Shown: positions 1 through 41,211 of the stretch, piece after piece
How the letters are laid out: every line of letters starts with the position of its first letter
Numbering within the stretch: the first letter of the stretch is position 1
Virus record (IMG/VR): IMGVR_UViG_2698536518_000008
Coordinates: 1 to 41,211 of that record
Strand: one strand, 5' to 3'
Origin: a virus
Lineage: Duplodnaviria > Heunggongvirae > Uroviricota > Caudoviricetes
Length of the DNA: 41,211 nt
Notes under the pieces: generated by a model
What the model was told of the DNA's origin: nothing
The model's input: only the letters and a program-made list of their open reading frames with translations
The model's database searches: none
Position numbers and translations under genes: made by a program

Positions 1-1194
1 ATGATCACCGACACAAAGCTCAGGAAGGCGCTCGGCAAGAAAAGAGATGATATCGAGATTATTTCTGATTCGCACGGGCTCAACGCCAGAATCAGCCAGG
101 CCGGAAAAATATCATTTTTCTATCGGTATCGCTGGGCCGGTAAAGCGGTAAAACTCAATGTTGGTGATTATCCTGCAATGAGTATCACCCAGGCAAGAGA
201 GCGTCGCCAACAATTCAGAAACTGGTTAACTGAGGGACTGGATCCGCGAGAGCAGGTGAAGCTGGATAAGCAGACCCGACAGGAAGCGATGTCCGTTGCC
301 GAAGCGTTCAATTACTGGATTGAAAGGCACTGTATCGCTAACGGGCTAGTTAAAGTCGATTACTATCGCCAGGTGTTTGAGAAACATATCGCCGAACCGA
401 TGAAGAATGTCAAAGTCGATAACACAGCGAAAATGCACTGGATCAACGTCTTCGATTCTATAGAAAGCAGGGTGATGGCTCATTACATGCTTTCGCTGTG
501 CAAACGGGCGTTTAGGTTCTGCGTTAACAGAAGTGTGATCGCCTCAAACCCACTCGAGGGATTACTGCCATCTGATGTCGGGCAAAAGCCTAAAAAGAGA
601 ACTCGCAGGATGGACGATGACGATCTGCGCAAAATCTATCAGTGGTTGAAAAGCCATATGTCGATAGAGTCCGTTTTCCTGGTGAAATTTATTATGCTTA
701 CCGGATGCCGTACGGCTGAGATTCGACTTAGTGAGAGATCATGGTTTCGATTGGATGATAATGAGTGGGTCGTGCCTGCGGGCAGTTATAAAACTCGGGT
801 ACATATTAGAAGGGGACTCTCAGACGCCGCCGTTAACCTGGTCAGAAATCACCTCAAGAAAATAAACACCAATCACCTGGTGACTTCACAACGTAAAATT
901 GATGGCGGGATCAAAGATTCGCCCGTTCATTCACCTGTGGCATCCAATTACGCCCGTTCTATTTGGAATGGAACAGGTATGGCAGAGTGGTCGCTTCATG
1001 ATATGAGGCGGACGATAGCCACAAATCTCTCTGAGTTAGGTTGCCCGCCGCACGTAATTGAAAAGCTGCTCGGGCATCAGATGGTGGGGGTTATGGCGCA
1101 TTACAACCTTCATGACTATATCGATGATCAGAAACACTGGCTCCGCGTTTGGCAGAGCCATCTTGAAGAGATCATCGGAGAGCCCTTCAGTTAA
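1..1194 (+). CDS. int: Tyrosine-type site-specific integrase
   Basis: 397-aa ORF; C-terminal catalytic signature of tyrosine recombinases (R in TGCRTAEI, H-x-x-R in LHDMRRT, Y in AHYNLHDY); convergent with adjacent Xis-like gene; window begins at its ATG so the att site upstream is not visible. Confidence 0.9.
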
Positions 1195-1433
1195 TTTATC
1201 TTCTTTTTATCCTCCCACTCTTTGATTGACTCAGAGCGCCAGCGGTTAGGGTTGCCGGGCCAGTCAGGGGGTGGGAACGGGCATACGAAGCCCCGAGGCA
1301 TTGTGTCTGCACTTTGCCATGACCAAAGGGTTTTGCGTGAAATTTTGTAGCGACTGGTCAGGTCTGACGTTACCAAAATATCATCCATAGCTCTCTCCAG
1401 TTGCCCGTTCGGGCCATTCAAAATCTTTTTCAA
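1191..1433 (-). CDS. AlpA/Xis-like small DNA-binding protein (putative excisionase)
   Basis: 80 aa; [11 protein letters not shown] motif typical of AlpA-family prophage regulators/excisionases; 4-nt overlap with int stop; last gene of leftward operon. Confidence 0.55.
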
Positions 1434-1675
1434 CCAACCTGCCCGGGCAGGGAGCGGAGACGGCGCATGCCGGTCATCGCTGTGGCCACGTAGCTCGCCT
1501 TTCGGTTCACCACCTCCACCCAGACTTTCACGCCTTCAACCTTCACCGTATAAGTCTCTTTCATCTTGCTTCGCCCATAGTCGCCATATGTTTGCAAGTG
1601 AGCTGCCAGCGCAACATCGCAAGCGCGGCGACCAATAGGTGATTGCTTACTGCGATTAATCAGCTTCATCATCAC
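1430..1675 (-). CDS. Hypothetical phage protein
   Basis: 81-aa ORF, ATGA-type overlaps with both neighbours (translational coupling) in leftward operon. Confidence 0.4.
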   Translation of the reverse strand: MMMKLINRSKQSPIGRRACDVALAAHLQTYGDYGRSKMKETYTVKVEGVKVWVEVVNRKASYVATAMTGMRRLRSLPGQVG

Positions 1676-2577
1676 TGCACTCCCAAAGTGGCTACGACAT
1701 CACTCGCTGTTTCGCGGGTACTGCCTTTGCTGGATATAGCCCGGCGAGCACTGACGCGGTGCAGCGTGAAGCCGTGCTGTTCGTAAAGTTCAATTACGCG
1801 CGGAGCGGTAGAATTGCTGATCACCACTTTTGCCCCCCGCTGGTGGGCTGCCACACAGCTTTCCGTAAGTTCTACCTGGCTATCCCATGAGAACCCACCA
1901 GCCGCGTAGTTAGTGAAACCAGCGGTGCCGGGCAGCGGTTCATAAGGCGGATCGCAGTAAACGACGTCACCATCACCTGCCAGCGCGAGCGTGCGCCTGA
2001 AGCCTGCATTCATGAATACGCATGCGTGAGCCTTCCGCTTAAATGCCCTGATCTCTTCTTCCGGGAAATATGGCGCTTTATATTTCCCAAAGCCGACGTT
2101 AAAAAAACCGTCCAGGTTATAACGGATCAGCCCGTTGAAGCAGTGCCGGTTGAGGTAAAGGAGCGCTGCTGCGCGCTCAACCGCATCCAGCCGCTGCGCG
2201 TTGAATGCTTCACGAATTACCGTGTAGTTTTCGGCATCATTCAGATGCCTGAATGCCTTCATTGCCTCATAGATCACCGAGTCGGGGACCACCGCCAGCA
2301 TCTGATACAGGTTAATCAGGTCAGCGTTGACGTCAGCCAGAAGAAAGCGTTCGTGCTTGTCTGAGTTAAGGAACACCGAGCCGCCACCCACAAAAGGCTC
2401 AATAAGGCGTTTCCCTGCGGGGATCAGGCGATCCAGTTCCGGCAGCAGCGAATATTTGCCGCCAGCCCATTTAAGGAACGGGCGCTGCCAAATTCGTGAT
2501 GCTGGATTGTGTGCGGGTGGCAGCTTAACCGCTTCATTGAATTGCTCAACGCAAACACTTACAAATCCGTAATTCAT
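1672..2577 (-). CDS. dam: DNA adenine methyltransferase (Dam-like, N6-adenine MTase)
   Basis: 301 aa; DPPY catalytic motif (VVYCDPPYEP) and N-terminal SAM-binding FLKWAGGK motif characteristic of D12-class N6-adenine methyltransferases. Confidence 0.85.
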   Translation of the reverse strand: MNYGFVSVCVEQFNEAVKLPPAHNPASRIWQRPFLKWAGGKYSLLPELDRLIPAGKRLIEPFVGGGSVFLNSDKHERFLLADVNADLINLYQMLAVVPDSVIYEAMKAFRHLNDAENYTVIREAFNAQRLDAVERAAALLYLNRHCFNGLIRYNLDGFFNVGFGKYKAPYFPEEEIRAFKRKAHACVFMNAGFRRTLALAGDGDVVYCDPPYEPLPGTAGFTNYAAGGFSWDSQVELTESCVAAHQRGAKVVISNSTAPRVIELYEQHGFTLHRVSARRAISSKGSTRETASDVVATLGVQ

Positions 2578-2732
2578 GCTGCCACCTGCTTTTCGTTAAG
2601 TTCTTCAGCCAGTCGTTGCGCCTTCAGTGGGTTGGTAACGACATCACCCCACGGCAGCAACCATCCGTTTTTCTCTTTGAGCCAGGGAAGGCGCAGTGTG
2701 CCAACCCTGATGTCGTCGTGAGCGTGAGTCAT
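2574..2732 (-). CDS. Small hypothetical protein (52 aa), not in supplied ORF track
   Basis: Translated by hand: MTHAHDDIRVGTLRLPWLKEKNGWLLPWGDVVTNPLKAQRLAEELNEKQVAA; start overlaps stop of upstream ORF and stop overlaps dam ATG (ATGA couplings on both sides). Confidence 0.35.
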   Translation of the reverse strand: MTHAHDDIRVGTLRLPWLKEKNGWLLPWGDVVTNPLKAQRLAEELNEKQVAA

Positions 2733-3157
2733 AGGATGGACTCCATTTCGTCGATGTAGAGGCCCTGAGCAATCAGGCGGCTACGGCGGGCGGCACGGGC
2801 TATGCACTCCTGCCGTCTACCTTCCTGCGATTGCTCAATGGCGCGCCGGGTGAACAGGCGCGATTTGCCCTGCGGCGTCACAACCTTCGGCTTCGTGACC
2901 AGGTCGAAAGTCCGGTCGCAGATGCCGTCCCCGTTGATCCACTTTTCCGACTCAACGATCTGCGCTATCTGTCCGGAGCCGCGGGTAATACCGTTGGCTA
3001 CCCGGTTAAACTCGATGAGCGTTACGCCAAACTTCTCAGCGATTTCGCTGCCGGTTACCGGGCGGCCGCGCGTCTGAATCATCCAGATAACGCGCTCACG
3101 AAGGCCGGAGAATTGCCCGGTGCGCCCTGGCCTGCGGTAAAATGGTGTGCGTTTCAT
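2729..3157 (-). CDS. Hypothetical protein, possible HTH DNA-binding
   Basis: 142 aa; segment VTGSEIAEKFGVT resembles a helix-turn-helix; overlaps YqaJ gene by ATGA. Confidence 0.45.
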   Translation of the reverse strand: MKRTPFYRRPGRTGQFSGLRERVIWMIQTRGRPVTGSEIAEKFGVTLIEFNRVANGITRGSGQIAQIVESEKWINGDGICDRTFDLVTKPKVVTPQGKSRLFTRRAIEQSQEGRRQECIARAARRSRLIAQGLYIDEMESIL

Positions 3158-3771
3158 GCTGCACGCTCTGTGATTTTCTGAATTTCCGATTCCAGATCTG
3201 CAAGGAAGCTCTTAACCTCAGATTCGATTTCGCGCGCCAGCTCTTCATCGAAATGAATCCGCTTCTTGAAATAGGCGAGGTCAGGCGGCAGGCGATCATC
3301 GAAACTAACGAAATCACACCATTTCCGCCCGGTGCACATCATCTGTGCATGCATTTGCAGCATGTACTGGCGCTTTGGCTCACCAGTTTTCAGCGTTTCA
3401 AGATGGGTCCAGGTGTTGGGGCATTTGATTTCGATAAGCCCGTCGTCGTTGACAAGTCCGTCCGGGCTGGCTGCGAATCCGGGTATGGTTGGGTGATCGA
3501 TGAGCCCAACTTCAGTGATTGCCGCATTGAACTCATTCAGCGCGTACATTTCGCGTGCCACTGGCTCAAGTTCAGTGCCGCGCATCATCGCGGCATTCGA
3601 AAACCCTTCCTCCAGCTTCCCGGTCAGCCGTTGGCAAATCAGCTCGGCCATGTAGTTCTGGCGGCTGGTGGAGTAGCCCGACTTAGTCCGGGCCATGACA
3701 TCAGCCAGGCGACTGGCTGTGACCTTGCCGCAGCGCGCAGCAAACCATTCAGGGGTGCGTTGCTCTATCAT
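3154..3771 (-). CDS. YqaJ-like phage alkaline exonuclease (lambda Exo-type recombination nuclease)
   Basis: 205 aa; begins MIEQRTPEWFAAR and contains EIKCP motif typical of YqaJ/lambda-exonuclease family; immediately downstream of recT as in RecET-like modules. Confidence 0.75.
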   Translation of the reverse strand: MIEQRTPEWFAARCGKVTASRLADVMARTKSGYSTSRQNYMAELICQRLTGKLEEGFSNAAMMRGTELEPVAREMYALNEFNAAITEVGLIDHPTIPGFAASPDGLVNDDGLIEIKCPNTWTHLETLKTGEPKRQYMLQMHAQMMCTGRKWCDFVSFDDRLPPDLAYFKKRIHFDEELAREIESEVKSFLADLESEIQKITERAA

Positions 3772-4529
3772 TCAGCCTCCGTCTCTGCGACATTGACAGG
3801 TTCGGCGTTGTCGACAGCAAGACTCATGTCATACATGCGTCGTTTCTCAACTGCGCCGATCACCTGTTTCTCTTCGGCGCTCAGCGCCACCCAGAACTCC
3901 TGATACTTAACGGTTCCAAGGCGCGCGGCGGACTCACCTTTTGCGATCAGTTCCGGGCGGCGGCTATCTGATTCATGGCCCGCATGAACCTCTGCCGTTG
4001 TTCCTTCAATTACTCGCTCTGCCTCATCCTGGTCGAAGATGCCAGCGAAACCAAAGGCCAGACGCGCGCACTGGATCAGCGTCTTGTGGCGAAGCATGCG
4101 GGTAGGGTGGGACTGCCATGGCTGAGTGTTGCGTTTGCACTCTCCCATGTACTCGGTGACGATGGTCGGGTGCTTACGGTCTTTGCGGTAAATCTTGCAG
4201 GTACACGCGCCTTCCTCCTTGTCGTAAGAGAACTCCATGCCGTCAAACTGAGGATGCTCGTTGATAATGCGAGCCCATCCATCAACGCCGACGACCGGGA
4301 CAATCCCGCCTTTATCTGGGAATGCGTAAATCTCTTTGGTCCATGGGTTCAGGCCGTACTGGTTGGCGACGATCAACAGGGCTGTAAACTGCTCGTCCGT
4401 GACGTTGCCACCTTTGAACGCTGTATTCTTCAGCGTATTCATCAGGTCTGTACCGGCATCCATGCCGAGGCGTGCGGCCAGTTTCCCGGCCATGGTGGAA
4501 AGTGCAGTACTCATTGTTAAATCCCTCAA
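3768..4529 (-). CDS. recT: RecT-family single-strand annealing recombinase
   Basis: 253 aa; LIVANQYGLNPW and surrounding motifs characteristic of RecT/Bet family; paired with exonuclease gene. Confidence 0.85.
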   Translation of the reverse strand: MRDLTMSTALSTMAGKLAARLGMDAGTDLMNTLKNTAFKGGNVTDEQFTALLIVANQYGLNPWTKEIYAFPDKGGIVPVVGVDGWARIINEHPQFDGMEFSYDKEEGACTCKIYRKDRKHPTIVTEYMGECKRNTQPWQSHPTRMLRHKTLIQCARLAFGFAGIFDQDEAERVIEGTTAEVHAGHESDSRRPELIAKGESAARLGTVKYQEFWVALSAEEKQVIGAVEKRRMYDMSLAVDNAEPVNVAETEAE

Positions 4530-4532
4530 AAA

Positions 4533-4817
4533 TTAAAACGGGCAGCCGGTACGGTGTTCCCAGTCGTATTCCGCCTGGGCGTAAGCAACTACCGAAATGA
4601 AATCGTTGTAGGCCTCGCCAGCTTTATCGCTGCGAAGCCCTTCGTATGGGCTGGAGTCTATCGGGATCGTGAAGTGGAAGAGGCCGGACGGCTCTTTAGG
4701 CATCATGTCGATGATTTTCTGCGCCCGGTCGTCGATCCACTTCTCTTTCTCGTCGGTGATCTGCTGCTCAGCCCAGCGCCGATCTTCGATGCGGTCGTAA
4801 GTGAGGTATGCGTTCAT
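4533..4817 (-). CDS. Hypothetical phage protein
   Basis: 94-aa acidic ORF in leftward operon. Confidence 0.45.
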   Translation of the reverse strand: MNAYLTYDRIEDRRWAEQQITDEKEKWIDDRAQKIIDMMPKEPSGLFHFTIPIDSSPYEGLRSDKAGEAYNDFISVVAYAQAEYDWEHRTGCPF

Positions 4818-4824
4818 GGTTGCC

Positions 4825-5796
4825 TCAGTAATGAATTTTCGCGCAGGGGATCAGGTCATCTTTCAGAGCGGTAAGCACTTCGATAGCCTGCTCGCGGGTT
4901 AAGCTGGTTTGGCTGGTGAGCGCGTTAACGATGTTGGTGCCGACCGTCTTGCGGTGCTTAACGTCAGCTTCACGCTTTGCCTGCTCATCGGCGAGGCGCT
5001 TCTCTTCGGCCAGGCGGGCATCTTCGGCCTGTTTGGCCTTCAGGCGCTCGGCTTCAACCGCCGCGGCTTTTTCGCGTTCCGCCCGGGCTTCCGCTTCCTG
5101 CTTCTCGCGAGCTGCACGCTGTTCCGCTTCGACGCGCTGGCGCTCCGCCAGTTCAGCGCGGGCTTTCTCTTCGGCTTCACGGCGCGCTGCGGCTTCAATC
5201 TCCGCTTTGTGCTTCGCTTCGGCATCGCGGCGGGCTTGTTCTGCCGCTTCCTGTTTCAGCCGCTCATCACGTTCACGCTGAGCCTGTTCCGCCAGACGGC
5301 GCTGCTCTTCGCGGTCACGGTCAAAATCCTTGTTCATCAGTAGAGCCATTTCGTGGTCCGCTTCGAACTTGGCAGCCAGCTCCTGATCGAACCTGATGTT
5401 CATCTCCAGCGCTTCGGCGTGCATCGCGTTCATGGCTTCTTCAGCCTTAATGCGTTCCTGCTCGGCTTCCCATTCGGTGAGTGGGCGGCGGGTCGCATCG
5501 CGCAGCTCGTCGCAGGCATCAACGAATCGCTTAATTTCGGCCTCAGCCGGACGCACAGCCTCTTTCAGGCGCTTCAGGTACTCACGGCCCGGCTTTTCGA
5601 TTGCCGTCTTGCTGCGGGACACCTGCGCTGCCAGAGAGGCAACACGGTCACGGCCTTTCTTCGTGGACAGGTCCGGCACTTCGTTTACAGCCTGGCGGAT
5701 TTGCTCAAGGTACGCGTCAAGGCCGCCCGCTACGTAAAGCACTGGGGCCTGTTCCGGCTTGATTTCGATGACAGTTAAGTCCGTTACTTCGCTCAT
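4825..5796 (-). CDS. Coiled-coil protein with long E/A/R/K-rich low-complexity repeat region
   Basis: 323 aa; central ~170 aa is almost pure AEQ/RERDE/KAE heptad-like repeats (EAEQRAAREKQEAEARAEREK...); DNA is GC-rich and repetitive, generating many spurious ORFs on the other strand. Confidence 0.5.
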   Translation of the reverse strand: MSEVTDLTVIEIKPEQAPVLYVAGGLDAYLEQIRQAVNEVPDLSTKKGRDRVASLAAQVSRSKTAIEKPGREYLKRLKEAVRPAEAEIKRFVDACDELRDATRRPLTEWEAEQERIKAEEAMNAMHAEALEMNIRFDQELAAKFEADHEMALLMNKDFDRDREEQRRLAEQAQRERDERLKQEAAEQARRDAEAKHKAEIEAAARREAEEKARAELAERQRVEAEQRAAREKQEAEARAEREKAAAVEAERLKAKQAEDARLAEEKRLADEQAKREADVKHRKTVGTNIVNALTSQTSLTREQAIEVLTALKDDLIPCAKIHY

Positions 5797-5866
5797 GGTT
5801 TCTCCTGAAATTTGGATGTGCAGATCCCGCCCGCGTAATGCCAGGCCGATCGGTTGAATAGGGTGG

Positions 5867-6064
5867 TTACTGCTGCGCGATGGATTTCGCCGGGAACTCG
5901 CCGTTGCGGATGATGCTTTCTACCGGCCAGCACTCAGCTGACACTTTCTGCTCTGTAGCTGCCAGGCTGCATTCCTGCTGGCTGTCGTAAACGCCGAGAA
6001 TGACATCCTGATAATCACCGTTGGTCATTGCCACGGTCAGGACGAGTGCGAATAAAGTTTCCAT
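5867..6064 (-). CDS. Small hypothetical protein (65 aa from METLF start)
   Basis: Track ORF 5867..6118 probably starts at internal Met (METLFALVLTVAMTNGDY...), hydrophobic N-terminus; its ATG overlaps by 1 nt the stop of the upstream 41-aa ORF. Confidence 0.35.
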   Translation of the reverse strand: METLFALVLTVAMTNGDYQDVILGVYDSQQECSLAATEQKVSAECWPVESIIRNGEFPAKSIAQQ

Positions 6065-6192
6065 CAGTGAAGAGTCCTCCCGATGGCGACGGCGTAAAGG
6101 CGTTTTGCTTCTTCCCACGCCGGAGCATTGCGATGGAGCACCGCGAACGACGCGAGCCGTTGGGCCTCTCTGATCTGCTGCTGGTTTACCAT
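6064..6192 (-). CDS. Small hypothetical protein (41 aa), not in supplied ORF track
   Basis: Hand translation MVNQQQIREAQRLASFAVLHRNAPAWEEAKRLYAVAIGRTLH; preceded by strong Shine-Dalgarno (AAGAGGAAATC-ATG on minus strand). Confidence 0.3.
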   Translation of the reverse strand: MVNQQQIREAQRLASFAVLHRNAPAWEEAKRLYAVAIGRTLH

Positions 6193-6332
6193 GATTTCCT
6201 CTTGGCCTTATCGCGGCGAACGGAACGGTTAATACAAGACTTCAACGCATTTATTCAGTGTTTCAATGGGCGGTGGATGGCCGCCGGTTGTCATAAATGG
6301 GCAGACTCGAAAATCTGCCTATGTATGGCCGA

Positions 6333-6353
6333 TAAAAAACCCGCCGGAGCGGG
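6333..6353 (-). terminator. Intrinsic terminator immediately downstream of the 222-aa gene (tL1-like position)
   Basis: Plus-strand sequence AAAAAA-CCCGC-cgga-GCGGG; on the minus strand this is a GC hairpin followed by a U-run, abutting the stop codon at 6354-6356. Confidence 0.5.
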
Positions 6354-7022
6354 TCATTCATTCTTTGGTATGCCGCAAAGGGCGTTTAGCGTTTCAACGG
6401 GAATGGCAAGTGCGGTGCTGGTCGCTTCACGGCGTTCCACCTCAGGCAAATATGGCACTGCATCAGGCCACATCTCAGCCAGTTTTTTAACAGTTGAGAC
6501 TTTGGTTAGAGCACCTTTAACCTGCAATTGGAAGGCATCAACTTCATCGTAAAGAACGTTGATGGTTACCGTCGATTCAGTGAGTCGGTCGTGTAATTTT
6601 CCAACTTTCTTCAGCGTGCTGTAACTTTCAGGAACGAAACCCGAATCAATTACAGGCGCGAAGGAAGCTCCGAAGAACAGGTCGCTTTCAAGATCGTGCT
6701 TACCAATATGTTTTCCACGGTGGAGATAGCGATGATCCAAACCGTTCCTGGCTAATTCGTGATACTCACCATTAATAATGACCTTTAAAATTGCAGTTTT
6801 AGCGCCGACCTGCATCTTGATGAAGGAGTTATCTTTGAAATCTTCCCGAGCCTTAGTTATTTGCTCATCGCTAGTGTTTTCCTGCTTGAGCAATGCCTGT
6901 CGAATTTCTTCAACAATTTTCGCCCTCTCATTAACCGCAGCTTTCGCTTTCTCAAACAATGGGGATGCGAGAAGCAGGTTATGGCATAGCTGATTTTTAA
7001 TTTCGTTGTTAAGACGAATCAT
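6354..7022 (-). CDS. Unknown protein (222 aa), AT-rich accessory gene in pL-proximal (N-equivalent) position
   Basis: ORF with SD (GAGGGT) 6 nt upstream; visibly AT-richer than flanking genes; first gene downstream of the OL operator cluster and ~400-nt leader; no motif I can recognise. Confidence 0.55.
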   Translation of the reverse strand: MIRLNNEIKNQLCHNLLLASPLFEKAKAAVNERAKIVEEIRQALLKQENTSDEQITKAREDFKDNSFIKMQVGAKTAILKVIINGEYHELARNGLDHRYLHRGKHIGKHDLESDLFFGASFAPVIDSGFVPESYSTLKKVGKLHDRLTESTVTINVLYDEVDAFQLQVKGALTKVSTVKKLAEMWPDAVPYLPEVERREATSTALAIPVETLNALCGIPKNE

Positions 7023-7437
7023 TGACTTACCCTCTGTCGTTACCCGCTGATGCGGGAGAAATGCTTTGGCGATGTGGTAGGTGGGAGACCCATTTCGACC
7101 CGATTCGGCCTACTTATCTTCGGCAATAGCTCCTCGGGCCTCGCCGCTTTACGTGCGACATATTCCCGTCCATGAACCCTTCACCACATCCCATAACATT
7201 CCCTGTATTGGTCAGCGCCAACTCCCTGCCAGTGTTGCCCGTTCTCACGCCGTTCTCGCTCTCGCGCGGGGATACTCTCTCACCGACCGGATCGCACCCG
7301 GTGATACAGCACGTTTACGTGTAGGGGTCTTAACAGGTCATTGACGCTGTAAATCTGCATGTTGTTAAAAAGCAGGCGACTTGCTGTCCGCCGCTGGCTA
7401 ACTTCGCTCAGCTGTCGATGTTTCGTTTCGATGGGGT

Positions 7438-7520
7438 AAATTTAGCGTGATGCTAAATTATGCGCAATAGCAAAATGCTAAATTGTTGAATGGTTTTATT
7501 TAGCGTATTGATTAATAAGC
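7438..7520. promoter_or_regulatory. OL-like operator cluster / leftward early promoter region
   Basis: Perfect palindrome AATTTAGC-N5-GCTAAATT at 7439-7459 plus two degenerate copies (about 7466-7486 and 7494-7514); same half-site as in the cI-cro intergenic region. Confidence 0.55.
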
Positions 7521-7564
7521 GATTAAAAATTTACAGCGAAGGAATTCGGGACGTAAAAAAGCCC

Positions 7565-7588
7565 GCGCGATGGCGGGCTTGAGGGGTT
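7565..7588 (-). terminator. Intrinsic terminator downstream of cI
   Basis: Plus-strand AAAAAA-GCCCGC-gcgatg-GCGGGC; on minus strand GC-rich hairpin followed by U6, 10 nt after the cI stop codon. Confidence 0.6.
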
Positions 7589-7598
7589 TTGCGTGAGG

Positions 7599-8276
7599 TT
7601 ATGGGATGTTTAGTATTTTGGCATCAACCACAACGCCGATGATTTTGCAGTTTCCATTAATTTCTAGCATTGGATATGCGGGGTTAAGGGGCTTTAGGAA
7701 GCGTCTGCCGGCATCGATTACAAGCTTCTTAAAGGTCGCTTCGTTATCGCCTTCTAGCTTCGCGACAACCAGCTTTCCGTTGCGCGGCTCGACTTCAGGA
7801 TCAACAAGTATCGCTGCTCCCTCGGGTATGCTCAGTCCAGCCGGGGAGGTCATAGAATCCCCTTTAACGTCCAGCCAGAATGAATCTTCTGAGCAGTCAA
7901 CAGTCGTGTCATACCAGCGATCTATCGCTCTTCGGTGATAAGGTTCTACAGCTTCCATCCATTGCCCCGCGCTTACCCAGCTGATTACAGGATAACTTCC
8001 TTTTGTCTCGTTCAGTCCTCGAAATGCAACGTTCGAAGGTTCTTCACTGGCGTGTAAAACATCCATCCAGCCAAAAGGCAGATCAAGCGCAGTTTCAATT
8101 TTGCGAGCCATCTTATCGCCGATATTGCGATGAGGGTTTGGTCCCAGTAGCTGGCTAAGCGCAGCCGGACTTGTCTCGATGAGCTCGGCAAACTGCGCTT
8201 TGGTCATTCCAGACTCGTGCTGACGCTTCTCGTACAGCGCTTCCAGGTTGGCTTTTCTGATTTCTTTATTTTCCAT
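7599..8276 (-). CDS. cI: CI-type prophage repressor (HTH + S24 LexA-like peptidase domain)
   Basis: Track ORF 7599..8393; likely start at internal Met 8276 (MENKEIRKANLEALYEKRQ...); N-terminal HTH, C-terminal autocleavage domain with GDSM serine motif and downstream lysine (VVAKLEG); divergent from cro. Confidence 0.85.
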   Translation of the reverse strand: MENKEIRKANLEALYEKRQHESGMTKAQFAELIETSPAALSQLLGPNPHRNIGDKMARKIETALDLPFGWMDVLHASEEPSNVAFRGLNETKGSYPVISWVSAGQWMEAVEPYHRRAIDRWYDTTVDCSEDSFWLDVKGDSMTSPAGLSIPEGAAILVDPEVEPRNGKLVVAKLEGDNEATFKKLVIDAGRRFLKPLNPAYPMLEINGNCKIIGVVVDAKILNIP

Positions 8277-8292
8277 ACCTGCATTGTTACTG

Positions 8293-8360
8293 CTTTTAGC
8301 AAAATGATAAATGTGCAAATTGCTAAATGATGCTTGCGTAGTATTTAGCATAACGCTAAA
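8293..8360. promoter_or_regulatory. OR-like operator cluster with divergent promoters (pRM/pR equivalents)
   Basis: TTTAGC-N5-GCTAAA perfect site at 8344-8360 and TTTAGC-N5-GATAAA at 8295-8311, further partial copy around 8316-8338; located between divergent cI and cro starts. Confidence 0.6.
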
Positions 8361-8392
8361 CTCCAAATCAAACGACTCACCCGGAGACACCA

Positions 8393-8626
8393 ATGAGCAC
8401 TGAACTACACCGCTGGCGCAAGGCCGCCACTACCGACGAATGGGCGCAGCTCGCAAAGTTGGCTAACACGACGCCAGGTTACCTGGACCAGATCGCCTAC
8501 GGAAATCGCCGGGCATCTCCAGAAATGGCATCTGCTATCGAGAAAGGCACGAAGAATTTTCACCGCCAGGCTCCGGTCCTAAAAGAAAGCCTGGTATTCG
8601 CATCGCCGCGTGATACTGCGGCCTAA
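8393..8626 (+). CDS. cro: Cro-like HTH regulator
   Basis: 77 aa; first rightward gene after operator cluster; HTH-like segment EWAQLAKLANTTPGYLDQIAYG. Confidence 0.7.
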   Translation: MSTELHRWRKAATTDEWAQLAKLANTTPGYLDQIAYGNRRASPEMASAIEKGTKNFHRQAPVLKESLVFASPRDTAA

Positions 8627-8643
8627 CCACGAAAGGGAAAGCA

Positions 8644-9186
8644 ATGCATTCACTTGCGTATCAACACAATACCGGAATACACCCGGGAGCGATGATAAAC
8701 CGCGCTCAAGCTAAAGCGACGCCGGACCACGAAAAGATCCGCGATGCGGTCCGTGCCTGGTCATCGGCGCTGGATAATCAGGACGTGGTGTCAGCGCTGA
8801 TCATCAACGAATACCGGGAGCAGGGCGGGACCGCCATCAGCTTTCCGGACGACATCAGCCGGGCGCGCCAGAAGCTGTTCCGCTTCCTGGATAACCGCTT
8901 CGACTCTGAGCAGTACCGCGAGAACGTGCGCCAGCTGACGCCCGCAATCATGGCCGTTTTGCCGCTGGAGTATCGCCATCGACTTCTTCCTGAGGACAGT
9001 TTTATGTCCCGCTTAGCTCGACTTGAGAAAGAAACGAGCGAGGCGAAAGTGGCCGTTGCGATGAACGCCCCGCGTCACCAGAAGCTCAAGGAACTCAGTG
9101 AGGGGATTGTAGAGATGTTCCGTGTCGACCCGGATCTGACCGCGCCGCTGATGGCTATGGTCACTTCGATGTTGGGGGTTATGTGA
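8644..9186 (+). CDS. Early regulatory protein (CII-like / YdaT-like by position)
   Basis: 180 aa immediately after cro, SD-like GGGAAAG upstream; assignment by synteny and vague recollection of long CII/YdaT-type proteins, not by firm motif. Confidence 0.4.
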   Translation: MHSLAYQHNTGIHPGAMINRAQAKATPDHEKIRDAVRAWSSALDNQDVVSALIINEYREQGGTAISFPDDISRARQKLFRFLDNRFDSEQYRENVRQLTPAIMAVLPLEYRHRLLPEDSFMSRLARLEKETSEAKVAVAMNAPRHQKLKELSEGIVEMFRVDPDLTAPLMAMVTSMLGVM

Positions 9187-9275
9187 TGGGAAGTTTCAAA
9201 AATGGCGAAAGCCAGTCTGCGCGAACAGAACTGGCCTTCAGATGCAAATCGTGTGCACTCATTGCAGGAGGAATA

Positions 9276-9422
9276 ATGGCAAAAAATCCACGCTATTACC
9301 ATACCGCTGTACATAAAAACATAACCCGCGACCGCTTCATCCGCTCGGTTAACCCGATTGTGGCAGAGAAGATGCGCGCCATCCTGGAAGAAATGAAACG
9401 TAAGGAGAGTGGCCGTGGGTAA
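9276..9422 (+). CDS. Small hypothetical protein (48 aa)
   Basis: Track ORF 9183..9422 likely begins at ATG 9276 (MAKNPRYYHTAVH...) which has a canonical AGGAGG SD 6 nt upstream. Confidence 0.35.
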   Translation: MAKNPRYYHTAVHKNITRDRFIRSVNPIVAEKMRAILEEMKRKESGRG

Positions 9423-10314
9423 CGTATCCAATTTAGCCGAAGCCAGAGAGGCCAGAAGGCTCCAGAAACCGCGCACGAATGACGGTAAGGGGTTTGCCTT
9501 GCTGCACCGTAAAATTATGGATGTGCCGTTCTACAAGGACGCTGAGGCGGCTCATTTATGGGTTCACATGCTCCTGCGTGCTAATCACGAACAGACACTG
9601 GTATCTACTGATGTTGGCGATGTGATCTGCGAGCGCGGAGAGTTCATCACCGGGCGAAACACACTGGCAATGGAAACGGGTTTGACCGCTGATCGCGTTA
9701 AATCCCTTCTCCGTAAATTCCAGAATCTGGGCATGATCACCACCAAATCGAACAACCGTTTTACTGTTCTAAAAGTGGTCAAATATGACGAATATCAGTC
9801 AAATTTTTGTCCAGCAGATGTCCAGCCAGCGTCCAGCCCAAACATAGTCGTACCAATGCCTGCGGAGGTGGAGTGTCCAGCCGATGTCCAGCCAGTGTCC
9901 ACAGATAACAATATATTAAATAACTTACTACCTAACGGTAGTAAGTATGTCGCAAATGACCAGAAACCCGCTGAAGAGAAAAAGTCTCGTTTGTCATGCG
10001 ATGAAGTATGGCAATGCCTGAAAGACGAACTGCCTGAAGCACGGGGATGGAGATGCCTCACTGATGAGCGACGCAATCTGATCCGCACATTCTGGGGTAA
10101 GGCTAATAAGATTGCCCGCAACCTGGACGGCAAGCCGATGGATATGGACGGTTTCAGAAGCTATCTGCGTTACATCGCTCAGAACTGCCGCTGGATGCTT
10201 GAAGACCGACCAGACCAGAAGTCTGGGAAGACCTGGCGCCGTATGAAATTCGATAAGTTCCTGACCGAAAAGCTCTACATCGAAGTGCGCGAGGGGGATC
10301 GTGATGACCGCTGA
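9409..10314 (+). CDS. Replication initiator (lambda O-like) containing the probable origin
   Basis: 301 aa; position before DnaB-type helicase; N-terminal DNA-binding-like region; gene body contains phased iterons, AT-rich tract and inverted repeat (see repeat feature); true start may be GTG 9415. Confidence 0.65.
   Translation: MAVGNVSNLAEAREARRLQKPRTNDGKGFALLHRKIMDVPFYKDAEAAHLWVHMLLRANHEQTLVSTDVGDVICERGEFITGRNTLAMETGLTADRVKSLLRKFQNLGMITTKSNNRFTVLKVVKYDEYQSNFCPADVQPASSPNIVVPMPAEVECPADVQPVSTDNNILNNLLPNGSKYVANDQKPAEEKKSRLSCDEVWQCLKDELPEARGWRCLTDERRNLIRTFWGKANKIARNLDGKPMDMDGFRSYLRYIAQNCRWMLEDRPDQKSGKTWRRMKFDKFLTEKLYIEVREGDRDDR
9809..9946. repeat. Putative replication origin: six 11-bp-phased GTCCAGCC-type iterons + AT-rich tract + 9-bp inverted repeat
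   Basis: GTCCAGC(C/A) copies start at 9809, 9820, 9831, 9875, 9886 and degenerate GTCCACAG at 9897 (all multiples of 11 bp apart); AT-rich 9905-9922; perfect IR ACTTACTAC-N6-GTAGTAAGT at 9923-9946. Confidence 0.6.
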
Positions 10315-11737
10315 TTTCATGGCTGTACCACAAAACCTCGAAGCAGAGCAGAGCGTTATCGGTGGCCTGCTGCTGGATGATGACAACAGCGAGCGAGTCC
10401 AGAAGGTTCTGGCGATGCTCAAGCCTGAATCGTTCTACAGCCGACCTCACCAGCTGATCTTTGCCGAGATGCGCCAGATGTTCCGCGACAACAAGCCAGT
10501 CGATGGTCTGACATTGTTCGACGCGCTCGAAGGCAAAGGGCTCGCGGAGCAGGTAGGTGGCTTTGCTTACCTGGCGGAGATCGCCAAGAACACTCCCAGC
10601 GCTGCAAACATCGTGGCATACGCTGCGTCAGTCCGGGAAGCCGCAATGGAGCGCTACGGTATCAGCCGCCTGACCGAAGCTACTGAGCTGCTGTATTCCC
10701 GCAATGGCATGAGCGCCACGCAGAAGTACGAGGCCATTCAGGGTATTTTCACCCAGCTCGCAGACCATTCAAAAACCGGTAGTCGCCGTGGGTTGCGGTC
10801 GTTCGGCGAGGTTATGGATGACTGGGTAGCAGATCTGGAGAAACGCTTTGACCCTTCAGGCGAACAGCGCGGCATGAGCACCGGCATCCCGTCACTCGAC
10901 CGGCTGCTGGCGCCGAAAGGTCTGGTTAAAGGCTCTCTGTTCGTGATTGGCGCAAGGCCAAAGATGGGCAAGACAACCCTGTACGGTCAGATGGCGATCA
11001 ACTGCGCGGTTCGTGAGAAAAAGCCAGCGCTGATTTTCAGCCTCGAAATGCCGGGCGACCAGATCCTCGAAAAACTGGTTGGTCAGAAGTCTGGAGTTAA
11101 CCCGAGCATTTTTTACATGCCAGCCACGGATGACGCCGATGACCAGTACCAGGGCGATTACGACGGCGACTTTAAGAAGGCGATCGCCACCGCCGGGCGA
11201 TTGAGTGAAATCGACATGCTGTACATCGACGATACTCCTGGCCTGTCACTGGCGCACATCGTTAGCGAAAGCCGCCGAATCAAGCGCGAGAAGGGCTGCG
11301 TAGGAATGATTCTGGTTGACTACCTGACTCTAATGACCGCCGAAAAAGCCGACCGTAATGACCTGGCCTACGGGATGATCACCAAAGGTCTGAAGAATCT
11401 CGCCAAAGAGCTTGGCTGCGTCGTCGTGCTGCTGACCCAGCTCAACCGCGAACTGGAGAAGCGAGTGAATAAACGCCCGTTGCCGAGCGATTCCCGCGAC
11501 ACAGGGCAGATTGAGCAGGACTGCGACTACTGGGTTGGTATCCACCGGGAAGGTGCTTTCGATGACAGCGTGCCGCCGGAAGAAACCGAGTTAATACTGC
11601 GACTCAACCGCCACGGCAGTACCGGAACGGTTTATTGCAATCAGAACAACGGGGCAATTTACGACACAGACCAGCAGGCCGCCGCCGCAGAACGCCGCGG
11701 GCGTGAGCAGCAGCCGAAAAAGAAAGGGGGGTTCTGA
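10301..11737 (+). CDS. Replicative DNA helicase (DnaB family)
   Basis: 478 aa; Walker A GARPKMGKTT, conserved DnaB C-terminal RecA-like domain motifs (LIFSLEM, ILVDYLTLM, VVLLTQLNRELEKR). Confidence 0.9.
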   Translation: MMTADFMAVPQNLEAEQSVIGGLLLDDDNSERVQKVLAMLKPESFYSRPHQLIFAEMRQMFRDNKPVDGLTLFDALEGKGLAEQVGGFAYLAEIAKNTPSAANIVAYAASVREAAMERYGISRLTEATELLYSRNGMSATQKYEAIQGIFTQLADHSKTGSRRGLRSFGEVMDDWVADLEKRFDPSGEQRGMSTGIPSLDRLLAPKGLVKGSLFVIGARPKMGKTTLYGQMAINCAVREKKPALIFSLEMPGDQILEKLVGQKSGVNPSIFYMPATDDADDQYQGDYDGDFKKAIATAGRLSEIDMLYIDDTPGLSLAHIVSESRRIKREKGCVGMILVDYLTLMTAEKADRNDLAYGMITKGLKNLAKELGCVVVLLTQLNRELEKRVNKRPLPSDSRDTGQIEQDCDYWVGIHREGAFDDSVPPEETELILRLNRHGSTGTVYCNQNNGAIYDTDQQAAAAERRGREQQPKKKGGF

Positions 11738-12081
11738 TGACCATAACAATTCGTGGGCAGATTCTTGCAGCCCTGCGTAATAACCCGGGCCTGAATAGTG
11801 CTTTCATTGCCAGGATGATCGGCATGACCACCAAAAAGATTTCCGGCCCGTTAAGTACGTTGTTTGCAGACGGCCTGATCGAGTTCGAAGGCAAGCACGG
11901 ACAGCGGCTTTATCGGCTGACCGATTACGGCATGAAATACGCACCAGAAACAATCCCGGCTATGCCGAAGGGAAATTCGAAGCTGGTGCAGCGTACAGAG
12001 GCAAACGTGATCTGCCAGGAGTGCCGGAAAAGTCCGGCTATGAAGCGAGTATTGATGGTTTGGGGGAGGGTAGGGGTATGA
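11737..12081 (+). CDS. Hypothetical protein, possible winged-helix DNA-binding
   Basis: 114 aa; ATGA overlap with helicase stop; LAALRNNPGLNSAFIARMIGMTTKKISGPLSTL resembles wHTH. Confidence 0.45.
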   Translation: MTITIRGQILAALRNNPGLNSAFIARMIGMTTKKISGPLSTLFADGLIEFEGKHGQRLYRLTDYGMKYAPETIPAMPKGNSKLVQRTEANVICQECRKSPAMKRVLMVWGRVGV

Positions 12082-12356
12082 AAATTTTAAAACTGAGTCA
12101 GCAGGCAACAGTTTCTCGTCCGGTCGATTCGATTATCGGTTGGGAAGAGAAAACAATCTACGAGCCAGTTTTTGTTGTGGCTGAGCATATTGAGTCGTTT
12201 TTGTTTGCTGGAGTAAGCTACATCAAAATGACCTCGGGCGAGAAGATAGTTGTACGAGAAACACCTGAGGAAATTCTCGCGCTGCTTGGCGTCGTTGTTC
12301 AAACGGATAGCCTGAAAACATGGGGTGAAATTGCGCAGAAGGAGGCCGCCCAATGA
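12078..12356 (+). CDS. Hypothetical protein (92 aa from MKILKL)
   Basis: Track ORF 12021..12356; likely start ATG 12078 overlapping upstream stop (ATGA) and preceded by G-rich SD-like GGGGAGGGTAGGGG. Confidence 0.4.
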   Translation: MKILKLSQQATVSRPVDSIIGWEEKTIYEPVFVVAEHIESFLFAGVSYIKMTSGEKIVVRETPEEILALLGVVVQTDSLKTWGEIAQKEAAQ

Positions 12357-12721
12357 GCAACATCGACAAACAGGCGCTGCGCCTAACAGCAGAAAAGGCA
12401 AAAGATAACTTCATGCCGAACTTTATGGTCCCCACTCGGGATGTGCTGGCGCTGCTTGATGAGCTGGAAGCCGCAGAGAAGCGCATAGCAGAACAACGTG
12501 AGTATTACGAAGGCGTTATTGCTGATGGAAGTCGTCGGATAGCAGAGCTGGAGGCGAAGATTGAAACATCTGACAAATTGCAGGATAGCGCGTTTCGCCA
12601 TGGCCTTCAGCATGGTTTTAGCTACGGACAGACAAACGACCAGGCTAGATATGAGCAATGCATAGCAGCATATAGCCCGAAAAAAATCGCCGATGGTATC
12701 ATCACTAAGGTGGGGGGGTAG
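12353..12721 (+). CDS. Ead/Ea22-like protein (N-terminal module)
   Basis: 122 aa; begins MSNIDKQALRLTAEKAKDNF, the hallmark N-terminus of Ea22-like proteins; coiled-coil centre; ends at in-frame TAG. Confidence 0.6.
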   Translation: MSNIDKQALRLTAEKAKDNFMPNFMVPTRDVLALLDELEAAEKRIAEQREYYEGVIADGSRRIAELEAKIETSDKLQDSAFRHGLQHGFSYGQTNDQARYEQCIAAYSPKKIADGIITKVGG

Positions 12722-12724
12722 GGT

Positions 12725-12889
12725 ATGGCTGAATTTACGAAACAGAGCATTATCGAAGACCTGAAAGCCTCGACGCAGAACGCCAGTGGTATGTTTGAAA
12801 TCAGCGAGGACACCATCTGCGCGTTGATGTCCATGCTCACTAGCACAGCACCACAGTTACCGCAGCCAGCGGTGTTATCAGTGTCTTAG
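12725..12889 (+). CDS. Small ORF (54 aa) in same frame as flanking Ea22-like and DUF551 ORFs
   Basis: Hand translation MAEFTKQSIIEDLKASTQNASGMFEISEDTICALMSMLTSTAPQLPQPAVLSVS; separated from each neighbour by a single TAG plus one codon. Confidence 0.3.
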   Translation: MAEFTKQSIIEDLKASTQNASGMFEISEDTICALMSMLTSTAPQLPQPAVLSVS

Positions 12890-12892
12890 GGC

Positions 12893-13261
12893 GTGCTTAA
12901 AAGCCTCTTACCCGATGTTGAGAAGTCCGAGTTCTGGTTTGAGCATAATGGGAAAATCTTTTTTGAAGGTGTGAGGTTTAACAATGCGGTATTTGAAGCC
13001 TGCCGCGCCGCCATGCTTCAGTCGTTCGGTAATTCCGAACAACTCAACTCTCCGGTGATTCAGGATGGTTGGGTGGCTTGCGTTGAGCGGATGCCGGAGA
13101 AAGCTGATGAAGTTTTGTGTGCCAAAGAATTCGATGGTCCAGGTGATTGGCGCCAAAAGGTTGGTTATTACTTAGCGGGGAAATGGACGGTGTATAGCGC
13201 ATCATGGACGCCGACCCACTGGATGCCACTGCCAGCAGCACCGCGGCAGGAGGTGAAGTGA
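12893..13261 (+). CDS. DUF551-like phage protein (C-terminal THWMPLP motif)
   Basis: 122 aa; track start is GTG; C-terminal WTPTHWMPLPAAP resembles the DUF551 signature common in lambdoid nin/ea regions. Confidence 0.55.
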   Translation: MLKSLLPDVEKSEFWFEHNGKIFFEGVRFNNAVFEACRAAMLQSFGNSEQLNSPVIQDGWVACVERMPEKADEVLCAKEFDGPGDWRQKVGYYLAGKWTVYSASWTPTHWMPLPAAPRQEVK

Positions 13262-13299
13262 CGAACAAGATGACGAGAGTTACCATAGATATAAATCAA

Positions 13300-13320
13300 G
13301 GCCCTTAGGGGCCTTTTATT
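13300..13320 (+). terminator. Short intrinsic terminator
   Basis: GGCCC-ttag-GGGCC hairpin followed by TTTTATT. Confidence 0.45.
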
Positions 13321-13354
13321 CTATGATAAACGGACTTTGTTTGAGAGTGACGCC

Positions 13355-13681
13355 ATGAAGCCCAAGAAGCTAAATGCTGAGCAGCAATACAAATTAGACC
13401 TTGAATTGGTCAAGAAGAAGCCTGCGAACCGGACCGAGGCAAAAGCCCATTTGGCCGCACAGTTACGGATCAGCAAGTACAAGACGCAGACCTCTTCCAA
13501 AATCCGCGTAGGCAGTTTTAAGGGGCGGAAGAAGGTACATTTCAGTAAGGCGGAACAAGCAGCCAGGGCAGCACTAAATAAAGCAAATGCCATTAGATTT
13601 TCCGAAGGGGAGGTCGAGTCCGTCGATACGGATAGAATCTCAGAAAGTAACAAACGCTGGCGCGGGAGAACTGCTGACTAA
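13355..13681 (+). CDS. Hypothetical basic protein
   Basis: Track ORF 13337..13681 uses TTG; more likely ATG 13355 ([11 protein letters not shown]...); lysine-rich. Confidence 0.4.
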
Positions 13682-13935
13682 TGTCTGACTGGAATATTGC
13701 TGCAAAGCCGCAGGAAGAACGCGACAAGGTTAATGTTGACCTGGCAGCCTCCGGCGTGGCCTACAAAGAGCGCCTGAATATGCCGGTTATCGCCGAGCAG
13801 GTAGCTCGTGAGCAACCAGAGCATCTACGAGAGTATTTCATGGATCGCGTGCGGCACTATCGCGAGCAGAGCGTTGCATTGCCTAAGGCATCTGATCCTC
13901 GCTACATTGAAATGACTGAGCAAAATGCAAAATAA
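13681..13935 (+). CDS. Hypothetical protein
   Basis: 84 aa; TAATG overlap with upstream ORF. Confidence 0.4.
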
Positions 13936-14212
13936 ATTTCAGGAGATTCAAATGGAAAATAGCATGAGCATCACAACGATTCTTGAAAGAGAAAGGGAGC
14001 TTGATGATCTTGTTAAGGTGTGCCTCGATGAGCTTGAGGTGATTGACATCCATGGACAGGTTTACTCAATTCCTCTTTCCCACCTAACGAACGCAGAGCA
14101 GGTGGTACATTGGGTCTGGAAGATTGCTGAGAGAGGTGATTTCGCCATGGATGTTGTTCGTAAATTTACTGAAGTTGCGTCCCATCATGTGGGGTTTGAC
14201 GCTAAAAAATAA
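13925..14212 (+). CDS. Hypothetical protein
   Basis: 95 aa; overlaps preceding ORF by 11 nt. Confidence 0.4.
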
Positions 14213-14282
14213 ATCGCCAAGGACCGATTTAATAGCTATACACATGTTTTACATTCCGCTCGCATCTTAACCAAATCTTTCT

Positions 14283-14291
14283 TGGTATAAT
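14283..14291 (+). promoter_or_regulatory. Extended -10 promoter element (TGgTATAAT)
   Basis: TGG-TATAAT at 14283-14291 in AT-rich intergenic region about 40 nt upstream of ORF 14331; weak -35. Confidence 0.4.
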
Positions 14292-14330
14292 GATTTTTTA
14301 CAGGCGAATGACGTGTGAGGTCCGGGATTT

Positions 14331-14528
14331 ATGACTTGTGAAGTATGTAACAAACAACCCCTTGGACGAAGGGACCCGCCTCTTCCATGCATGGTCTTGC
14401 AAGGCGATAAATCCGTTAACTTCAGCCATCACGGACGCGAAGCAAACGAGCGTTATTACAAATGCTCGGAATGCGGTCATGAGTGGATGAGAGAGACAGG
14501 AAATTGCGGCGAAGGCTGGATTCCTTAA
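14331..14528 (+). CDS. Small Cys-rich (zinc-ribbon-like) protein
   Basis: 65 aa with C-x2-C (CEVC) ... C-x2-C (CSEC) ... C pattern; own extended -10 promoter upstream. Confidence 0.4.
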   Translation: MTCEVCNKQPLGRRDPPLPCMVLQGDKSVNFSHHGREANERYYKCSECGHEWMRETGNCGEGWIP

Positions 14529-14620
14529 CTATATATTGTCGCTATTCGCAAATTGATTTTCTCAAATCATCCCGCCATAATTAAGTCGCAGTCGGCCTGA
14601 ACACCCGATTGTGACTTCTG

Positions 14621-14644
14621 CGCATTTAAGGGGACTTAAATGCG
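14621..14644 (+). promoter_or_regulatory. Perfect 10-bp stem hairpin with GGGA loop upstream of ninB
   Basis: CGCATTTAAG-ggga-CTTAAATGCG; no U-tract, so a regulatory hairpin or factor-binding palindrome rather than a canonical terminator. Confidence 0.4.
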
Positions 14645-14731
14645 ACCACAATATGAACTTCTCACCTTGTCACAGATGCAGAAATGCACCTGCGATTTTC
14701 TGTATTCTGCGTTACCTCTCGGAGGTGGCGT

Positions 14732-15169
14732 ATGAAACAGCCTGTTTTCTACCTCCGCGACGAACGCGTTCGCGATAACCTCATCGACTACATCAGGAAG
14801 CTGCCTGTTAACGACGCTCTGCCGCTCGTGGTGAAGTTTTCTGAGGCTGACCGCACTCTCGCCCAAAACGACCTCTTCCACGCTCTCTGTGGCGATACAG
14901 CGAAGCAATTGCAATGGGCTGGCAAGTCGCGCGACCTCGCTTCATGGAAAGTCCTGTATGTCTCAGGCCATGCCATTGCCACCGGTAAGCCTGGTGAAGT
15001 GGTGCCGGGTCTGGAAGGGGAGTTCTGCGCCATCCGGGAAAGCACTGCGAAGATGGGCATCCGTCGCATGACCAGTCTCATCGAATACAGCCAGGCATTT
15101 GCTGTGCAAAACGGCGTGCAACTCCGTGAAGTTCGCTACTCAGGTGATTACTTCGGGAGGGTTGCGTAA
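14732..15169 (+). CDS. ninB: NinB (Orf-family recombination mediator)
   Basis: Track ORF 14684..15169; likely start ATG 14732 after GGAGG SD; motifs RTLAQNDLFHALCGD and WAGKSRDLASWKVLY match lambda NinB pattern. Confidence 0.75.
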   Translation: MKQPVFYLRDERVRDNLIDYIRKLPVNDALPLVVKFSEADRTLAQNDLFHALCGDTAKQLQWAGKSRDLASWKVLYVSGHAIATGKPGEVVPGLEGEFCAIRESTAKMGIRRMTSLIEYSQAFAVQNGVQLREVRYSGDYFGRVA

Positions 15170-15339
15170 TGGCTAGCCCTCTCGCTCGCATCATCACCAA
15201 CGAAATCTACCGGGTCCGGACACGCACTAAGCGAAAGCCTGAACTCAAGCCATCCGAAATCCCATCACTGCTCGGCTACACCGCGCGACTGACCCAGGTG
15301 AAATGGGATCGCCTGAAAGCGCGGAGGTCACATGGCTAA
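15169..15339 (+). CDS. ninE: NinE-like protein (56 aa), not in supplied ORF track
   Basis: Hand translation [56 protein letters not shown] resembles lambda NinE (basic KRTRNKPKP..W..RW.RRR pattern); TAATG overlap with ninB. Confidence 0.5.
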   Translation: MASPLARIITNEIYRVRTRTKRKPELKPSEIPSLLGYTARLTQVKWDRLKARRSHG

Positions 15340-15622
15340 TTTATGCAAAGCGGCACGCGGCCGCGATTGTCAGGCGCGGATCCCCGGCGTATGCAACGGC
15401 AATCCTGAAACCTCAGTACTGGCTCACATACGTCTTGCTGGTCTATGCGGGACCGGAATCAAGCCGCCTGACCTGATCGCCACCATCGCATGCAGCAGTT
15501 GCCACGACGAGATTGATCGCCGCACCCGTCTGGTCGATGCGGAATTTGCAAAGGAGTGCGCGCTGGAAGGCATGGCTCGCACGCAGGTCATCTGGCTTAA
15601 AGAGGGGCTCGTGAAAGCATGA
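15332..15622 (+). CDS. DUF1364-like Cys-rich nin-region protein
   Basis: 96 aa; conserved cysteines (CKAARGRDC...CNGNPE...CSSCHDEID); position between NinE-like and RusA. Confidence 0.45.
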
Positions 15623-15981
15623 ATGAATACCGCATTAGCCTCCCGTGGCCGCCGAGCAACAACCGCTACTACCGGCATAACCGCGGGCGCACGCACATCA
15701 GCACAGAGGGGCAGGCGTACCGCGACAGTGTCGCCAGAATCATCAAAGACTCAATGCTGGATATCGGCCTGGCTACACCCGTGAAAATCCGCATTGAGTG
15801 CCACATGCCGGATCGCCGCCGCCGTGACCTGGACAACCTACAAAAGGCCGCATTCGACGCGCTGACGAAAGCCGGTTTCTGGATGGATGACGTACAGGTC
15901 GTCGATTACCGCGTGGTGAAAATGCCTATCGTCAAAGGCGGTCGACTTGAACTGACCATTACTGAACTGGAGTGCGCATGA
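15619..15981 (+). CDS. rusA: RusA Holliday-junction resolvase
   Basis: 120 aa; [13 protein letters not shown]-terminus and [22 protein letters not shown] with catalytic Asp residues typical of RusA. Confidence 0.85.
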
Positions 15982-16124
15982 CACTCGAATCCTACTTTGC
16001 TGATCATCTTCGTCTGCGATGGACTCGGTTACGCATCTATCGTCACCCAGGTTCATTTGCTACGGACTACCGAATTTTACGCAATTACATCAGCCGCTAT
16101 AAACCATCAGGAGCAGAAGCATGA
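15978..16124 (+). CDS. Small hypothetical protein (48 aa), not in supplied ORF track
   Basis: Hand translation [48 protein letters not shown]; ATGA overlaps at both ends (rusA stop and Q start). Confidence 0.3.
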
Positions 16125-16885
16125 ATCTCGAAAACACAGTGAAATACCACTTCGCGAAGTCAACGATGATTAGCGACGCTCCACGCGCGACAGCATCTGA
16201 CTCATTAACCGGCACTGACATTATGGCGGCGATCGGAATGACACAGAGCCGTGCTGCTCTCGGGTTCAGTGCATTCCTAGGAAAGATGGATATCAGTGAT
16301 TACGATCGCGAGCGAGCGATTGATTTGCTGACAAAATATGCAATTGAGCACTGCGATAAGGTTGCTGCCTTACGCAAGCTTGAGAGTGATGTTAAGCCAA
16401 AGGTAATGCAAGTTCTCGCAACTTTCGCCTTTGCTGATTACTCCCGGAGTGCGGCCAGCACCAGAACGTGCGACTGCTGCCATGGAAATAAGTTTGTCGA
16501 AGCTGAAGTAATGACGATGAAGCATATCGGACAGCCACACCTTAGCGAAAAAAGAGAGATGGTTAAGGTGCTTTGCCACAAATGCAAAGGGAAGGGTGCT
16601 CTGACCAACGCATGCCAGTGCAATGGCAAAGGAACAGTATTAGACAAAGAGAAAACTATTCTACAGCGCGGCGTTCCTGCATATAAAACCTGTACGCGCT
16701 GCAATGGGCGTGGTTATGCCAGATTGCTACCTGATAGCGTCCGTAAATACATCTGCGTAACGGTGATGGATATACCTGAAACCACGTGGCGCAGGTCTTA
16801 CAAGGATTTTTTCGAAAGTCTGGTAGGTGAGTGCATCAAGCAGGAAGAGTACGCAAACCAGATGTTGAACAAAGTCACGCGATAG
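16121..16885 (+). CDS. Q-like late-gene antiterminator (Cys-rich zinc-binding)
   Basis: 254 aa; four C-x2-C-like motifs (CDCC, CHKC, CQCNGKG, CTRCNGRG); last gene before a long non-coding region that precedes the lysis and structural genes. Confidence 0.6.
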   Translation: MNLENTVKYHFAKSTMISDAPRATASDSLTGTDIMAAIGMTQSRAALGFSAFLGKMDISDYDRERAIDLLTKYAIEHCDKVAALRKLESDVKPKVMQVLATFAFADYSRSAASTRTCDCCHGNKFVEAEVMTMKHIGQPHLSEKREMVKVLCHKCKGKGALTNACQCNGKGTVLDKEKTILQRGVPAYKTCTRCNGRGYARLLPDSVRKYICVTVMDIPETTWRRSYKDFFESLVGECIKQEEYANQMLNKVTR

Positions 16886-16927
16886 TGAATGTTTTCTATG
16901 AAATAGGATTTATCTAGAAAACTACAC

Positions 16928-16956
16928 TTTACAAAGTGGCGATTTTTGTTTAATCT
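16928..16956 (+). promoter_or_regulatory. Candidate late promoter (pR'-like)
   Basis: TTTACA-N17-TAATCT about 45 nt downstream of the Q stop codon. Confidence 0.35.
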
Positions 16957-17138
16957 CGATTCTAACGATGGGTTACTGACTTCGTTGGCGGTGAGGCAAA
17001 AGAGGCGGCTCTCACCACTGAACCGCCTAGTTGGTATCTTCGGCGCATCGTCTGGTACTCCAACCGTAGAGAGCTGAGAGGTTCTCCAAGACCTGAGTAA
17101 TCAGGCCGCCATCTGGATGATGGCGTTGTCATTCAATA

Positions 17139-17196
17139 GCCCGGCCCCGTTCGCAGACAATAGTTAGTATCTGCATAATGGCTCCGGGCTTTTTTA
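17139..17196 (+). terminator. Candidate tR'-like terminator (end of a possible 6S-like short late leader RNA)
   Basis: Compound hairpin GCCCGG...GCAGA-N12-TCTGC...CCGGGC followed by TTTTTTAT. Confidence 0.4.
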
Positions 17197-17410
17197 TATC
17201 TGCACAACAGGTAAGGGCATTTTCAGAGTTCGACTCTCTGGGTGGGTATTCGTGCCGACACGCGAGACGTGAGTGCTCTTTCCGTTGTGGTGAATTGTAA
17301 AGTCAGAGGACGTGATGTTAGGCGTAATCTGGAATTAGCCACCAGACACCACTATCTCAAATACCTACCAGGACCATAAGAGCGAAAGCTCAACGCACTA
17401 CCCTCATCTT

Positions 17411-17434
17411 GCCAGCATCGCCGCTGGCTTTTTT
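17411..17434 (+). terminator. Intrinsic terminator
   Basis: GCCAGC-atcgcc-GCTGGC followed by TTTTTT. Confidence 0.55.
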
Positions 17435-17511
17435 AAAGCGCATTACCACCAAGAACCAGACCCAACCAACTCATTGCTGAATATCTGTGGCTACGGTGAT
17501 TAGTGCGCTTC

Positions 17512-17539
17512 AAAAAAGAAAACCCAGCACATGGCTGGG
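17512..17539 (-). terminator. Minus-strand intrinsic terminator with no upstream minus-strand CDS
   Basis: Plus-strand AAAAAAGAAAA-CCCAGC-acatg-GCTGGG; U-tract follows the hairpin only on the minus strand. Confidence 0.45.
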
Positions 17540-17774
17540 CTTCGTGAAGATGGGCGGCAAGAGAACTGAATACTCGTCACCCGGAATGGTGCCTACGTAC
17601 CTGCGAAAGTCGAATTGATGTCTGGTTGCAGATGGCAGAAGCCATGCTGTACTTACCAATGTGTGATGTATTCGATAAAAAAGCTGATCGATTCCGGTTG
17701 CAAAGTTGCGCGGGGATTGCTTGAATTCAGCTATGCTCGCGAAGCTACACCCGCAGCGATAGATAAAAATTAAT

Positions 17775-17803
17775 AACCCGCCGATGAGCGGGTTTTCTTT
17801 TTT
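17775..17803. terminator. Bidirectional-looking intrinsic terminator upstream of the kinase cassette
   Basis: AACCCGC-cgatga-GCGGGTT followed by TTCTTTTTT and preceded by A-rich run. Confidence 0.55.
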
Positions 17804-17825
17804 GAGGTGTATTTAAGCTGCTGCA

Positions 17826-17893
17826 GGGTGTAGATAGATTTCTTTGGAAAATTAAACCTATTGATATGGTGTGGTTTTTCTTTTGGGTGTAGA
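17826..17893. repeat. Direct repeats GGGTGTAGAT upstream of kinase gene (candidate regulator sites/promoter region)
   Basis: GGGTGTAGAT at 17826-17835 and 17884-17893, related GGTGTAT at 17804-17810 and GGTGTGG at 17868; AT-rich surroundings with TTGATA hexamer at 17861. Confidence 0.35.
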
Positions 17894-17925
17894 TTTTGCT
17901 CATGAGAATTTTATGTGAGTAAGCT

Positions 17926-18708
17926 ATGGAACCCAGGGGTAATTACCTTATAAAACCATTGAGAGATCTAGGTTTTGGTGCTTTTGGTCGTGTGGAAAAG
18001 GTTGAGGTATATAACACCGATAGCCATCTTTGTGGTGAGTATGCAAGGAAAGTTCTTTCAGTTAATCCTGCGTTATTAAATGAATATTTTAGTGTAGATG
18101 ACTGGAAGCGTCGGTTTAAGCGTGAAGTCGACTACCAAGCCAAGTGCAATCATGATCATGTTGTAAGAATTTGCATACATCATTTAAGCATAGAAAACCC
18201 TTGGTTTGTGATGGAGTTGGCAGAAACAGACCTAAGAAGCGAACTAAAAGCGGGCGTTCTTTCTGATGATGAAAAGCTGTTAGCCCTGAAGATGGTGTTT
18301 GAAGGCGTTAAGTATATCCATGACGCTGGGTTGCTTCACAGGGATCTGAAACCTGAGAATATCCTCAAGTTTGAAGGAGGCTGTTACAAAATTTCCGATT
18401 TCGGCCTAATCAAAAGTATGGATTCGAAAGCCCAATCTGATTTTTTGTCAGGTGTACTTCAAAACAAAAAAATGGGTATTGGCACTGCTAAGTACATGTC
18501 TGACGAGGCTAAACGCGGAGTATATACACAGAAATCAGATATTTACGCGCTAGGTGTTATTACTAGTGAAATGAATCTATCTCATATTGACGGTATAACG
18601 ACATTAATCGATAAATCAGCGGCATTTACGCCTCGTTCAAGGTACGATTCTGTCACTGAGATGATAGACATTCTTGATGATATTGTTGCAGCAAGGAGAG
18701 GCAAATGA
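17926..18708 (+). CDS. Hanks-type (eukaryotic-like) Ser/Thr protein kinase, catalytic domain only
   Basis: 260 aa; Gly-loop GFGAFG (aa 16-21), catalytic Lys in YARKV (K42), HRDLKPEN catalytic loop (aa 138-145, nt 18337-18360), DFG (158-160), SDIYALG subdomain IX; AT-rich codon usage unlike flanking phage genes. Confidence 0.85.
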   Translation: MEPRGNYLIKPLRDLGFGAFGRVEKVEVYNTDSHLCGEYARKVLSVNPALLNEYFSVDDWKRRFKREVDYQAKCNHDHVVRICIHHLSIENPWFVMELAETDLRSELKAGVLSDDEKLLALKMVFEGVKYIHDAGLLHRDLKPENILKFEGGCYKISDFGLIKSMDSKAQSDFLSGVLQNKKMGIGTAKYMSDEAKRGVYTQKSDIYALGVITSEMNLSHIDGITTLIDKSAAFTPRSRYDSVTEMIDILDDIVAARRGK

Positions 18709-19496
18709 TTGAGTTGTTGAGCTGTGGTGCATTTTCATGCCCCAAAGATCATGGTCGTGAAAACCAAGATGCGTTACTACTCCCGCAACAATGTGATGAT
18801 GGCTTCATTTTTGCTATTGCTGATGGTGTCGGGTCTTATGCTGGTGCTAAAGAAGCAGCGCAAGCTGCAGTAGACTATGTCGCAACTCATAAACTGAAAG
18901 CCAGTTCTGATCCTGATGCGATACTTAGTGGTGCAAAAGACAAAATATCTGAACTATCTCAGTTCGATTCAGAGAAGCGCAAGGCCGCAACAACATTATC
19001 CTACTGTGTTGTACATGGTGAGTTACTTAATGTAATCCATGTAGGCGATACTCGGGTGTATGTAAAAATTGATAACAAATTAAAACTACTAACGAAAGAT
19101 CACTCACAGCATCAAGAGTTGCTCGACGATGGGTTATATACGAAAAGGGAATTGGAAGACTTACCAGGAAAGAACATGCTTACTGCAGCTATTTCTAAAG
19201 TCCTGCCAATAAAATTTCAGCATATTTCGTTACCCCTGTCAGATTTGATGGACCATGACGGTGTTGTTTCTCTTTTTCTGATGTCCGATGGAGCCCATCA
19301 CTTCTGGGAACGCCGCCCGCGTTTTTCTCCCAATACATTGAAGAATGCTACTAACTTTTCAACCAATCTTTTTAAGCGGATACAGCGCGCTGGACCAACT
19401 GACGATCATTCACTGATTGCTGTGAATTTAAAGATAAGCCTGAAAAATGAAGAATCACTTAACCCATTTAAACTACATAAGCCATTGGGTAATTGA
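18705..19496 (+). CDS. PP2C/PPM-family Ser/Thr protein phosphatase
   Basis: 263 aa; metal-binding motifs FAIADGVGSYAGA, HVGDTRVY, KDHSQ and LMSDGAHH typical of PPM phosphatases; ATGA overlap with kinase stop. Confidence 0.8.
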   Translation: MIELLSCGAFSCPKDHGRENQDALLLPQQCDDGFIFAIADGVGSYAGAKEAAQAAVDYVATHKLKASSDPDAILSGAKDKISELSQFDSEKRKAATTLSYCVVHGELLNVIHVGDTRVYVKIDNKLKLLTKDHSQHQELLDDGLYTKRELEDLPGKNMLTAAISKVLPIKFQHISLPLSDLMDHDGVVSLFLMSDGAHHFWERRPRFSPNTLKNATNFSTNLFKRIQRAGPTDDHSLIAVNLKISLKNEESLNPFKLHKPLGN

Positions 19497-19640
19497 TGCA
19501 ACTACAGTGCTGGCTCAATCTTAAACGGCCATCACAACCACAGGCGTCTGACCATAGGTGATGACATTTGCCATAACGGTGAAGCGGAAGTTTTAGAAGG
19601 ACCTCTCGCTCCACCTATATAAACAAGTTAACTCACTTCG

Positions 19641-19665
19641 AGGCTGCCAACTGGTGGCCTTTTTC
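19641..19665 (+). terminator. Intrinsic terminator downstream of phosphatase gene
   Basis: AGGCUGCC-aacu-GGUGGCCU stem (two G-U pairs) followed by TTTTCATTTC. Confidence 0.45.
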
Positions 19666-19775
19666 ATTTCAGGCTCACGGGAATCAATTACTACGTGCTT
19701 TGTTGATAAATCCAGCCCGTGAAGCCTGACCTTATCATCACACACAGCGCCATCCGAAAAATCGGAGGTGAGGCT

Positions 19776-20054
19776 ATGACCAGAATGAGCACCATTTACA
19801 GCAGACTTTCATATGGAACAGGAACCACGCTGACCGGCTGCGGTGTATCAGCGAAGGCATATGCCGAAACAGCTAAAACAGCAAAAGAGGTGTCCTGGAT
19901 GTTGGCCGACAGAATTGCAGGGTTAAGCCTGAGCGACTGGGCAATTATTGTCGGTATCGCATGTACGGTAATCACCTGTGCAGTGAACTGGTATTTCCGC
20001 TGGAAAGAACGGGAGGATCGGCGCAATGGGTATGCCACCAAAGCTGAGGAATAA
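19776..20054 (+). CDS. Holin (pinholin-like, S21-type) with dual-start motif
   Basis: Track ORF 19719..20054; probable start ATG 19776 after GGAGGTGAGG SD; begins M-T-R-M (two Met codons flanking Arg, classic holin/antiholin dual start); hydrophobic helix IIVGIACTVITCAVNWYF and charged C-tail RWKEREDRR. Confidence 0.65.
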   Translation: MTRMSTIYSRLSYGTGTTLTGCGVSAKAYAETAKTAKEVSWMLADRIAGLSLSDWAIIVGIACTVITCAVNWYFRWKEREDRRNGYATKAEE

Positions 20055-20574
20055 GCTGAGCGCAGCGGTCGTTGGTTTGATTCTTGCCGGGGCATCCGCG
20101 CCAGTTATTCTCGATCAGTTTCTGGATGAGAAGGAGGGTAATAGCGAGCAGGCGTATCGAGACGGCGGTGGGCTCTGGACGATTTGCCGTGGCGCCACGA
20201 TGGTTGATGGCAAGCCGGTAGTTCAGGGTATGAAGTTGTCAGCTGAGAAATGTGCCCAGGTGAATGCCATTGAACGCGACAAGGCGCTGGCGTGGGTTGA
20301 CCGAAATATCAAAGTACCACTGACCGAACCACAGAAAGCCGGGATCGCATCTTTCTGCCCCTATAACATCGGCCCCGGGAAATGTTTCCCGTCTACGTTC
20401 TATAAGCGAATTAATGCTGGCGACCGTAAAGGCGCATGTGAAGCTATTCGCTGGTGGATTAAAGATGGTGGCCGCGACTGTCGTCTGACCAAAGGCCAGA
20501 AAAATGGGTGCTATGGTCAGGTAGAGCGACGAGACCAGGAAAGCGCGTTAACGTGCTGGGGGATAGACCAGTGA
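20026..20574 (+). CDS. SAR endolysin (phage lysozyme, R21-like)
   Basis: 182 aa; N-terminal signal-anchor-release segment LSAAVVGLILAGASAPVI followed by lysozyme E..D..T catalytic region; overall resemblance to phage 21 R; start may be ATG 20032. Confidence 0.85.
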   Translation: MGMPPKLRNKLSAAVVGLILAGASAPVILDQFLDEKEGNSEQAYRDGGGLWTICRGATMVDGKPVVQGMKLSAEKCAQVNAIERDKALAWVDRNIKVPLTEPQKAGIASFCPYNIGPGKCFPSTFYKRINAGDRKGACEAIRWWIKDGGRDCRLTKGQKNGCYGQVERRDQESALTCWGIDQ

Positions 20575-21098
20575 GGGCTTACTGGAAGCCGCTGGCAGAA
20601 ATACTGCTGGTGGCTTTTTTGTTATGCGCGGTCGCGTACTGGTGTTATTCACGCGGGTATCAGGAGGCGGACTCATCCTGGAAATTGCAGTGGGCACAAC
20701 GTGACCTTACTGATGCGACCACTACATTGCAGCGTGAAGTAACCGAAAGAGCAGAAGAGCAGCGCCGCCAGCGGGCCGTAGATGAAGAACGAGAGAAAGC
20801 CGATGAAGAACTGGCAAAAGTACAGGCTGATGCTAACGCTGCTAAGCGTGCTCGCAGTGGGTTGCAACAGCAGCTCGCCGAAATACAACGGCAGCTCGCA
20901 ACAAGTGAAACAGGCAGAATTTCCGCAATTGCAGCAACAAGCCAGGCAAAAGCCGAGGCCGGAATATTGCTCGCCCAGTTGCTCAGCGAAGCTGACGATC
21001 TGGCGGGAAAATTCGCAAAAGAGGCTGATGAGCGTTATGTCGCCGGAAATACCTGTGAGCGCACCTACGACAAAGTAATAAGGCGCCATGATGAATAA
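20508..21098 (+). CDS. Rz: Rz-like i-spanin
   Basis: N-terminal TM helix LAEILLVAFLLCAVAYWCY then long coiled-coil periplasmic domain; possible real start GTG 20571 overlapping endolysin stop. Confidence 0.7.
   Translation: MLWSGRATRPGKRVNVLGDRPVRAYWKPLAEILLVAFLLCAVAYWCYSRGYQEADSSWKLQWAQRDLTDATTTLQREVTERAEEQRRQRAVDEEREKADEELAKVQADANAAKRARSGLQQQLAEIQRQLATSETGRISAIAATSQAKAEAGILLAQLLSEADDLAGKFAKEADERYVAGNTCERTYDKVIRRHDE
20803..21078 (+). CDS. Rz1: Rz1-like o-spanin lipoprotein embedded in Rz (+1 frame)
   Basis: ORF wholly inside Rz in another frame; lipobox LAVGC after hydrophobic signal (LMLTLLSVLAVGC); track ORF 20782..21078, start choice uncertain. Confidence 0.5.
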   Translation: MKNWQKYRLMLTLLSVLAVGCNSSSPKYNGSSQQVKQAEFPQLQQQARQKPRPEYCSPSCSAKLTIWRENSQKRLMSVMSPEIPVSAPTTK

Positions 21099-21099
21099 T

Positions 21100-21115
21100 G
21101 CCCGCATTTGCGGGC
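21100..21115. terminator. Hairpin between convergent Rz and minus-strand moron gene
   Basis: GCCCGC-attt-GCGGGC flanked by A/T-rich sequence on both sides. Confidence 0.45.
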
Positions 21116-21123
21116 ATTAACGT

Positions 21124-21684
21124 TTAACGATTTTCTGGATGCACTCTCGCGTTGAGTGTATCGATAAAATCATGTTTAGTAATGCCCACATTGTGAACCC
21201 AATTCTTAGCTCTGGCAGGAAGGAAAACTTCAAGCATACGTTGGTAAATTGCAACAGAGGGCATGTGAGAGTTCCGGGTGAGATCGTCTTTGCCGCTAAA
21301 CCGTCCCATTCGTTTCAATAAACTACCAATCAAAAGAAACTTTGATTCGTTGTTACCGTCAAATCCGGGGAATGTGAGTGATAATTTCTCATCGAAATTA
21401 CGAATAGATTTGGCAACCTCTGCTTTGTCTTCCGCACTGAATCGTTCGTATGTGTATTGGAGAATGTCATACATATCATAGGTATCAACGAAAAGCTGGA
21501 CTTCCCAGGGGGTCTCCTCTTCTTCATCTTGAAGGCCTGGGTATTCCCAGGATAAAGCCCAGTAGTTATCCGTGCTCACTGCTTCGTCAATGAGGTCAGG
21601 ATCAAATGAGTTTTCAATTTCTAATGCTCGGTGAATATCACTGAGCATCATGATCTGTAGTTTTTCTTGCTGTGAGTATTTCAT
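21124..21684 (-). CDS. Opposite-strand AT-rich moron protein, tentatively YfbU-like (UPF0304)
   Basis: 186 aa; AT-rich; only minus-strand gene in the late region; segments TYDMYDIL, LTFPGFDG and YQRMLEVF recall E. coli YfbU as I remember it (unverified). Confidence 0.45.
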   Translation of the reverse strand: MKYSQQEKLQIMMLSDIHRALEIENSFDPDLIDEAVSTDNYWALSWEYPGLQDEEEETPWEVQLFVDTYDMYDILQYTYERFSAEDKAEVAKSIRNFDEKLSLTFPGFDGNNESKFLLIGSLLKRMGRFSGKDDLTRNSHMPSVAIYQRMLEVFLPARAKNWVHNVGITKHDFIDTLNARVHPENR

Positions 21685-21771
21685 TCTAAATTCCTTGAAT
21701 TAATAGAGCGTTGATACTGCGTTATCAAAGATACATCTGATTAAATAGTTTTCAAGAAACTGAGGGTTAAA

Positions 21772-22770
21772 ATGGCAAAACCGGACTGGGGATCACTGCA
21801 ACACCAGTTCCTCGCCGAGCATGCTAAATCCGGTATTTCCCCCAAAGACTGGTGTGAAGCGCGGGGGCTGAATTACACATCTGCGCGGCGCTATATCAAA
21901 AAGCCAACTGCGCAAAAAAATGCGCAGAAGAAAGTGCGCAATGCGCAGACTGAACAAGCCCCTACCACTGCGCAGTATGAGCAATCCTCAACTGATGCGC
22001 AGACCGATATACAGGAAAGTGCGCAACCCTTCAACCTGCGCAATTACGGCCTTAACGATATGCAGATCAGGTTTGTCGAAGAGTATCTTCTCGATCTGAA
22101 CAGGACCGCTGCATACAAGCGAGCTGGCTATAAAGGTGAAGGAAATACGGCTTACGTTAACGCCTCGCGCCTGCTAAGAAATGCTAAGGTCAGCCAGGCA
22201 ATCCGCGACGCGCTGGACGAACGCTCGCGAAGAGTGAAGATAACGCAGGACGAAGTGTTGAAATGGTGGTGGGACATTGCGACGGCAGACGCTACGCAAC
22301 TTACTGAACATCACCGCGGCTGTTGCCGTTACTGCTGGGGACTCGGTTTTAACTACCAGTGGCGCGATGCAGTTGAGTTTGAGGAAGCGGAAGAAAAGGT
22401 TAAGGGGAAGGAAGGTGCCATGCAGCCTAAGGATACGGGCGGCTACGGCTACGACGGCACACTGGACCCGAACCCGGATTGCCCCCGCTGCAATGGCGTT
22501 GGTCTGAGCCGTCCTGTTTTCCACGATACACGAGATTTGAAGGGCGCAGAACGCCGCCTTTTTGCCGGGATTAAAGAGGGCAAATTTGGCCTTGAAATGA
22601 TCACCCGCAATCAGGATGAGGCTATGAAGATGGTCGCACAACACCTCGGCATGCTGAAAACCAAAACTGAGTTAAGCGGCCCGAATGGTGAGCCCATACA
22701 GCATAATCACACAGTAAGCGCGGAGGATCTGACTGATGAGCAGCTCGCCGCAATTATCGCTGGTAAGTAA
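21772..22770 (+). CDS. Terminase small subunit
   Basis: 332 aa; N-terminal HTH-like region, gene immediately upstream of and overlapping terminase large subunit. Confidence 0.65.
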   Translation: MAKPDWGSLQHQFLAEHAKSGISPKDWCEARGLNYTSARRYIKKPTAQKNAQKKVRNAQTEQAPTTAQYEQSSTDAQTDIQESAQPFNLRNYGLNDMQIRFVEEYLLDLNRTAAYKRAGYKGEGNTAYVNASRLLRNAKVSQAIRDALDERSRRVKITQDEVLKWWWDIATADATQLTEHHRGCCRYCWGLGFNYQWRDAVEFEEAEEKVKGKEGAMQPKDTGGYGYDGTLDPNPDCPRCNGVGLSRPVFHDTRDLKGAERRLFAGIKEGKFGLEMITRNQDEAMKMVAQHLGMLKTKTELSGPNGEPIQHNHTVSAEDLTDEQLAAIIAGK

Positions 22771-24154
22771 GCAGGAAGCAGCGGCCGAGTTACTCAAACG
22801 ACGCAATGCGCGGGCAAGCCTCCACGACTTCATTCAGTACATTAATCCCGAATACATCACCAGCAAGTTCTCTCAGACGGTCTGCGACGCTCTGGATCAG
22901 TTCCTGCTGGATATGATGAACGGGCTGCGCCCGATACTGATTCTCGGTGCGCCGCCGCAGCATGGTAAATCGGATATCGTTTCGCGTTACCTGCCAGCGT
23001 ATTTCTTCGGAAAATATCCTGAAATGCGCGTGGGCGCTTTGTCGTACTCCGCTGACCTTGCCGGGGACATGAACGCCGATGTTCAGCGCATTATGTCCAC
23101 GCCGGAATACCGCAACATATTTCCGGGTGCCTGGTTGGGAAATAAGCCGGCTGATGGTGTGGCCGTAAAGCGTAACACTGACGAATTCGGTATAGCCAAC
23201 CATAAGGGAACGTATGTCTGTGCGGGCGTAGGCGGCCCGTTAACAGGTAAGAAAATCGATCTCGGTATCATCGATGACCCGATAAAAAACGCCAAAGAAG
23301 CACTCAGCCCGACGACCAAAAAATCTATCTGGAACTGGTACGTTTCCACGTTTAAAACGCGTCTGTCGAAAAACAGCGGCGAAATCATCATGGCGACCCG
23401 CTGGGCGACAGATGATTTATCCGGGCGTGTGGTGGAAATCACGCCGCGCGCTAAGGTGCTGGCGTTCCCTGCAATCAACGAGCAGGGTGAAGCGCTGGTG
23501 CCTGAACTGCACCCGAAAGAAAAGCTGCTCGAAACCAAAACCATTCTCGGGGATTACTTCTGGTCTGCGATGTATCAGCAGTCACCAAAACAGGCCGGCG
23601 GCTCAATCTTCAAAGACGAGTGGATCAAGTATTACCTCCCGAAAGACTTGCCGACCAACTTCGATATTGTCGTCCATAGCTGGGATATGACCTTCAAAGA
23701 CAGCGAGGGCACCGACTACGTTGTCGGGCAGGTATGGGGGAAAAAAGGCGCCAATGCTTATCTGCTTCACCAGGTGCGCGCGCGCATGAGCTTTACCGCA
23801 ACACTCAAAGCCGTTAAACGCATGGCCGACGAATACCCCAAAGGCCTGCGCAAGCTGGTGGAGGATAAAGCCAACGGCCCGGCGGTTATTGATTCACTGA
23901 AAAGCACCGTAGCAGGACTCGTTCCCGTTGAACCGGACGGCAGCAAAGTCGCCCGGGCGCATGCGATCACCGCTGTATGGGAAGCAGGTAACGTTTTCCT
24001 TCCCCATAAAGACATCGCACCGTGGATCACTGAGACGGTCGAGGAAATTACCACGTTCCCTGTCGGCGCGAACGATGACGTTGTCGATGCAATGACACAG
24101 GGACTACGCGATTTGTATCAGAGAAAAACACTCAGCCCACTGGACATCATGTAA
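22736..24154 (+). CDS. Terminase large subunit (ATPase/nuclease)
   Basis: 472 aa; Walker A LGAPPQHGKSD, Walker B-like DLGIIDDP, C-terminal nuclease-like region; conserved position before portal. Confidence 0.85.
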   Translation: MSSSPQLSLVSKQEAAAELLKRRNARASLHDFIQYINPEYITSKFSQTVCDALDQFLLDMMNGLRPILILGAPPQHGKSDIVSRYLPAYFFGKYPEMRVGALSYSADLAGDMNADVQRIMSTPEYRNIFPGAWLGNKPADGVAVKRNTDEFGIANHKGTYVCAGVGGPLTGKKIDLGIIDDPIKNAKEALSPTTKKSIWNWYVSTFKTRLSKNSGEIIMATRWATDDLSGRVVEITPRAKVLAFPAINEQGEALVPELHPKEKLLETKTILGDYFWSAMYQQSPKQAGGSIFKDEWIKYYLPKDLPTNFDIVVHSWDMTFKDSEGTDYVVGQVWGKKGANAYLLHQVRARMSFTATLKAVKRMADEYPKGLRKLVEDKANGPAVIDSLKSTVAGLVPVEPDGSKVARAHAITAVWEAGNVFLPHKDIAPWITETVEEITTFPVGANDDVVDAMTQGLRDLYQRKTLSPLDIM

Positions 24155-25443
24155 TGACGAGAAAAAATATCGTTGGTCGTCTGAATGATGGCCTGGTTAG
24201 CTTAATGACTTCGCTCGGCGAGAAGATTGGCGCAGTGCGGTATAGCAGCAGTAAGCCTGACGTACCTGATAAAGAGCTGCTCGCGATGTATAAAAAATCG
24301 TGGGTGGTGAAAAAGTACATCAACAAAACCGCCGACGACATGCTGAAGTTGCCCCGTAAATTTTCGGGCGACGTCGATAGCTCCATAACCAAACGCATCG
24401 CTGACGCTGAAAAAGAACTGAAATTAAACGCAGTCTTTCACAGCGCGCTGGGATGGGCCTCTCTGTTGGGTGACTCGCTAATCGTGGCTATCACGGATTG
24501 TGCTGATGACCAGATAGCCTTGCCGCTCAATTTGCAGAGCGAAGATATCGTTAAATTCCTGGTGTTCCGTAAAGGGGAGTACACGCCGGACAGTAATGTC
24601 ATCACCGACATACGTTCGGACTGTTTTGGTGAGCCGCTGACGTATCAACTTGATGTCGGGACGAAGCAACTCAGGTTTCATCATTCCCGCTGCTGCCGGA
24701 CAAAGCTGGGCAATCACAGCATTAAGGATCGCGCAAAGTTTGGCACGTCAGACCTTCAGGCGCCCTATGAGCATATCAAAACCTTCGACACAGCAATCCT
24801 CAGCACCGGAGACACCATACAGGAGGCAAACGTCGATGTGCTGTTTATCCCCGGCATGAATAACCAGATCGCAGCGGGTCAGGAAGGGCAGGTGCGCGAA
24901 TACGCCAGGGTGATGAAGGAAACTAAATCCTCAACCGGGCTGCTGCTAATTGACGCTGGTGATACAACATCTCAAGGGCGCTATGAGCAGAAAAACGCGC
25001 AATTTACCGGACTGTCGGATGTGATCAGCAAAATGGCGATTGTACTGGCCGGTGCTCTGGACAGGCCCATAACGGTTCTGTTTGGTGAGTCTGCCAGCGG
25101 GTTCAGCAGCGGAGAGGAAGACAATAAATCCTATTACGAGACGATTAACGGACTTCAGGAGTCCCGGCTTCGTCCAATGCAGGATTTCGCCGACCAGTTC
25201 ACGCTGGATAAACTCGCCATAACGGAAAGCCTTACCTACGAATACCCGACAATCGACAGTATTAATGAGGCTGACGAAGCTAACCGGTTTAGCCAGTACG
25301 CCACCGGATTTAATACGCTGGTAACGGGTTCAATCCTGACGGAAGAAGTTGCTATCAGGGAAATGATAAACCGGGGCGTACTGAAGACGGTCACCGAAGC
25401 AGAAATTAAGGCGATTGTCGCAGGGGGTGGCACATGGACCTGA
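24154..25443 (+). CDS. Portal protein (putative)
   Basis: 429 aa; position between TerL and MuF-like head morphogenesis protein; ATGA overlap with TerL. Confidence 0.65.
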   Translation: MTRKNIVGRLNDGLVSLMTSLGEKIGAVRYSSSKPDVPDKELLAMYKKSWVVKKYINKTADDMLKLPRKFSGDVDSSITKRIADAEKELKLNAVFHSALGWASLLGDSLIVAITDCADDQIALPLNLQSEDIVKFLVFRKGEYTPDSNVITDIRSDCFGEPLTYQLDVGTKQLRFHHSRCCRTKLGNHSIKDRAKFGTSDLQAPYEHIKTFDTAILSTGDTIQEANVDVLFIPGMNNQIAAGQEGQVREYARVMKETKSSTGLLLIDAGDTTSQGRYEQKNAQFTGLSDVISKMAIVLAGALDRPITVLFGESASGFSSGEEDNKSYYETINGLQESRLRPMQDFADQFTLDKLAITESLTYEYPTIDSINEADEANRFSQYATGFNTLVTGSILTEEVAIREMINRGVLKTVTEAEIKAIVAGGGTWT

Positions 25444-26285
25444 AACAGCTGCTGGAGCGCAAACAGGGGCGCCTTAAACCACGACGCCGACGGATGCGGC
25501 CACCAACCGCCAGCAAGCGTGCAGAGGTCTGGTATCGAGACAGGCTGATTGAGTTTGTCGATAGCATGCTTCAGACACTCCTGGACGAGCTGGACAAGCC
25601 CACACTCACCGATGCGCCCGATACCACTCCTTTGTCGATTACAGCGCGCCTTGCGGCAGTCATGCAGCGATTAGCGAGCATTTCAATTCAGGAGGTCGCC
25701 GCCCGACTCTCTGCCGGATTCGTTACGCGGGCAAACCTGCAGAACAAAGAGCAGACTCAGCGCACTTTCTCTCAGGCTTTTGGGATTGATCTGACCGGGA
25801 TGCTCGGCGATGGCGCGATAAAGCCAGAAATGGAAAAGGCGGTTAATGACAATGTCGACCTGATCACCTCCATCCATACCGACTTTATCCACGATATCGG
25901 CGCGGAGGTTTTCGAGAACATGAAAGACGGCGGCCGACATGAAAACCTGATCGACATAATCAAGGAGCGCGGGAATGTCACCCGCAACCGCGCCAGGCTA
26001 ATCGCACGTGACCAGACCTCAAAACTGAACGCAGACCTGACTGAAGCGCGAAATGTTGCTCTTGGTCTTGACCTGTATGAGTGGGGAGGTACTGGCGACG
26101 AACGGGAGCGTGACAGTCATTCCGCGTTAAACGGCATGCTCTGTAAATACTCCGATCCGACGGTCTACTCAGACGACGGCGGCAAAACGTGGAAGAAACG
26201 CTCAACCATCGGGGCATTCATCGGTAAACCCGGCGAGGATTACCAATGCCGATGCCTGGCCCTCCCTTACGTCTCATGGGATTAA
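25434..26285 (+). CDS. Head morphogenesis protein (Mu F / SPP1 gp7 family)
   Basis: 283 aa; RARLIARDQTSKLNADL ... LYEWGGTGDERERDSHSALNG motif typical of MuF-like minor head proteins. Confidence 0.75.
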   Translation: MDLKQLLERKQGRLKPRRRRMRPPTASKRAEVWYRDRLIEFVDSMLQTLLDELDKPTLTDAPDTTPLSITARLAAVMQRLASISIQEVAARLSAGFVTRANLQNKEQTQRTFSQAFGIDLTGMLGDGAIKPEMEKAVNDNVDLITSIHTDFIHDIGAEVFENMKDGGRHENLIDIIKERGNVTRNRARLIARDQTSKLNADLTEARNVALGLDLYEWGGTGDERERDSHSALNGMLCKYSDPTVYSDDGGKTWKKRSTIGAFIGKPGEDYQCRCLALPYVSWD

Positions 26286-26288
26286 TCA

Positions 26289-27434
26289 ATGAAGTGGAAA
26301 CGAACACCGCAGGGGTATGTGATTACCACTGCGACGATCACCCGCGCAGGGCCGATTGAATATTACGGTCACGAACTGGGATTAACTGGCAGCGATGCCA
26401 ACAAAAAAATCACCGTTGTCCGCACCCTCGACGAATTATCAAAACCTGAAACACTCGCTTCATTCAATGGCCTCCCGTTCACCATAACGCACCCCGACGA
26501 CGGGGAAGTCACCGCAGCAGACCACAAAGACAAAGCATCCGGTCATATCGCCAATACCCGTATCGAGGGTGGTGAGGTGGTCTGCGACGTTTTTCTGACG
26601 GATGCCGTTGCAATTAAGACGCTGGAAGAAACGGGGATTCGTGAAGTATCCGTTGGATATGAGCCTGCTGAACTCGAGGAAAGGGGCGGTAAGTATTACC
26701 ACATCAACATTCGCGGCAATCATGTCGCGGGCGTGGCAGAGGGGCGCTACGGGCCTCAGTGTAAGTTAAACGACAAAAAAGGTAAGCCGATGTTCAAAAC
26801 ATTAACTGACGCCCTGAGTTTCCTGAAGGGCAAAAAACTGAAGGATGCGGACGGTGCAGCGCTAACTCCTGACGAACTGGTCGGCATGATCGCCGCGCTG
26901 GAAAAAGCACTGGCAGAACTCCAGGGGCAAGGGACTGACGAGGCGACGGCAAAGGCTCAGGAAGTGCTGGCGCAACTCGCTGACCTTAAAACTCAACTGG
27001 AAGGCATGACGGGGGCACCATCGCCGAACGATGAAGATCCTGCCGCTGGTGGTGACGACAAGGACGCGAAAATCACTGCGCTGGAAACCGAAAACGCCGA
27101 TCTGAAAGCGAAGGTTAAAGCGCTGGAAGAAGAACTGGAGCAGCTGAAATCCGGCAACGAAACCAGCACCACACTGGCAGACGCGAAAGCCCGCTTCCCT
27201 AAAGTCAGCTTCAATGATGCCAAATCAGCGCGTGACGTGCGTGCCGCCGTACTGGTGAGCACTAAAGCATTTAACGATGCTGAGGTCAAAGCAATGACTG
27301 ACAGCGAAGTCCGCGCGGCATATGCGGCTATTCAAGCCACCTCGAAGCCACGCAGTGAAATCGGTGCTCATCTGTTTAACGACTCCGCGAACAAAAGCAC
27401 TAAAACCGCAACTCAACGCCTTGGGGGTAAATAA
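26289..27434 (+). CDS. Putative scaffolding / prohead-maturation protein
   Basis: 381 aa; C-terminal half strongly alpha-helical/coiled-coil (ALEKALAELQ, TALETENADLKAKVKALEEELEQLKS); position between MuF-like and capsid genes. Confidence 0.5.
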   Translation: MKWKRTPQGYVITTATITRAGPIEYYGHELGLTGSDANKKITVVRTLDELSKPETLASFNGLPFTITHPDDGEVTAADHKDKASGHIANTRIEGGEVVCDVFLTDAVAIKTLEETGIREVSVGYEPAELEERGGKYYHINIRGNHVAGVAEGRYGPQCKLNDKKGKPMFKTLTDALSFLKGKKLKDADGAALTPDELVGMIAALEKALAELQGQGTDEATAKAQEVLAQLADLKTQLEGMTGAPSPNDEDPAAGGDDKDAKITALETENADLKAKVKALEEELEQLKSGNETSTTLADAKARFPKVSFNDAKSARDVRAAVLVSTKAFNDAEVKAMTDSEVRAAYAAIQATSKPRSEIGAHLFNDSANKSTKTATQRLGGK

Positions 27435-27436
27435 CT

Positions 27437-27928
27437 ATGGCTTTCGGATTTACTGACTGGGATGGTGCCGACGGCACTATTAAACCAGGTTCAATCAAAC
27501 GCGCCTCCAGCTCTAACGATAAAGTCTGGGGGGAAGAGAACCTGACCGAAACGAAATTGCCCTACGGCACGTTCGTAGCTGTCAACCCGGACGGCGGCGT
27601 GATGCCTCTCGCAGCTGGCAAACGCATTCACGGGATTGTGGTGCGCGACATTTACGGCGAAGGTGCACCGCACACCAAGCAGGTCAACGTAGGGAATTTC
27701 TCTCACGGCGACTGCGTCGGCGCGCTGACAGTCGATGACGCTGATTTTACTCGTGGCGCGGCGGCTTACATCGTGGCGACGGGTGCCGATGCCGGAAAGG
27801 TGACGACAGAAGCAGCCGGAAATATTGATTTGGGTTTCTGGGTGGAAGATGTGAGCGCGGGTAATAACTGCGTGGCTATCACCCTGGGCTACGTACAACA
27901 GGCAGTTCAGCAGACGGAAGGAGCATAA
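27437..27928 (+). CDS. Putative head decoration/structural protein
   Basis: 163 aa Gly/Ala-rich protein directly upstream of major capsid gene. Confidence 0.4.
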   Translation: MAFGFTDWDGADGTIKPGSIKRASSSNDKVWGEENLTETKLPYGTFVAVNPDGGVMPLAAGKRIHGIVVRDIYGEGAPHTKQVNVGNFSHGDCVGALTVDDADFTRGAAAYIVATGADAGKVTTEAAGNIDLGFWVEDVSAGNNCVAITLGYVQQAVQQTEGA

Positions 27929-27931
27929 CCA

Positions 27932-28900
27932 ATGCCTATGGAATCAGCAGATTTCGAAGAAGTGCTGCAGGAAGCGCTAACTGAGCGTGATATGCAGTTG
28001 CAAGAAAAAGAACTTCCAGAGATCAACATCGGTGAAGCCCTCCCGGTTAAAGACGGCCTGGATTTTTCTCTGGAATATGTGGATTTCGGCGTGTCAGAAG
28101 TGGTCGGGTCGGTTAAAGACGGCATCATTGGTAACAAAACCAACAGCCTGAAAACCATTGATAGTGAAATCGAATGGCTGAAAGCGCCTGTTGGCCAGTG
28201 GGCTAAAGCTGCAACCTGGACTCAGCAGGAACTGGAGAAGATCGCACGTCTGAACATCAACCTGCAGACCAAAAAGCAGGATGATCTGTATGCCAACGCC
28301 CTCGCTACCATTCAGTATGCCGGTTACGTCGGCCATCGCGGCGTTAAAGGTCAGGAAGGGTTGCTGACAGGGACGAAAGTACAGCTTATCACCGACACGT
28401 CAGGCAAAACCATTGCCGAAATGACCTCTGATGGGTTCGTGAAACTGGTGCTGGATGCTTATAACGCGGCATGGCGCAAATCCGGCTATCGTATCCAGCC
28501 AACGCATATCGCCATGGACGCCAGCGACTTTATGCTCGCCATGCAGAAATTCGACCCGAATCCGATTGTTGTGGGTACTGACCTGCTCCCGATTGCGGCG
28601 ATGGATCGCATTATGGCGGCGCTGCGTAAGGCTTCTGGTAATGAGTCTTTCAACATTACTTTCGTGAAAGTCCCGAGCAATTACGCGGTAGGTATCAAAT
28701 CGGGTAAAACCCGCCTGGCAATCTACACCTACGAAGCCGATTACATCGAAATGGAAGTGCATATGCCAGAACTGCTGGCAGCACGACAGCGTGATCTGCT
28801 GACCTATGAGTGTGGTTATCGCTCTGCCTTCGGTGGCGCGATGTGGAAACAGCCGCAGTCCGGGGTGTATGTGGATTACAAATCCTCTCCGGCAGAGTAA
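27932..28900 (+). CDS. Major capsid protein (putative)
   Basis: 322 aa; size and position (after scaffold/decoration, before connector genes) typical of major capsid. Confidence 0.6.
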   Translation: MPMESADFEEVLQEALTERDMQLQEKELPEINIGEALPVKDGLDFSLEYVDFGVSEVVGSVKDGIIGNKTNSLKTIDSEIEWLKAPVGQWAKAATWTQQELEKIARLNINLQTKKQDDLYANALATIQYAGYVGHRGVKGQEGLLTGTKVQLITDTSGKTIAEMTSDGFVKLVLDAYNAAWRKSGYRIQPTHIAMDASDFMLAMQKFDPNPIVVGTDLLPIAAMDRIMAALRKASGNESFNITFVKVPSNYAVGIKSGKTRLAIYTYEADYIEMEVHMPELLAARQRDLLTYECGYRSAFGGAMWKQPQSGVYVDYKSSPAE

Positions 28901-28914
28901 TCACAGGGGGTAGC

Positions 28915-29277
28915 ATGGAATTCACCGTTCGTTACCCCGAGTTCGCCAGTGTTGCCCCTGCTCGAATAGAAGGGGCGCTACAGGATGCAGCAAACCAGAT
29001 GAGCCGCAAAGTATGGAACAAGCTCTATGAGCAAGGGCTTCATGCTTTAGCGGCACATCTTCTTTATGCCTCAGGTGCGTTAACCCCTTCCGGAAATTCC
29101 AGCGGCAAAACTGCCCAGTCAATAACCAGTCGTTCAGTGGCTGGATTGTCTTTAGGGTATTCCGCCCCGGATGCCGGGTTTGGTGCAAATCACGATGGTT
29201 ATGCCTCCAGTTCTTACGGCCAGGAATACATCAGGTTACGTAAGCTGGTGGGCGTCCACGTGCTGGCGATTCGTTAG
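28915..29277 (+). CDS. Head-tail connector / head completion protein (putative)
   Basis: Track ORF 28810..29277; likely start ATG 28915 (MEFTVRYPEF...). Confidence 0.4.
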   Translation: MEFTVRYPEFASVAPARIEGALQDAANQMSRKVWNKLYEQGLHALAAHLLYASGALTPSGNSSGKTAQSITSRSVAGLSLGYSAPDAGFGANHDGYASSSYGQEYIRLRKLVGVHVLAIR

Positions 29278-29283
29278 GGCGGA

Positions 29284-29865
29284 GTGTTTCTCATGACGCC
29301 AGAAGAAACCTTAAGACTAACCACGGAATATCTGAAGAACCTTCAGGCGATGAAAACCCATTACGTCGCCGTAGGTTTGCCAGCGGGCAAGGTGGGAAAT
29401 AAAACCCACGATGACGGAACATCGATAATTGAGATCGGGGCGGTTCACGAGTTCGGTGCTGAAATCGATCACCCTGGCGGGACGGGGTATATGGCAACCG
29501 GTGGAAAAGCTACGTTTACCCGCAAGACCTTCATGGGTCCGGTTAGCGGATTTACAGCGGCTCACAAGATAACGATTCCTGAACGATCCTTTCTTCGCGC
29601 TCCTTTCACCCTCAAAAAGTCGGAAATTAACCGGGCAATCGAAAAGGCCTGTGAAGCCGTAGGCTCCGGGCGTATGGATGCTGACACCGCATTAAATTTG
29701 ATAGGCGCGACGGCGCGAAATATCAGCGTGAAGGCCTTTGAGATTGCCGGGTATGGCACGTGGTCAGATATCACTGCTGCAACTAAAAAGGCTAAAGGAT
29801 CGTCTGCGCCGTTAATTGATACAGGCGCCCTGCGTGGTGCCATAACGTGGGAGGTTCGTAAGTGA
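29284..29865 (+). CDS. Hypothetical virion morphogenesis protein
   Basis: 193 aa in head-tail joining gene block. Confidence 0.4.
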   Translation: MFLMTPEETLRLTTEYLKNLQAMKTHYVAVGLPAGKVGNKTHDDGTSIIEIGAVHEFGAEIDHPGGTGYMATGGKATFTRKTFMGPVSGFTAAHKITIPERSFLRAPFTLKKSEINRAIEKACEAVGSGRMDADTALNLIGATARNISVKAFEIAGYGTWSDITAATKKAKGSSAPLIDTGALRGAITWEVRK

Positions 29866-30218
29866 GCGACTTATCAGACCTTGATATGAGCGACGCGTTA
29901 ATCGGCTGGGAACAGCCTGTAAAACTCAAAACCCGCACTGAAACCACCATCGATTTTGAACCGGTCGTGACTGTTAACAGCCAGGACATTCTGGCGGTGG
30001 TGCAAAGTGCGAACAAAGAGAATCTGACGCTGGATAGCCTGGACTGGTCGAAAGAATATCTGCTGATTCATGCACGGCTGAAAATTGAAACCGGTCAGTT
30101 TATTGAGAAGGGAGGCAAGGACTACAAAGTCGTGTCCCCGGCCGATTTTATGGATTACGGATTCTGCGCTGTCATCGCCGAGGAAACCCGGCTCCCGCTA
30201 CTGGTGCCAACGCCATGA
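29862..30218 (+). CDS. Hypothetical virion morphogenesis protein
   Basis: 118 aa; ATGA coupling with neighbours. Confidence 0.4.
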   Translation: MSDLSDLDMSDALIGWEQPVKLKTRTETTIDFEPVVTVNSQDILAVVQSANKENLTLDSLDWSKEYLLIHARLKIETGQFIEKGGKDYKVVSPADFMDYGFCAVIAEETRLPLLVPTP

Positions 30219-30703
30219 CACAACCCCATCTGAAAGCTGTCGCGCGTTTCGTACGTGACCTTCTGGACTACGACGAACAGCTGATCAAGTTCGACCGTCG
30301 GAACGTGCAGGCGTCCGACTTTTCCACCAGTTATATCGTGGTAAACGGCTCACTACCGCAATCAGTGCTGGCCCGTGGCCAGCGCTTTAATGGTGACGCG
30401 GAAGTGATGACTTATAGCGCCTCAGTGAGCCACGCGATTGTCCTGGAGTTTTACGGGGATAAGGCTTACGTCAACGCTGAAAGCTTCATGATGCTGAGTG
30501 AAAGCCAGCACGCGAACGAACTGCGCCGCACGCATTCACTCACCATCATGGCCGTCTCAAACATCATCGATGTGGGGCAACTCCTGGGGCAGTCCCACGG
30601 TAATCGTGTTCACCTGAGTTTCAATGTTCAGTATGCCCCTGCGCGGGACGTGCAGACACTGCGCATCGATACGCCGCAGTTTCAATTTTTAGAGGACAAG
30701 TAA
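30215..30703 (+). CDS. Hypothetical tail completion/terminator-like protein
   Basis: 162 aa immediately upstream of sheath gene. Confidence 0.4.
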   Translation: MTQPHLKAVARFVRDLLDYDEQLIKFDRRNVQASDFSTSYIVVNGSLPQSVLARGQRFNGDAEVMTYSASVSHAIVLEFYGDKAYVNAESFMMLSESQHANELRRTHSLTIMAVSNIIDVGQLLGQSHGNRVHLSFNVQYAPARDVQTLRIDTPQFQFLEDK

Positions 30704-32206
30704 ATGTCGGCATCAATTAATAACGTCATTAATGTGACGCTTCTCGAAGAGGGACGGGCGGCGGCGCGAGATAACATCAACGTTTGCGCAATTCTGACCA
30801 GCCAGACGGGGGTATTGAGCACTGCTGAACGCTGGCGTTCATACAAAAGCGCATCTGCTGTCGAACAGGACTGGGGGGCTTCTTCAGTCACCGCAGCTTT
30901 TGCGAATGTGTTTTTCGGGACCAGTCCTAACCCGGTATCCGCGGGCGGCACGCTGATCGTCGGTTACTGGAACGCTGCCGGGGAAACGCTGCCTGCGACC
31001 AGCGGTGTACTGCGTGGCGGTGAGATTTCTCAGGCAGTCGTACTGCCAGCGTTACGCGAGAAGTCTGACTGGTCATTCAGTATTGAGATTGACGGCACTA
31101 AGCACGATGTGACTGAAATTAATGGCATGACGGCGACGACACTGGCAGATGTCATCGCCCAAATCCAGGCGAAAATTACGCCAGATGTTGCATCGGTTGT
31201 TTTTGATGGCAGCCGTATAGCGATTACCAACAAATCGACAGGGACTAACTCTGTTGTTGGTTATCCGACAGTGCTGGATGGTGGCTCTTTTATTGGCGAT
31301 CTGCTGGCGGTTGCGGAGGGTTCCGGCGCTTCGCTGGTAAACGGTAGCGCATCAACTGAGATTTCACCGGAAACACAACTGGAATCTCTCAGCAAACTCA
31401 AAGCGCAGGTCAACGTAAAAGGCGCGGCCTTCATCGACAAAATTCTCGATGCGCAGGTGCCGTTGATCGCTTCATGGGCTAAAGCGAACGCGGTAATCGT
31501 GTATGAGACATTTACCGGTTCGGCAGCTCTGGAAGTTGATCCGACTAACCCGGCATGGGCGGTAACACTCGCCAGCCAGAGTAATTTCCGCATGCTCTAC
31601 AGCAAAACAGGCAACCGGAAATTTGGTGTTAGCTATATGGCGCGCACGCATACCGTTAATTTCAACGGAGAACGCACTGCAATCACTTTGCACCTCAAAA
31701 CGATGAACGTGCCGGCCGAAAGTTATGAGCAGACGGAGATCGACAAAGCGAAGCGTGTAGGTCTCGACATCTACACCACGATTAAAGACGTTCCCTGCGT
31801 GCTGTCGAGCGGTGCTAATGATTTTGTCGACAACGTCTATAACCTGATGGCCTACGTTGACGCAGTGCAGACGGATTCCTTCAACCTCCTTAAAACCACG
31901 CCGACTAAAGTCCCACAAACCTATTATGGCGTTGATCAGTTAGAGGACTGTGTAGAGAAAACCACGCATGGGTTTGTGAAGGCTGGGGTGTTCAATCCGG
32001 GTACCTGGACGCTGCCTGACTTCTTCGGGGATCGGGATATGTTTCTGCGAAATATCGAGCAAAACGGGTATTACGTGCTGGCCGGTGACCTGAAAGACCA
32101 GTCAACCGCAGACAGGCAGGAACGCAAATCCCCGGTTGTTCAGGTAGCAGTGAAGAATGCTGGTGCTGTTCACAGTGCCGATATCATCATCAATTTCAAT
32201 AAATAA
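30704..32206 (+). CDS. Tail sheath protein (contractile tail)
   Basis: 500 aa; conserved order sheath - tube - chaperone - tape measure; family recognition tentative. Confidence 0.65.
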   Translation: MSASINNVINVTLLEEGRAAARDNINVCAILTSQTGVLSTAERWRSYKSASAVEQDWGASSVTAAFANVFFGTSPNPVSAGGTLIVGYWNAAGETLPATSGVLRGGEISQAVVLPALREKSDWSFSIEIDGTKHDVTEINGMTATTLADVIAQIQAKITPDVASVVFDGSRIAITNKSTGTNSVVGYPTVLDGGSFIGDLLAVAEGSGASLVNGSASTEISPETQLESLSKLKAQVNVKGAAFIDKILDAQVPLIASWAKANAVIVYETFTGSAALEVDPTNPAWAVTLASQSNFRMLYSKTGNRKFGVSYMARTHTVNFNGERTAITLHLKTMNVPAESYEQTEIDKAKRVGLDIYTTIKDVPCVLSSGANDFVDNVYNLMAYVDAVQTDSFNLLKTTPTKVPQTYYGVDQLEDCVEKTTHGFVKAGVFNPGTWTLPDFFGDRDMFLRNIEQNGYYVLAGDLKDQSTADRQERKSPVVQVAVKNAGAVHSADIIINFNK

Positions 32207-32216
32207 GGAGCGGTAA

Positions 32217-32648
32217 ATGTCTCAGATTGTTATCAGTGCAGATACCGCGACCATCGTTCTGAATGGGCGAATCATCACGGATATCGCTGCGGGGGACTAC
32301 GTCACGCTGACGCCATCCAATCCGCTTACAAGCCGCGCCAATAGTGCGAATAACGGCGTCACAATCTCGGGGCGTGTTGATGCCGGGGTGCATGTGATGG
32401 TGATACGTGTCCAGAAATTTTCTAACGATGATATCTGGCTTAACCAGCAGCGTACCGCCGCGATCCCCGTTGTCTTTAACGGCTCAGTTAAAGAGTCGTT
32501 CGTGCGCGACGGCGCGGCACTGAAGGAAACCTACGATCTTCAGGCCGGTTCTATCACCACACAACCGACGCAAACCAAAAACAACCAGGACGTTAACGCA
32601 CTGATGGAATACACCATTGAGTACCGCAATGTCGTGCGTAATGTATAA
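32217..32648 (+). CDS. Tail tube protein
   Basis: 143 aa directly after sheath gene. Confidence 0.55.
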   Translation: MSQIVISADTATIVLNGRIITDIAAGDYVTLTPSNPLTSRANSANNGVTISGRVDAGVHVMVIRVQKFSNDDIWLNQQRTAAIPVVFNGSVKESFVRDGAALKETYDLQAGSITTQPTQTKNNQDVNALMEYTIEYRNVVRNV

Positions 32649-32656
32649 GGTCAGAT

Positions 32657-33070
32657 ATGTCTAAAGAACAGCAGAAAAAAGCACTCGAGATGATCAAGGC
32701 GGTCTACGATGACGGTTTTGCTGAAATCAACGGCAACCGCTACGACTTTGCTGCGATGACACACAAAAAACGCCGCAAGGTTTTTGCCTTCTTCACAGGC
32801 ATTGCCTCTGAGTTATCGCGGCAGTCTCTTGAGTTTCTGGACTCAGAGCGATTTGAGGAAATTGAACGCCTGATGTTCGATTACGTTCTGTTTGACGGTG
32901 TGCAACTGTCTAAGCAGCCGGAACACTTCGAATCCTACCCTGGTGATTACGTCATGCTAATCACAACAGCGCTTCAGGTTATCAGCCTGCCTTTTATGGG
33001 CGGGAGCAATATGAACTCACGTTCAGAAGCTCCAGACGTTCAGAAATTTACGTTAAATCCTCGAACATAA
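32657..33070 (+). CDS. Tail assembly chaperone (gpG-like)
   Basis: 137 aa acidic protein immediately upstream of tape measure; overlapping alternative-frame ORF present (see next feature). Confidence 0.55.
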   Translation: MSKEQQKKALEMIKAVYDDGFAEINGNRYDFAAMTHKKRRKVFAFFTGIASELSRQSLEFLDSERFEEIERLMFDYVLFDGVQLSKQPEHFESYPGDYVMLITTALQVISLPFMGGSNMNSRSEAPDVQKFTLNPRT

Positions 33071-33237
33071 GCGACGACATGAGCATGTATCTGGCGCTAT
33101 CAAAGGCCGGATACGGCCCCTATCACGAACTTGTTAAATTAGACACACCAGAGCTGTTTGACATGCTTGAGTTCGAGAATATCAGCGCAGACATTCAACA
33201 CTACGAGATGGAGAAGGCGCGGAATGGCGATAGTTAA
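32947..33237 (+). CDS. Probable -1 frameshift extension of tail chaperone (gpGT-like fusion segment)
   Basis: Frame -1 relative to chaperone is open from 32947 to TAA 33235-33237, overlapping the last ~40 codons of the chaperone and ending at the tape-measure start; slippery site not pinpointed. Confidence 0.35.
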   Translation, partial: LRHANHNSASGYQPAFYGREQYELTFRSSRRSEIYVKSSNISDDMSMYLALSKAGYGPYHELVKLDTPELFDMLEFENISADIQHYEMEKARNGDS

Positions 33238-35020
33238 CGAGCTTATTACCAAATTCGGTTTTATCGGTAATCTGGCGCCGCAGGAAACCTTCAATGCAAA
33301 TCTGAAAGCATCTATTGGTTTGCTTGCCGGGCTTGGAGCCGCTATCGCCGGTTCGGCTGCGGGGGTTGCTGGCTGGGTGACGTCTGTCAGTCAGTCTATT
33401 GATCCGCTGGTCCAGTTCTCCCGGGAAACGGGGGTGGCGATCGAGACCGTTCAGTCACTGGGTTACGCGGCGTCTGTAAATGGCTCAAGTGTTGATGCGT
33501 TGCAGGCTTCGCTAGGTGAGATGACAAAAAGAGTGGGGGAGTTCGTTTCCACCGGTGAGGGGGAGGCGAAAGACGTTGCGGAAAGGCTGGGCCTTCAGTT
33601 CAAGGATATGAACGGGCAGGTAAAAAACTCCGATGTGATATTTCGTGAACTGGCCGACAAACTGCACGGCATGAGCCAGGCAGAGAAGTTTTCTGTTCTG
33701 GATAAGATGGGTATCGACCGTTCCATGGTGCAGTTGCTATCCATGACGGGCGAAGAAATATCTTCGTTGCAGAACAAGGCCGAGGCGCTTGGTGTTGTCA
33801 CGCAAGACCAGGCCGATCAGTTTGCAGCCTACAACGATTCTCTGACAACGCTGGGGAAAGGCTTTGATGGTATCAAATTTCAGGTTGCCGTCGGATTTGT
33901 GCCGGTACTGAAAGACCTGGTGGATGGGTTTACGGACATTCTCATTGCTAATAAGGATCTCATCAAAAACGGGCTGGCCCATCTTGGGGAAATTATCTTC
34001 TCCGTTATGGGTATGATCCGTCGCTTCCTGCCGATTATTGGTCTTATTACCACCGGATTTGTAGCCTGGAAAATTGCTGCTATAGGACTTAGAGCGGTGC
34101 TGGCAACCATATTCTCTCCTGTCGTACTGATCACTGCCGCCATTATCGCTGTCGTTCTTGTTATCGATGATTTGCTGACGGCTATGGAAGGTGGCCAAAG
34201 CGTTATTGCTGATTTCTTCAAAGATAACTGGGGAATAGATATTGTTCCCGCACTGAAAGAGGCGAAAGCGTCGCTCATGGCTTTCATAAACTACGCTATT
34301 GGCGTGTTTAAACCGCTTGCTGATGCGATTGCCTCCATGTTCAGGATGGTGTGGCATCTCATCACAGGTGCGTTTACGGGTGATTTTCAGGGTGCGATGA
34401 AGGATGCGCAGAATATCTTTGATTCTCTTATAGCGTTTATCACTGGTGCATTTGGTGTCGTTGGTGATGCGATTAAATACGTGTTTGGCGATGCCGGCGC
34501 GTTTGTCGTTGATGTATTCACTACTGCCATCGAAAACACGAAGCTGATGTTCTCAGCACTATGGAAGTTAGTCGCTGGCGATTTTGAAGGTGCATGGGGG
34601 GATGTGGTAAAAATCTTCGATAACGGCGTCGAACTGATGAAAAAACCATTCACGGCTTTTATTGACTGGGCGAAAAACATCTTTGCTGGGCTGGGGGAAT
34701 ACATCAGCAATATTATCAGCAACGCTGCTTCAAATGCCTGGAATGCGACAAAGTCATTCTTCGGGGTCGGTGAGGATGAACAGCAGCAGGGAGTAACCGG
34801 CGGCGGTAACGGCGGCATGAGTCCTGGTGGTATTCCTTACGGCATGAATGCTGCGGTGGGACTCGGTGGTGGTGGCGTGACAAGCAATTCAAGCGTCAGC
34901 CAGCAGAACACGATTCACATCAACACATCCGATCCGGTTGTCGCCGGGAATACTGCGGCAGATAGCCTGCAACAAAACATGAAGGATGCCAACCGGTTGA
35001 GTGGCAGAGGAGGTCGGTAA
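33224..35020 (+). CDS. Tail tape measure protein
   Basis: Track ORF 33158..35020; likely start ATG 33224 (MAIVNEL...); ~600 aa with internal hydrophobic segments, repetitive FxxxAxGD/GAW motifs and Gly-rich C-terminus. Confidence 0.8.
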   Translation: MAIVNELITKFGFIGNLAPQETFNANLKASIGLLAGLGAAIAGSAAGVAGWVTSVSQSIDPLVQFSRETGVAIETVQSLGYAASVNGSSVDALQASLGEMTKRVGEFVSTGEGEAKDVAERLGLQFKDMNGQVKNSDVIFRELADKLHGMSQAEKFSVLDKMGIDRSMVQLLSMTGEEISSLQNKAEALGVVTQDQADQFAAYNDSLTTLGKGFDGIKFQVAVGFVPVLKDLVDGFTDILIANKDLIKNGLAHLGEIIFSVMGMIRRFLPIIGLITTGFVAWKIAAIGLRAVLATIFSPVVLITAAIIAVVLVIDDLLTAMEGGQSVIADFFKDNWGIDIVPALKEAKASLMAFINYAIGVFKPLADAIASMFRMVWHLITGAFTGDFQGAMKDAQNIFDSLIAFITGAFGVVGDAIKYVFGDAGAFVVDVFTTAIENTKLMFSALWKLVAGDFEGAWGDVVKIFDNGVELMKKPFTAFIDWAKNIFAGLGEYISNIISNAASNAWNATKSFFGVGEDEQQQGVTGGGNGGMSPGGIPYGMNAAVGLGGGGVTSNSSVSQQNTIHINTSDPVVAGNTAADSLQQNMKDANRLSGRGGR

Positions 35021-35826
35021 TGGGGATTCTAGACGGCCTCATGCAGGCGCAATCTTCTGGCAAAGATACTGTTAAAAAGGTAGGGATCGGCGGGTTCTCA
35101 ATGTTTGCCCGAGTGAGCGATGCTACTGAATACCCGTCTCAGGTTCCTGTAGACGTGCTGGAGGATGGCAGTAACGCGTCAGACGACATTATCAATGGCC
35201 CGCTGACGATAAAAATCAGCGGTGTTGTTGCCGATATTTTTGTCGATGCGAAACCAAACTCTTCTTTTAGCCTGATGCCAGATTATTCGAAGTATGGTGA
35301 GGTGCTGGAGTACATCCCCGCAAAGACGCAGCAGCAGTTGCAAAAAATGAATGAGATTGCCGACCGCGCAGAGCAGGCCATCTTAAAGGCAAAACGCCTG
35401 GCTGATAAAGGAGCCGACCTGTTTGGGCTGGTGGGCAACCCGTCTACTGGTGGCGCTAAAGGTATACGCGAGCAATTTCTCGACTTCATTGAGGGGGTGT
35501 ACTACGGCAAGCAGCTTATTTCCGTGGAGGTGGATTATCGCACCCATGAAAATATGGCGTTAAGCGGCCTGACCATCAGTACCGACAATCAAACGATGGA
35601 AACTAAGTTTGAAGCCAGTTTTACAAAAATCACCTTCACGCAACTGACTACCGCACCGATTGAGCAGCACTTCAAATCCCCCTCGGCAGCTGCTAAATCA
35701 AAAACGGCGGGCGTTGCTAATAAGGGGGCGCAGACGCCCGCTGATAATTCTAAAAAAAGTAACGGGACCAGCCAGTCAAAATCAGTCATGACCTCGTTAA
35801 AAGGGGCGGCGAAATCTTTATTCTAA
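35020..35826 (+). CDS. Tail/baseplate protein (putative DNA-circulation or hub-associated)
   Basis: 268 aa directly after tape measure, ATGG overlap. Confidence 0.4.
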   Translation: MGILDGLMQAQSSGKDTVKKVGIGGFSMFARVSDATEYPSQVPVDVLEDGSNASDDIINGPLTIKISGVVADIFVDAKPNSSFSLMPDYSKYGEVLEYIPAKTQQQLQKMNEIADRAEQAILKAKRLADKGADLFGLVGNPSTGGAKGIREQFLDFIEGVYYGKQLISVEVDYRTHENMALSGLTISTDNQTMETKFEASFTKITFTQLTTAPIEQHFKSPSAAAKSKTAGVANKGAQTPADNSKKSNGTSQSKSVMTSLKGAAKSLF

Positions 35827-35838
35827 TGAGAGCAACGT

Positions 35839-36174
35839 ATGGATCCGATAACCAACATCACTGACGAACCTATCCAGCGGCATGTTCTGATTTTTGACCG
35901 TGGTGAGGCTGTGGTCACTATTCGTTATCTGCCTACGGTTGAAATGTGGAAAATGCGCGTGGAGTACAACGGTGATTACATCGACGGCGTGAAGCTGTCC
36001 CTCGGGACGCTACATTTTCGGCACAAGAACTGGCCTTTCGACGTTGTGTTACTTTGCGCTGACAATTCCGGCATTGACCCATATCGGGCTGACGACTTCG
36101 CCAGTGGTCGCATCGAAATGTATCTGGTCACGCCGGAAGAGATGATTGATATTCGCGGGGGAGACGTGCCGTGA
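35839..36174 (+). CDS. Hypothetical tail/baseplate protein
   Basis: 111 aa in baseplate block. Confidence 0.4.
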   Translation: MDPITNITDEPIQRHVLIFDRGEAVVTIRYLPTVEMWKMRVEYNGDYIDGVKLSLGTLHFRHKNWPFDVVLLCADNSGIDPYRADDFASGRIEMYLVTPEEMIDIRGGDVP

Positions 36175-37118
36175 TGGATACTTTTTACCGTGATTATCGG
36201 CTGACGGTGGGGATCGGCAATCAAGCAGTGATTATCGAGCCACCGATCACCGTGTCATTCAAGGCGCTGGAAACTGTGGACAAGAAGTCACTCGGCAAGC
36301 TGAGTGTGTCCATCAACGGGCTAAAGCCTTCCACGCGTCTGCAATTGCTCAAGTCCGAAGATGAAGAGAAGTATATCCCCGTTCGACTCGAGGTTGGTTA
36401 CGACGGCAAGCTGCGCCAGGTATTTCAGGGTTCGGTTAAAAGCGGAGCAGTAAAGCGTGAGGGGGCGATCCACATCGTCAGCCTGGAATGTGAAGACGGT
36501 GGCCACGACTATATCAACGCTTTCACATCGCGCACGGTACGCGGGAAAGATCAGGTCGTCGATTCTGTCTTGCAGGATATGCCAAACACGAAAAAAGGCT
36601 CTGTGACGAAGCAACAAGCACTCATCAGGCCGAAGGTTCTGGTAGGTAGCTCCAGTAAAATTCTTACCGATACCCTTGCGTCCGACGAGTCATTTTTCAT
36701 CAAAGATGAGCGCGTCCACATCCTCAAGGCTAATGAGGTTACATCGGGTAACATTCCAGTCGTGAATGCGCGTAGCGGTCTGCTAAATACGCCTCAGGCA
36801 ACGAAGATTAGCGCACAGGATGACGGGGGGAAGAAAGCCAAGATGCCAACCAATGAGCCTGATACGGATCCGGCAGGCAAAAAAGATACTGACTCGAGTA
36901 CCTTAGCCAAATCCTCGAAAGGGCAGATCGTATTCGATACGAAACTGAATCCTATGCTGGTGATCGGTGGGCTTTGCGCTGTTGAAAGCGTGACGAACCC
37001 CGCGTTAAACGGGGTTTATAAGATATACCAGATTGAAACCAGCGGGCAGAACAACGGGGCAGCCTGGTATCAGAAGGTGGTATGCCAGCCTGCCGGAAAT
37101 TACTCAGTTGTTAACTGA
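36171..37118 (+). CDS. Putative baseplate hub protein
   Basis: 315 aa; position in baseplate block. Confidence 0.4.
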   Translation: MMDTFYRDYRLTVGIGNQAVIIEPPITVSFKALETVDKKSLGKLSVSINGLKPSTRLQLLKSEDEEKYIPVRLEVGYDGKLRQVFQGSVKSGAVKREGAIHIVSLECEDGGHDYINAFTSRTVRGKDQVVDSVLQDMPNTKKGSVTKQQALIRPKVLVGSSSKILTDTLASDESFFIKDERVHILKANEVTSGNIPVVNARSGLLNTPQATKISAQDDGGKKAKMPTNEPDTDPAGKKDTDSSTLAKSSKGQIVFDTKLNPMLVIGGLCAVESVTNPALNGVYKIYQIETSGQNNGAAWYQKVVCQPAGNYSVVN

Positions 37119-37637
37119 AGATTTTACTTCTTGCGTTACGCTGGAATTGGTTTTTTCTGGTGGGTGACGATCTGAAAGCCAGCCAAGAGCAAAAATAATG
37201 ACTGTGAGAATAAAAATTTTCTCGCCTATTGAAAACTTCACCTTACCACCTGCATTTTTAAATGCCGTTTTCTCCTCGGTTGATAGTTTTCTAAATTGCT
37301 TATGGGTTAATACCATGACCAATGGGCGAGGTGGTTGAATATCTTCCTGACCATCCTCTAACAACGTTGAGTCCGAAAAGAAACCAAGCCGCTCAGGTGC
37401 TTGTTCCTCTACGTTCTCAGCGTGTTTACCGGTGGAGTTCTTTTGACCCGCGAGCAAGTTTCCACTCGTGTAAGACAAACCGGTACCGGGAATGCCTGCG
37501 GTTGCCTTTACCCCTTTTTTACCAACGTTCAGGGTAGCACCAGCCTTACCAATTGATGCGCTAGTAATGCCTGTTTTACCTATGTTTATATGAATGCCTG
37601 GTGCAATTTTGATGCGCTGTCTGAATTTGAATCCCAT
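37104..37637 (-). CDS. DUF4236-like protein with C-terminal TM helix (opposite-strand moron in tail module)
   Basis: 177 aa; N-terminus MGFKFRQRIKIAPGIHINIGKTGITSASIGKAGATLNVGKKG matches the DUF4236 pattern as I recall it; C-terminal hydrophobic helix KIFILTVIIFALGWL; good SD (AAGGAGAG) upstream; AT-rich; convergent 15-nt overlap with upstream plus-strand gene. Confidence 0.55.
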   Translation of the reverse strand: MGFKFRQRIKIAPGIHINIGKTGITSASIGKAGATLNVGKKGVKATAGIPGTGLSYTSGNLLAGQKNSTGKHAENVEEQAPERLGFFSDSTLLEDGQEDIQPPRPLVMVLTHKQFRKLSTEEKTAFKNAGGKVKFSIGEKIFILTVIIFALGWLSDRHPPEKTNSSVTQEVKSSVNN

Positions 37638-37752
37638 GAGTGACTCTCCTTAGTATTAAACGCTGGCGCAGGTTCGCTCTACGGCGATTAGTATGAGTAT
37701 TTATCTAGCCATCCATTGAACCCACTCTGGCGGTTTTTTATGGGCTTAATTT

Positions 37753-38370
37753 ATGATCGAAGAACTTCACGACACTATCGGCCTGGGTGTTGAATTTGCT
37801 CTGGCCGATGTTCACACCATTGTTGTCGCAAAAATAACGTCTGTAAATGACAAAACAATCAGTTGCGTCCCCGTTATCAATCGGGTTGTGAAAGGGAGCA
37901 GCAAGCAACTCCCAGAGTTCATTGAAGTCCCCCCGGTAATTTTGCAAGGCGGTGATAGTTATATCGCCGAACCAATTGCGGCTGGTGACTATTGCCTCGT
38001 CCTTATCTCTGAGCGTTGTTATGACGCTTGGTATGCGGGTAGCGACTTTGTTTCACCACTTGAAATGCGTATGCACGATTATTCAGATGGCTTCGCTCTG
38101 TGTGGGGTTAACCCACAGGCTACCGCGATCAATATCCCTAAGAAGAACAGGATGATGAAGGGGGATTCTGACCACGAGGGTGATTTAAACCTCACAGGAA
38201 ATATTACCCAGAAAGATGGTAAGACGACTCTGGAAGAATGCGATGTTCTGAATGTACTTCAATATTCCCAGGTAAAGACAGGCGGTAAGTCTGGGGTGTC
38301 TGGTTCATTTCGAAGCGATGACGGGAAAACAATCACAGTTACCAACGGTATTGTCACGGAGATCTCATGA
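37753..38370 (+). CDS. Putative baseplate spike/assembly protein
   Basis: 205 aa; position before baseplate wedge genes; weak RBS so start uncertain. Confidence 0.4.
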   Translation: MIEELHDTIGLGVEFALADVHTIVVAKITSVNDKTISCVPVINRVVKGSSKQLPEFIEVPPVILQGGDSYIAEPIAAGDYCLVLISERCYDAWYAGSDFVSPLEMRMHDYSDGFALCGVNPQATAINIPKKNRMMKGDSDHEGDLNLTGNITQKDGKTTLEECDVLNVLQYSQVKTGGKSGVSGSFRSDDGKTITVTNGIVTEIS

Positions 38371-38747
38371 TTGTTTCAGCACTTGATAAAAATGACGACT
38401 GGGGATTTGGGCGCGGGAAGGCAAACTATATAACTGGCGGTGCTGCTATCGCGCAGAAAGCCAAATGCCGGATCCGCTCGTTCAAAAACGATAATCCTCT
38501 CAACATGGATGACAACATCGACTGGCTTTACCTGTTATCAGAGAAAAACACCGAGCAGGAGATTCTGCGGGAGATAGAGCGCGTGACGCTGGCGACGGAT
38601 GGGGTTATGCGCATTACCGCTCTGGCGATGGAGGTCAATAAGGCCACCCGGTCACAAAAAATCGAACTCAGCATTGAGACCGTCTATGACCAGCAGACGA
38701 TCACCTTCCCGGTCAACGGAGCGTTGAAGAATGGCACTACAGTTTAG
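38367..38747 (+). CDS. Putative baseplate wedge protein (gpW/gp25-like by position)
   Basis: 126 aa; ATGA overlap; immediately upstream of baseplate J-like gene. Confidence 0.4.
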   Translation: MIVSALDKNDDWGFGRGKANYITGGAAIAQKAKCRIRSFKNDNPLNMDDNIDWLYLLSEKNTEQEILREIERVTLATDGVMRITALAMEVNKATRSQKIELSIETVYDQQTITFPVNGALKNGTTV

Positions 38748-39912
38748 CGACAACGGCCTTGAGACAAGCACTCTCCGGGAGTTATTTCAGGAACTGAGCG
38801 ACGGATATAAGGGAATTTATGGTCAGGATATCGATTTAGACCAGGAATCTCCCGACGGTCAACGCGTGGCAATCGAAGCTCAGGCTCGGGCAGATATTGA
38901 AGCCGCGCTGCAATGGCTTTATTCCCAAATGGACCCCGATTTTAATACTGGTGATATGCAGCAGATTATCGCCAAACTTCACGGGCTTTTCCTTCGCCCC
39001 GGCTCCCGGTCTCAGCGTGACCTTAAAGTCACAACAGACAGGCCGGTGCTTCTCTATAGCGGGTACAAGATACGGGACCAGGCAAATCAGGTCTGGGCTA
39101 TCCGACAGGACGTGACCGTTCCGGCGGGCGTCACAACAGCCACCTTTTTTGCTCAAAACTTTGGGAAAGTTACTGGGCTTGTGAACGACACCTTCACTCA
39201 ACTCACACCAGAACCAGGGATTGTGAGCATTATCTCTGATTCCGCGGTTGTGGTCGGTCGGGATGAGGAAACGCCTGAAGAATTCAGGCAACGCCGGAAC
39301 CGGTCGCTTGAGAACCCGGCAACAGGTAGCACTGGGGCGGTTTTCGCTAAAGTTGCTCAACTGACAGGTGTAATTGATCTGAATATCGGAGAGAACGACA
39401 CAAAAATTGATAATCCGACGACGGGTATCCCGGCCAATTCAATATGGCTGGTCGTTGAGGGGGGAGCGATTTCAGAAATTGTGGAGGTGATGGTTAAACA
39501 GAAAGGCGGTGGAACGGGAACGAAAGGCAGCATAACCGGACGTTTTACCGAGACCCTGATTCGGCCTGACGGCACTTCATTTCTGATAGCCCATGAACTT
39601 CAGTTTGATCGGCCCATCTATAAGCCGCTTCATATCAGGCTTAATGCCCGCCGGAAGATTCAAAGCGAACCGATAGATATCGATACTCTCAAAAAATCTC
39701 TTGCATCACGCACCATGCATATTGGTGAGTCTGTGGATGCCAATGAATTTTATGAGAATGGGTATGGGGTAGGACGGGTAAATTTTGTGCTGACCAATCT
39801 GCAAATTAGCAGTAATGGGGCAGATTACACCGATGCTGAGTTATCGCCAGGCTTTCAGGGAAAGTTCACGTTGAGTGTGGAAAATATAGACGTTAACGAG
39901 GTGGTCCAGTGA
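38731..39912 (+). CDS. Baseplate J-like protein
   Basis: 393 aa; EETPEEFRQRRNRSLE motif resembles the conserved baseplate-J family region. Confidence 0.7.
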   Translation: MALQFSDNGLETSTLRELFQELSDGYKGIYGQDIDLDQESPDGQRVAIEAQARADIEAALQWLYSQMDPDFNTGDMQQIIAKLHGLFLRPGSRSQRDLKVTTDRPVLLYSGYKIRDQANQVWAIRQDVTVPAGVTTATFFAQNFGKVTGLVNDTFTQLTPEPGIVSIISDSAVVVGRDEETPEEFRQRRNRSLENPATGSTGAVFAKVAQLTGVIDLNIGENDTKIDNPTTGIPANSIWLVVEGGAISEIVEVMVKQKGGGTGTKGSITGRFTETLIRPDGTSFLIAHELQFDRPIYKPLHIRLNARRKIQSEPIDIDTLKKSLASRTMHIGESVDANEFYENGYGVGRVNFVLTNLQISSNGADYTDAELSPGFQGKFTLSVENIDVNEVVQ

Positions 39913-40631
39913 ATGACGACATCATTAACCGCTACACGCTAATGCTCATCAAACAATATTGGGAAAAGAAAAAAGCAAGATCAGAGATACAGGCCATGCT
40001 CAGGCACTGGCAAATCATCGCCGATTTTATTCGTAACCCAGATAACTTTGATCTCGACCGGGTTACCGGATACCGGCTTGATGTCATTGGCCGGATAGTC
40101 GGCCTTCACCGTAGTGTGCCTGCTGTTATTGCCCGTGTATTTTTCGGGTTTGACGGACATCTGAATACCGCAGGCTTCGACAGTAAATCTAATGCGGCGT
40201 ATGTCGGCGCACCTTTCTACAGCAAGTTTTCGCCGGCATATGGTGACTATCAACTGGCTGACAATGAGTATCGCAGGTTCCTTCGGGTCAAAATTGCGCG
40301 AAACGCCGCAGGTACAACGATAGCGTCAGACGATCGGGTCAGCCTGCAGGATGTTATACAGACGGCTTTCAACGGCGAAGCTTACGTGACCGACAGAAAA
40401 GACATGACGCTTGCTTTGAACGTTTCGCCGCGGGTATCAGTTGAAGAGTTACGCCTGATTGTGAAGCTTGGCCTGCTGCCGAAACCTGCGGGCGTTCGAT
40501 ACGATTATTTTTATCAGGTGACTCCTGGTCTGACATTCGGTTTCTCGCGAAACCCTTCGGCCAGAGGATTCGCCAGCAAGTTTAATACCGCCTACCAGGG
40601 CGGTTTTTTTTCGAGGAAAATCCATGTCTAA
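39909..40631 (+). CDS. Putative tail protein (gpI-like baseplate/tail fibre adaptor)
   Basis: 240 aa following baseplate J-like gene. Confidence 0.45.
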   Translation: MNDDIINRYTLMLIKQYWEKKKARSEIQAMLRHWQIIADFIRNPDNFDLDRVTGYRLDVIGRIVGLHRSVPAVIARVFFGFDGHLNTAGFDSKSNAAYVGAPFYSKFSPAYGDYQLADNEYRRFLRVKIARNAAGTTIASDDRVSLQDVIQTAFNGEAYVTDRKDMTLALNVSPRVSVEELRLIVKLGLLPKPAGVRYDYFYQVTPGLTFGFSRNPSARGFASKFNTAYQGGFFSRKIHV

Positions 40632-41211
40632 GATTGTACGATATCAGGGAGATGTTCGGGCTTTTGCCTCTGATGCACAGGGAATGGAAAGAACCGTGTT
40701 TGGTGGAACAAATCAGGCGGATGACCTGACCTCGCAAATTACGGCATCTTTCCTTCGCGGATGGGGCATTGTTGGCGCTTCCGAACACCCCTCGCTTGAG
40801 GACTTCAATGCGGCAATGTATGCAATGAGTCAGTTCATTGCGTATCAGCACCAAATGGGGGTTCCAGAGTGGCATGCAGAACAGGAATATCATATCGGTT
40901 CGATCTGCACACATAACGGTGAATCTTATCAGTCCTTACAAAATGCAAATATTGGTAGCCAGCCGCCATCAGCAAAATGGACTCCTGTATTAACGTCAAA
41001 AAACTGTCTCGCAAACCTTGGTTTGGGAGAAGGCTCTGCATTACCGGTTGGGGTGCCTGTTCCGTGGCCTTCAGCCACTCCGCCAACAGGCTGGCTGAAA
41101 TGCAACGGTGCCGCTTTTTCTGCTGAAGAATACCCGGAACTGGCAAAGGCTTATCCGACAAATAAATTGCCTGATTTACGTGGTGAGTTTATTCGTGGCT
41201 GGGATGACGGG
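40624..41211 (+). CDS. Tail fibre protein, 3' end truncated by window edge
   Basis: Open frame from ATG 40624 to end of window (196 codons, no stop); contains VPVPWPSATPPTGWLKCNGAAFSAEEYPELAKAYPTNKLPDLRGEFIRGWDDG, the conserved tail-collar fibre motif. Confidence 0.7.
   Translation, partial: MSKIVRYQGDVRAFASDAQGMERTVFGGTNQADDLTSQITASFLRGWGIVGASEHPSLEDFNAAMYAMSQFIAYQHQMGVPEWHAEQEYHIGSICTHNGESYQSLQNANIGSQPPSAKWTPVLTSKNCLANLGLGEGSALPVGVPVPWPSATPPTGWLKCNGAAFSAEEYPELAKAYPTNKLPDLRGEFIRGWDDG

Follow-up and report, generated by a model that had tools for sequence, protein, structure and literature searches.

A YfbU-family gene as a probable single-gene cargo cassette between the spanin and terminase genes of a lambdoid prophage

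The window, which comprises all 41,211 nucleotides of the Caudoviricetes record IMGVR_UViG_2698536518_000008, is a lambdoid prophage in which early genes are followed by lysis, terminase, head, and contractile-tail genes. Between its lysis cassette and its first packaging gene lies a minus-strand gene for a protein of the YfbU family, and the evidence laid out below supports the view that this gene, together with its own putative signals, is a self-contained single-gene cargo cassette, or "moron," a concept that reportedly goes back to Hendrix and colleagues. It is a rare, already annotated cargo gene and not a new kind of system. RefSeq lists the identical protein as "YfbU family protein" (WP_001767237.1; two E. 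coli genomes), and thus the YfbU assignment in itself is not new; the PHROGs entry for the protein is phrog_6084, function unknown. A role as defense or lysogenic-conversion cargo, which the original prediction had proposed, is plausible.

The YfbU-like gene and its prophage setting

The features that bear on this interpretation are collected in Table 1. In addition to the early genes listed there, the window encodes a DNA methyltransferase, an exonuclease, and CII-, O-, and DnaB-like proteins. The original prediction placed an AT-rich, minus-strand ORF between the lysis cassette and the terminase, and this description was borne out: in two E. coli prophages, the RefSeq annotation gives the ORF exactly these coordinates, it has the Rz-like spanin and Rz1 on one side and terS on the other, and its GC content is 0.423 versus 0.53 in both flanks. 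GC content at third codon positions (GC3) shows the same deviation, with 0.425 in the YfbU-like ORF, 0.575 in terS, and 0.633 in terL. A close homolog of the left-flank gene matches phrog_312 "Rz-like spanin" (E = 1.8e-56). The gene had also been described as the only one on the minus strand in the late operon, which is incorrect, as a DUF4236 gene among the baseplate and tail genes has the same orientation. Searches for known RNA families and tRNAs around the YfbU-like gene returned none.

Table 1. Features of the window relevant to the YfbU-like gene, with positions counted from the first nucleotide of the window
Feature	Position	Strand	Remarks
Integrase	1-1194		
Bet-like annealing protein (SSAP)	3768-4529		
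CI-like repressor	7599-8393		
Q-like antiterminator gene	16121-16885		
Rz-like i-spanin, DUF2514, end of the lysis cassette	20571-21098	+	Left flank of the YfbU-like gene
Rz1-type lipoprotein ORF inside the spanin gene	20782-21078		Lipobox LAVGC
GC-rich hairpin, 10-bp stem, 4-nt loop	21096-21105/21110-21119		Between the convergent stops of Rz and the YfbU-like gene
YfbU-family CDS, mobile-element subfamily, 186 aa, ATG start	21124-21684	-	
Divergent intergenic region, 87 bp, 30% GC	21685-21771		From YfbU-like start to terS start; contains promoter-like site and palindrome
Shine-Dalgarno AAGGA, 7 nt before ATG	21692-21696	-	Read from sequence
Predicted sigma-70-type promoter, TTGAAA (21755-21750), 16-nt spacer, TATCTT (21733-21728)	21728-21755	-	Consensus scan, 9/12
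Terminase small subunit (terS), first packaging gene	21772-22770	+	phrog_51, E = 2e-71; right flank
DUF4236 gene among baseplate/tail genes	37104-37637	-	Pfam E = 4.9e-19

The ORF is full-length, and the family profile matches it from end to end. In pairwise comparisons with dS values of 0.15 to 0.27, the dN/dS ratio of the gene is 0.05 to 0.14, which indicates strong purifying selection. A decaying pseudogene is contradicted by the same ratio.

Family membership and fold

Resemblance to the YfbU (UPF0304) family was initially suggested from a few recognizable segments, and a proper HMM search confirmed it. The Pfam model PF03887 (YfbU/UPF0304) matches the window protein with 46.5 bits (E = 5.5e-12; gathering score, 25) in an alignment that spans residues 1 to 158 of the protein and positions 1 to 150 of the 166-position profile, and it is the sole Pfam family in the protein. 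A profile-profile comparison of the clade alignment with E. coli YfbU using hhalign scored 98.8% (E = 8.3e-17) over 159 columns, i.e., the full length. The AlphaFold2 model, built from 42 homologs (pLDDT 89, pTM 0.83), has the same two-domain, all-helical fold as the YfbU structures 1WPB and 4LR3. Crystals of the canonical protein contain 16 chains. The agreement of the HMM, profile-profile, and fold comparisons proves that the window protein belongs to the YfbU family. A search of a viral structure library with the window protein yielded only one weak, unnamed match.

Judged by its sequence and context, the window gene is not an ortholog of the housekeeping chromosomal YfbU. On the one hand, E. 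coli YfbU (UPF0304; PDB 1WPB, 4LR3) and the window protein are alike in fold and length class, and both contain the pattern G-F-D ... E ... N ... Y-x-R-M. On the other hand, their sequence identity is about 20%; the window protein scores 35 bits against the NCBIfam equivalog model NF003936/PRK05445, which has a cutoff of 90; and the yfbV-yfbU-hxpA context beside ackA, which we saw in one of the chromosomal loci (L166), is absent for the window gene. On the chromosome, yfbU adjoins yfbV and belongs to the conserved core genes, whereas the window gene is a patchily distributed accessory gene in a prophage slot. The chromosomal protein, which is the founding member of the family, is not a defense gene product, and this counts against a defense reading.

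The subfamily to which the window protein belongs can be recognized by its polar motifs. In the 186-aa protein, these are F105-P-G-F-D-G-N-N-E113, N138-S-H140, and Y147-x-R-M150. Residues G107, F108, D109, E113, N138, and M150 are invariant in phage, plasmid, and canonical members, whereas GFDGNN(E) and N-S-H are specific to the subfamily, the canonical YfbU having GFDAAT and NAQ at these places. N-S-H, as well as G-F-D followed by an N/D-rich stretch, is kept in every mobile-element copy that we examined. Together, D109, N111, N112, E113, N138, S139, H140, Y147, and R149 make up a conserved polar cluster that chromosomal YfbU partly lacks, and its subfamily motif residues (D109, N111, N112, E113, N138, S139, and H140) are direct targets for mutagenesis. 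A HEPN-like Rx4-6H motif was not found in the protein, and the arginine that precedes N-S-H is not conserved.

Boundaries and signals of the cassette

Comparison with other carriers delimits the cassette. Similarity to two divergent phages (L102 and L105) is limited to positions 21097 to 21685, that is, to the hairpin and the ORF, and because it begins at 21097, the hairpin is taken to move together with the gene. In two other carriers (L083 and L084), which have the identical allele and a different terS, similarity ends at approximately position 21790, some 19 nt inside terS. The spanin and terminase families beside the cassette are unrelated between carriers. A search of 5,426 E. coli genomes for a close relative in which the Rz-terS junction is empty gave none. 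The flanks are too mosaic: apart from the two carriers, no genome matches over the whole junction, and 529 genomes share part of the flanks.

The original prediction was right that a hairpin separates the ORF from Rz/Rz1; however, the extent given for it (21100-21115) was too small, as the structure covers positions 21096 to 21119. The stop codons of Rz (21096-21098) and of the YfbU-like gene (21124-21126) converge on it. Its folding energy is -17.4 to -17.8 kcal/mol on either strand (z = -4.6/-5.2), and none of 200 shuffled sequences folds as well. On the minus strand, the sequence past the hairpin reads TTATTCAT, and a simple terminator scan did not call the hairpin at 21096-21119. A stem-loop follows the stop codon in most relatives as well. 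Because these GC-rich stem-loops differ in sequence and several of them have T-tails, the hairpin is best read as a putative terminator that belongs to the cassette itself.

Upstream of the gene, the -10 element of the predicted sigma-70-type promoter ends 43 nt before the ATG at 21684. By itself, a 9/12 match is not above chance in a 1-kb region. Its position, however, is recurrent: among 22 distinct upstream regions from relatives, 17 have a match of at least 8/12 that ends 33 to 49 nt before the ATG, compared with 3.0 ± 1.6 in shuffled sequences and 0 to 5 in windows at other distances. Since these upstream sequences are related to each other, the recurrence is supportive and not proof. In most relatives AAGGA or AGGAG is aligned at the same spot as the Shine-Dalgarno sequence of the window gene, and the start codon is conserved too.

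Just downstream of the -10 element is a palindrome, TTGATA-N6-TATCAA (21711-21728). We considered it as a shared repressor operator and rejected it, because there is a single copy in the window and 1.4 copies are expected by chance with up to two mismatches. On visual inspection, it does not look like a LexA box or a good Fur box either.

A recurrent slot for cargo

The slot occupied by the gene, between a spanin gene and a small terminase or HNH gene, recurs in Enterobacterales phages, usually with the YfbU-like gene in antisense. We surveyed 80 viral contigs from IMG/VR with relatives of the window protein (32% to 100% identity), calling genes crudely, scanning the closest ORF of 110 aa or more on either side against PHROGs, and counting identical proteins once. 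Beyond the gene start, the 50 distinct neighbors included small terminase subunits of phrog_51/2606 (14) and phrog_1206 (7), HNH proteins (9), and a glycosyltransferase (6), the product of another cargo gene. The HNH endonuclease gene is one that precedes terminases. Beyond the gene stop, Rz-like spanins of phrog_312 (11), phrog_13 (7), and phrog_214 (6) were found among 62 distinct neighbors, and an integrase at the prophage end was found in four. About three quarters of the nearest neighbors are encoded on the opposite strand, and in the close clade nearly all of them are. The slot extends to distant homologs: an independent one with 28% identity is located in it, in antisense, in Escherichia phage vB_EcoS-689R5, the head module of which differs. 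In a P2-like Yersinia phage, a homolog with 39% identity is located where the tail module ends.

The bor gene of phage lambda occupies the same Rz/terminase slot. Like bor and other morons at this junction, the cassette is oriented opposite to the late operon and deviates in composition, and its predicted promoter and putative terminator would likewise be its own, with presumed expression in the lysogen. The likeness does not extend to the products. Bor is an outer membrane lipoprotein that affects serum resistance and has no sequence or structural relation to the YfbU-like protein, which, unlike Bor, lacks a signal peptide and should be a soluble helical protein according to prediction. As far as sequence analysis goes, the moron interpretation of the original prediction is supported by the deviant composition, the limits of homology at 21097 and 21685, the hairpins of relatives, the positional promoter-like site, and the recurrent slot.

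Distribution and genomic neighborhoods of the subfamily

The gene was identified in only 2 of 5,426 complete E. coli genomes, and searches at low-identity settings gave the same number. The E. coli lysogens VE-F5 and NADC1036 have an identical cassette. Its close relatives are found in Salmonella, Klebsiella, Hafnia, Yersinia, Pantoea, Proteus, and other genera. A megablast search against GenBank phages produced no nucleotide match to the window gene, and tblastn against the same set retrieved four records only. A profile search of 1.84 billion representative sequences identified 2,959 clusters (at 50% identity) with E values of 1e-3 or lower, of which 1,954 had E values of 1e-10 or lower. The subfamily is present in many taxa, and copies are located on plasmids and at chromosomal sites without phage genes.

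Several of these copies are found next to known or suspected defense genes. Three betaproteobacterial loci have a subfamily member immediately upstream of ApeA and closely linked to it (PADLOC PDLC02157, E = 3.5e-97), and in one of them (L023) the stop codon of the YfbU-like gene abuts the ApeA start without a gap. On an 8-kb Acinetobacter plasmid, a member adjoins a gene annotated "Abi family protein," on a 3.4-kb Pseudomonas plasmid a member is the sole non-backbone gene, and on a Xanthomonas plasmid a member is located beside RelE/ParE. When 130 neighbors from 35 chromosomal loci were searched with PADLOC, the matches were ApeA (3), mad2 (2), AbiEi/AbiEii, a GajB-like helicase, and a methyltransferase. 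As a raw fraction, approximately one-fifth to one-quarter of the 35 loci have a defense-type neighbor within two genes, and most neighbors of chromosomal family members are housekeeping genes. Genes in the fetched loci were called with a crude longest-ORF script, and small neighboring ORFs and some start positions are therefore unreliable. Overall, the neighborhood evidence points to defense, although not overwhelmingly.

Kamadhenu and a possible role in phage defense

The original prediction stated that the function of the family was unknown, which is out of date because of the precedent of Kamadhenu, a single 180-aa YfbU-domain gene from the Lactococcus plasmid pUCCL624_130 (BioProject PRJNA1086404; Grafakou et al. 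2024, PMC11381338). This abortive-infection protein makes its host strongly resistant to skunaviruses, and the phenotype resembles abortive infection (PMC11381338). All escape mutants carry changes at one residue of the Sak-like single-strand annealing protein (SSAP) of the phage (Mosterd et al. 2025, PMC12184496), and phage DNA replication, transcription, and translation are not blocked by Kamadhenu (PMC13064643).

The window protein resembles Kamadhenu in several respects. Kamadhenu (~180 aa) is essentially one YfbU (PF03887) domain, and the window protein (186 aa) has PF03887 only. No co-oriented partner gene accompanies the window gene, so that it likewise is a single-gene unit. The best structural match of Kamadhenu is 1WPB, the fold of which the window protein shares. 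Kamadhenu is carried on a mobile element with other defense genes; the window gene is prophage-borne. Nevertheless, the likeness of the two proteins stands at the level of the Pfam family only. A tblastn search of plasmids (PLSDB) with the window protein, at E values up to 10, returned no Lactococcus plasmid, and no Lactococcus sequence was retrieved by a tblastn search of plasmids with the E. coli YfbU core or by a protein search that started from a Bacillus plasmid homolog. As no Lactococcus plasmid appeared even at an E value of 10, the window protein and Kamadhenu may belong to functionally different subfamilies. None of the families in PADLOC-DB v2.0.0 (2023), a library that predates Kamadhenu, matched the window protein at E values up to 1.

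Our preferred interpretation, which is tentative and which we rate at somewhat less than an even chance, is that the cassette may be a lysogen-expressed, Kamadhenu-like defense cargo in which a single protein acts by abortive infection or exclusion. In the lysogen, a weak sigma-70 promoter belonging to the cassette would drive transcription of the gene regardless of the repressed late operon, and the transcript would end at the hairpin (21119-21096). During lytic growth, the anatomy of the region suggests that the Q-antiterminated late transcript would cross the cassette in antisense, and expression of the gene should consequently be damped; this Q-modified transcript would have to read through the hairpin. 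The product, which by model and fold match is a two-domain, all-helical protein of the YfbU fold and which has the polar cluster of the mobile subfamily, might protect the lysogen against other phages through abortive infection of the Kamadhenu kind or superinfection exclusion. By analogy with the Kamadhenu escape mutants, a possible trigger would be recombination by the single-strand annealing protein of an invading phage. A system triggered by an SSAP would, however, have to tolerate the Bet-like SSAP that is encoded by the resident phage.

A broader proposition is that the YfbU proteins with GFDGNN and NSH constitute a large, undescribed mobile-element family that serves as a modular anti-phage sensor or effector, the window gene being a prophage-encoded member that provides superinfection immunity when it senses the recombination machinery of invaders. 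We consider it rather unlikely in this full form. The domain would then be deployed as solo copies, as autoregulated RHH fusions, with a small membrane partner, or coupled to ApeA. The operons with ApeA, the RHH fusions, and the cassettes with a membrane partner can serve as natural experiments on the wiring of the domain.

If the window gene is protective, YfbU-domain defense, so far described from Lactococcus plasmids only, extends to prophages of E. coli and Salmonella, and the lambdoid spanin/terminase junction joins the slots that should be searched for defense cargo. If it is inactive against phages, it simply joins the annotated accessory genes that have no assigned function.

Alternative explanations

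Instead of excluding phages, the gene could alter host physiology by lysogenic conversion via the host YfbU/YfbV pathway, for example, in DNA damage-linked death, and, as a diverged copy of host YfbU, change survival or induction of the lysogen; this appears unlikely to us. On the one hand, fold and core motifs are shared with host YfbU over the full length, and the canonical yfbU is located directly downstream of a membrane-protein gene, yfbV. In nine chromosomal loci and on a Raoultella plasmid, a 166-aa protein with a hydrophobic N terminus is encoded directly upstream of the subfamily member, which hints at a conserved two-part logic. This arrangement echoes the canonical yfbV-yfbU pair; the 166-aa protein showed no homology to YfbV or to any Pfam family. 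Deletion of chromosomal yfbU reportedly lowered death after DNA damage in a MazF-dependent pathway, and yfbU was described as a "death gene" (PMC2646832). On the other hand, the low identity to host YfbU and the differing polar motifs (GFDGNN/NSH versus GFDAAT/NAQ) make mixed oligomers of the two proteins not obviously likely, and the subfamily spans many taxa and occurs on tiny plasmids. Furthermore, resistance to phages is the sole phenotype that experiments have established for a YfbU-domain protein on a mobile element (PMC11381338). Study of the subfamily may also illuminate chromosomal YfbU, the function of which is obscure two decades after its structure was solved.

The coupling to ApeA suggests another alternative, namely, that the protein is a counter-defense or antitoxin-like factor that neutralizes or regulates toxic effectors such as ApeA, solo prophage copies being captured "orphan antitoxins" by which such systems are disarmed. 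The position of YfbU-like genes immediately upstream of ApeA, abutting it in L023, fits this idea, and so do the N-terminal RHH fusions ("ERFEMRLD...PSRAEAVRRLI") that we detected in 14 of ~37 genome loci. Type II antitoxins are classically built as RHH fusions, and one of the fusions detected, on a Xanthomonas plasmid, lies beside a RelE/ParE toxin gene. The Pfam RHH_1 matches in these fusions are consistent with RHH but remain below threshold (E = 0.006 to 0.03), and no recurrent toxin family accompanies the fusions. ApeA is described as a HEPN-type single-gene defense, its pairing with the subfamily is confined to 3 of 37 loci, and no ApeA gene is present in the window. Neither an N-terminal RHH domain nor an adjacent toxin gene was found at the window, where the protein begins with the YfbU domain. 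A counter-defense gene that serves the lytic growth of its own phage would also be expected to be early and in sense orientation, not antisense in the late operon. Finally, Kamadhenu alone gives resistance (PMC11381338). For the window gene, we therefore hold an antitoxin-like role to be quite improbable.

The placement between spanin and terminase, being strongly recurrent in many phages, could be taken to mean that the gene is tied to its position and takes part in the phage life cycle, e.g., as a modulator of lysis timing or packaging. This is very improbable, because the gene is antisense to both modules, different carriers have unrelated spanin and terminase families beside it, and most related prophages do not have it (it occurs in 2 of 5,426 genomes, whereas 529 share part of the flanks); moreover, family members are also found on plasmids, at non-phage chromosomal sites, next to integrases, and at the P2-like tail end. 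Lastly, the rarity of the gene in E. coli and its entry in PHROGs with no function assigned might suggest a decaying, non-functional remnant, an explanation to which the intact full-length ORF, the strong purifying selection indicated above, the conserved start codon and Shine-Dalgarno sequence, and the confident fold prediction leave a negligible probability.

Genes adjoining YfbU-like genes

In a recurrent two-gene cassette, the YfbU-like gene lies 2-20 nt after a gene for a ~166-aa protein, whose N-terminal helix is hydrophobic and which matched no family in Pfam. The hosts of this cassette are Gammaproteobacteria and Betaproteobacteria from marine and soil habitats, and it is also present on a Raoultella IncFII plasmid. 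Its gene arrangement resembles that of the canonical yfbV-yfbU locus, with no homology detectable between the two.

A different partner was found in three loci from Paraburkholderia, Methylophilus and Hylemonella (L020, L023 and L038), where the gene for ApeA, a HEPN-type single-gene defence protein (607 aa; PADLOC E 3.5e-97), is located directly downstream of the YfbU-like gene. The gaps between the two genes are 63, 0 and ~24 nt, respectively; therefore, the pair is an apparent two-gene operon in these loci.

Many members of the mobile-element YfbU subfamily have a conserved N-terminal extension of ~50 aa, with the pattern ERFEMRLD...VDxWR...PSRAEAVRRLI. This extension resembles the ribbon-helix-helix DNA-binding domain of CopG-type proteins; its matches to the Pfam RHH_1 model (E 0.006-0.03) did not reach the threshold. 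At the loci listed in the table, the YfbU-like genes with this extension had no partner gene that recurred.

Additional cargo was detected at the spanin/terminase junction, the slot that carries the YfbU-like gene in many phages. In six viral contigs, the upstream neighbour of the YfbU-like gene encodes a large glycosyltransferase that matches phrog_1579 (E 4e-235), a family in the "moron" category, and thus the slot can hold several cargo genes. Some carriers of a YfbU-like allele with 95% identity have a 178-aa ORF as an additional slot gene, co-oriented with the YfbU-like gene and 140 nt upstream of it. On the P. aeruginosa plasmid pXM8-3 (L164; 3,430 bp), only three genes are annotated: one for a YfbU-family protein, one for a tyrosine recombinase and one for a hypothetical protein of 430 aa. 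The YfbU-family gene is therefore the only apparent cargo of this plasmid.

Location of cargo, partner and other genes in the window and in loci with YfbU-like relatives (L, loci; P, proteins)
Feature	Location	Strand	Match or position
Ser/Thr protein kinase and PP2C phosphatase pair	window, 17926-19496	+	between Q-like antiterminator and holin
Ser/Thr protein kinase gene	window, 17926-18708	+	Pfam Pkinase, E 3e-32
PP2C phosphatase gene	window, 18705-19496	+	Pfam PP2C_2, E 6e-15
DUF4236 protein gene	window, 37104-37637	-	Pfam, E 4.9e-19
~166-aa partner gene	L007, L009, L010, L011, L017, L018, L025, L026, L030; L004, 4486-4998		gene -1
YfbU-like gene and ApeA	L020, 8001-10445; L023, 8001-10370; L038, 8001-10397	same strand	
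178-aa ORF, function unassigned	~5324-5857 in L092, L094, L095, L096	same as YfbU-like gene	
Glycosyltransferase	L118-L120, L131, L135, L137		gene -1
N-terminal extension	L015, L021, L024, L028, L029, L032, L033, L036, L037, L039, L040, L041, L042, L054; P0077, P0096, P0106, P0187		

Other genes and the early region of the window

A second AT-rich cargo of the window (40.8% GC) consists of a kinase gene and a phosphatase gene with overlapping reading frames. The kinase matches the PADLOC models mad6 (E 2e-36), PD-T4-6 (E 4e-31) and Stk2, and the pair is a candidate kinase-based defence module. The two E. coli reference prophages L001 and L168 share the late region of the window; their Q-holin slot is occupied instead by a DNA methyltransferase gene and two genes for hypothetical proteins. 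In the window, neither an ORF of at least 90 aa nor a tRNA was found in the ~1 kb that follows the Q-like gene (16886-17925), where the late promoter and its terminator would be expected to lie.

The window and both reference prophages have a common late region and a common integration site beside kch. Their early regions differ: in the window (1-17000), genes for a Bet-like annealing protein, an exonuclease and a methyltransferase adjoin the integrase gene, whereas both prophages have a RecE/RecT early region. This difference is typical lambdoid mosaicism.

The lower-GC DUF4236 gene (43.6% GC) is antisense within the baseplate/tail block; its product had no match in PADLOC, and the gene is annotated in RefSeq relatives.

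What the first reader, a model, noticed from the sequence alone, without database searches (positions are those of the whole stretch)
37104..37752. Opposite-strand DUF4236-like membrane protein inserted in the baseplate gene block
A 177-aa AT-rich ORF on the minus strand sits between plus-strand baseplate genes, with a strong SD, a 115-nt upstream non-coding region (37638-37752) and a 15-nt convergent overlap with the neighbouring gene. The N-terminal MGFKFRQRIKIAPGIHINIGKTG repeat pattern looks like DUF4236 and the C-terminus has one predicted TM helix. Insertion of an oppositely oriented membrane protein inside a tail module is atypical and suggests cargo (for example superinfection exclusion at the membrane).
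Basis: partly seen in the sequence, partly recalled or inferred. Interest (0 to 1): 0.5.

Follow-up and report, generated by a model that had tools for sequence, protein, structure and literature searches.

The report
Inverted membrane-protein cargo gene in baseplate operon
A small gene pointing the wrong way inside the tail-tip genes of an E. coli prophage is real accessory cargo at a swap-site where related prophages carry different cell-envelope genes; it encodes a membrane-anchored protein of unknown function that most plausibly helps the host block other phages, which remains untested.

Summary
The gene is under purifying selection (dN/dS about 0.16).

It is cargo. Fourteen more distant tail modules, including phages fEV-1 and VBM1, have hub and spike genes abutting. 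All 72 relatives with hub at least 80% identical carry an insert there, with varying content: the DUF4236 gene (32 loci, always inverted), a secreted 120-aa protein, a 2-TM bPH_2 protein, a DUF7424 lipoprotein, an OB-like secreted protein, or a DUF4236-less membrane module.

In Salmonella and Yersinia relatives the gene lies directly downstream of a P22-type mnt|arc-ant (immI) module, where P22 has sieA. The window's spacer looks like the deletion scar of that module.

The predicted protein is an N-in/C-out single-pass inner-membrane protein with a basic cytoplasmic beta-meander. Superinfection exclusion at the inner membrane is the best guess (about 0.35-0.4) but is untested. No promoter was identified and no known defence or exclusion family matches. 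I rate it a new member of a known kind (tail-operon moron), of moderate interest.

The parts
37104..37637 (-). Cargo gene encoding a 177-aa DUF4236 + single-TM protein (stop codon 37104-37106)
   Evidence: ORF. Pfam DUF4236 at E=4.9e-19. PHROG 18347 at E=5.6e-79. Orthologues at 53-92% identity. dN/dS 0.16.
37467..37631 (-). DUF4236 domain (residues 3-57): a six-stranded beta-meander with net charge +9 over residues 1-57, predicted cytoplasmic
37323..37466 (-). Acidic linker (residues 58-105), predicted disordered, variable in length and deleted in the 147-aa E. coli variant
   Evidence: pLDDT below 50 for residues 65-106. Net charge -5. Alignment gaps in P0016 and P0018.
37230..37322 (-). Conserved basic juxtamembrane motif (residues 106-136, LTxKxFRKLSxxEKxAFKxAGGKVKFS)
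   Evidence: Invariant or near-invariant columns L110 T111 K113 L118 S119 F126 G130 G131 K132 S136. Modelled as helix, helix, strand with pLDDT 76-79. Net +5 over residues 106-140. It also exists without DUF4236 in P0091.
37167..37229 (-). Transmembrane helix (residues 137-157; hydrophobic core 141-154)
   Evidence: Hydropathy maximum. AlphaFold2 helix at 137-157. The 252-aa orthologues carry a folded domain after it, which fits an N-in/C-out topology.
37107..37166 (-). Short C-terminal tail (residues 158-177), predicted periplasmic and disordered; replaced by a domain of about 95 aa in the Salmonella and Pantoea variants
   Evidence: pLDDT below 50 for residues 163-177. Alignment.
37646..37651 (-). 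Shine-Dalgarno sequence AAGGAG, 8 nt upstream of the ATG
   Evidence: Read directly from the sequence. Conserved in the Salmonella orthologue.
37638..37694 (-). ORF-proximal part of the spacer, homologous to the mnt-DUF4236 intergenic region of the immI-carrying relatives
   Evidence: 88% identity over 86 nt to L007; the aligned block runs from window 37694 into the first codons of the ORF. A sequence like the 3' end and stop codon of mnt, GGATGGCTAG, lies at 37705-37714.
37719..37739 (+). Decayed remnant of the ant terminator (AACCCAC-TCTGGCGG-T6) just upstream of the spike gene
   Evidence: L007 and L003 have intact hairpins here (AACCCGC-TTAA-CAGCGGGTT-T7 and AACCCAC-TTAACT-GTGGGTT-T4). The window keeps the 5' half and the T-run only.
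37104..37118 (.). 15-nt convergent overlap of the cargo gene's 3' end with the hub gene's 3' end
   Evidence: Similar overlaps of 8-15 nt occur in L005, L006, L007 and L019.
36171..37118 (+). Left flank: baseplate hub gene (E217_gp41-like)
   Evidence: Pfam PF22759 and PHROG 196 'baseplate hub'.
37753..38370 (+). Right flank: baseplate spike gene
   Evidence: Pfam PF18352, spike N-terminal domain, E=1.3e-17. RefSeq annotates it as a 'membrane-puncturing spike protein'.
37819..37847 (-). Candidate, unproven antisense promoter TTTACA-17 nt-AACAAT inside the 5' end of the spike gene
   Evidence: It is the only sigma-70-like match upstream of the ORF on its strand, and the number of matches found was no more than expected by chance. 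It is conserved in the whole cargo-bearing clade and absent from cargo-less relatives, but it is also kept where the cargo is on the + strand.

Best explanation
The ORF is a functional accessory gene ('moron') of a temperate E. coli prophage. The prophage has lambdoid-type control genes, a contractile tail and an E217-type baseplate. The gene sits in a cargo hotspot at the junction of the hub and spike genes. Ancestrally those two genes abut; in this prophage clade the junction holds interchangeable cassettes that all encode cell-envelope proteins. The window carries the DUF4236 cassette alone. Its 115-nt spacer appears to be the scar left when a P22-type second immunity module (mnt | arc-ant), still present in Salmonella and Yersinia relatives, was deleted. 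In those relatives the DUF4236 gene has the position and orientation that sieA has in P22. The product is predicted to be a single-pass, N-in/C-out inner-membrane protein. It has a strongly basic cytoplasmic beta-meander (DUF4236), a flexible acidic linker, a conserved basic juxtamembrane motif, one TM helix and a short periplasmic tail.

The most likely role is inferred, not shown: the protein is made from the repressed prophage and acts at the inner membrane to stop DNA delivery by superinfecting phages of the same tail type, by analogy with P22 SieA and HK97 gp15. Late tail transcription would cross the gene in antisense with the help of the prophage's Q antiterminator.

Shown here: the gene is real and under selection, it is cargo at a hotspot, it is linked to immI in relatives, and it has the predicted domain layout. 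Inferred: the topology, expression in the lysogen, and the exclusion function.
For: A real gene under selection: Pfam DUF4236 at E=4.9e-19; full-length orthologues in Escherichia, Salmonella, Kluyvera, Pantoea and Yersinia; dN/dS 0.16.

Cargo: hub and spike abut or overlap in fEV-1, VBM1 and Aaphi23 and in 12 IMG/VR contigs. All 72 loci with hub at least 80% identical have an insert, with six or more alternative contents. GC is 43.6% against 51.2%. Against L007, dS of the cassette is 1.36 against 0.34-0.39 in the flanks, which indicates a separate history.

Envelope theme: the alternative cassettes are a signal-peptide protein, a bPH_2 2-TM protein, a DUF7424 lipoprotein and an OB-like secreted protein.

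sieA-like synteny: the order hub(+), DUF4236(-), mnt(-) | arc(+), ant(+), spike(+) in L003, L004, L007 and L008 matches P22's gene 16(+), sieA(-), orf59a(-), mnt(-) | arc(+), ant(+), gene 9(+). Homology to P22: Mnt 35% identity, E=1e-9; Arc 40%, E=1e-10; Ant 38%, E=2e-40.

Deletion scar in the window.

Protein layout and topology; the 252-aa variants have a folded domain after the TM helix; at least 71 of 93 DUF4236 relatives have a TM segment after the domain.

Recurrence: a distant Klebsiella phage group (hub 23% and spike 30% identical) has an inverted DUF4236 gene at the equivalent junction. C. difficile phages carry one between the gene annotated as Gp15-family, in the tail-chaperone position, and the tape-measure gene, which is the HK97 gp15 moron position.

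[quoted passage not shown] HK97 gp15 is a tail-operon moron that does the same (PMC3594210). The Q antiterminator lies at 16121-16885 and the S24 repressor at 7599-8393.
Against: There is no experimental evidence of any kind for DUF4236; the only paper found mentions it in passing. No sequence similarity to SieA or to HK97 gp15, and no hit in PADLOC. No convincing sigma-70 promoter or terminator in the spacer, so expression from the repressed prophage is unproven. The bulky conserved domain is predicted to be cytoplasmic, unlike most characterised exclusion proteins, which work through membrane or periplasmic parts. A natural variant without DUF4236 occupies the same site, so the DUF4236 head may not be the active part. 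DUF4236 genes also occur among small genes near the genome end of a virulent Klebsiella phage, and on the same strand as tail genes in Pasteurella and C. difficile phages, so the family's role may not be tied to lysogeny. The synteny argument is guilt by association. In the window itself the immI module is absent.
Confidence: 0.38

Rival explanations
1. It is an abortive-infection or other post-injection defence effector. The cytoplasmic DUF4236 domain senses a phage component or a disturbance, and the membrane anchor then oligomerises to damage or depolarise the membrane, killing or arresting the infected cell.
For: The conserved domain faces the cytoplasm, where a sensor would sit. The family shows modular shuffling of head, membrane and periplasmic parts, and DUF4236 is fused to TM2, SH3_3, zinc-ribbon and HTH domains. 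Most relatives have a DUF4236 + TM layout. The gene sits in a variable cargo hotspot of a prophage.
Against: No match to any PADLOC model. No partner gene in the window cassette. The other cassettes at the hotspot are periplasmic or lipoproteins, which fits surface or entry-level action better. No toxicity data.
Confidence: 0.2
2. It is a lysogenic-conversion or regulatory gene unrelated to blocking phages. Possible roles: an envelope-physiology or stress factor that benefits the host, or a membrane-tethered accessory of the immI circuit, for example one that sequesters a regulator.
For: It is placed immediately downstream of mnt in the relatives, which suggests co-expression with the immunity circuit. 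A very basic cytoplasmic domain could bind nucleic acid or acidic partners. Morons have diverse host-benefit roles (PMC3594210).
Against: The gene is kept in the window, L005, L006 and L009, which lack immI, so it does not depend on that circuit. Its repeated capture next to the membrane-puncturing apparatus in unrelated tail modules points towards a phage-related function.
Confidence: 0.15
3. It is a late phage function tied to the tail: an assembly, injection or lysis helper, or a minor virion component that merely happens to be inverted here.
For: DUF4236 genes recur in tail modules. In Pasteurella Pmp3 one lies on the same strand just after the hub, and in phiCD146 and phiCD38-2 one lies just before the tape-measure gene.
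Against: In all 32 loci of this clade the gene is inverted relative to the operon. It is absent from relatives whose hub is 82-97% identical and which carry unrelated genes instead. It is also absent from fEV-1, VBM1 and Aaphi23. An essential tail function would not be dispensable in this way. Its GC content and dS history differ from the flanks.
Confidence: 0.07
4. It is a decaying or silent remnant with no current function in this prophage, left behind when the adjacent immI module and its promoter were deleted.
For: The spacer is a deletion scar, and no promoter was found in it.
Against: The reading frame is intact and identical, or 96-100% identical, in many independent genomes and IMG/VR contigs. 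The ribosome-binding site is strong and conserved. Purifying selection is seen across the family. Other lineages without immI (L005, L006, L009) also keep the gene.
Confidence: 0.05

Closest known systems
P22 sieA (superinfection exclusion A) with the adjacent immI region (mnt | arc-ant)
   Same: A small membrane-protein gene, inverted relative to the late operon and lying between a gene of the DNA-delivery apparatus and the divergent mnt | arc-ant module. In the Salmonella and Yersinia relatives of this prophage the order is the same, and Mnt, Arc and Ant are homologous to those of P22. [quoted passage not shown]
   Different: No sequence similarity. SieA has three predicted TM helices and no DUF4236 domain (PMC10883804). 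The host phage here is a myovirus with a baseplate, not a podovirus. The window itself has lost the immI module. The function of the DUF4236 protein is untested.
HK97 gp15, the first described 'moron' (YebO-like)
   Same: An accessory gene inside a tail operon, absent from relatives, that encodes a small single-pass inner-membrane protein. It is expressed from the prophage and blocks genome injection (PMC3594210; position confirmed). The DUF4236 genes of C. difficile phages phiCD146 and phiCD38-2 sit at the equivalent place just before the tape-measure gene.
   Different: gp15 is 62 aa with an N-terminal TM helix and lies on the same strand as the tail genes, flanked by annotated terminators. 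There is no similarity to the 177-aa protein, whose TM helix is C-terminal and which has a large cytoplasmic domain.
Pfam PF14020 (DUF4236) / PHROG 18347
   Same: A full-length match to the domain model, and a match of 267 bits to PHROG 18347. The common family layout of DUF4236, linker and C-terminal TM helix is shared.
   Different: The family has no assigned function. The basic juxtamembrane motif and TM module of this protein is confined to a handful of enterobacterial prophage clusters.
Prophage accessory-gene hotspots (variable cargo sites in otherwise conserved prophage backbones)
   Same: A fixed junction in a conserved backbone holds mutually exclusive cassettes whose composition and history differ from the flanks.
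   Different: This site lies inside the baseplate operon, between the hub and spike genes. All cassettes seen encode envelope proteins, and none matches a catalogued defence system. Whether this hotspot has been described before could not be established with the literature available here.

Membership tests
Pfam DUF4236 (PF14020) | Match to the family HMM above the curated gathering score | tested here: met
   69 bits against a cut-off of 27, E=4.9e-19, profile positions 1-55 of 55.
Moron (accessory transcription unit added to a phage genome) | An extra gene between two genes that are adjacent in related phages | tested here: met
   Hub and spike abut or overlap in fEV-1, VBM1, Aaphi23 and 12 IMG/VR contigs.
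Moron (accessory transcription unit added to a phage genome) | Base composition different from the surrounding genes | tested here: met
   GC 43.6% against 49-51% in the flanks and 51.2% in the window. dS is also 3.5-4 times that of the flanks against L007.
Moron (accessory transcription unit added to a phage genome) | Its own promoter and terminator | tested here: inconclusive
   No sigma-70-like site in the spacer and no terminator-like site. One candidate antisense promoter lies inside the spike gene, but its conservation cannot be separated from coding constraint.
Moron (accessory transcription unit added to a phage genome) | Expression from the repressed prophage | not testable with these tools
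   This needs strand-specific RNA-seq or 5'-RACE on a lysogen.
P22 SieA family | Sequence homology to SieA | tested here: not met
   BLASTP best E=0.036 over 23 residues, which is not significant.
P22 SieA family | Location next to the mnt gene of an immI region, inverted relative to the late genes | tested here: inconclusive
   Met in the Salmonella and Yersinia orthologous loci. The window itself shows only a deletion scar of the module.
P22 SieA family | [quoted passage not shown] | not testable with these tools
   Only a predicted single TM helix and an inferred N-in/C-out topology are available.
HK97 gp15 / YebO family | Sequence homology to gp15 | tested here: not met
   No local alignment with E<=100.
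Catalogued anti-phage defence systems (PADLOC-DB v2) | Match to any defence-protein model | tested here: not met
   No family at E<=1 for the window protein. None for the variants or for the alternative cassettes, apart from a chance-level PglZ hit.
Baseplate or virion structural component | Conserved presence and co-orientation within the structural operon of related phages | tested here: not met
   The gene is inverted in all 32 loci that have it, is replaced by unrelated genes in 40 close relatives, and is absent from 14 distant ones.
Baseplate or virion structural component | Physical presence in virions | not testable with these tools
   This needs virion proteomics.

The most novel reading that the evidence does not exclude
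DUF4236 + TM proteins may form a widespread, so far unrecognised class of tail-anchored inner-membrane phage-exclusion proteins. Their basic cytoplasmic beta-meander would act at the inner face of the membrane, for example by capturing or plugging the exit of the tape-measure or spike-mediated DNA conduit. Temperate phages of Proteobacteria and Firmicutes would have captured them repeatedly right next to the genes of their own membrane-penetrating apparatus. On this reading, the hub/spike junction of this prophage clade would be a dedicated 'entry-defence' hotspot, and its other cassettes (secreted, lipoprotein and bPH_2 proteins) would be further new exclusion factors.
Probability: 0.25. Interest if true: 0.7.

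Novelty: new member of a known kind. Interest (0 to 1): 0.45.

Why it matters
If the gene does block phage entry, it would give DUF4236, a domain of unknown function found in phages and bacteria of several phyla, its first function. It would also add a mechanistically unusual exclusion protein whose conserved domain faces the cytoplasm. Whatever this one gene does, the hub/spike junction is a compact and easily recognised swap-site. It holds at least six alternative small envelope-protein genes and, in some lineages, a P22-type second immunity region. That makes it a ready-made list of candidate lysogenic-conversion or exclusion factors, each testable with simple cloning and plating assays. 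It also shows that the sieA-immI arrangement known from P22 podoviruses has a counterpart inside a myovirus baseplate operon.

Tried and rejected
**Searches that found nothing useful**
- Megablast of the region against GenBank phages found nothing.
- The genome-contig scan with the single hub protein found only 2 loci.
- NCBIfam and PADLOC gave no hit for the protein.
- A PDB sequence search with the family profile gave nothing meaningful.
- The full-text search for DUF4236 found one paper with an incidental mention.
- The phiCD38-2 literature holds nothing on its DUF4236 gene, gp15.

**Structure comparisons**
- Foldseek of the 252-aa variant gave only weak NTF2/SnoaL-like matches (E>=0.04) for its post-TM domain.
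- The afdb50 library was not available.

**Direct comparisons**
- Comparisons with P22 SieA and HK97 gp15 showed no similarity.

**Signals in the DNA**
- The promoter and terminator scan was no better than chance, with nothing in the spacer.
- Rfam found no family, and the spacer folds no better than shuffled sequence (z=0.12).

**Ideas considered and rejected**
- I considered positive or diversifying selection because the protein is much less conserved than its flanks. I rejected it because dN/dS is 0.16 and dS is raised as well. This indicates cassette exchange, not accelerated protein evolution, and most other pairs are saturated at synonymous sites.
- I considered the three E. coli genomes whose match starts exactly at the spike gene as 'insert-free' relatives. 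I rejected this because they are IS1-truncated prophage remnants.
- I considered the conserved antisense TTTACA-17-AACAAT motif as the gene's promoter. I left it unresolved because it is equally conserved where the cargo lies on the + strand.
Full report
**1. The observation**

- It runs 37104..37637 on the minus strand, starts with ATG and encodes 177 aa.
- AAGGAG lies at 37646-37651, 8 nt upstream of the ATG.
- A 115-nt spacer (37638-37752) reaches the ATG of the next plus-strand gene.
- Its 3' end overlaps the stop of the preceding plus-strand gene by 15 nt (37104-37118).
- The flanking genes are baseplate genes: an E217_gp41-like hub (36171-37118) and a spike with the spike N-terminal domain (37753-38370). 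They lie within the order Dit-like, plug, hub, [ORF], spike, sheath initiator, baseplate J, wedge.
- Pfam DUF4236 matches residues 3-57 over the whole model (E=4.9e-19, 69 bits against a cut-off of 27).
- GC is 43.6% against 51.2% for the window.
- There is a single hydrophobic segment (core 141-154).

**2. The protein**

An AlphaFold2 model built from 66 family members gave mean pLDDT 70. It has these parts:

| Residues | Element | Confidence |
|---|---|---|
| 7-58 | Six-stranded beta-meander (DUF4236) | pLDDT about 90 |
| 65-106 | Disordered acidic linker | below 50 |
| 109-134 | Small helix/strand unit on a conserved basic motif (LTxKxFRKLSxxEKxAFKxAGGKVKFS) | 76-79 |
| 137-157 | One long helix | 77-90 |
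| 158-177 | Disordered tail | below 50 from 163 |

There is no signal peptide. Residues 1-57 have net charge +9, the juxtamembrane stretch 106-140 has net +5, and the tail has net 0. By the positive-inside rule the protein should be N-in/C-out, so it would be a tail-anchored inner-membrane protein with the DUF4236 domain in the cytoplasm. This fits the 251-252-aa orthologues from Salmonella and Pantoea. They continue after the TM helix into a folded domain of about 95 aa, modelled as a helix plus a four-stranded sheet. That domain gives only weak NTF2/SnoaL-like matches.

**3. Where the window comes from**

The window is an E. coli prophage. The 3.5 kb around the ORF is 99.6-100% identical in 5 of 5,426 complete E. 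coli genomes. RefSeq annotates the ORF there as a 'DUF4236 domain-containing protein'.

The window holds an integrase (1-1194), an S24/HTH repressor (7599-8393, minus strand), a Q antiterminator (16121-16885), a lysozyme (20026-20574), a DUF3383 sheath (30704-32206) and a tape-measure gene (33158-35020). It is therefore a temperate phage with lambdoid-type control genes and a contractile tail. I infer that Q-modified late transcription crosses the inverted gene to reach the distal baseplate genes.

**4. It is an insertion at a cargo hotspot**

In the nearest sequenced phages the hub and spike genes abut or overlap, with nothing between them. These are Yersinia phage fEV-1 (hub 46% identical), Vibrio phage VBM1 (45%) and Aaphi23 (27%).

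I then searched IMG/VR with a hub alignment (80 loci). I classified the junction in these and in the genome-derived loci: 91 loci in all, 87 of which reach both genes.

| Group | Loci | Content of the junction |
|---|---|---|
| Hub 43-74% identical | 14 | No insert; gap of -5 to 35 nt |
| Hub at least 80% identical | 72 | All carry an insert |

The 72 inserts break down as follows.

| Content (strand relative to the tail genes) | Loci |
|---|---|
| DUF4236 gene, always inverted | 32 |
| Only a 120-aa signal-peptide protein (inverted) | 23 |
| A 139-146-aa 2-TM bPH_2 protein (same strand) | 7 |
| A 227-232-aa DUF7424 lipoprotein with a lipobox (same strand) | 5 |
| A DUF4236-less membrane module plus periplasmic domain (inverted) | 4 |
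| A 245-aa OB-like secreted protein (same strand) | 1 |

Of the 32 loci with a DUF4236 gene, 15 have it alone, 13 have it with the secreted 120-aa protein, 2 have the variant with the periplasmic domain, and 2 have it with an immI module. Many IMG/VR contigs are near-identical, so these counts are contigs and not independent events.

Every cassette encodes an envelope protein.

**5. Link to a P22-type immI region, and the scar in the window**

In the Yersinia (L003, L004) and Salmonella (L007, L008) relatives the gap also contains three more genes. One is an Arc-family gene immediately upstream of the DUF4236 gene on the same strand. The other two, on the tail-gene strand, are an Arc gene and a P22_AR_N antirepressor. 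They are homologous to P22 Mnt (35%, E=1e-9), Arc (40%, E=1e-10) and Ant (38%, E=2e-40).

The annotated P22 map reads gene 16(+), sieA(-), orf59a(-), mnt(-) | arc(+), ant(+), gene 9(+). The relatives read hub(+), DUF4236(-), mnt(-) | arc(+), ant(+), spike(+). The DUF4236 gene is thus the positional counterpart of sieA, but the two proteins are not similar.

The window's 115-nt spacer is composite.
- Positions 37752 to about 37732 match the junction between the ant terminator and the spike gene in L007 and L003. The terminator hairpin is intact there and decayed here (AACCCAC-TCTGGCGG-T6, 37719-37739).
- Positions 37694-37638 match the mnt-DUF4236 spacer of L007 at 88% identity.
- A remnant resembling the 3' end of mnt (GGATGGCTAG) lies at 37705-37714.

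The simplest reading is that an immI module was deleted and the DUF4236 gene was kept.

**6. Evolution**

| Gene (window against Salmonella L007) | Protein identity | dN | dS | dN/dS |
|---|---|---|---|---|
| Hub | 95.5% | 0.024 | 0.39 | 0.06 |
| Spike | 96% | 0.028 | 0.34 | 0.08 |
| DUF4236 gene | 69% | 0.217 | 1.36 | 0.16 |

The gene is under purifying selection. Its synonymous divergence is also 3.5-4 times that of the flanks, so the cassette has a separate, mosaic history. This is not simply faster protein evolution, and there is no evidence of positive selection.

The parts shuffle independently.
- The linker is deleted in a 147-aa E. coli variant.
- A periplasmic domain is appended in the Salmonella and Pantoea variants.
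- L073 has a different C-terminus with two TM helices.
- In Yersinia frederiksenii prophages a 147-aa protein made of the basic motif, the TM helix and the periplasmic domain, with no DUF4236, sits at the same junction in the same orientation.
- The C-terminal module is confined to 4 representative clusters among 1.84 billion proteins.

**7. DUF4236 genes in other phages**

- **Klebsiella phages RCIP0034 and GZ7.** These have a lambdoid early region with Q and NinE, and the same tail type. Their hub is 23% and their spike 30% identical to the window's. They carry a 105-aa DUF4236 + TM gene, inverted, between hub (plus a 110-aa gene) and spike. It is 53% identical to the window protein over 81 residues. 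Intermediate relatives such as fEV-1 and VBM1 have no insert. This suggests independent or horizontal capture at the same junction.
- **C. difficile siphoviruses phiCD146 and phiCD38-2.** A 213-aa DUF4236 gene lies between the gene annotated as Gp15-family, in the tail-chaperone position, and the tape-measure gene. HK97 gp15 lies at the corresponding place (PMC3594210).
- **Pasteurella Pmp3.** A 401-aa DUF4236 + TM2 protein follows the hub on the same strand.
- **Counter-examples.** A virulent Klebsiella phage has an 82-aa version among small genes near the left end of its genome, and a Microcystis phage has a match just after the terminase gene.

The link to tail modules therefore recurs but is not universal.

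**8. Mechanism**

Shown here:
- The gene is real and under selection.
- It is cargo at a hotspot whose cassettes all encode envelope proteins.
- It is linked in relatives to a second-immunity module in the way sieA is in P22.
- It has the predicted domain layout described above.

Inferred:
- The N-in/C-out topology.
- Expression from the repressed prophage.
- The function.

The best-supported function is protection of the lysogen at the inner membrane against DNA delivery by related phages. [quoted passage not shown] HK97 gp15 is a tail-operon moron whose block depends on the tail region of the incoming phage (PMC3594210). I put this at about 0.35-0.4.

Points against it:
- No promoter or terminator was found in the spacer. 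The only candidate, TTTACA-17-AACAAT at 37847-37819, cannot be told apart from coding constraint.
- The conserved domain is cytoplasmic.
- A DUF4236-less variant exists at the same site.
- There is no similarity to any known exclusion or defence protein.
- There are no experimental data.

Rival explanations and my estimates:
- Abortive-infection or membrane-effector defence: about 0.2.
- A lysogenic-conversion or regulatory role unrelated to phages: about 0.15.
- A late tail-related function: about 0.07. This is contradicted by the gene's dispensability and orientation.
- A silent remnant: about 0.05. This is contradicted by conservation.

**9. Comparison with what is known, and verdict**

The gene is a member of Pfam DUF4236. 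It meets the comparative and compositional criteria of a moron. It is not a member of the SieA or gp15/YebO families, and no catalogued defence system matches it. Functionally it is best described as a sieA-like positional analogue.

It is a new member of a known kind, namely accessory envelope-protein genes in tail operons of temperate phages. Two features are moderately unexpected: the hub/spike junction acts as a multi-cassette hotspot, and a P22-type immI region sits inside a myovirus baseplate operon.

I score interest at 0.45. The most novel reading not excluded is that DUF4236 + TM proteins are a widespread new class of entry-blocking proteins that act from the cytoplasmic face of the membrane. 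I give that a probability of about 0.25, and it would deserve an interest of about 0.7 if true.

Noticed in passing
Loci L036, L033, L054, L059 and L009 (hub/spike gaps); equivalent to window 37119-37752: The same junction holds alternative cassettes in close relatives: a 120-aa signal-peptide protein (inverted), a 139-146-aa 2-TM bPH_2 protein, a 227-232-aa DUF7424 lipoprotein and a 245-aa OB-like (tRNA_anti-like) secreted protein. None matches PADLOC, and none has a known function.
   Followed up: partly
L007 4361-5931; L003 4481-5937: Salmonella and Yersinia relatives have a complete P22-type immI module (mnt | arc-ant, with an intact ant terminator) inside the baseplate operon of a myovirus prophage. 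This implies antirepressor-based second immunity in this phage group.
   Followed up: partly
L001 (E. coli strain 1506) 5082-6001; the same in strains HCP8S3_I1 and MSB1_1D: Three E. coli genomes hold a prophage remnant in which an IS1 element abuts the spike start codon. Everything from the recombination genes to the DUF4236 gene is deleted, while the distal baseplate and fibre genes are kept.
   Followed up: partly
window 21124-21684 (-): This is another lone inverted gene. It encodes a 186-aa YfbU-domain protein and lies just upstream of the ORFs at 21772-24154, which I took to be the terminase genes from their position without running a family scan. It may be a second cargo site.
   Followed up: no
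window 6354-7022 (-) and 1672-2577 (-): An Nmad5 (nucleotide-modification-associated) domain protein and a D12-class N6-adenine methyltransferase lie in the early-left region. They may be DNA-modification or anti-restriction functions.
   Followed up: no
L003, L004 and L021 at about 11217-12095 (opposite strand): In some Yersinia relatives a 266-aa NUMOD3-domain gene, which looks like a homing endonuclease, is inserted in inverted orientation between the sheath gene and the next tail gene.
   Followed up: no
L010 (Citrobacter murliniae) 4001-4949: The hub gene matches in two overlapping pieces in different frames (residues 1-156 and 146-314). This suggests a frameshift or a small duplication, so the gene may be a pseudogene.
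   Followed up: no
L002 (E. coli NADC1036) 8625-11465, just beyond the window's right end: A fibre gene and a tail-fibre assembly gene are followed by an inverted second set of assembly and fibre genes and by a serine recombinase. This arrangement resembles an invertible host-range segment of the Mu G / P1 C type.
   Followed up: no
L014 (Pasteurella phage Pmp3) 4731-5936: A 401-aa protein combines an N-terminal DUF4236 domain with a TM2 domain. It lies on the same strand two genes after the hub, and an antirepressor gene lies nearby (7114-7632).
   Followed up: partly
window 37819-37847 (-): The antisense motif TTTACA-17 nt-AACAAT inside the spike gene is almost invariant across the whole cargo-bearing clade, although the positions between the two hexamers vary. 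It is absent from the cargo-less relatives.
   Followed up: partly
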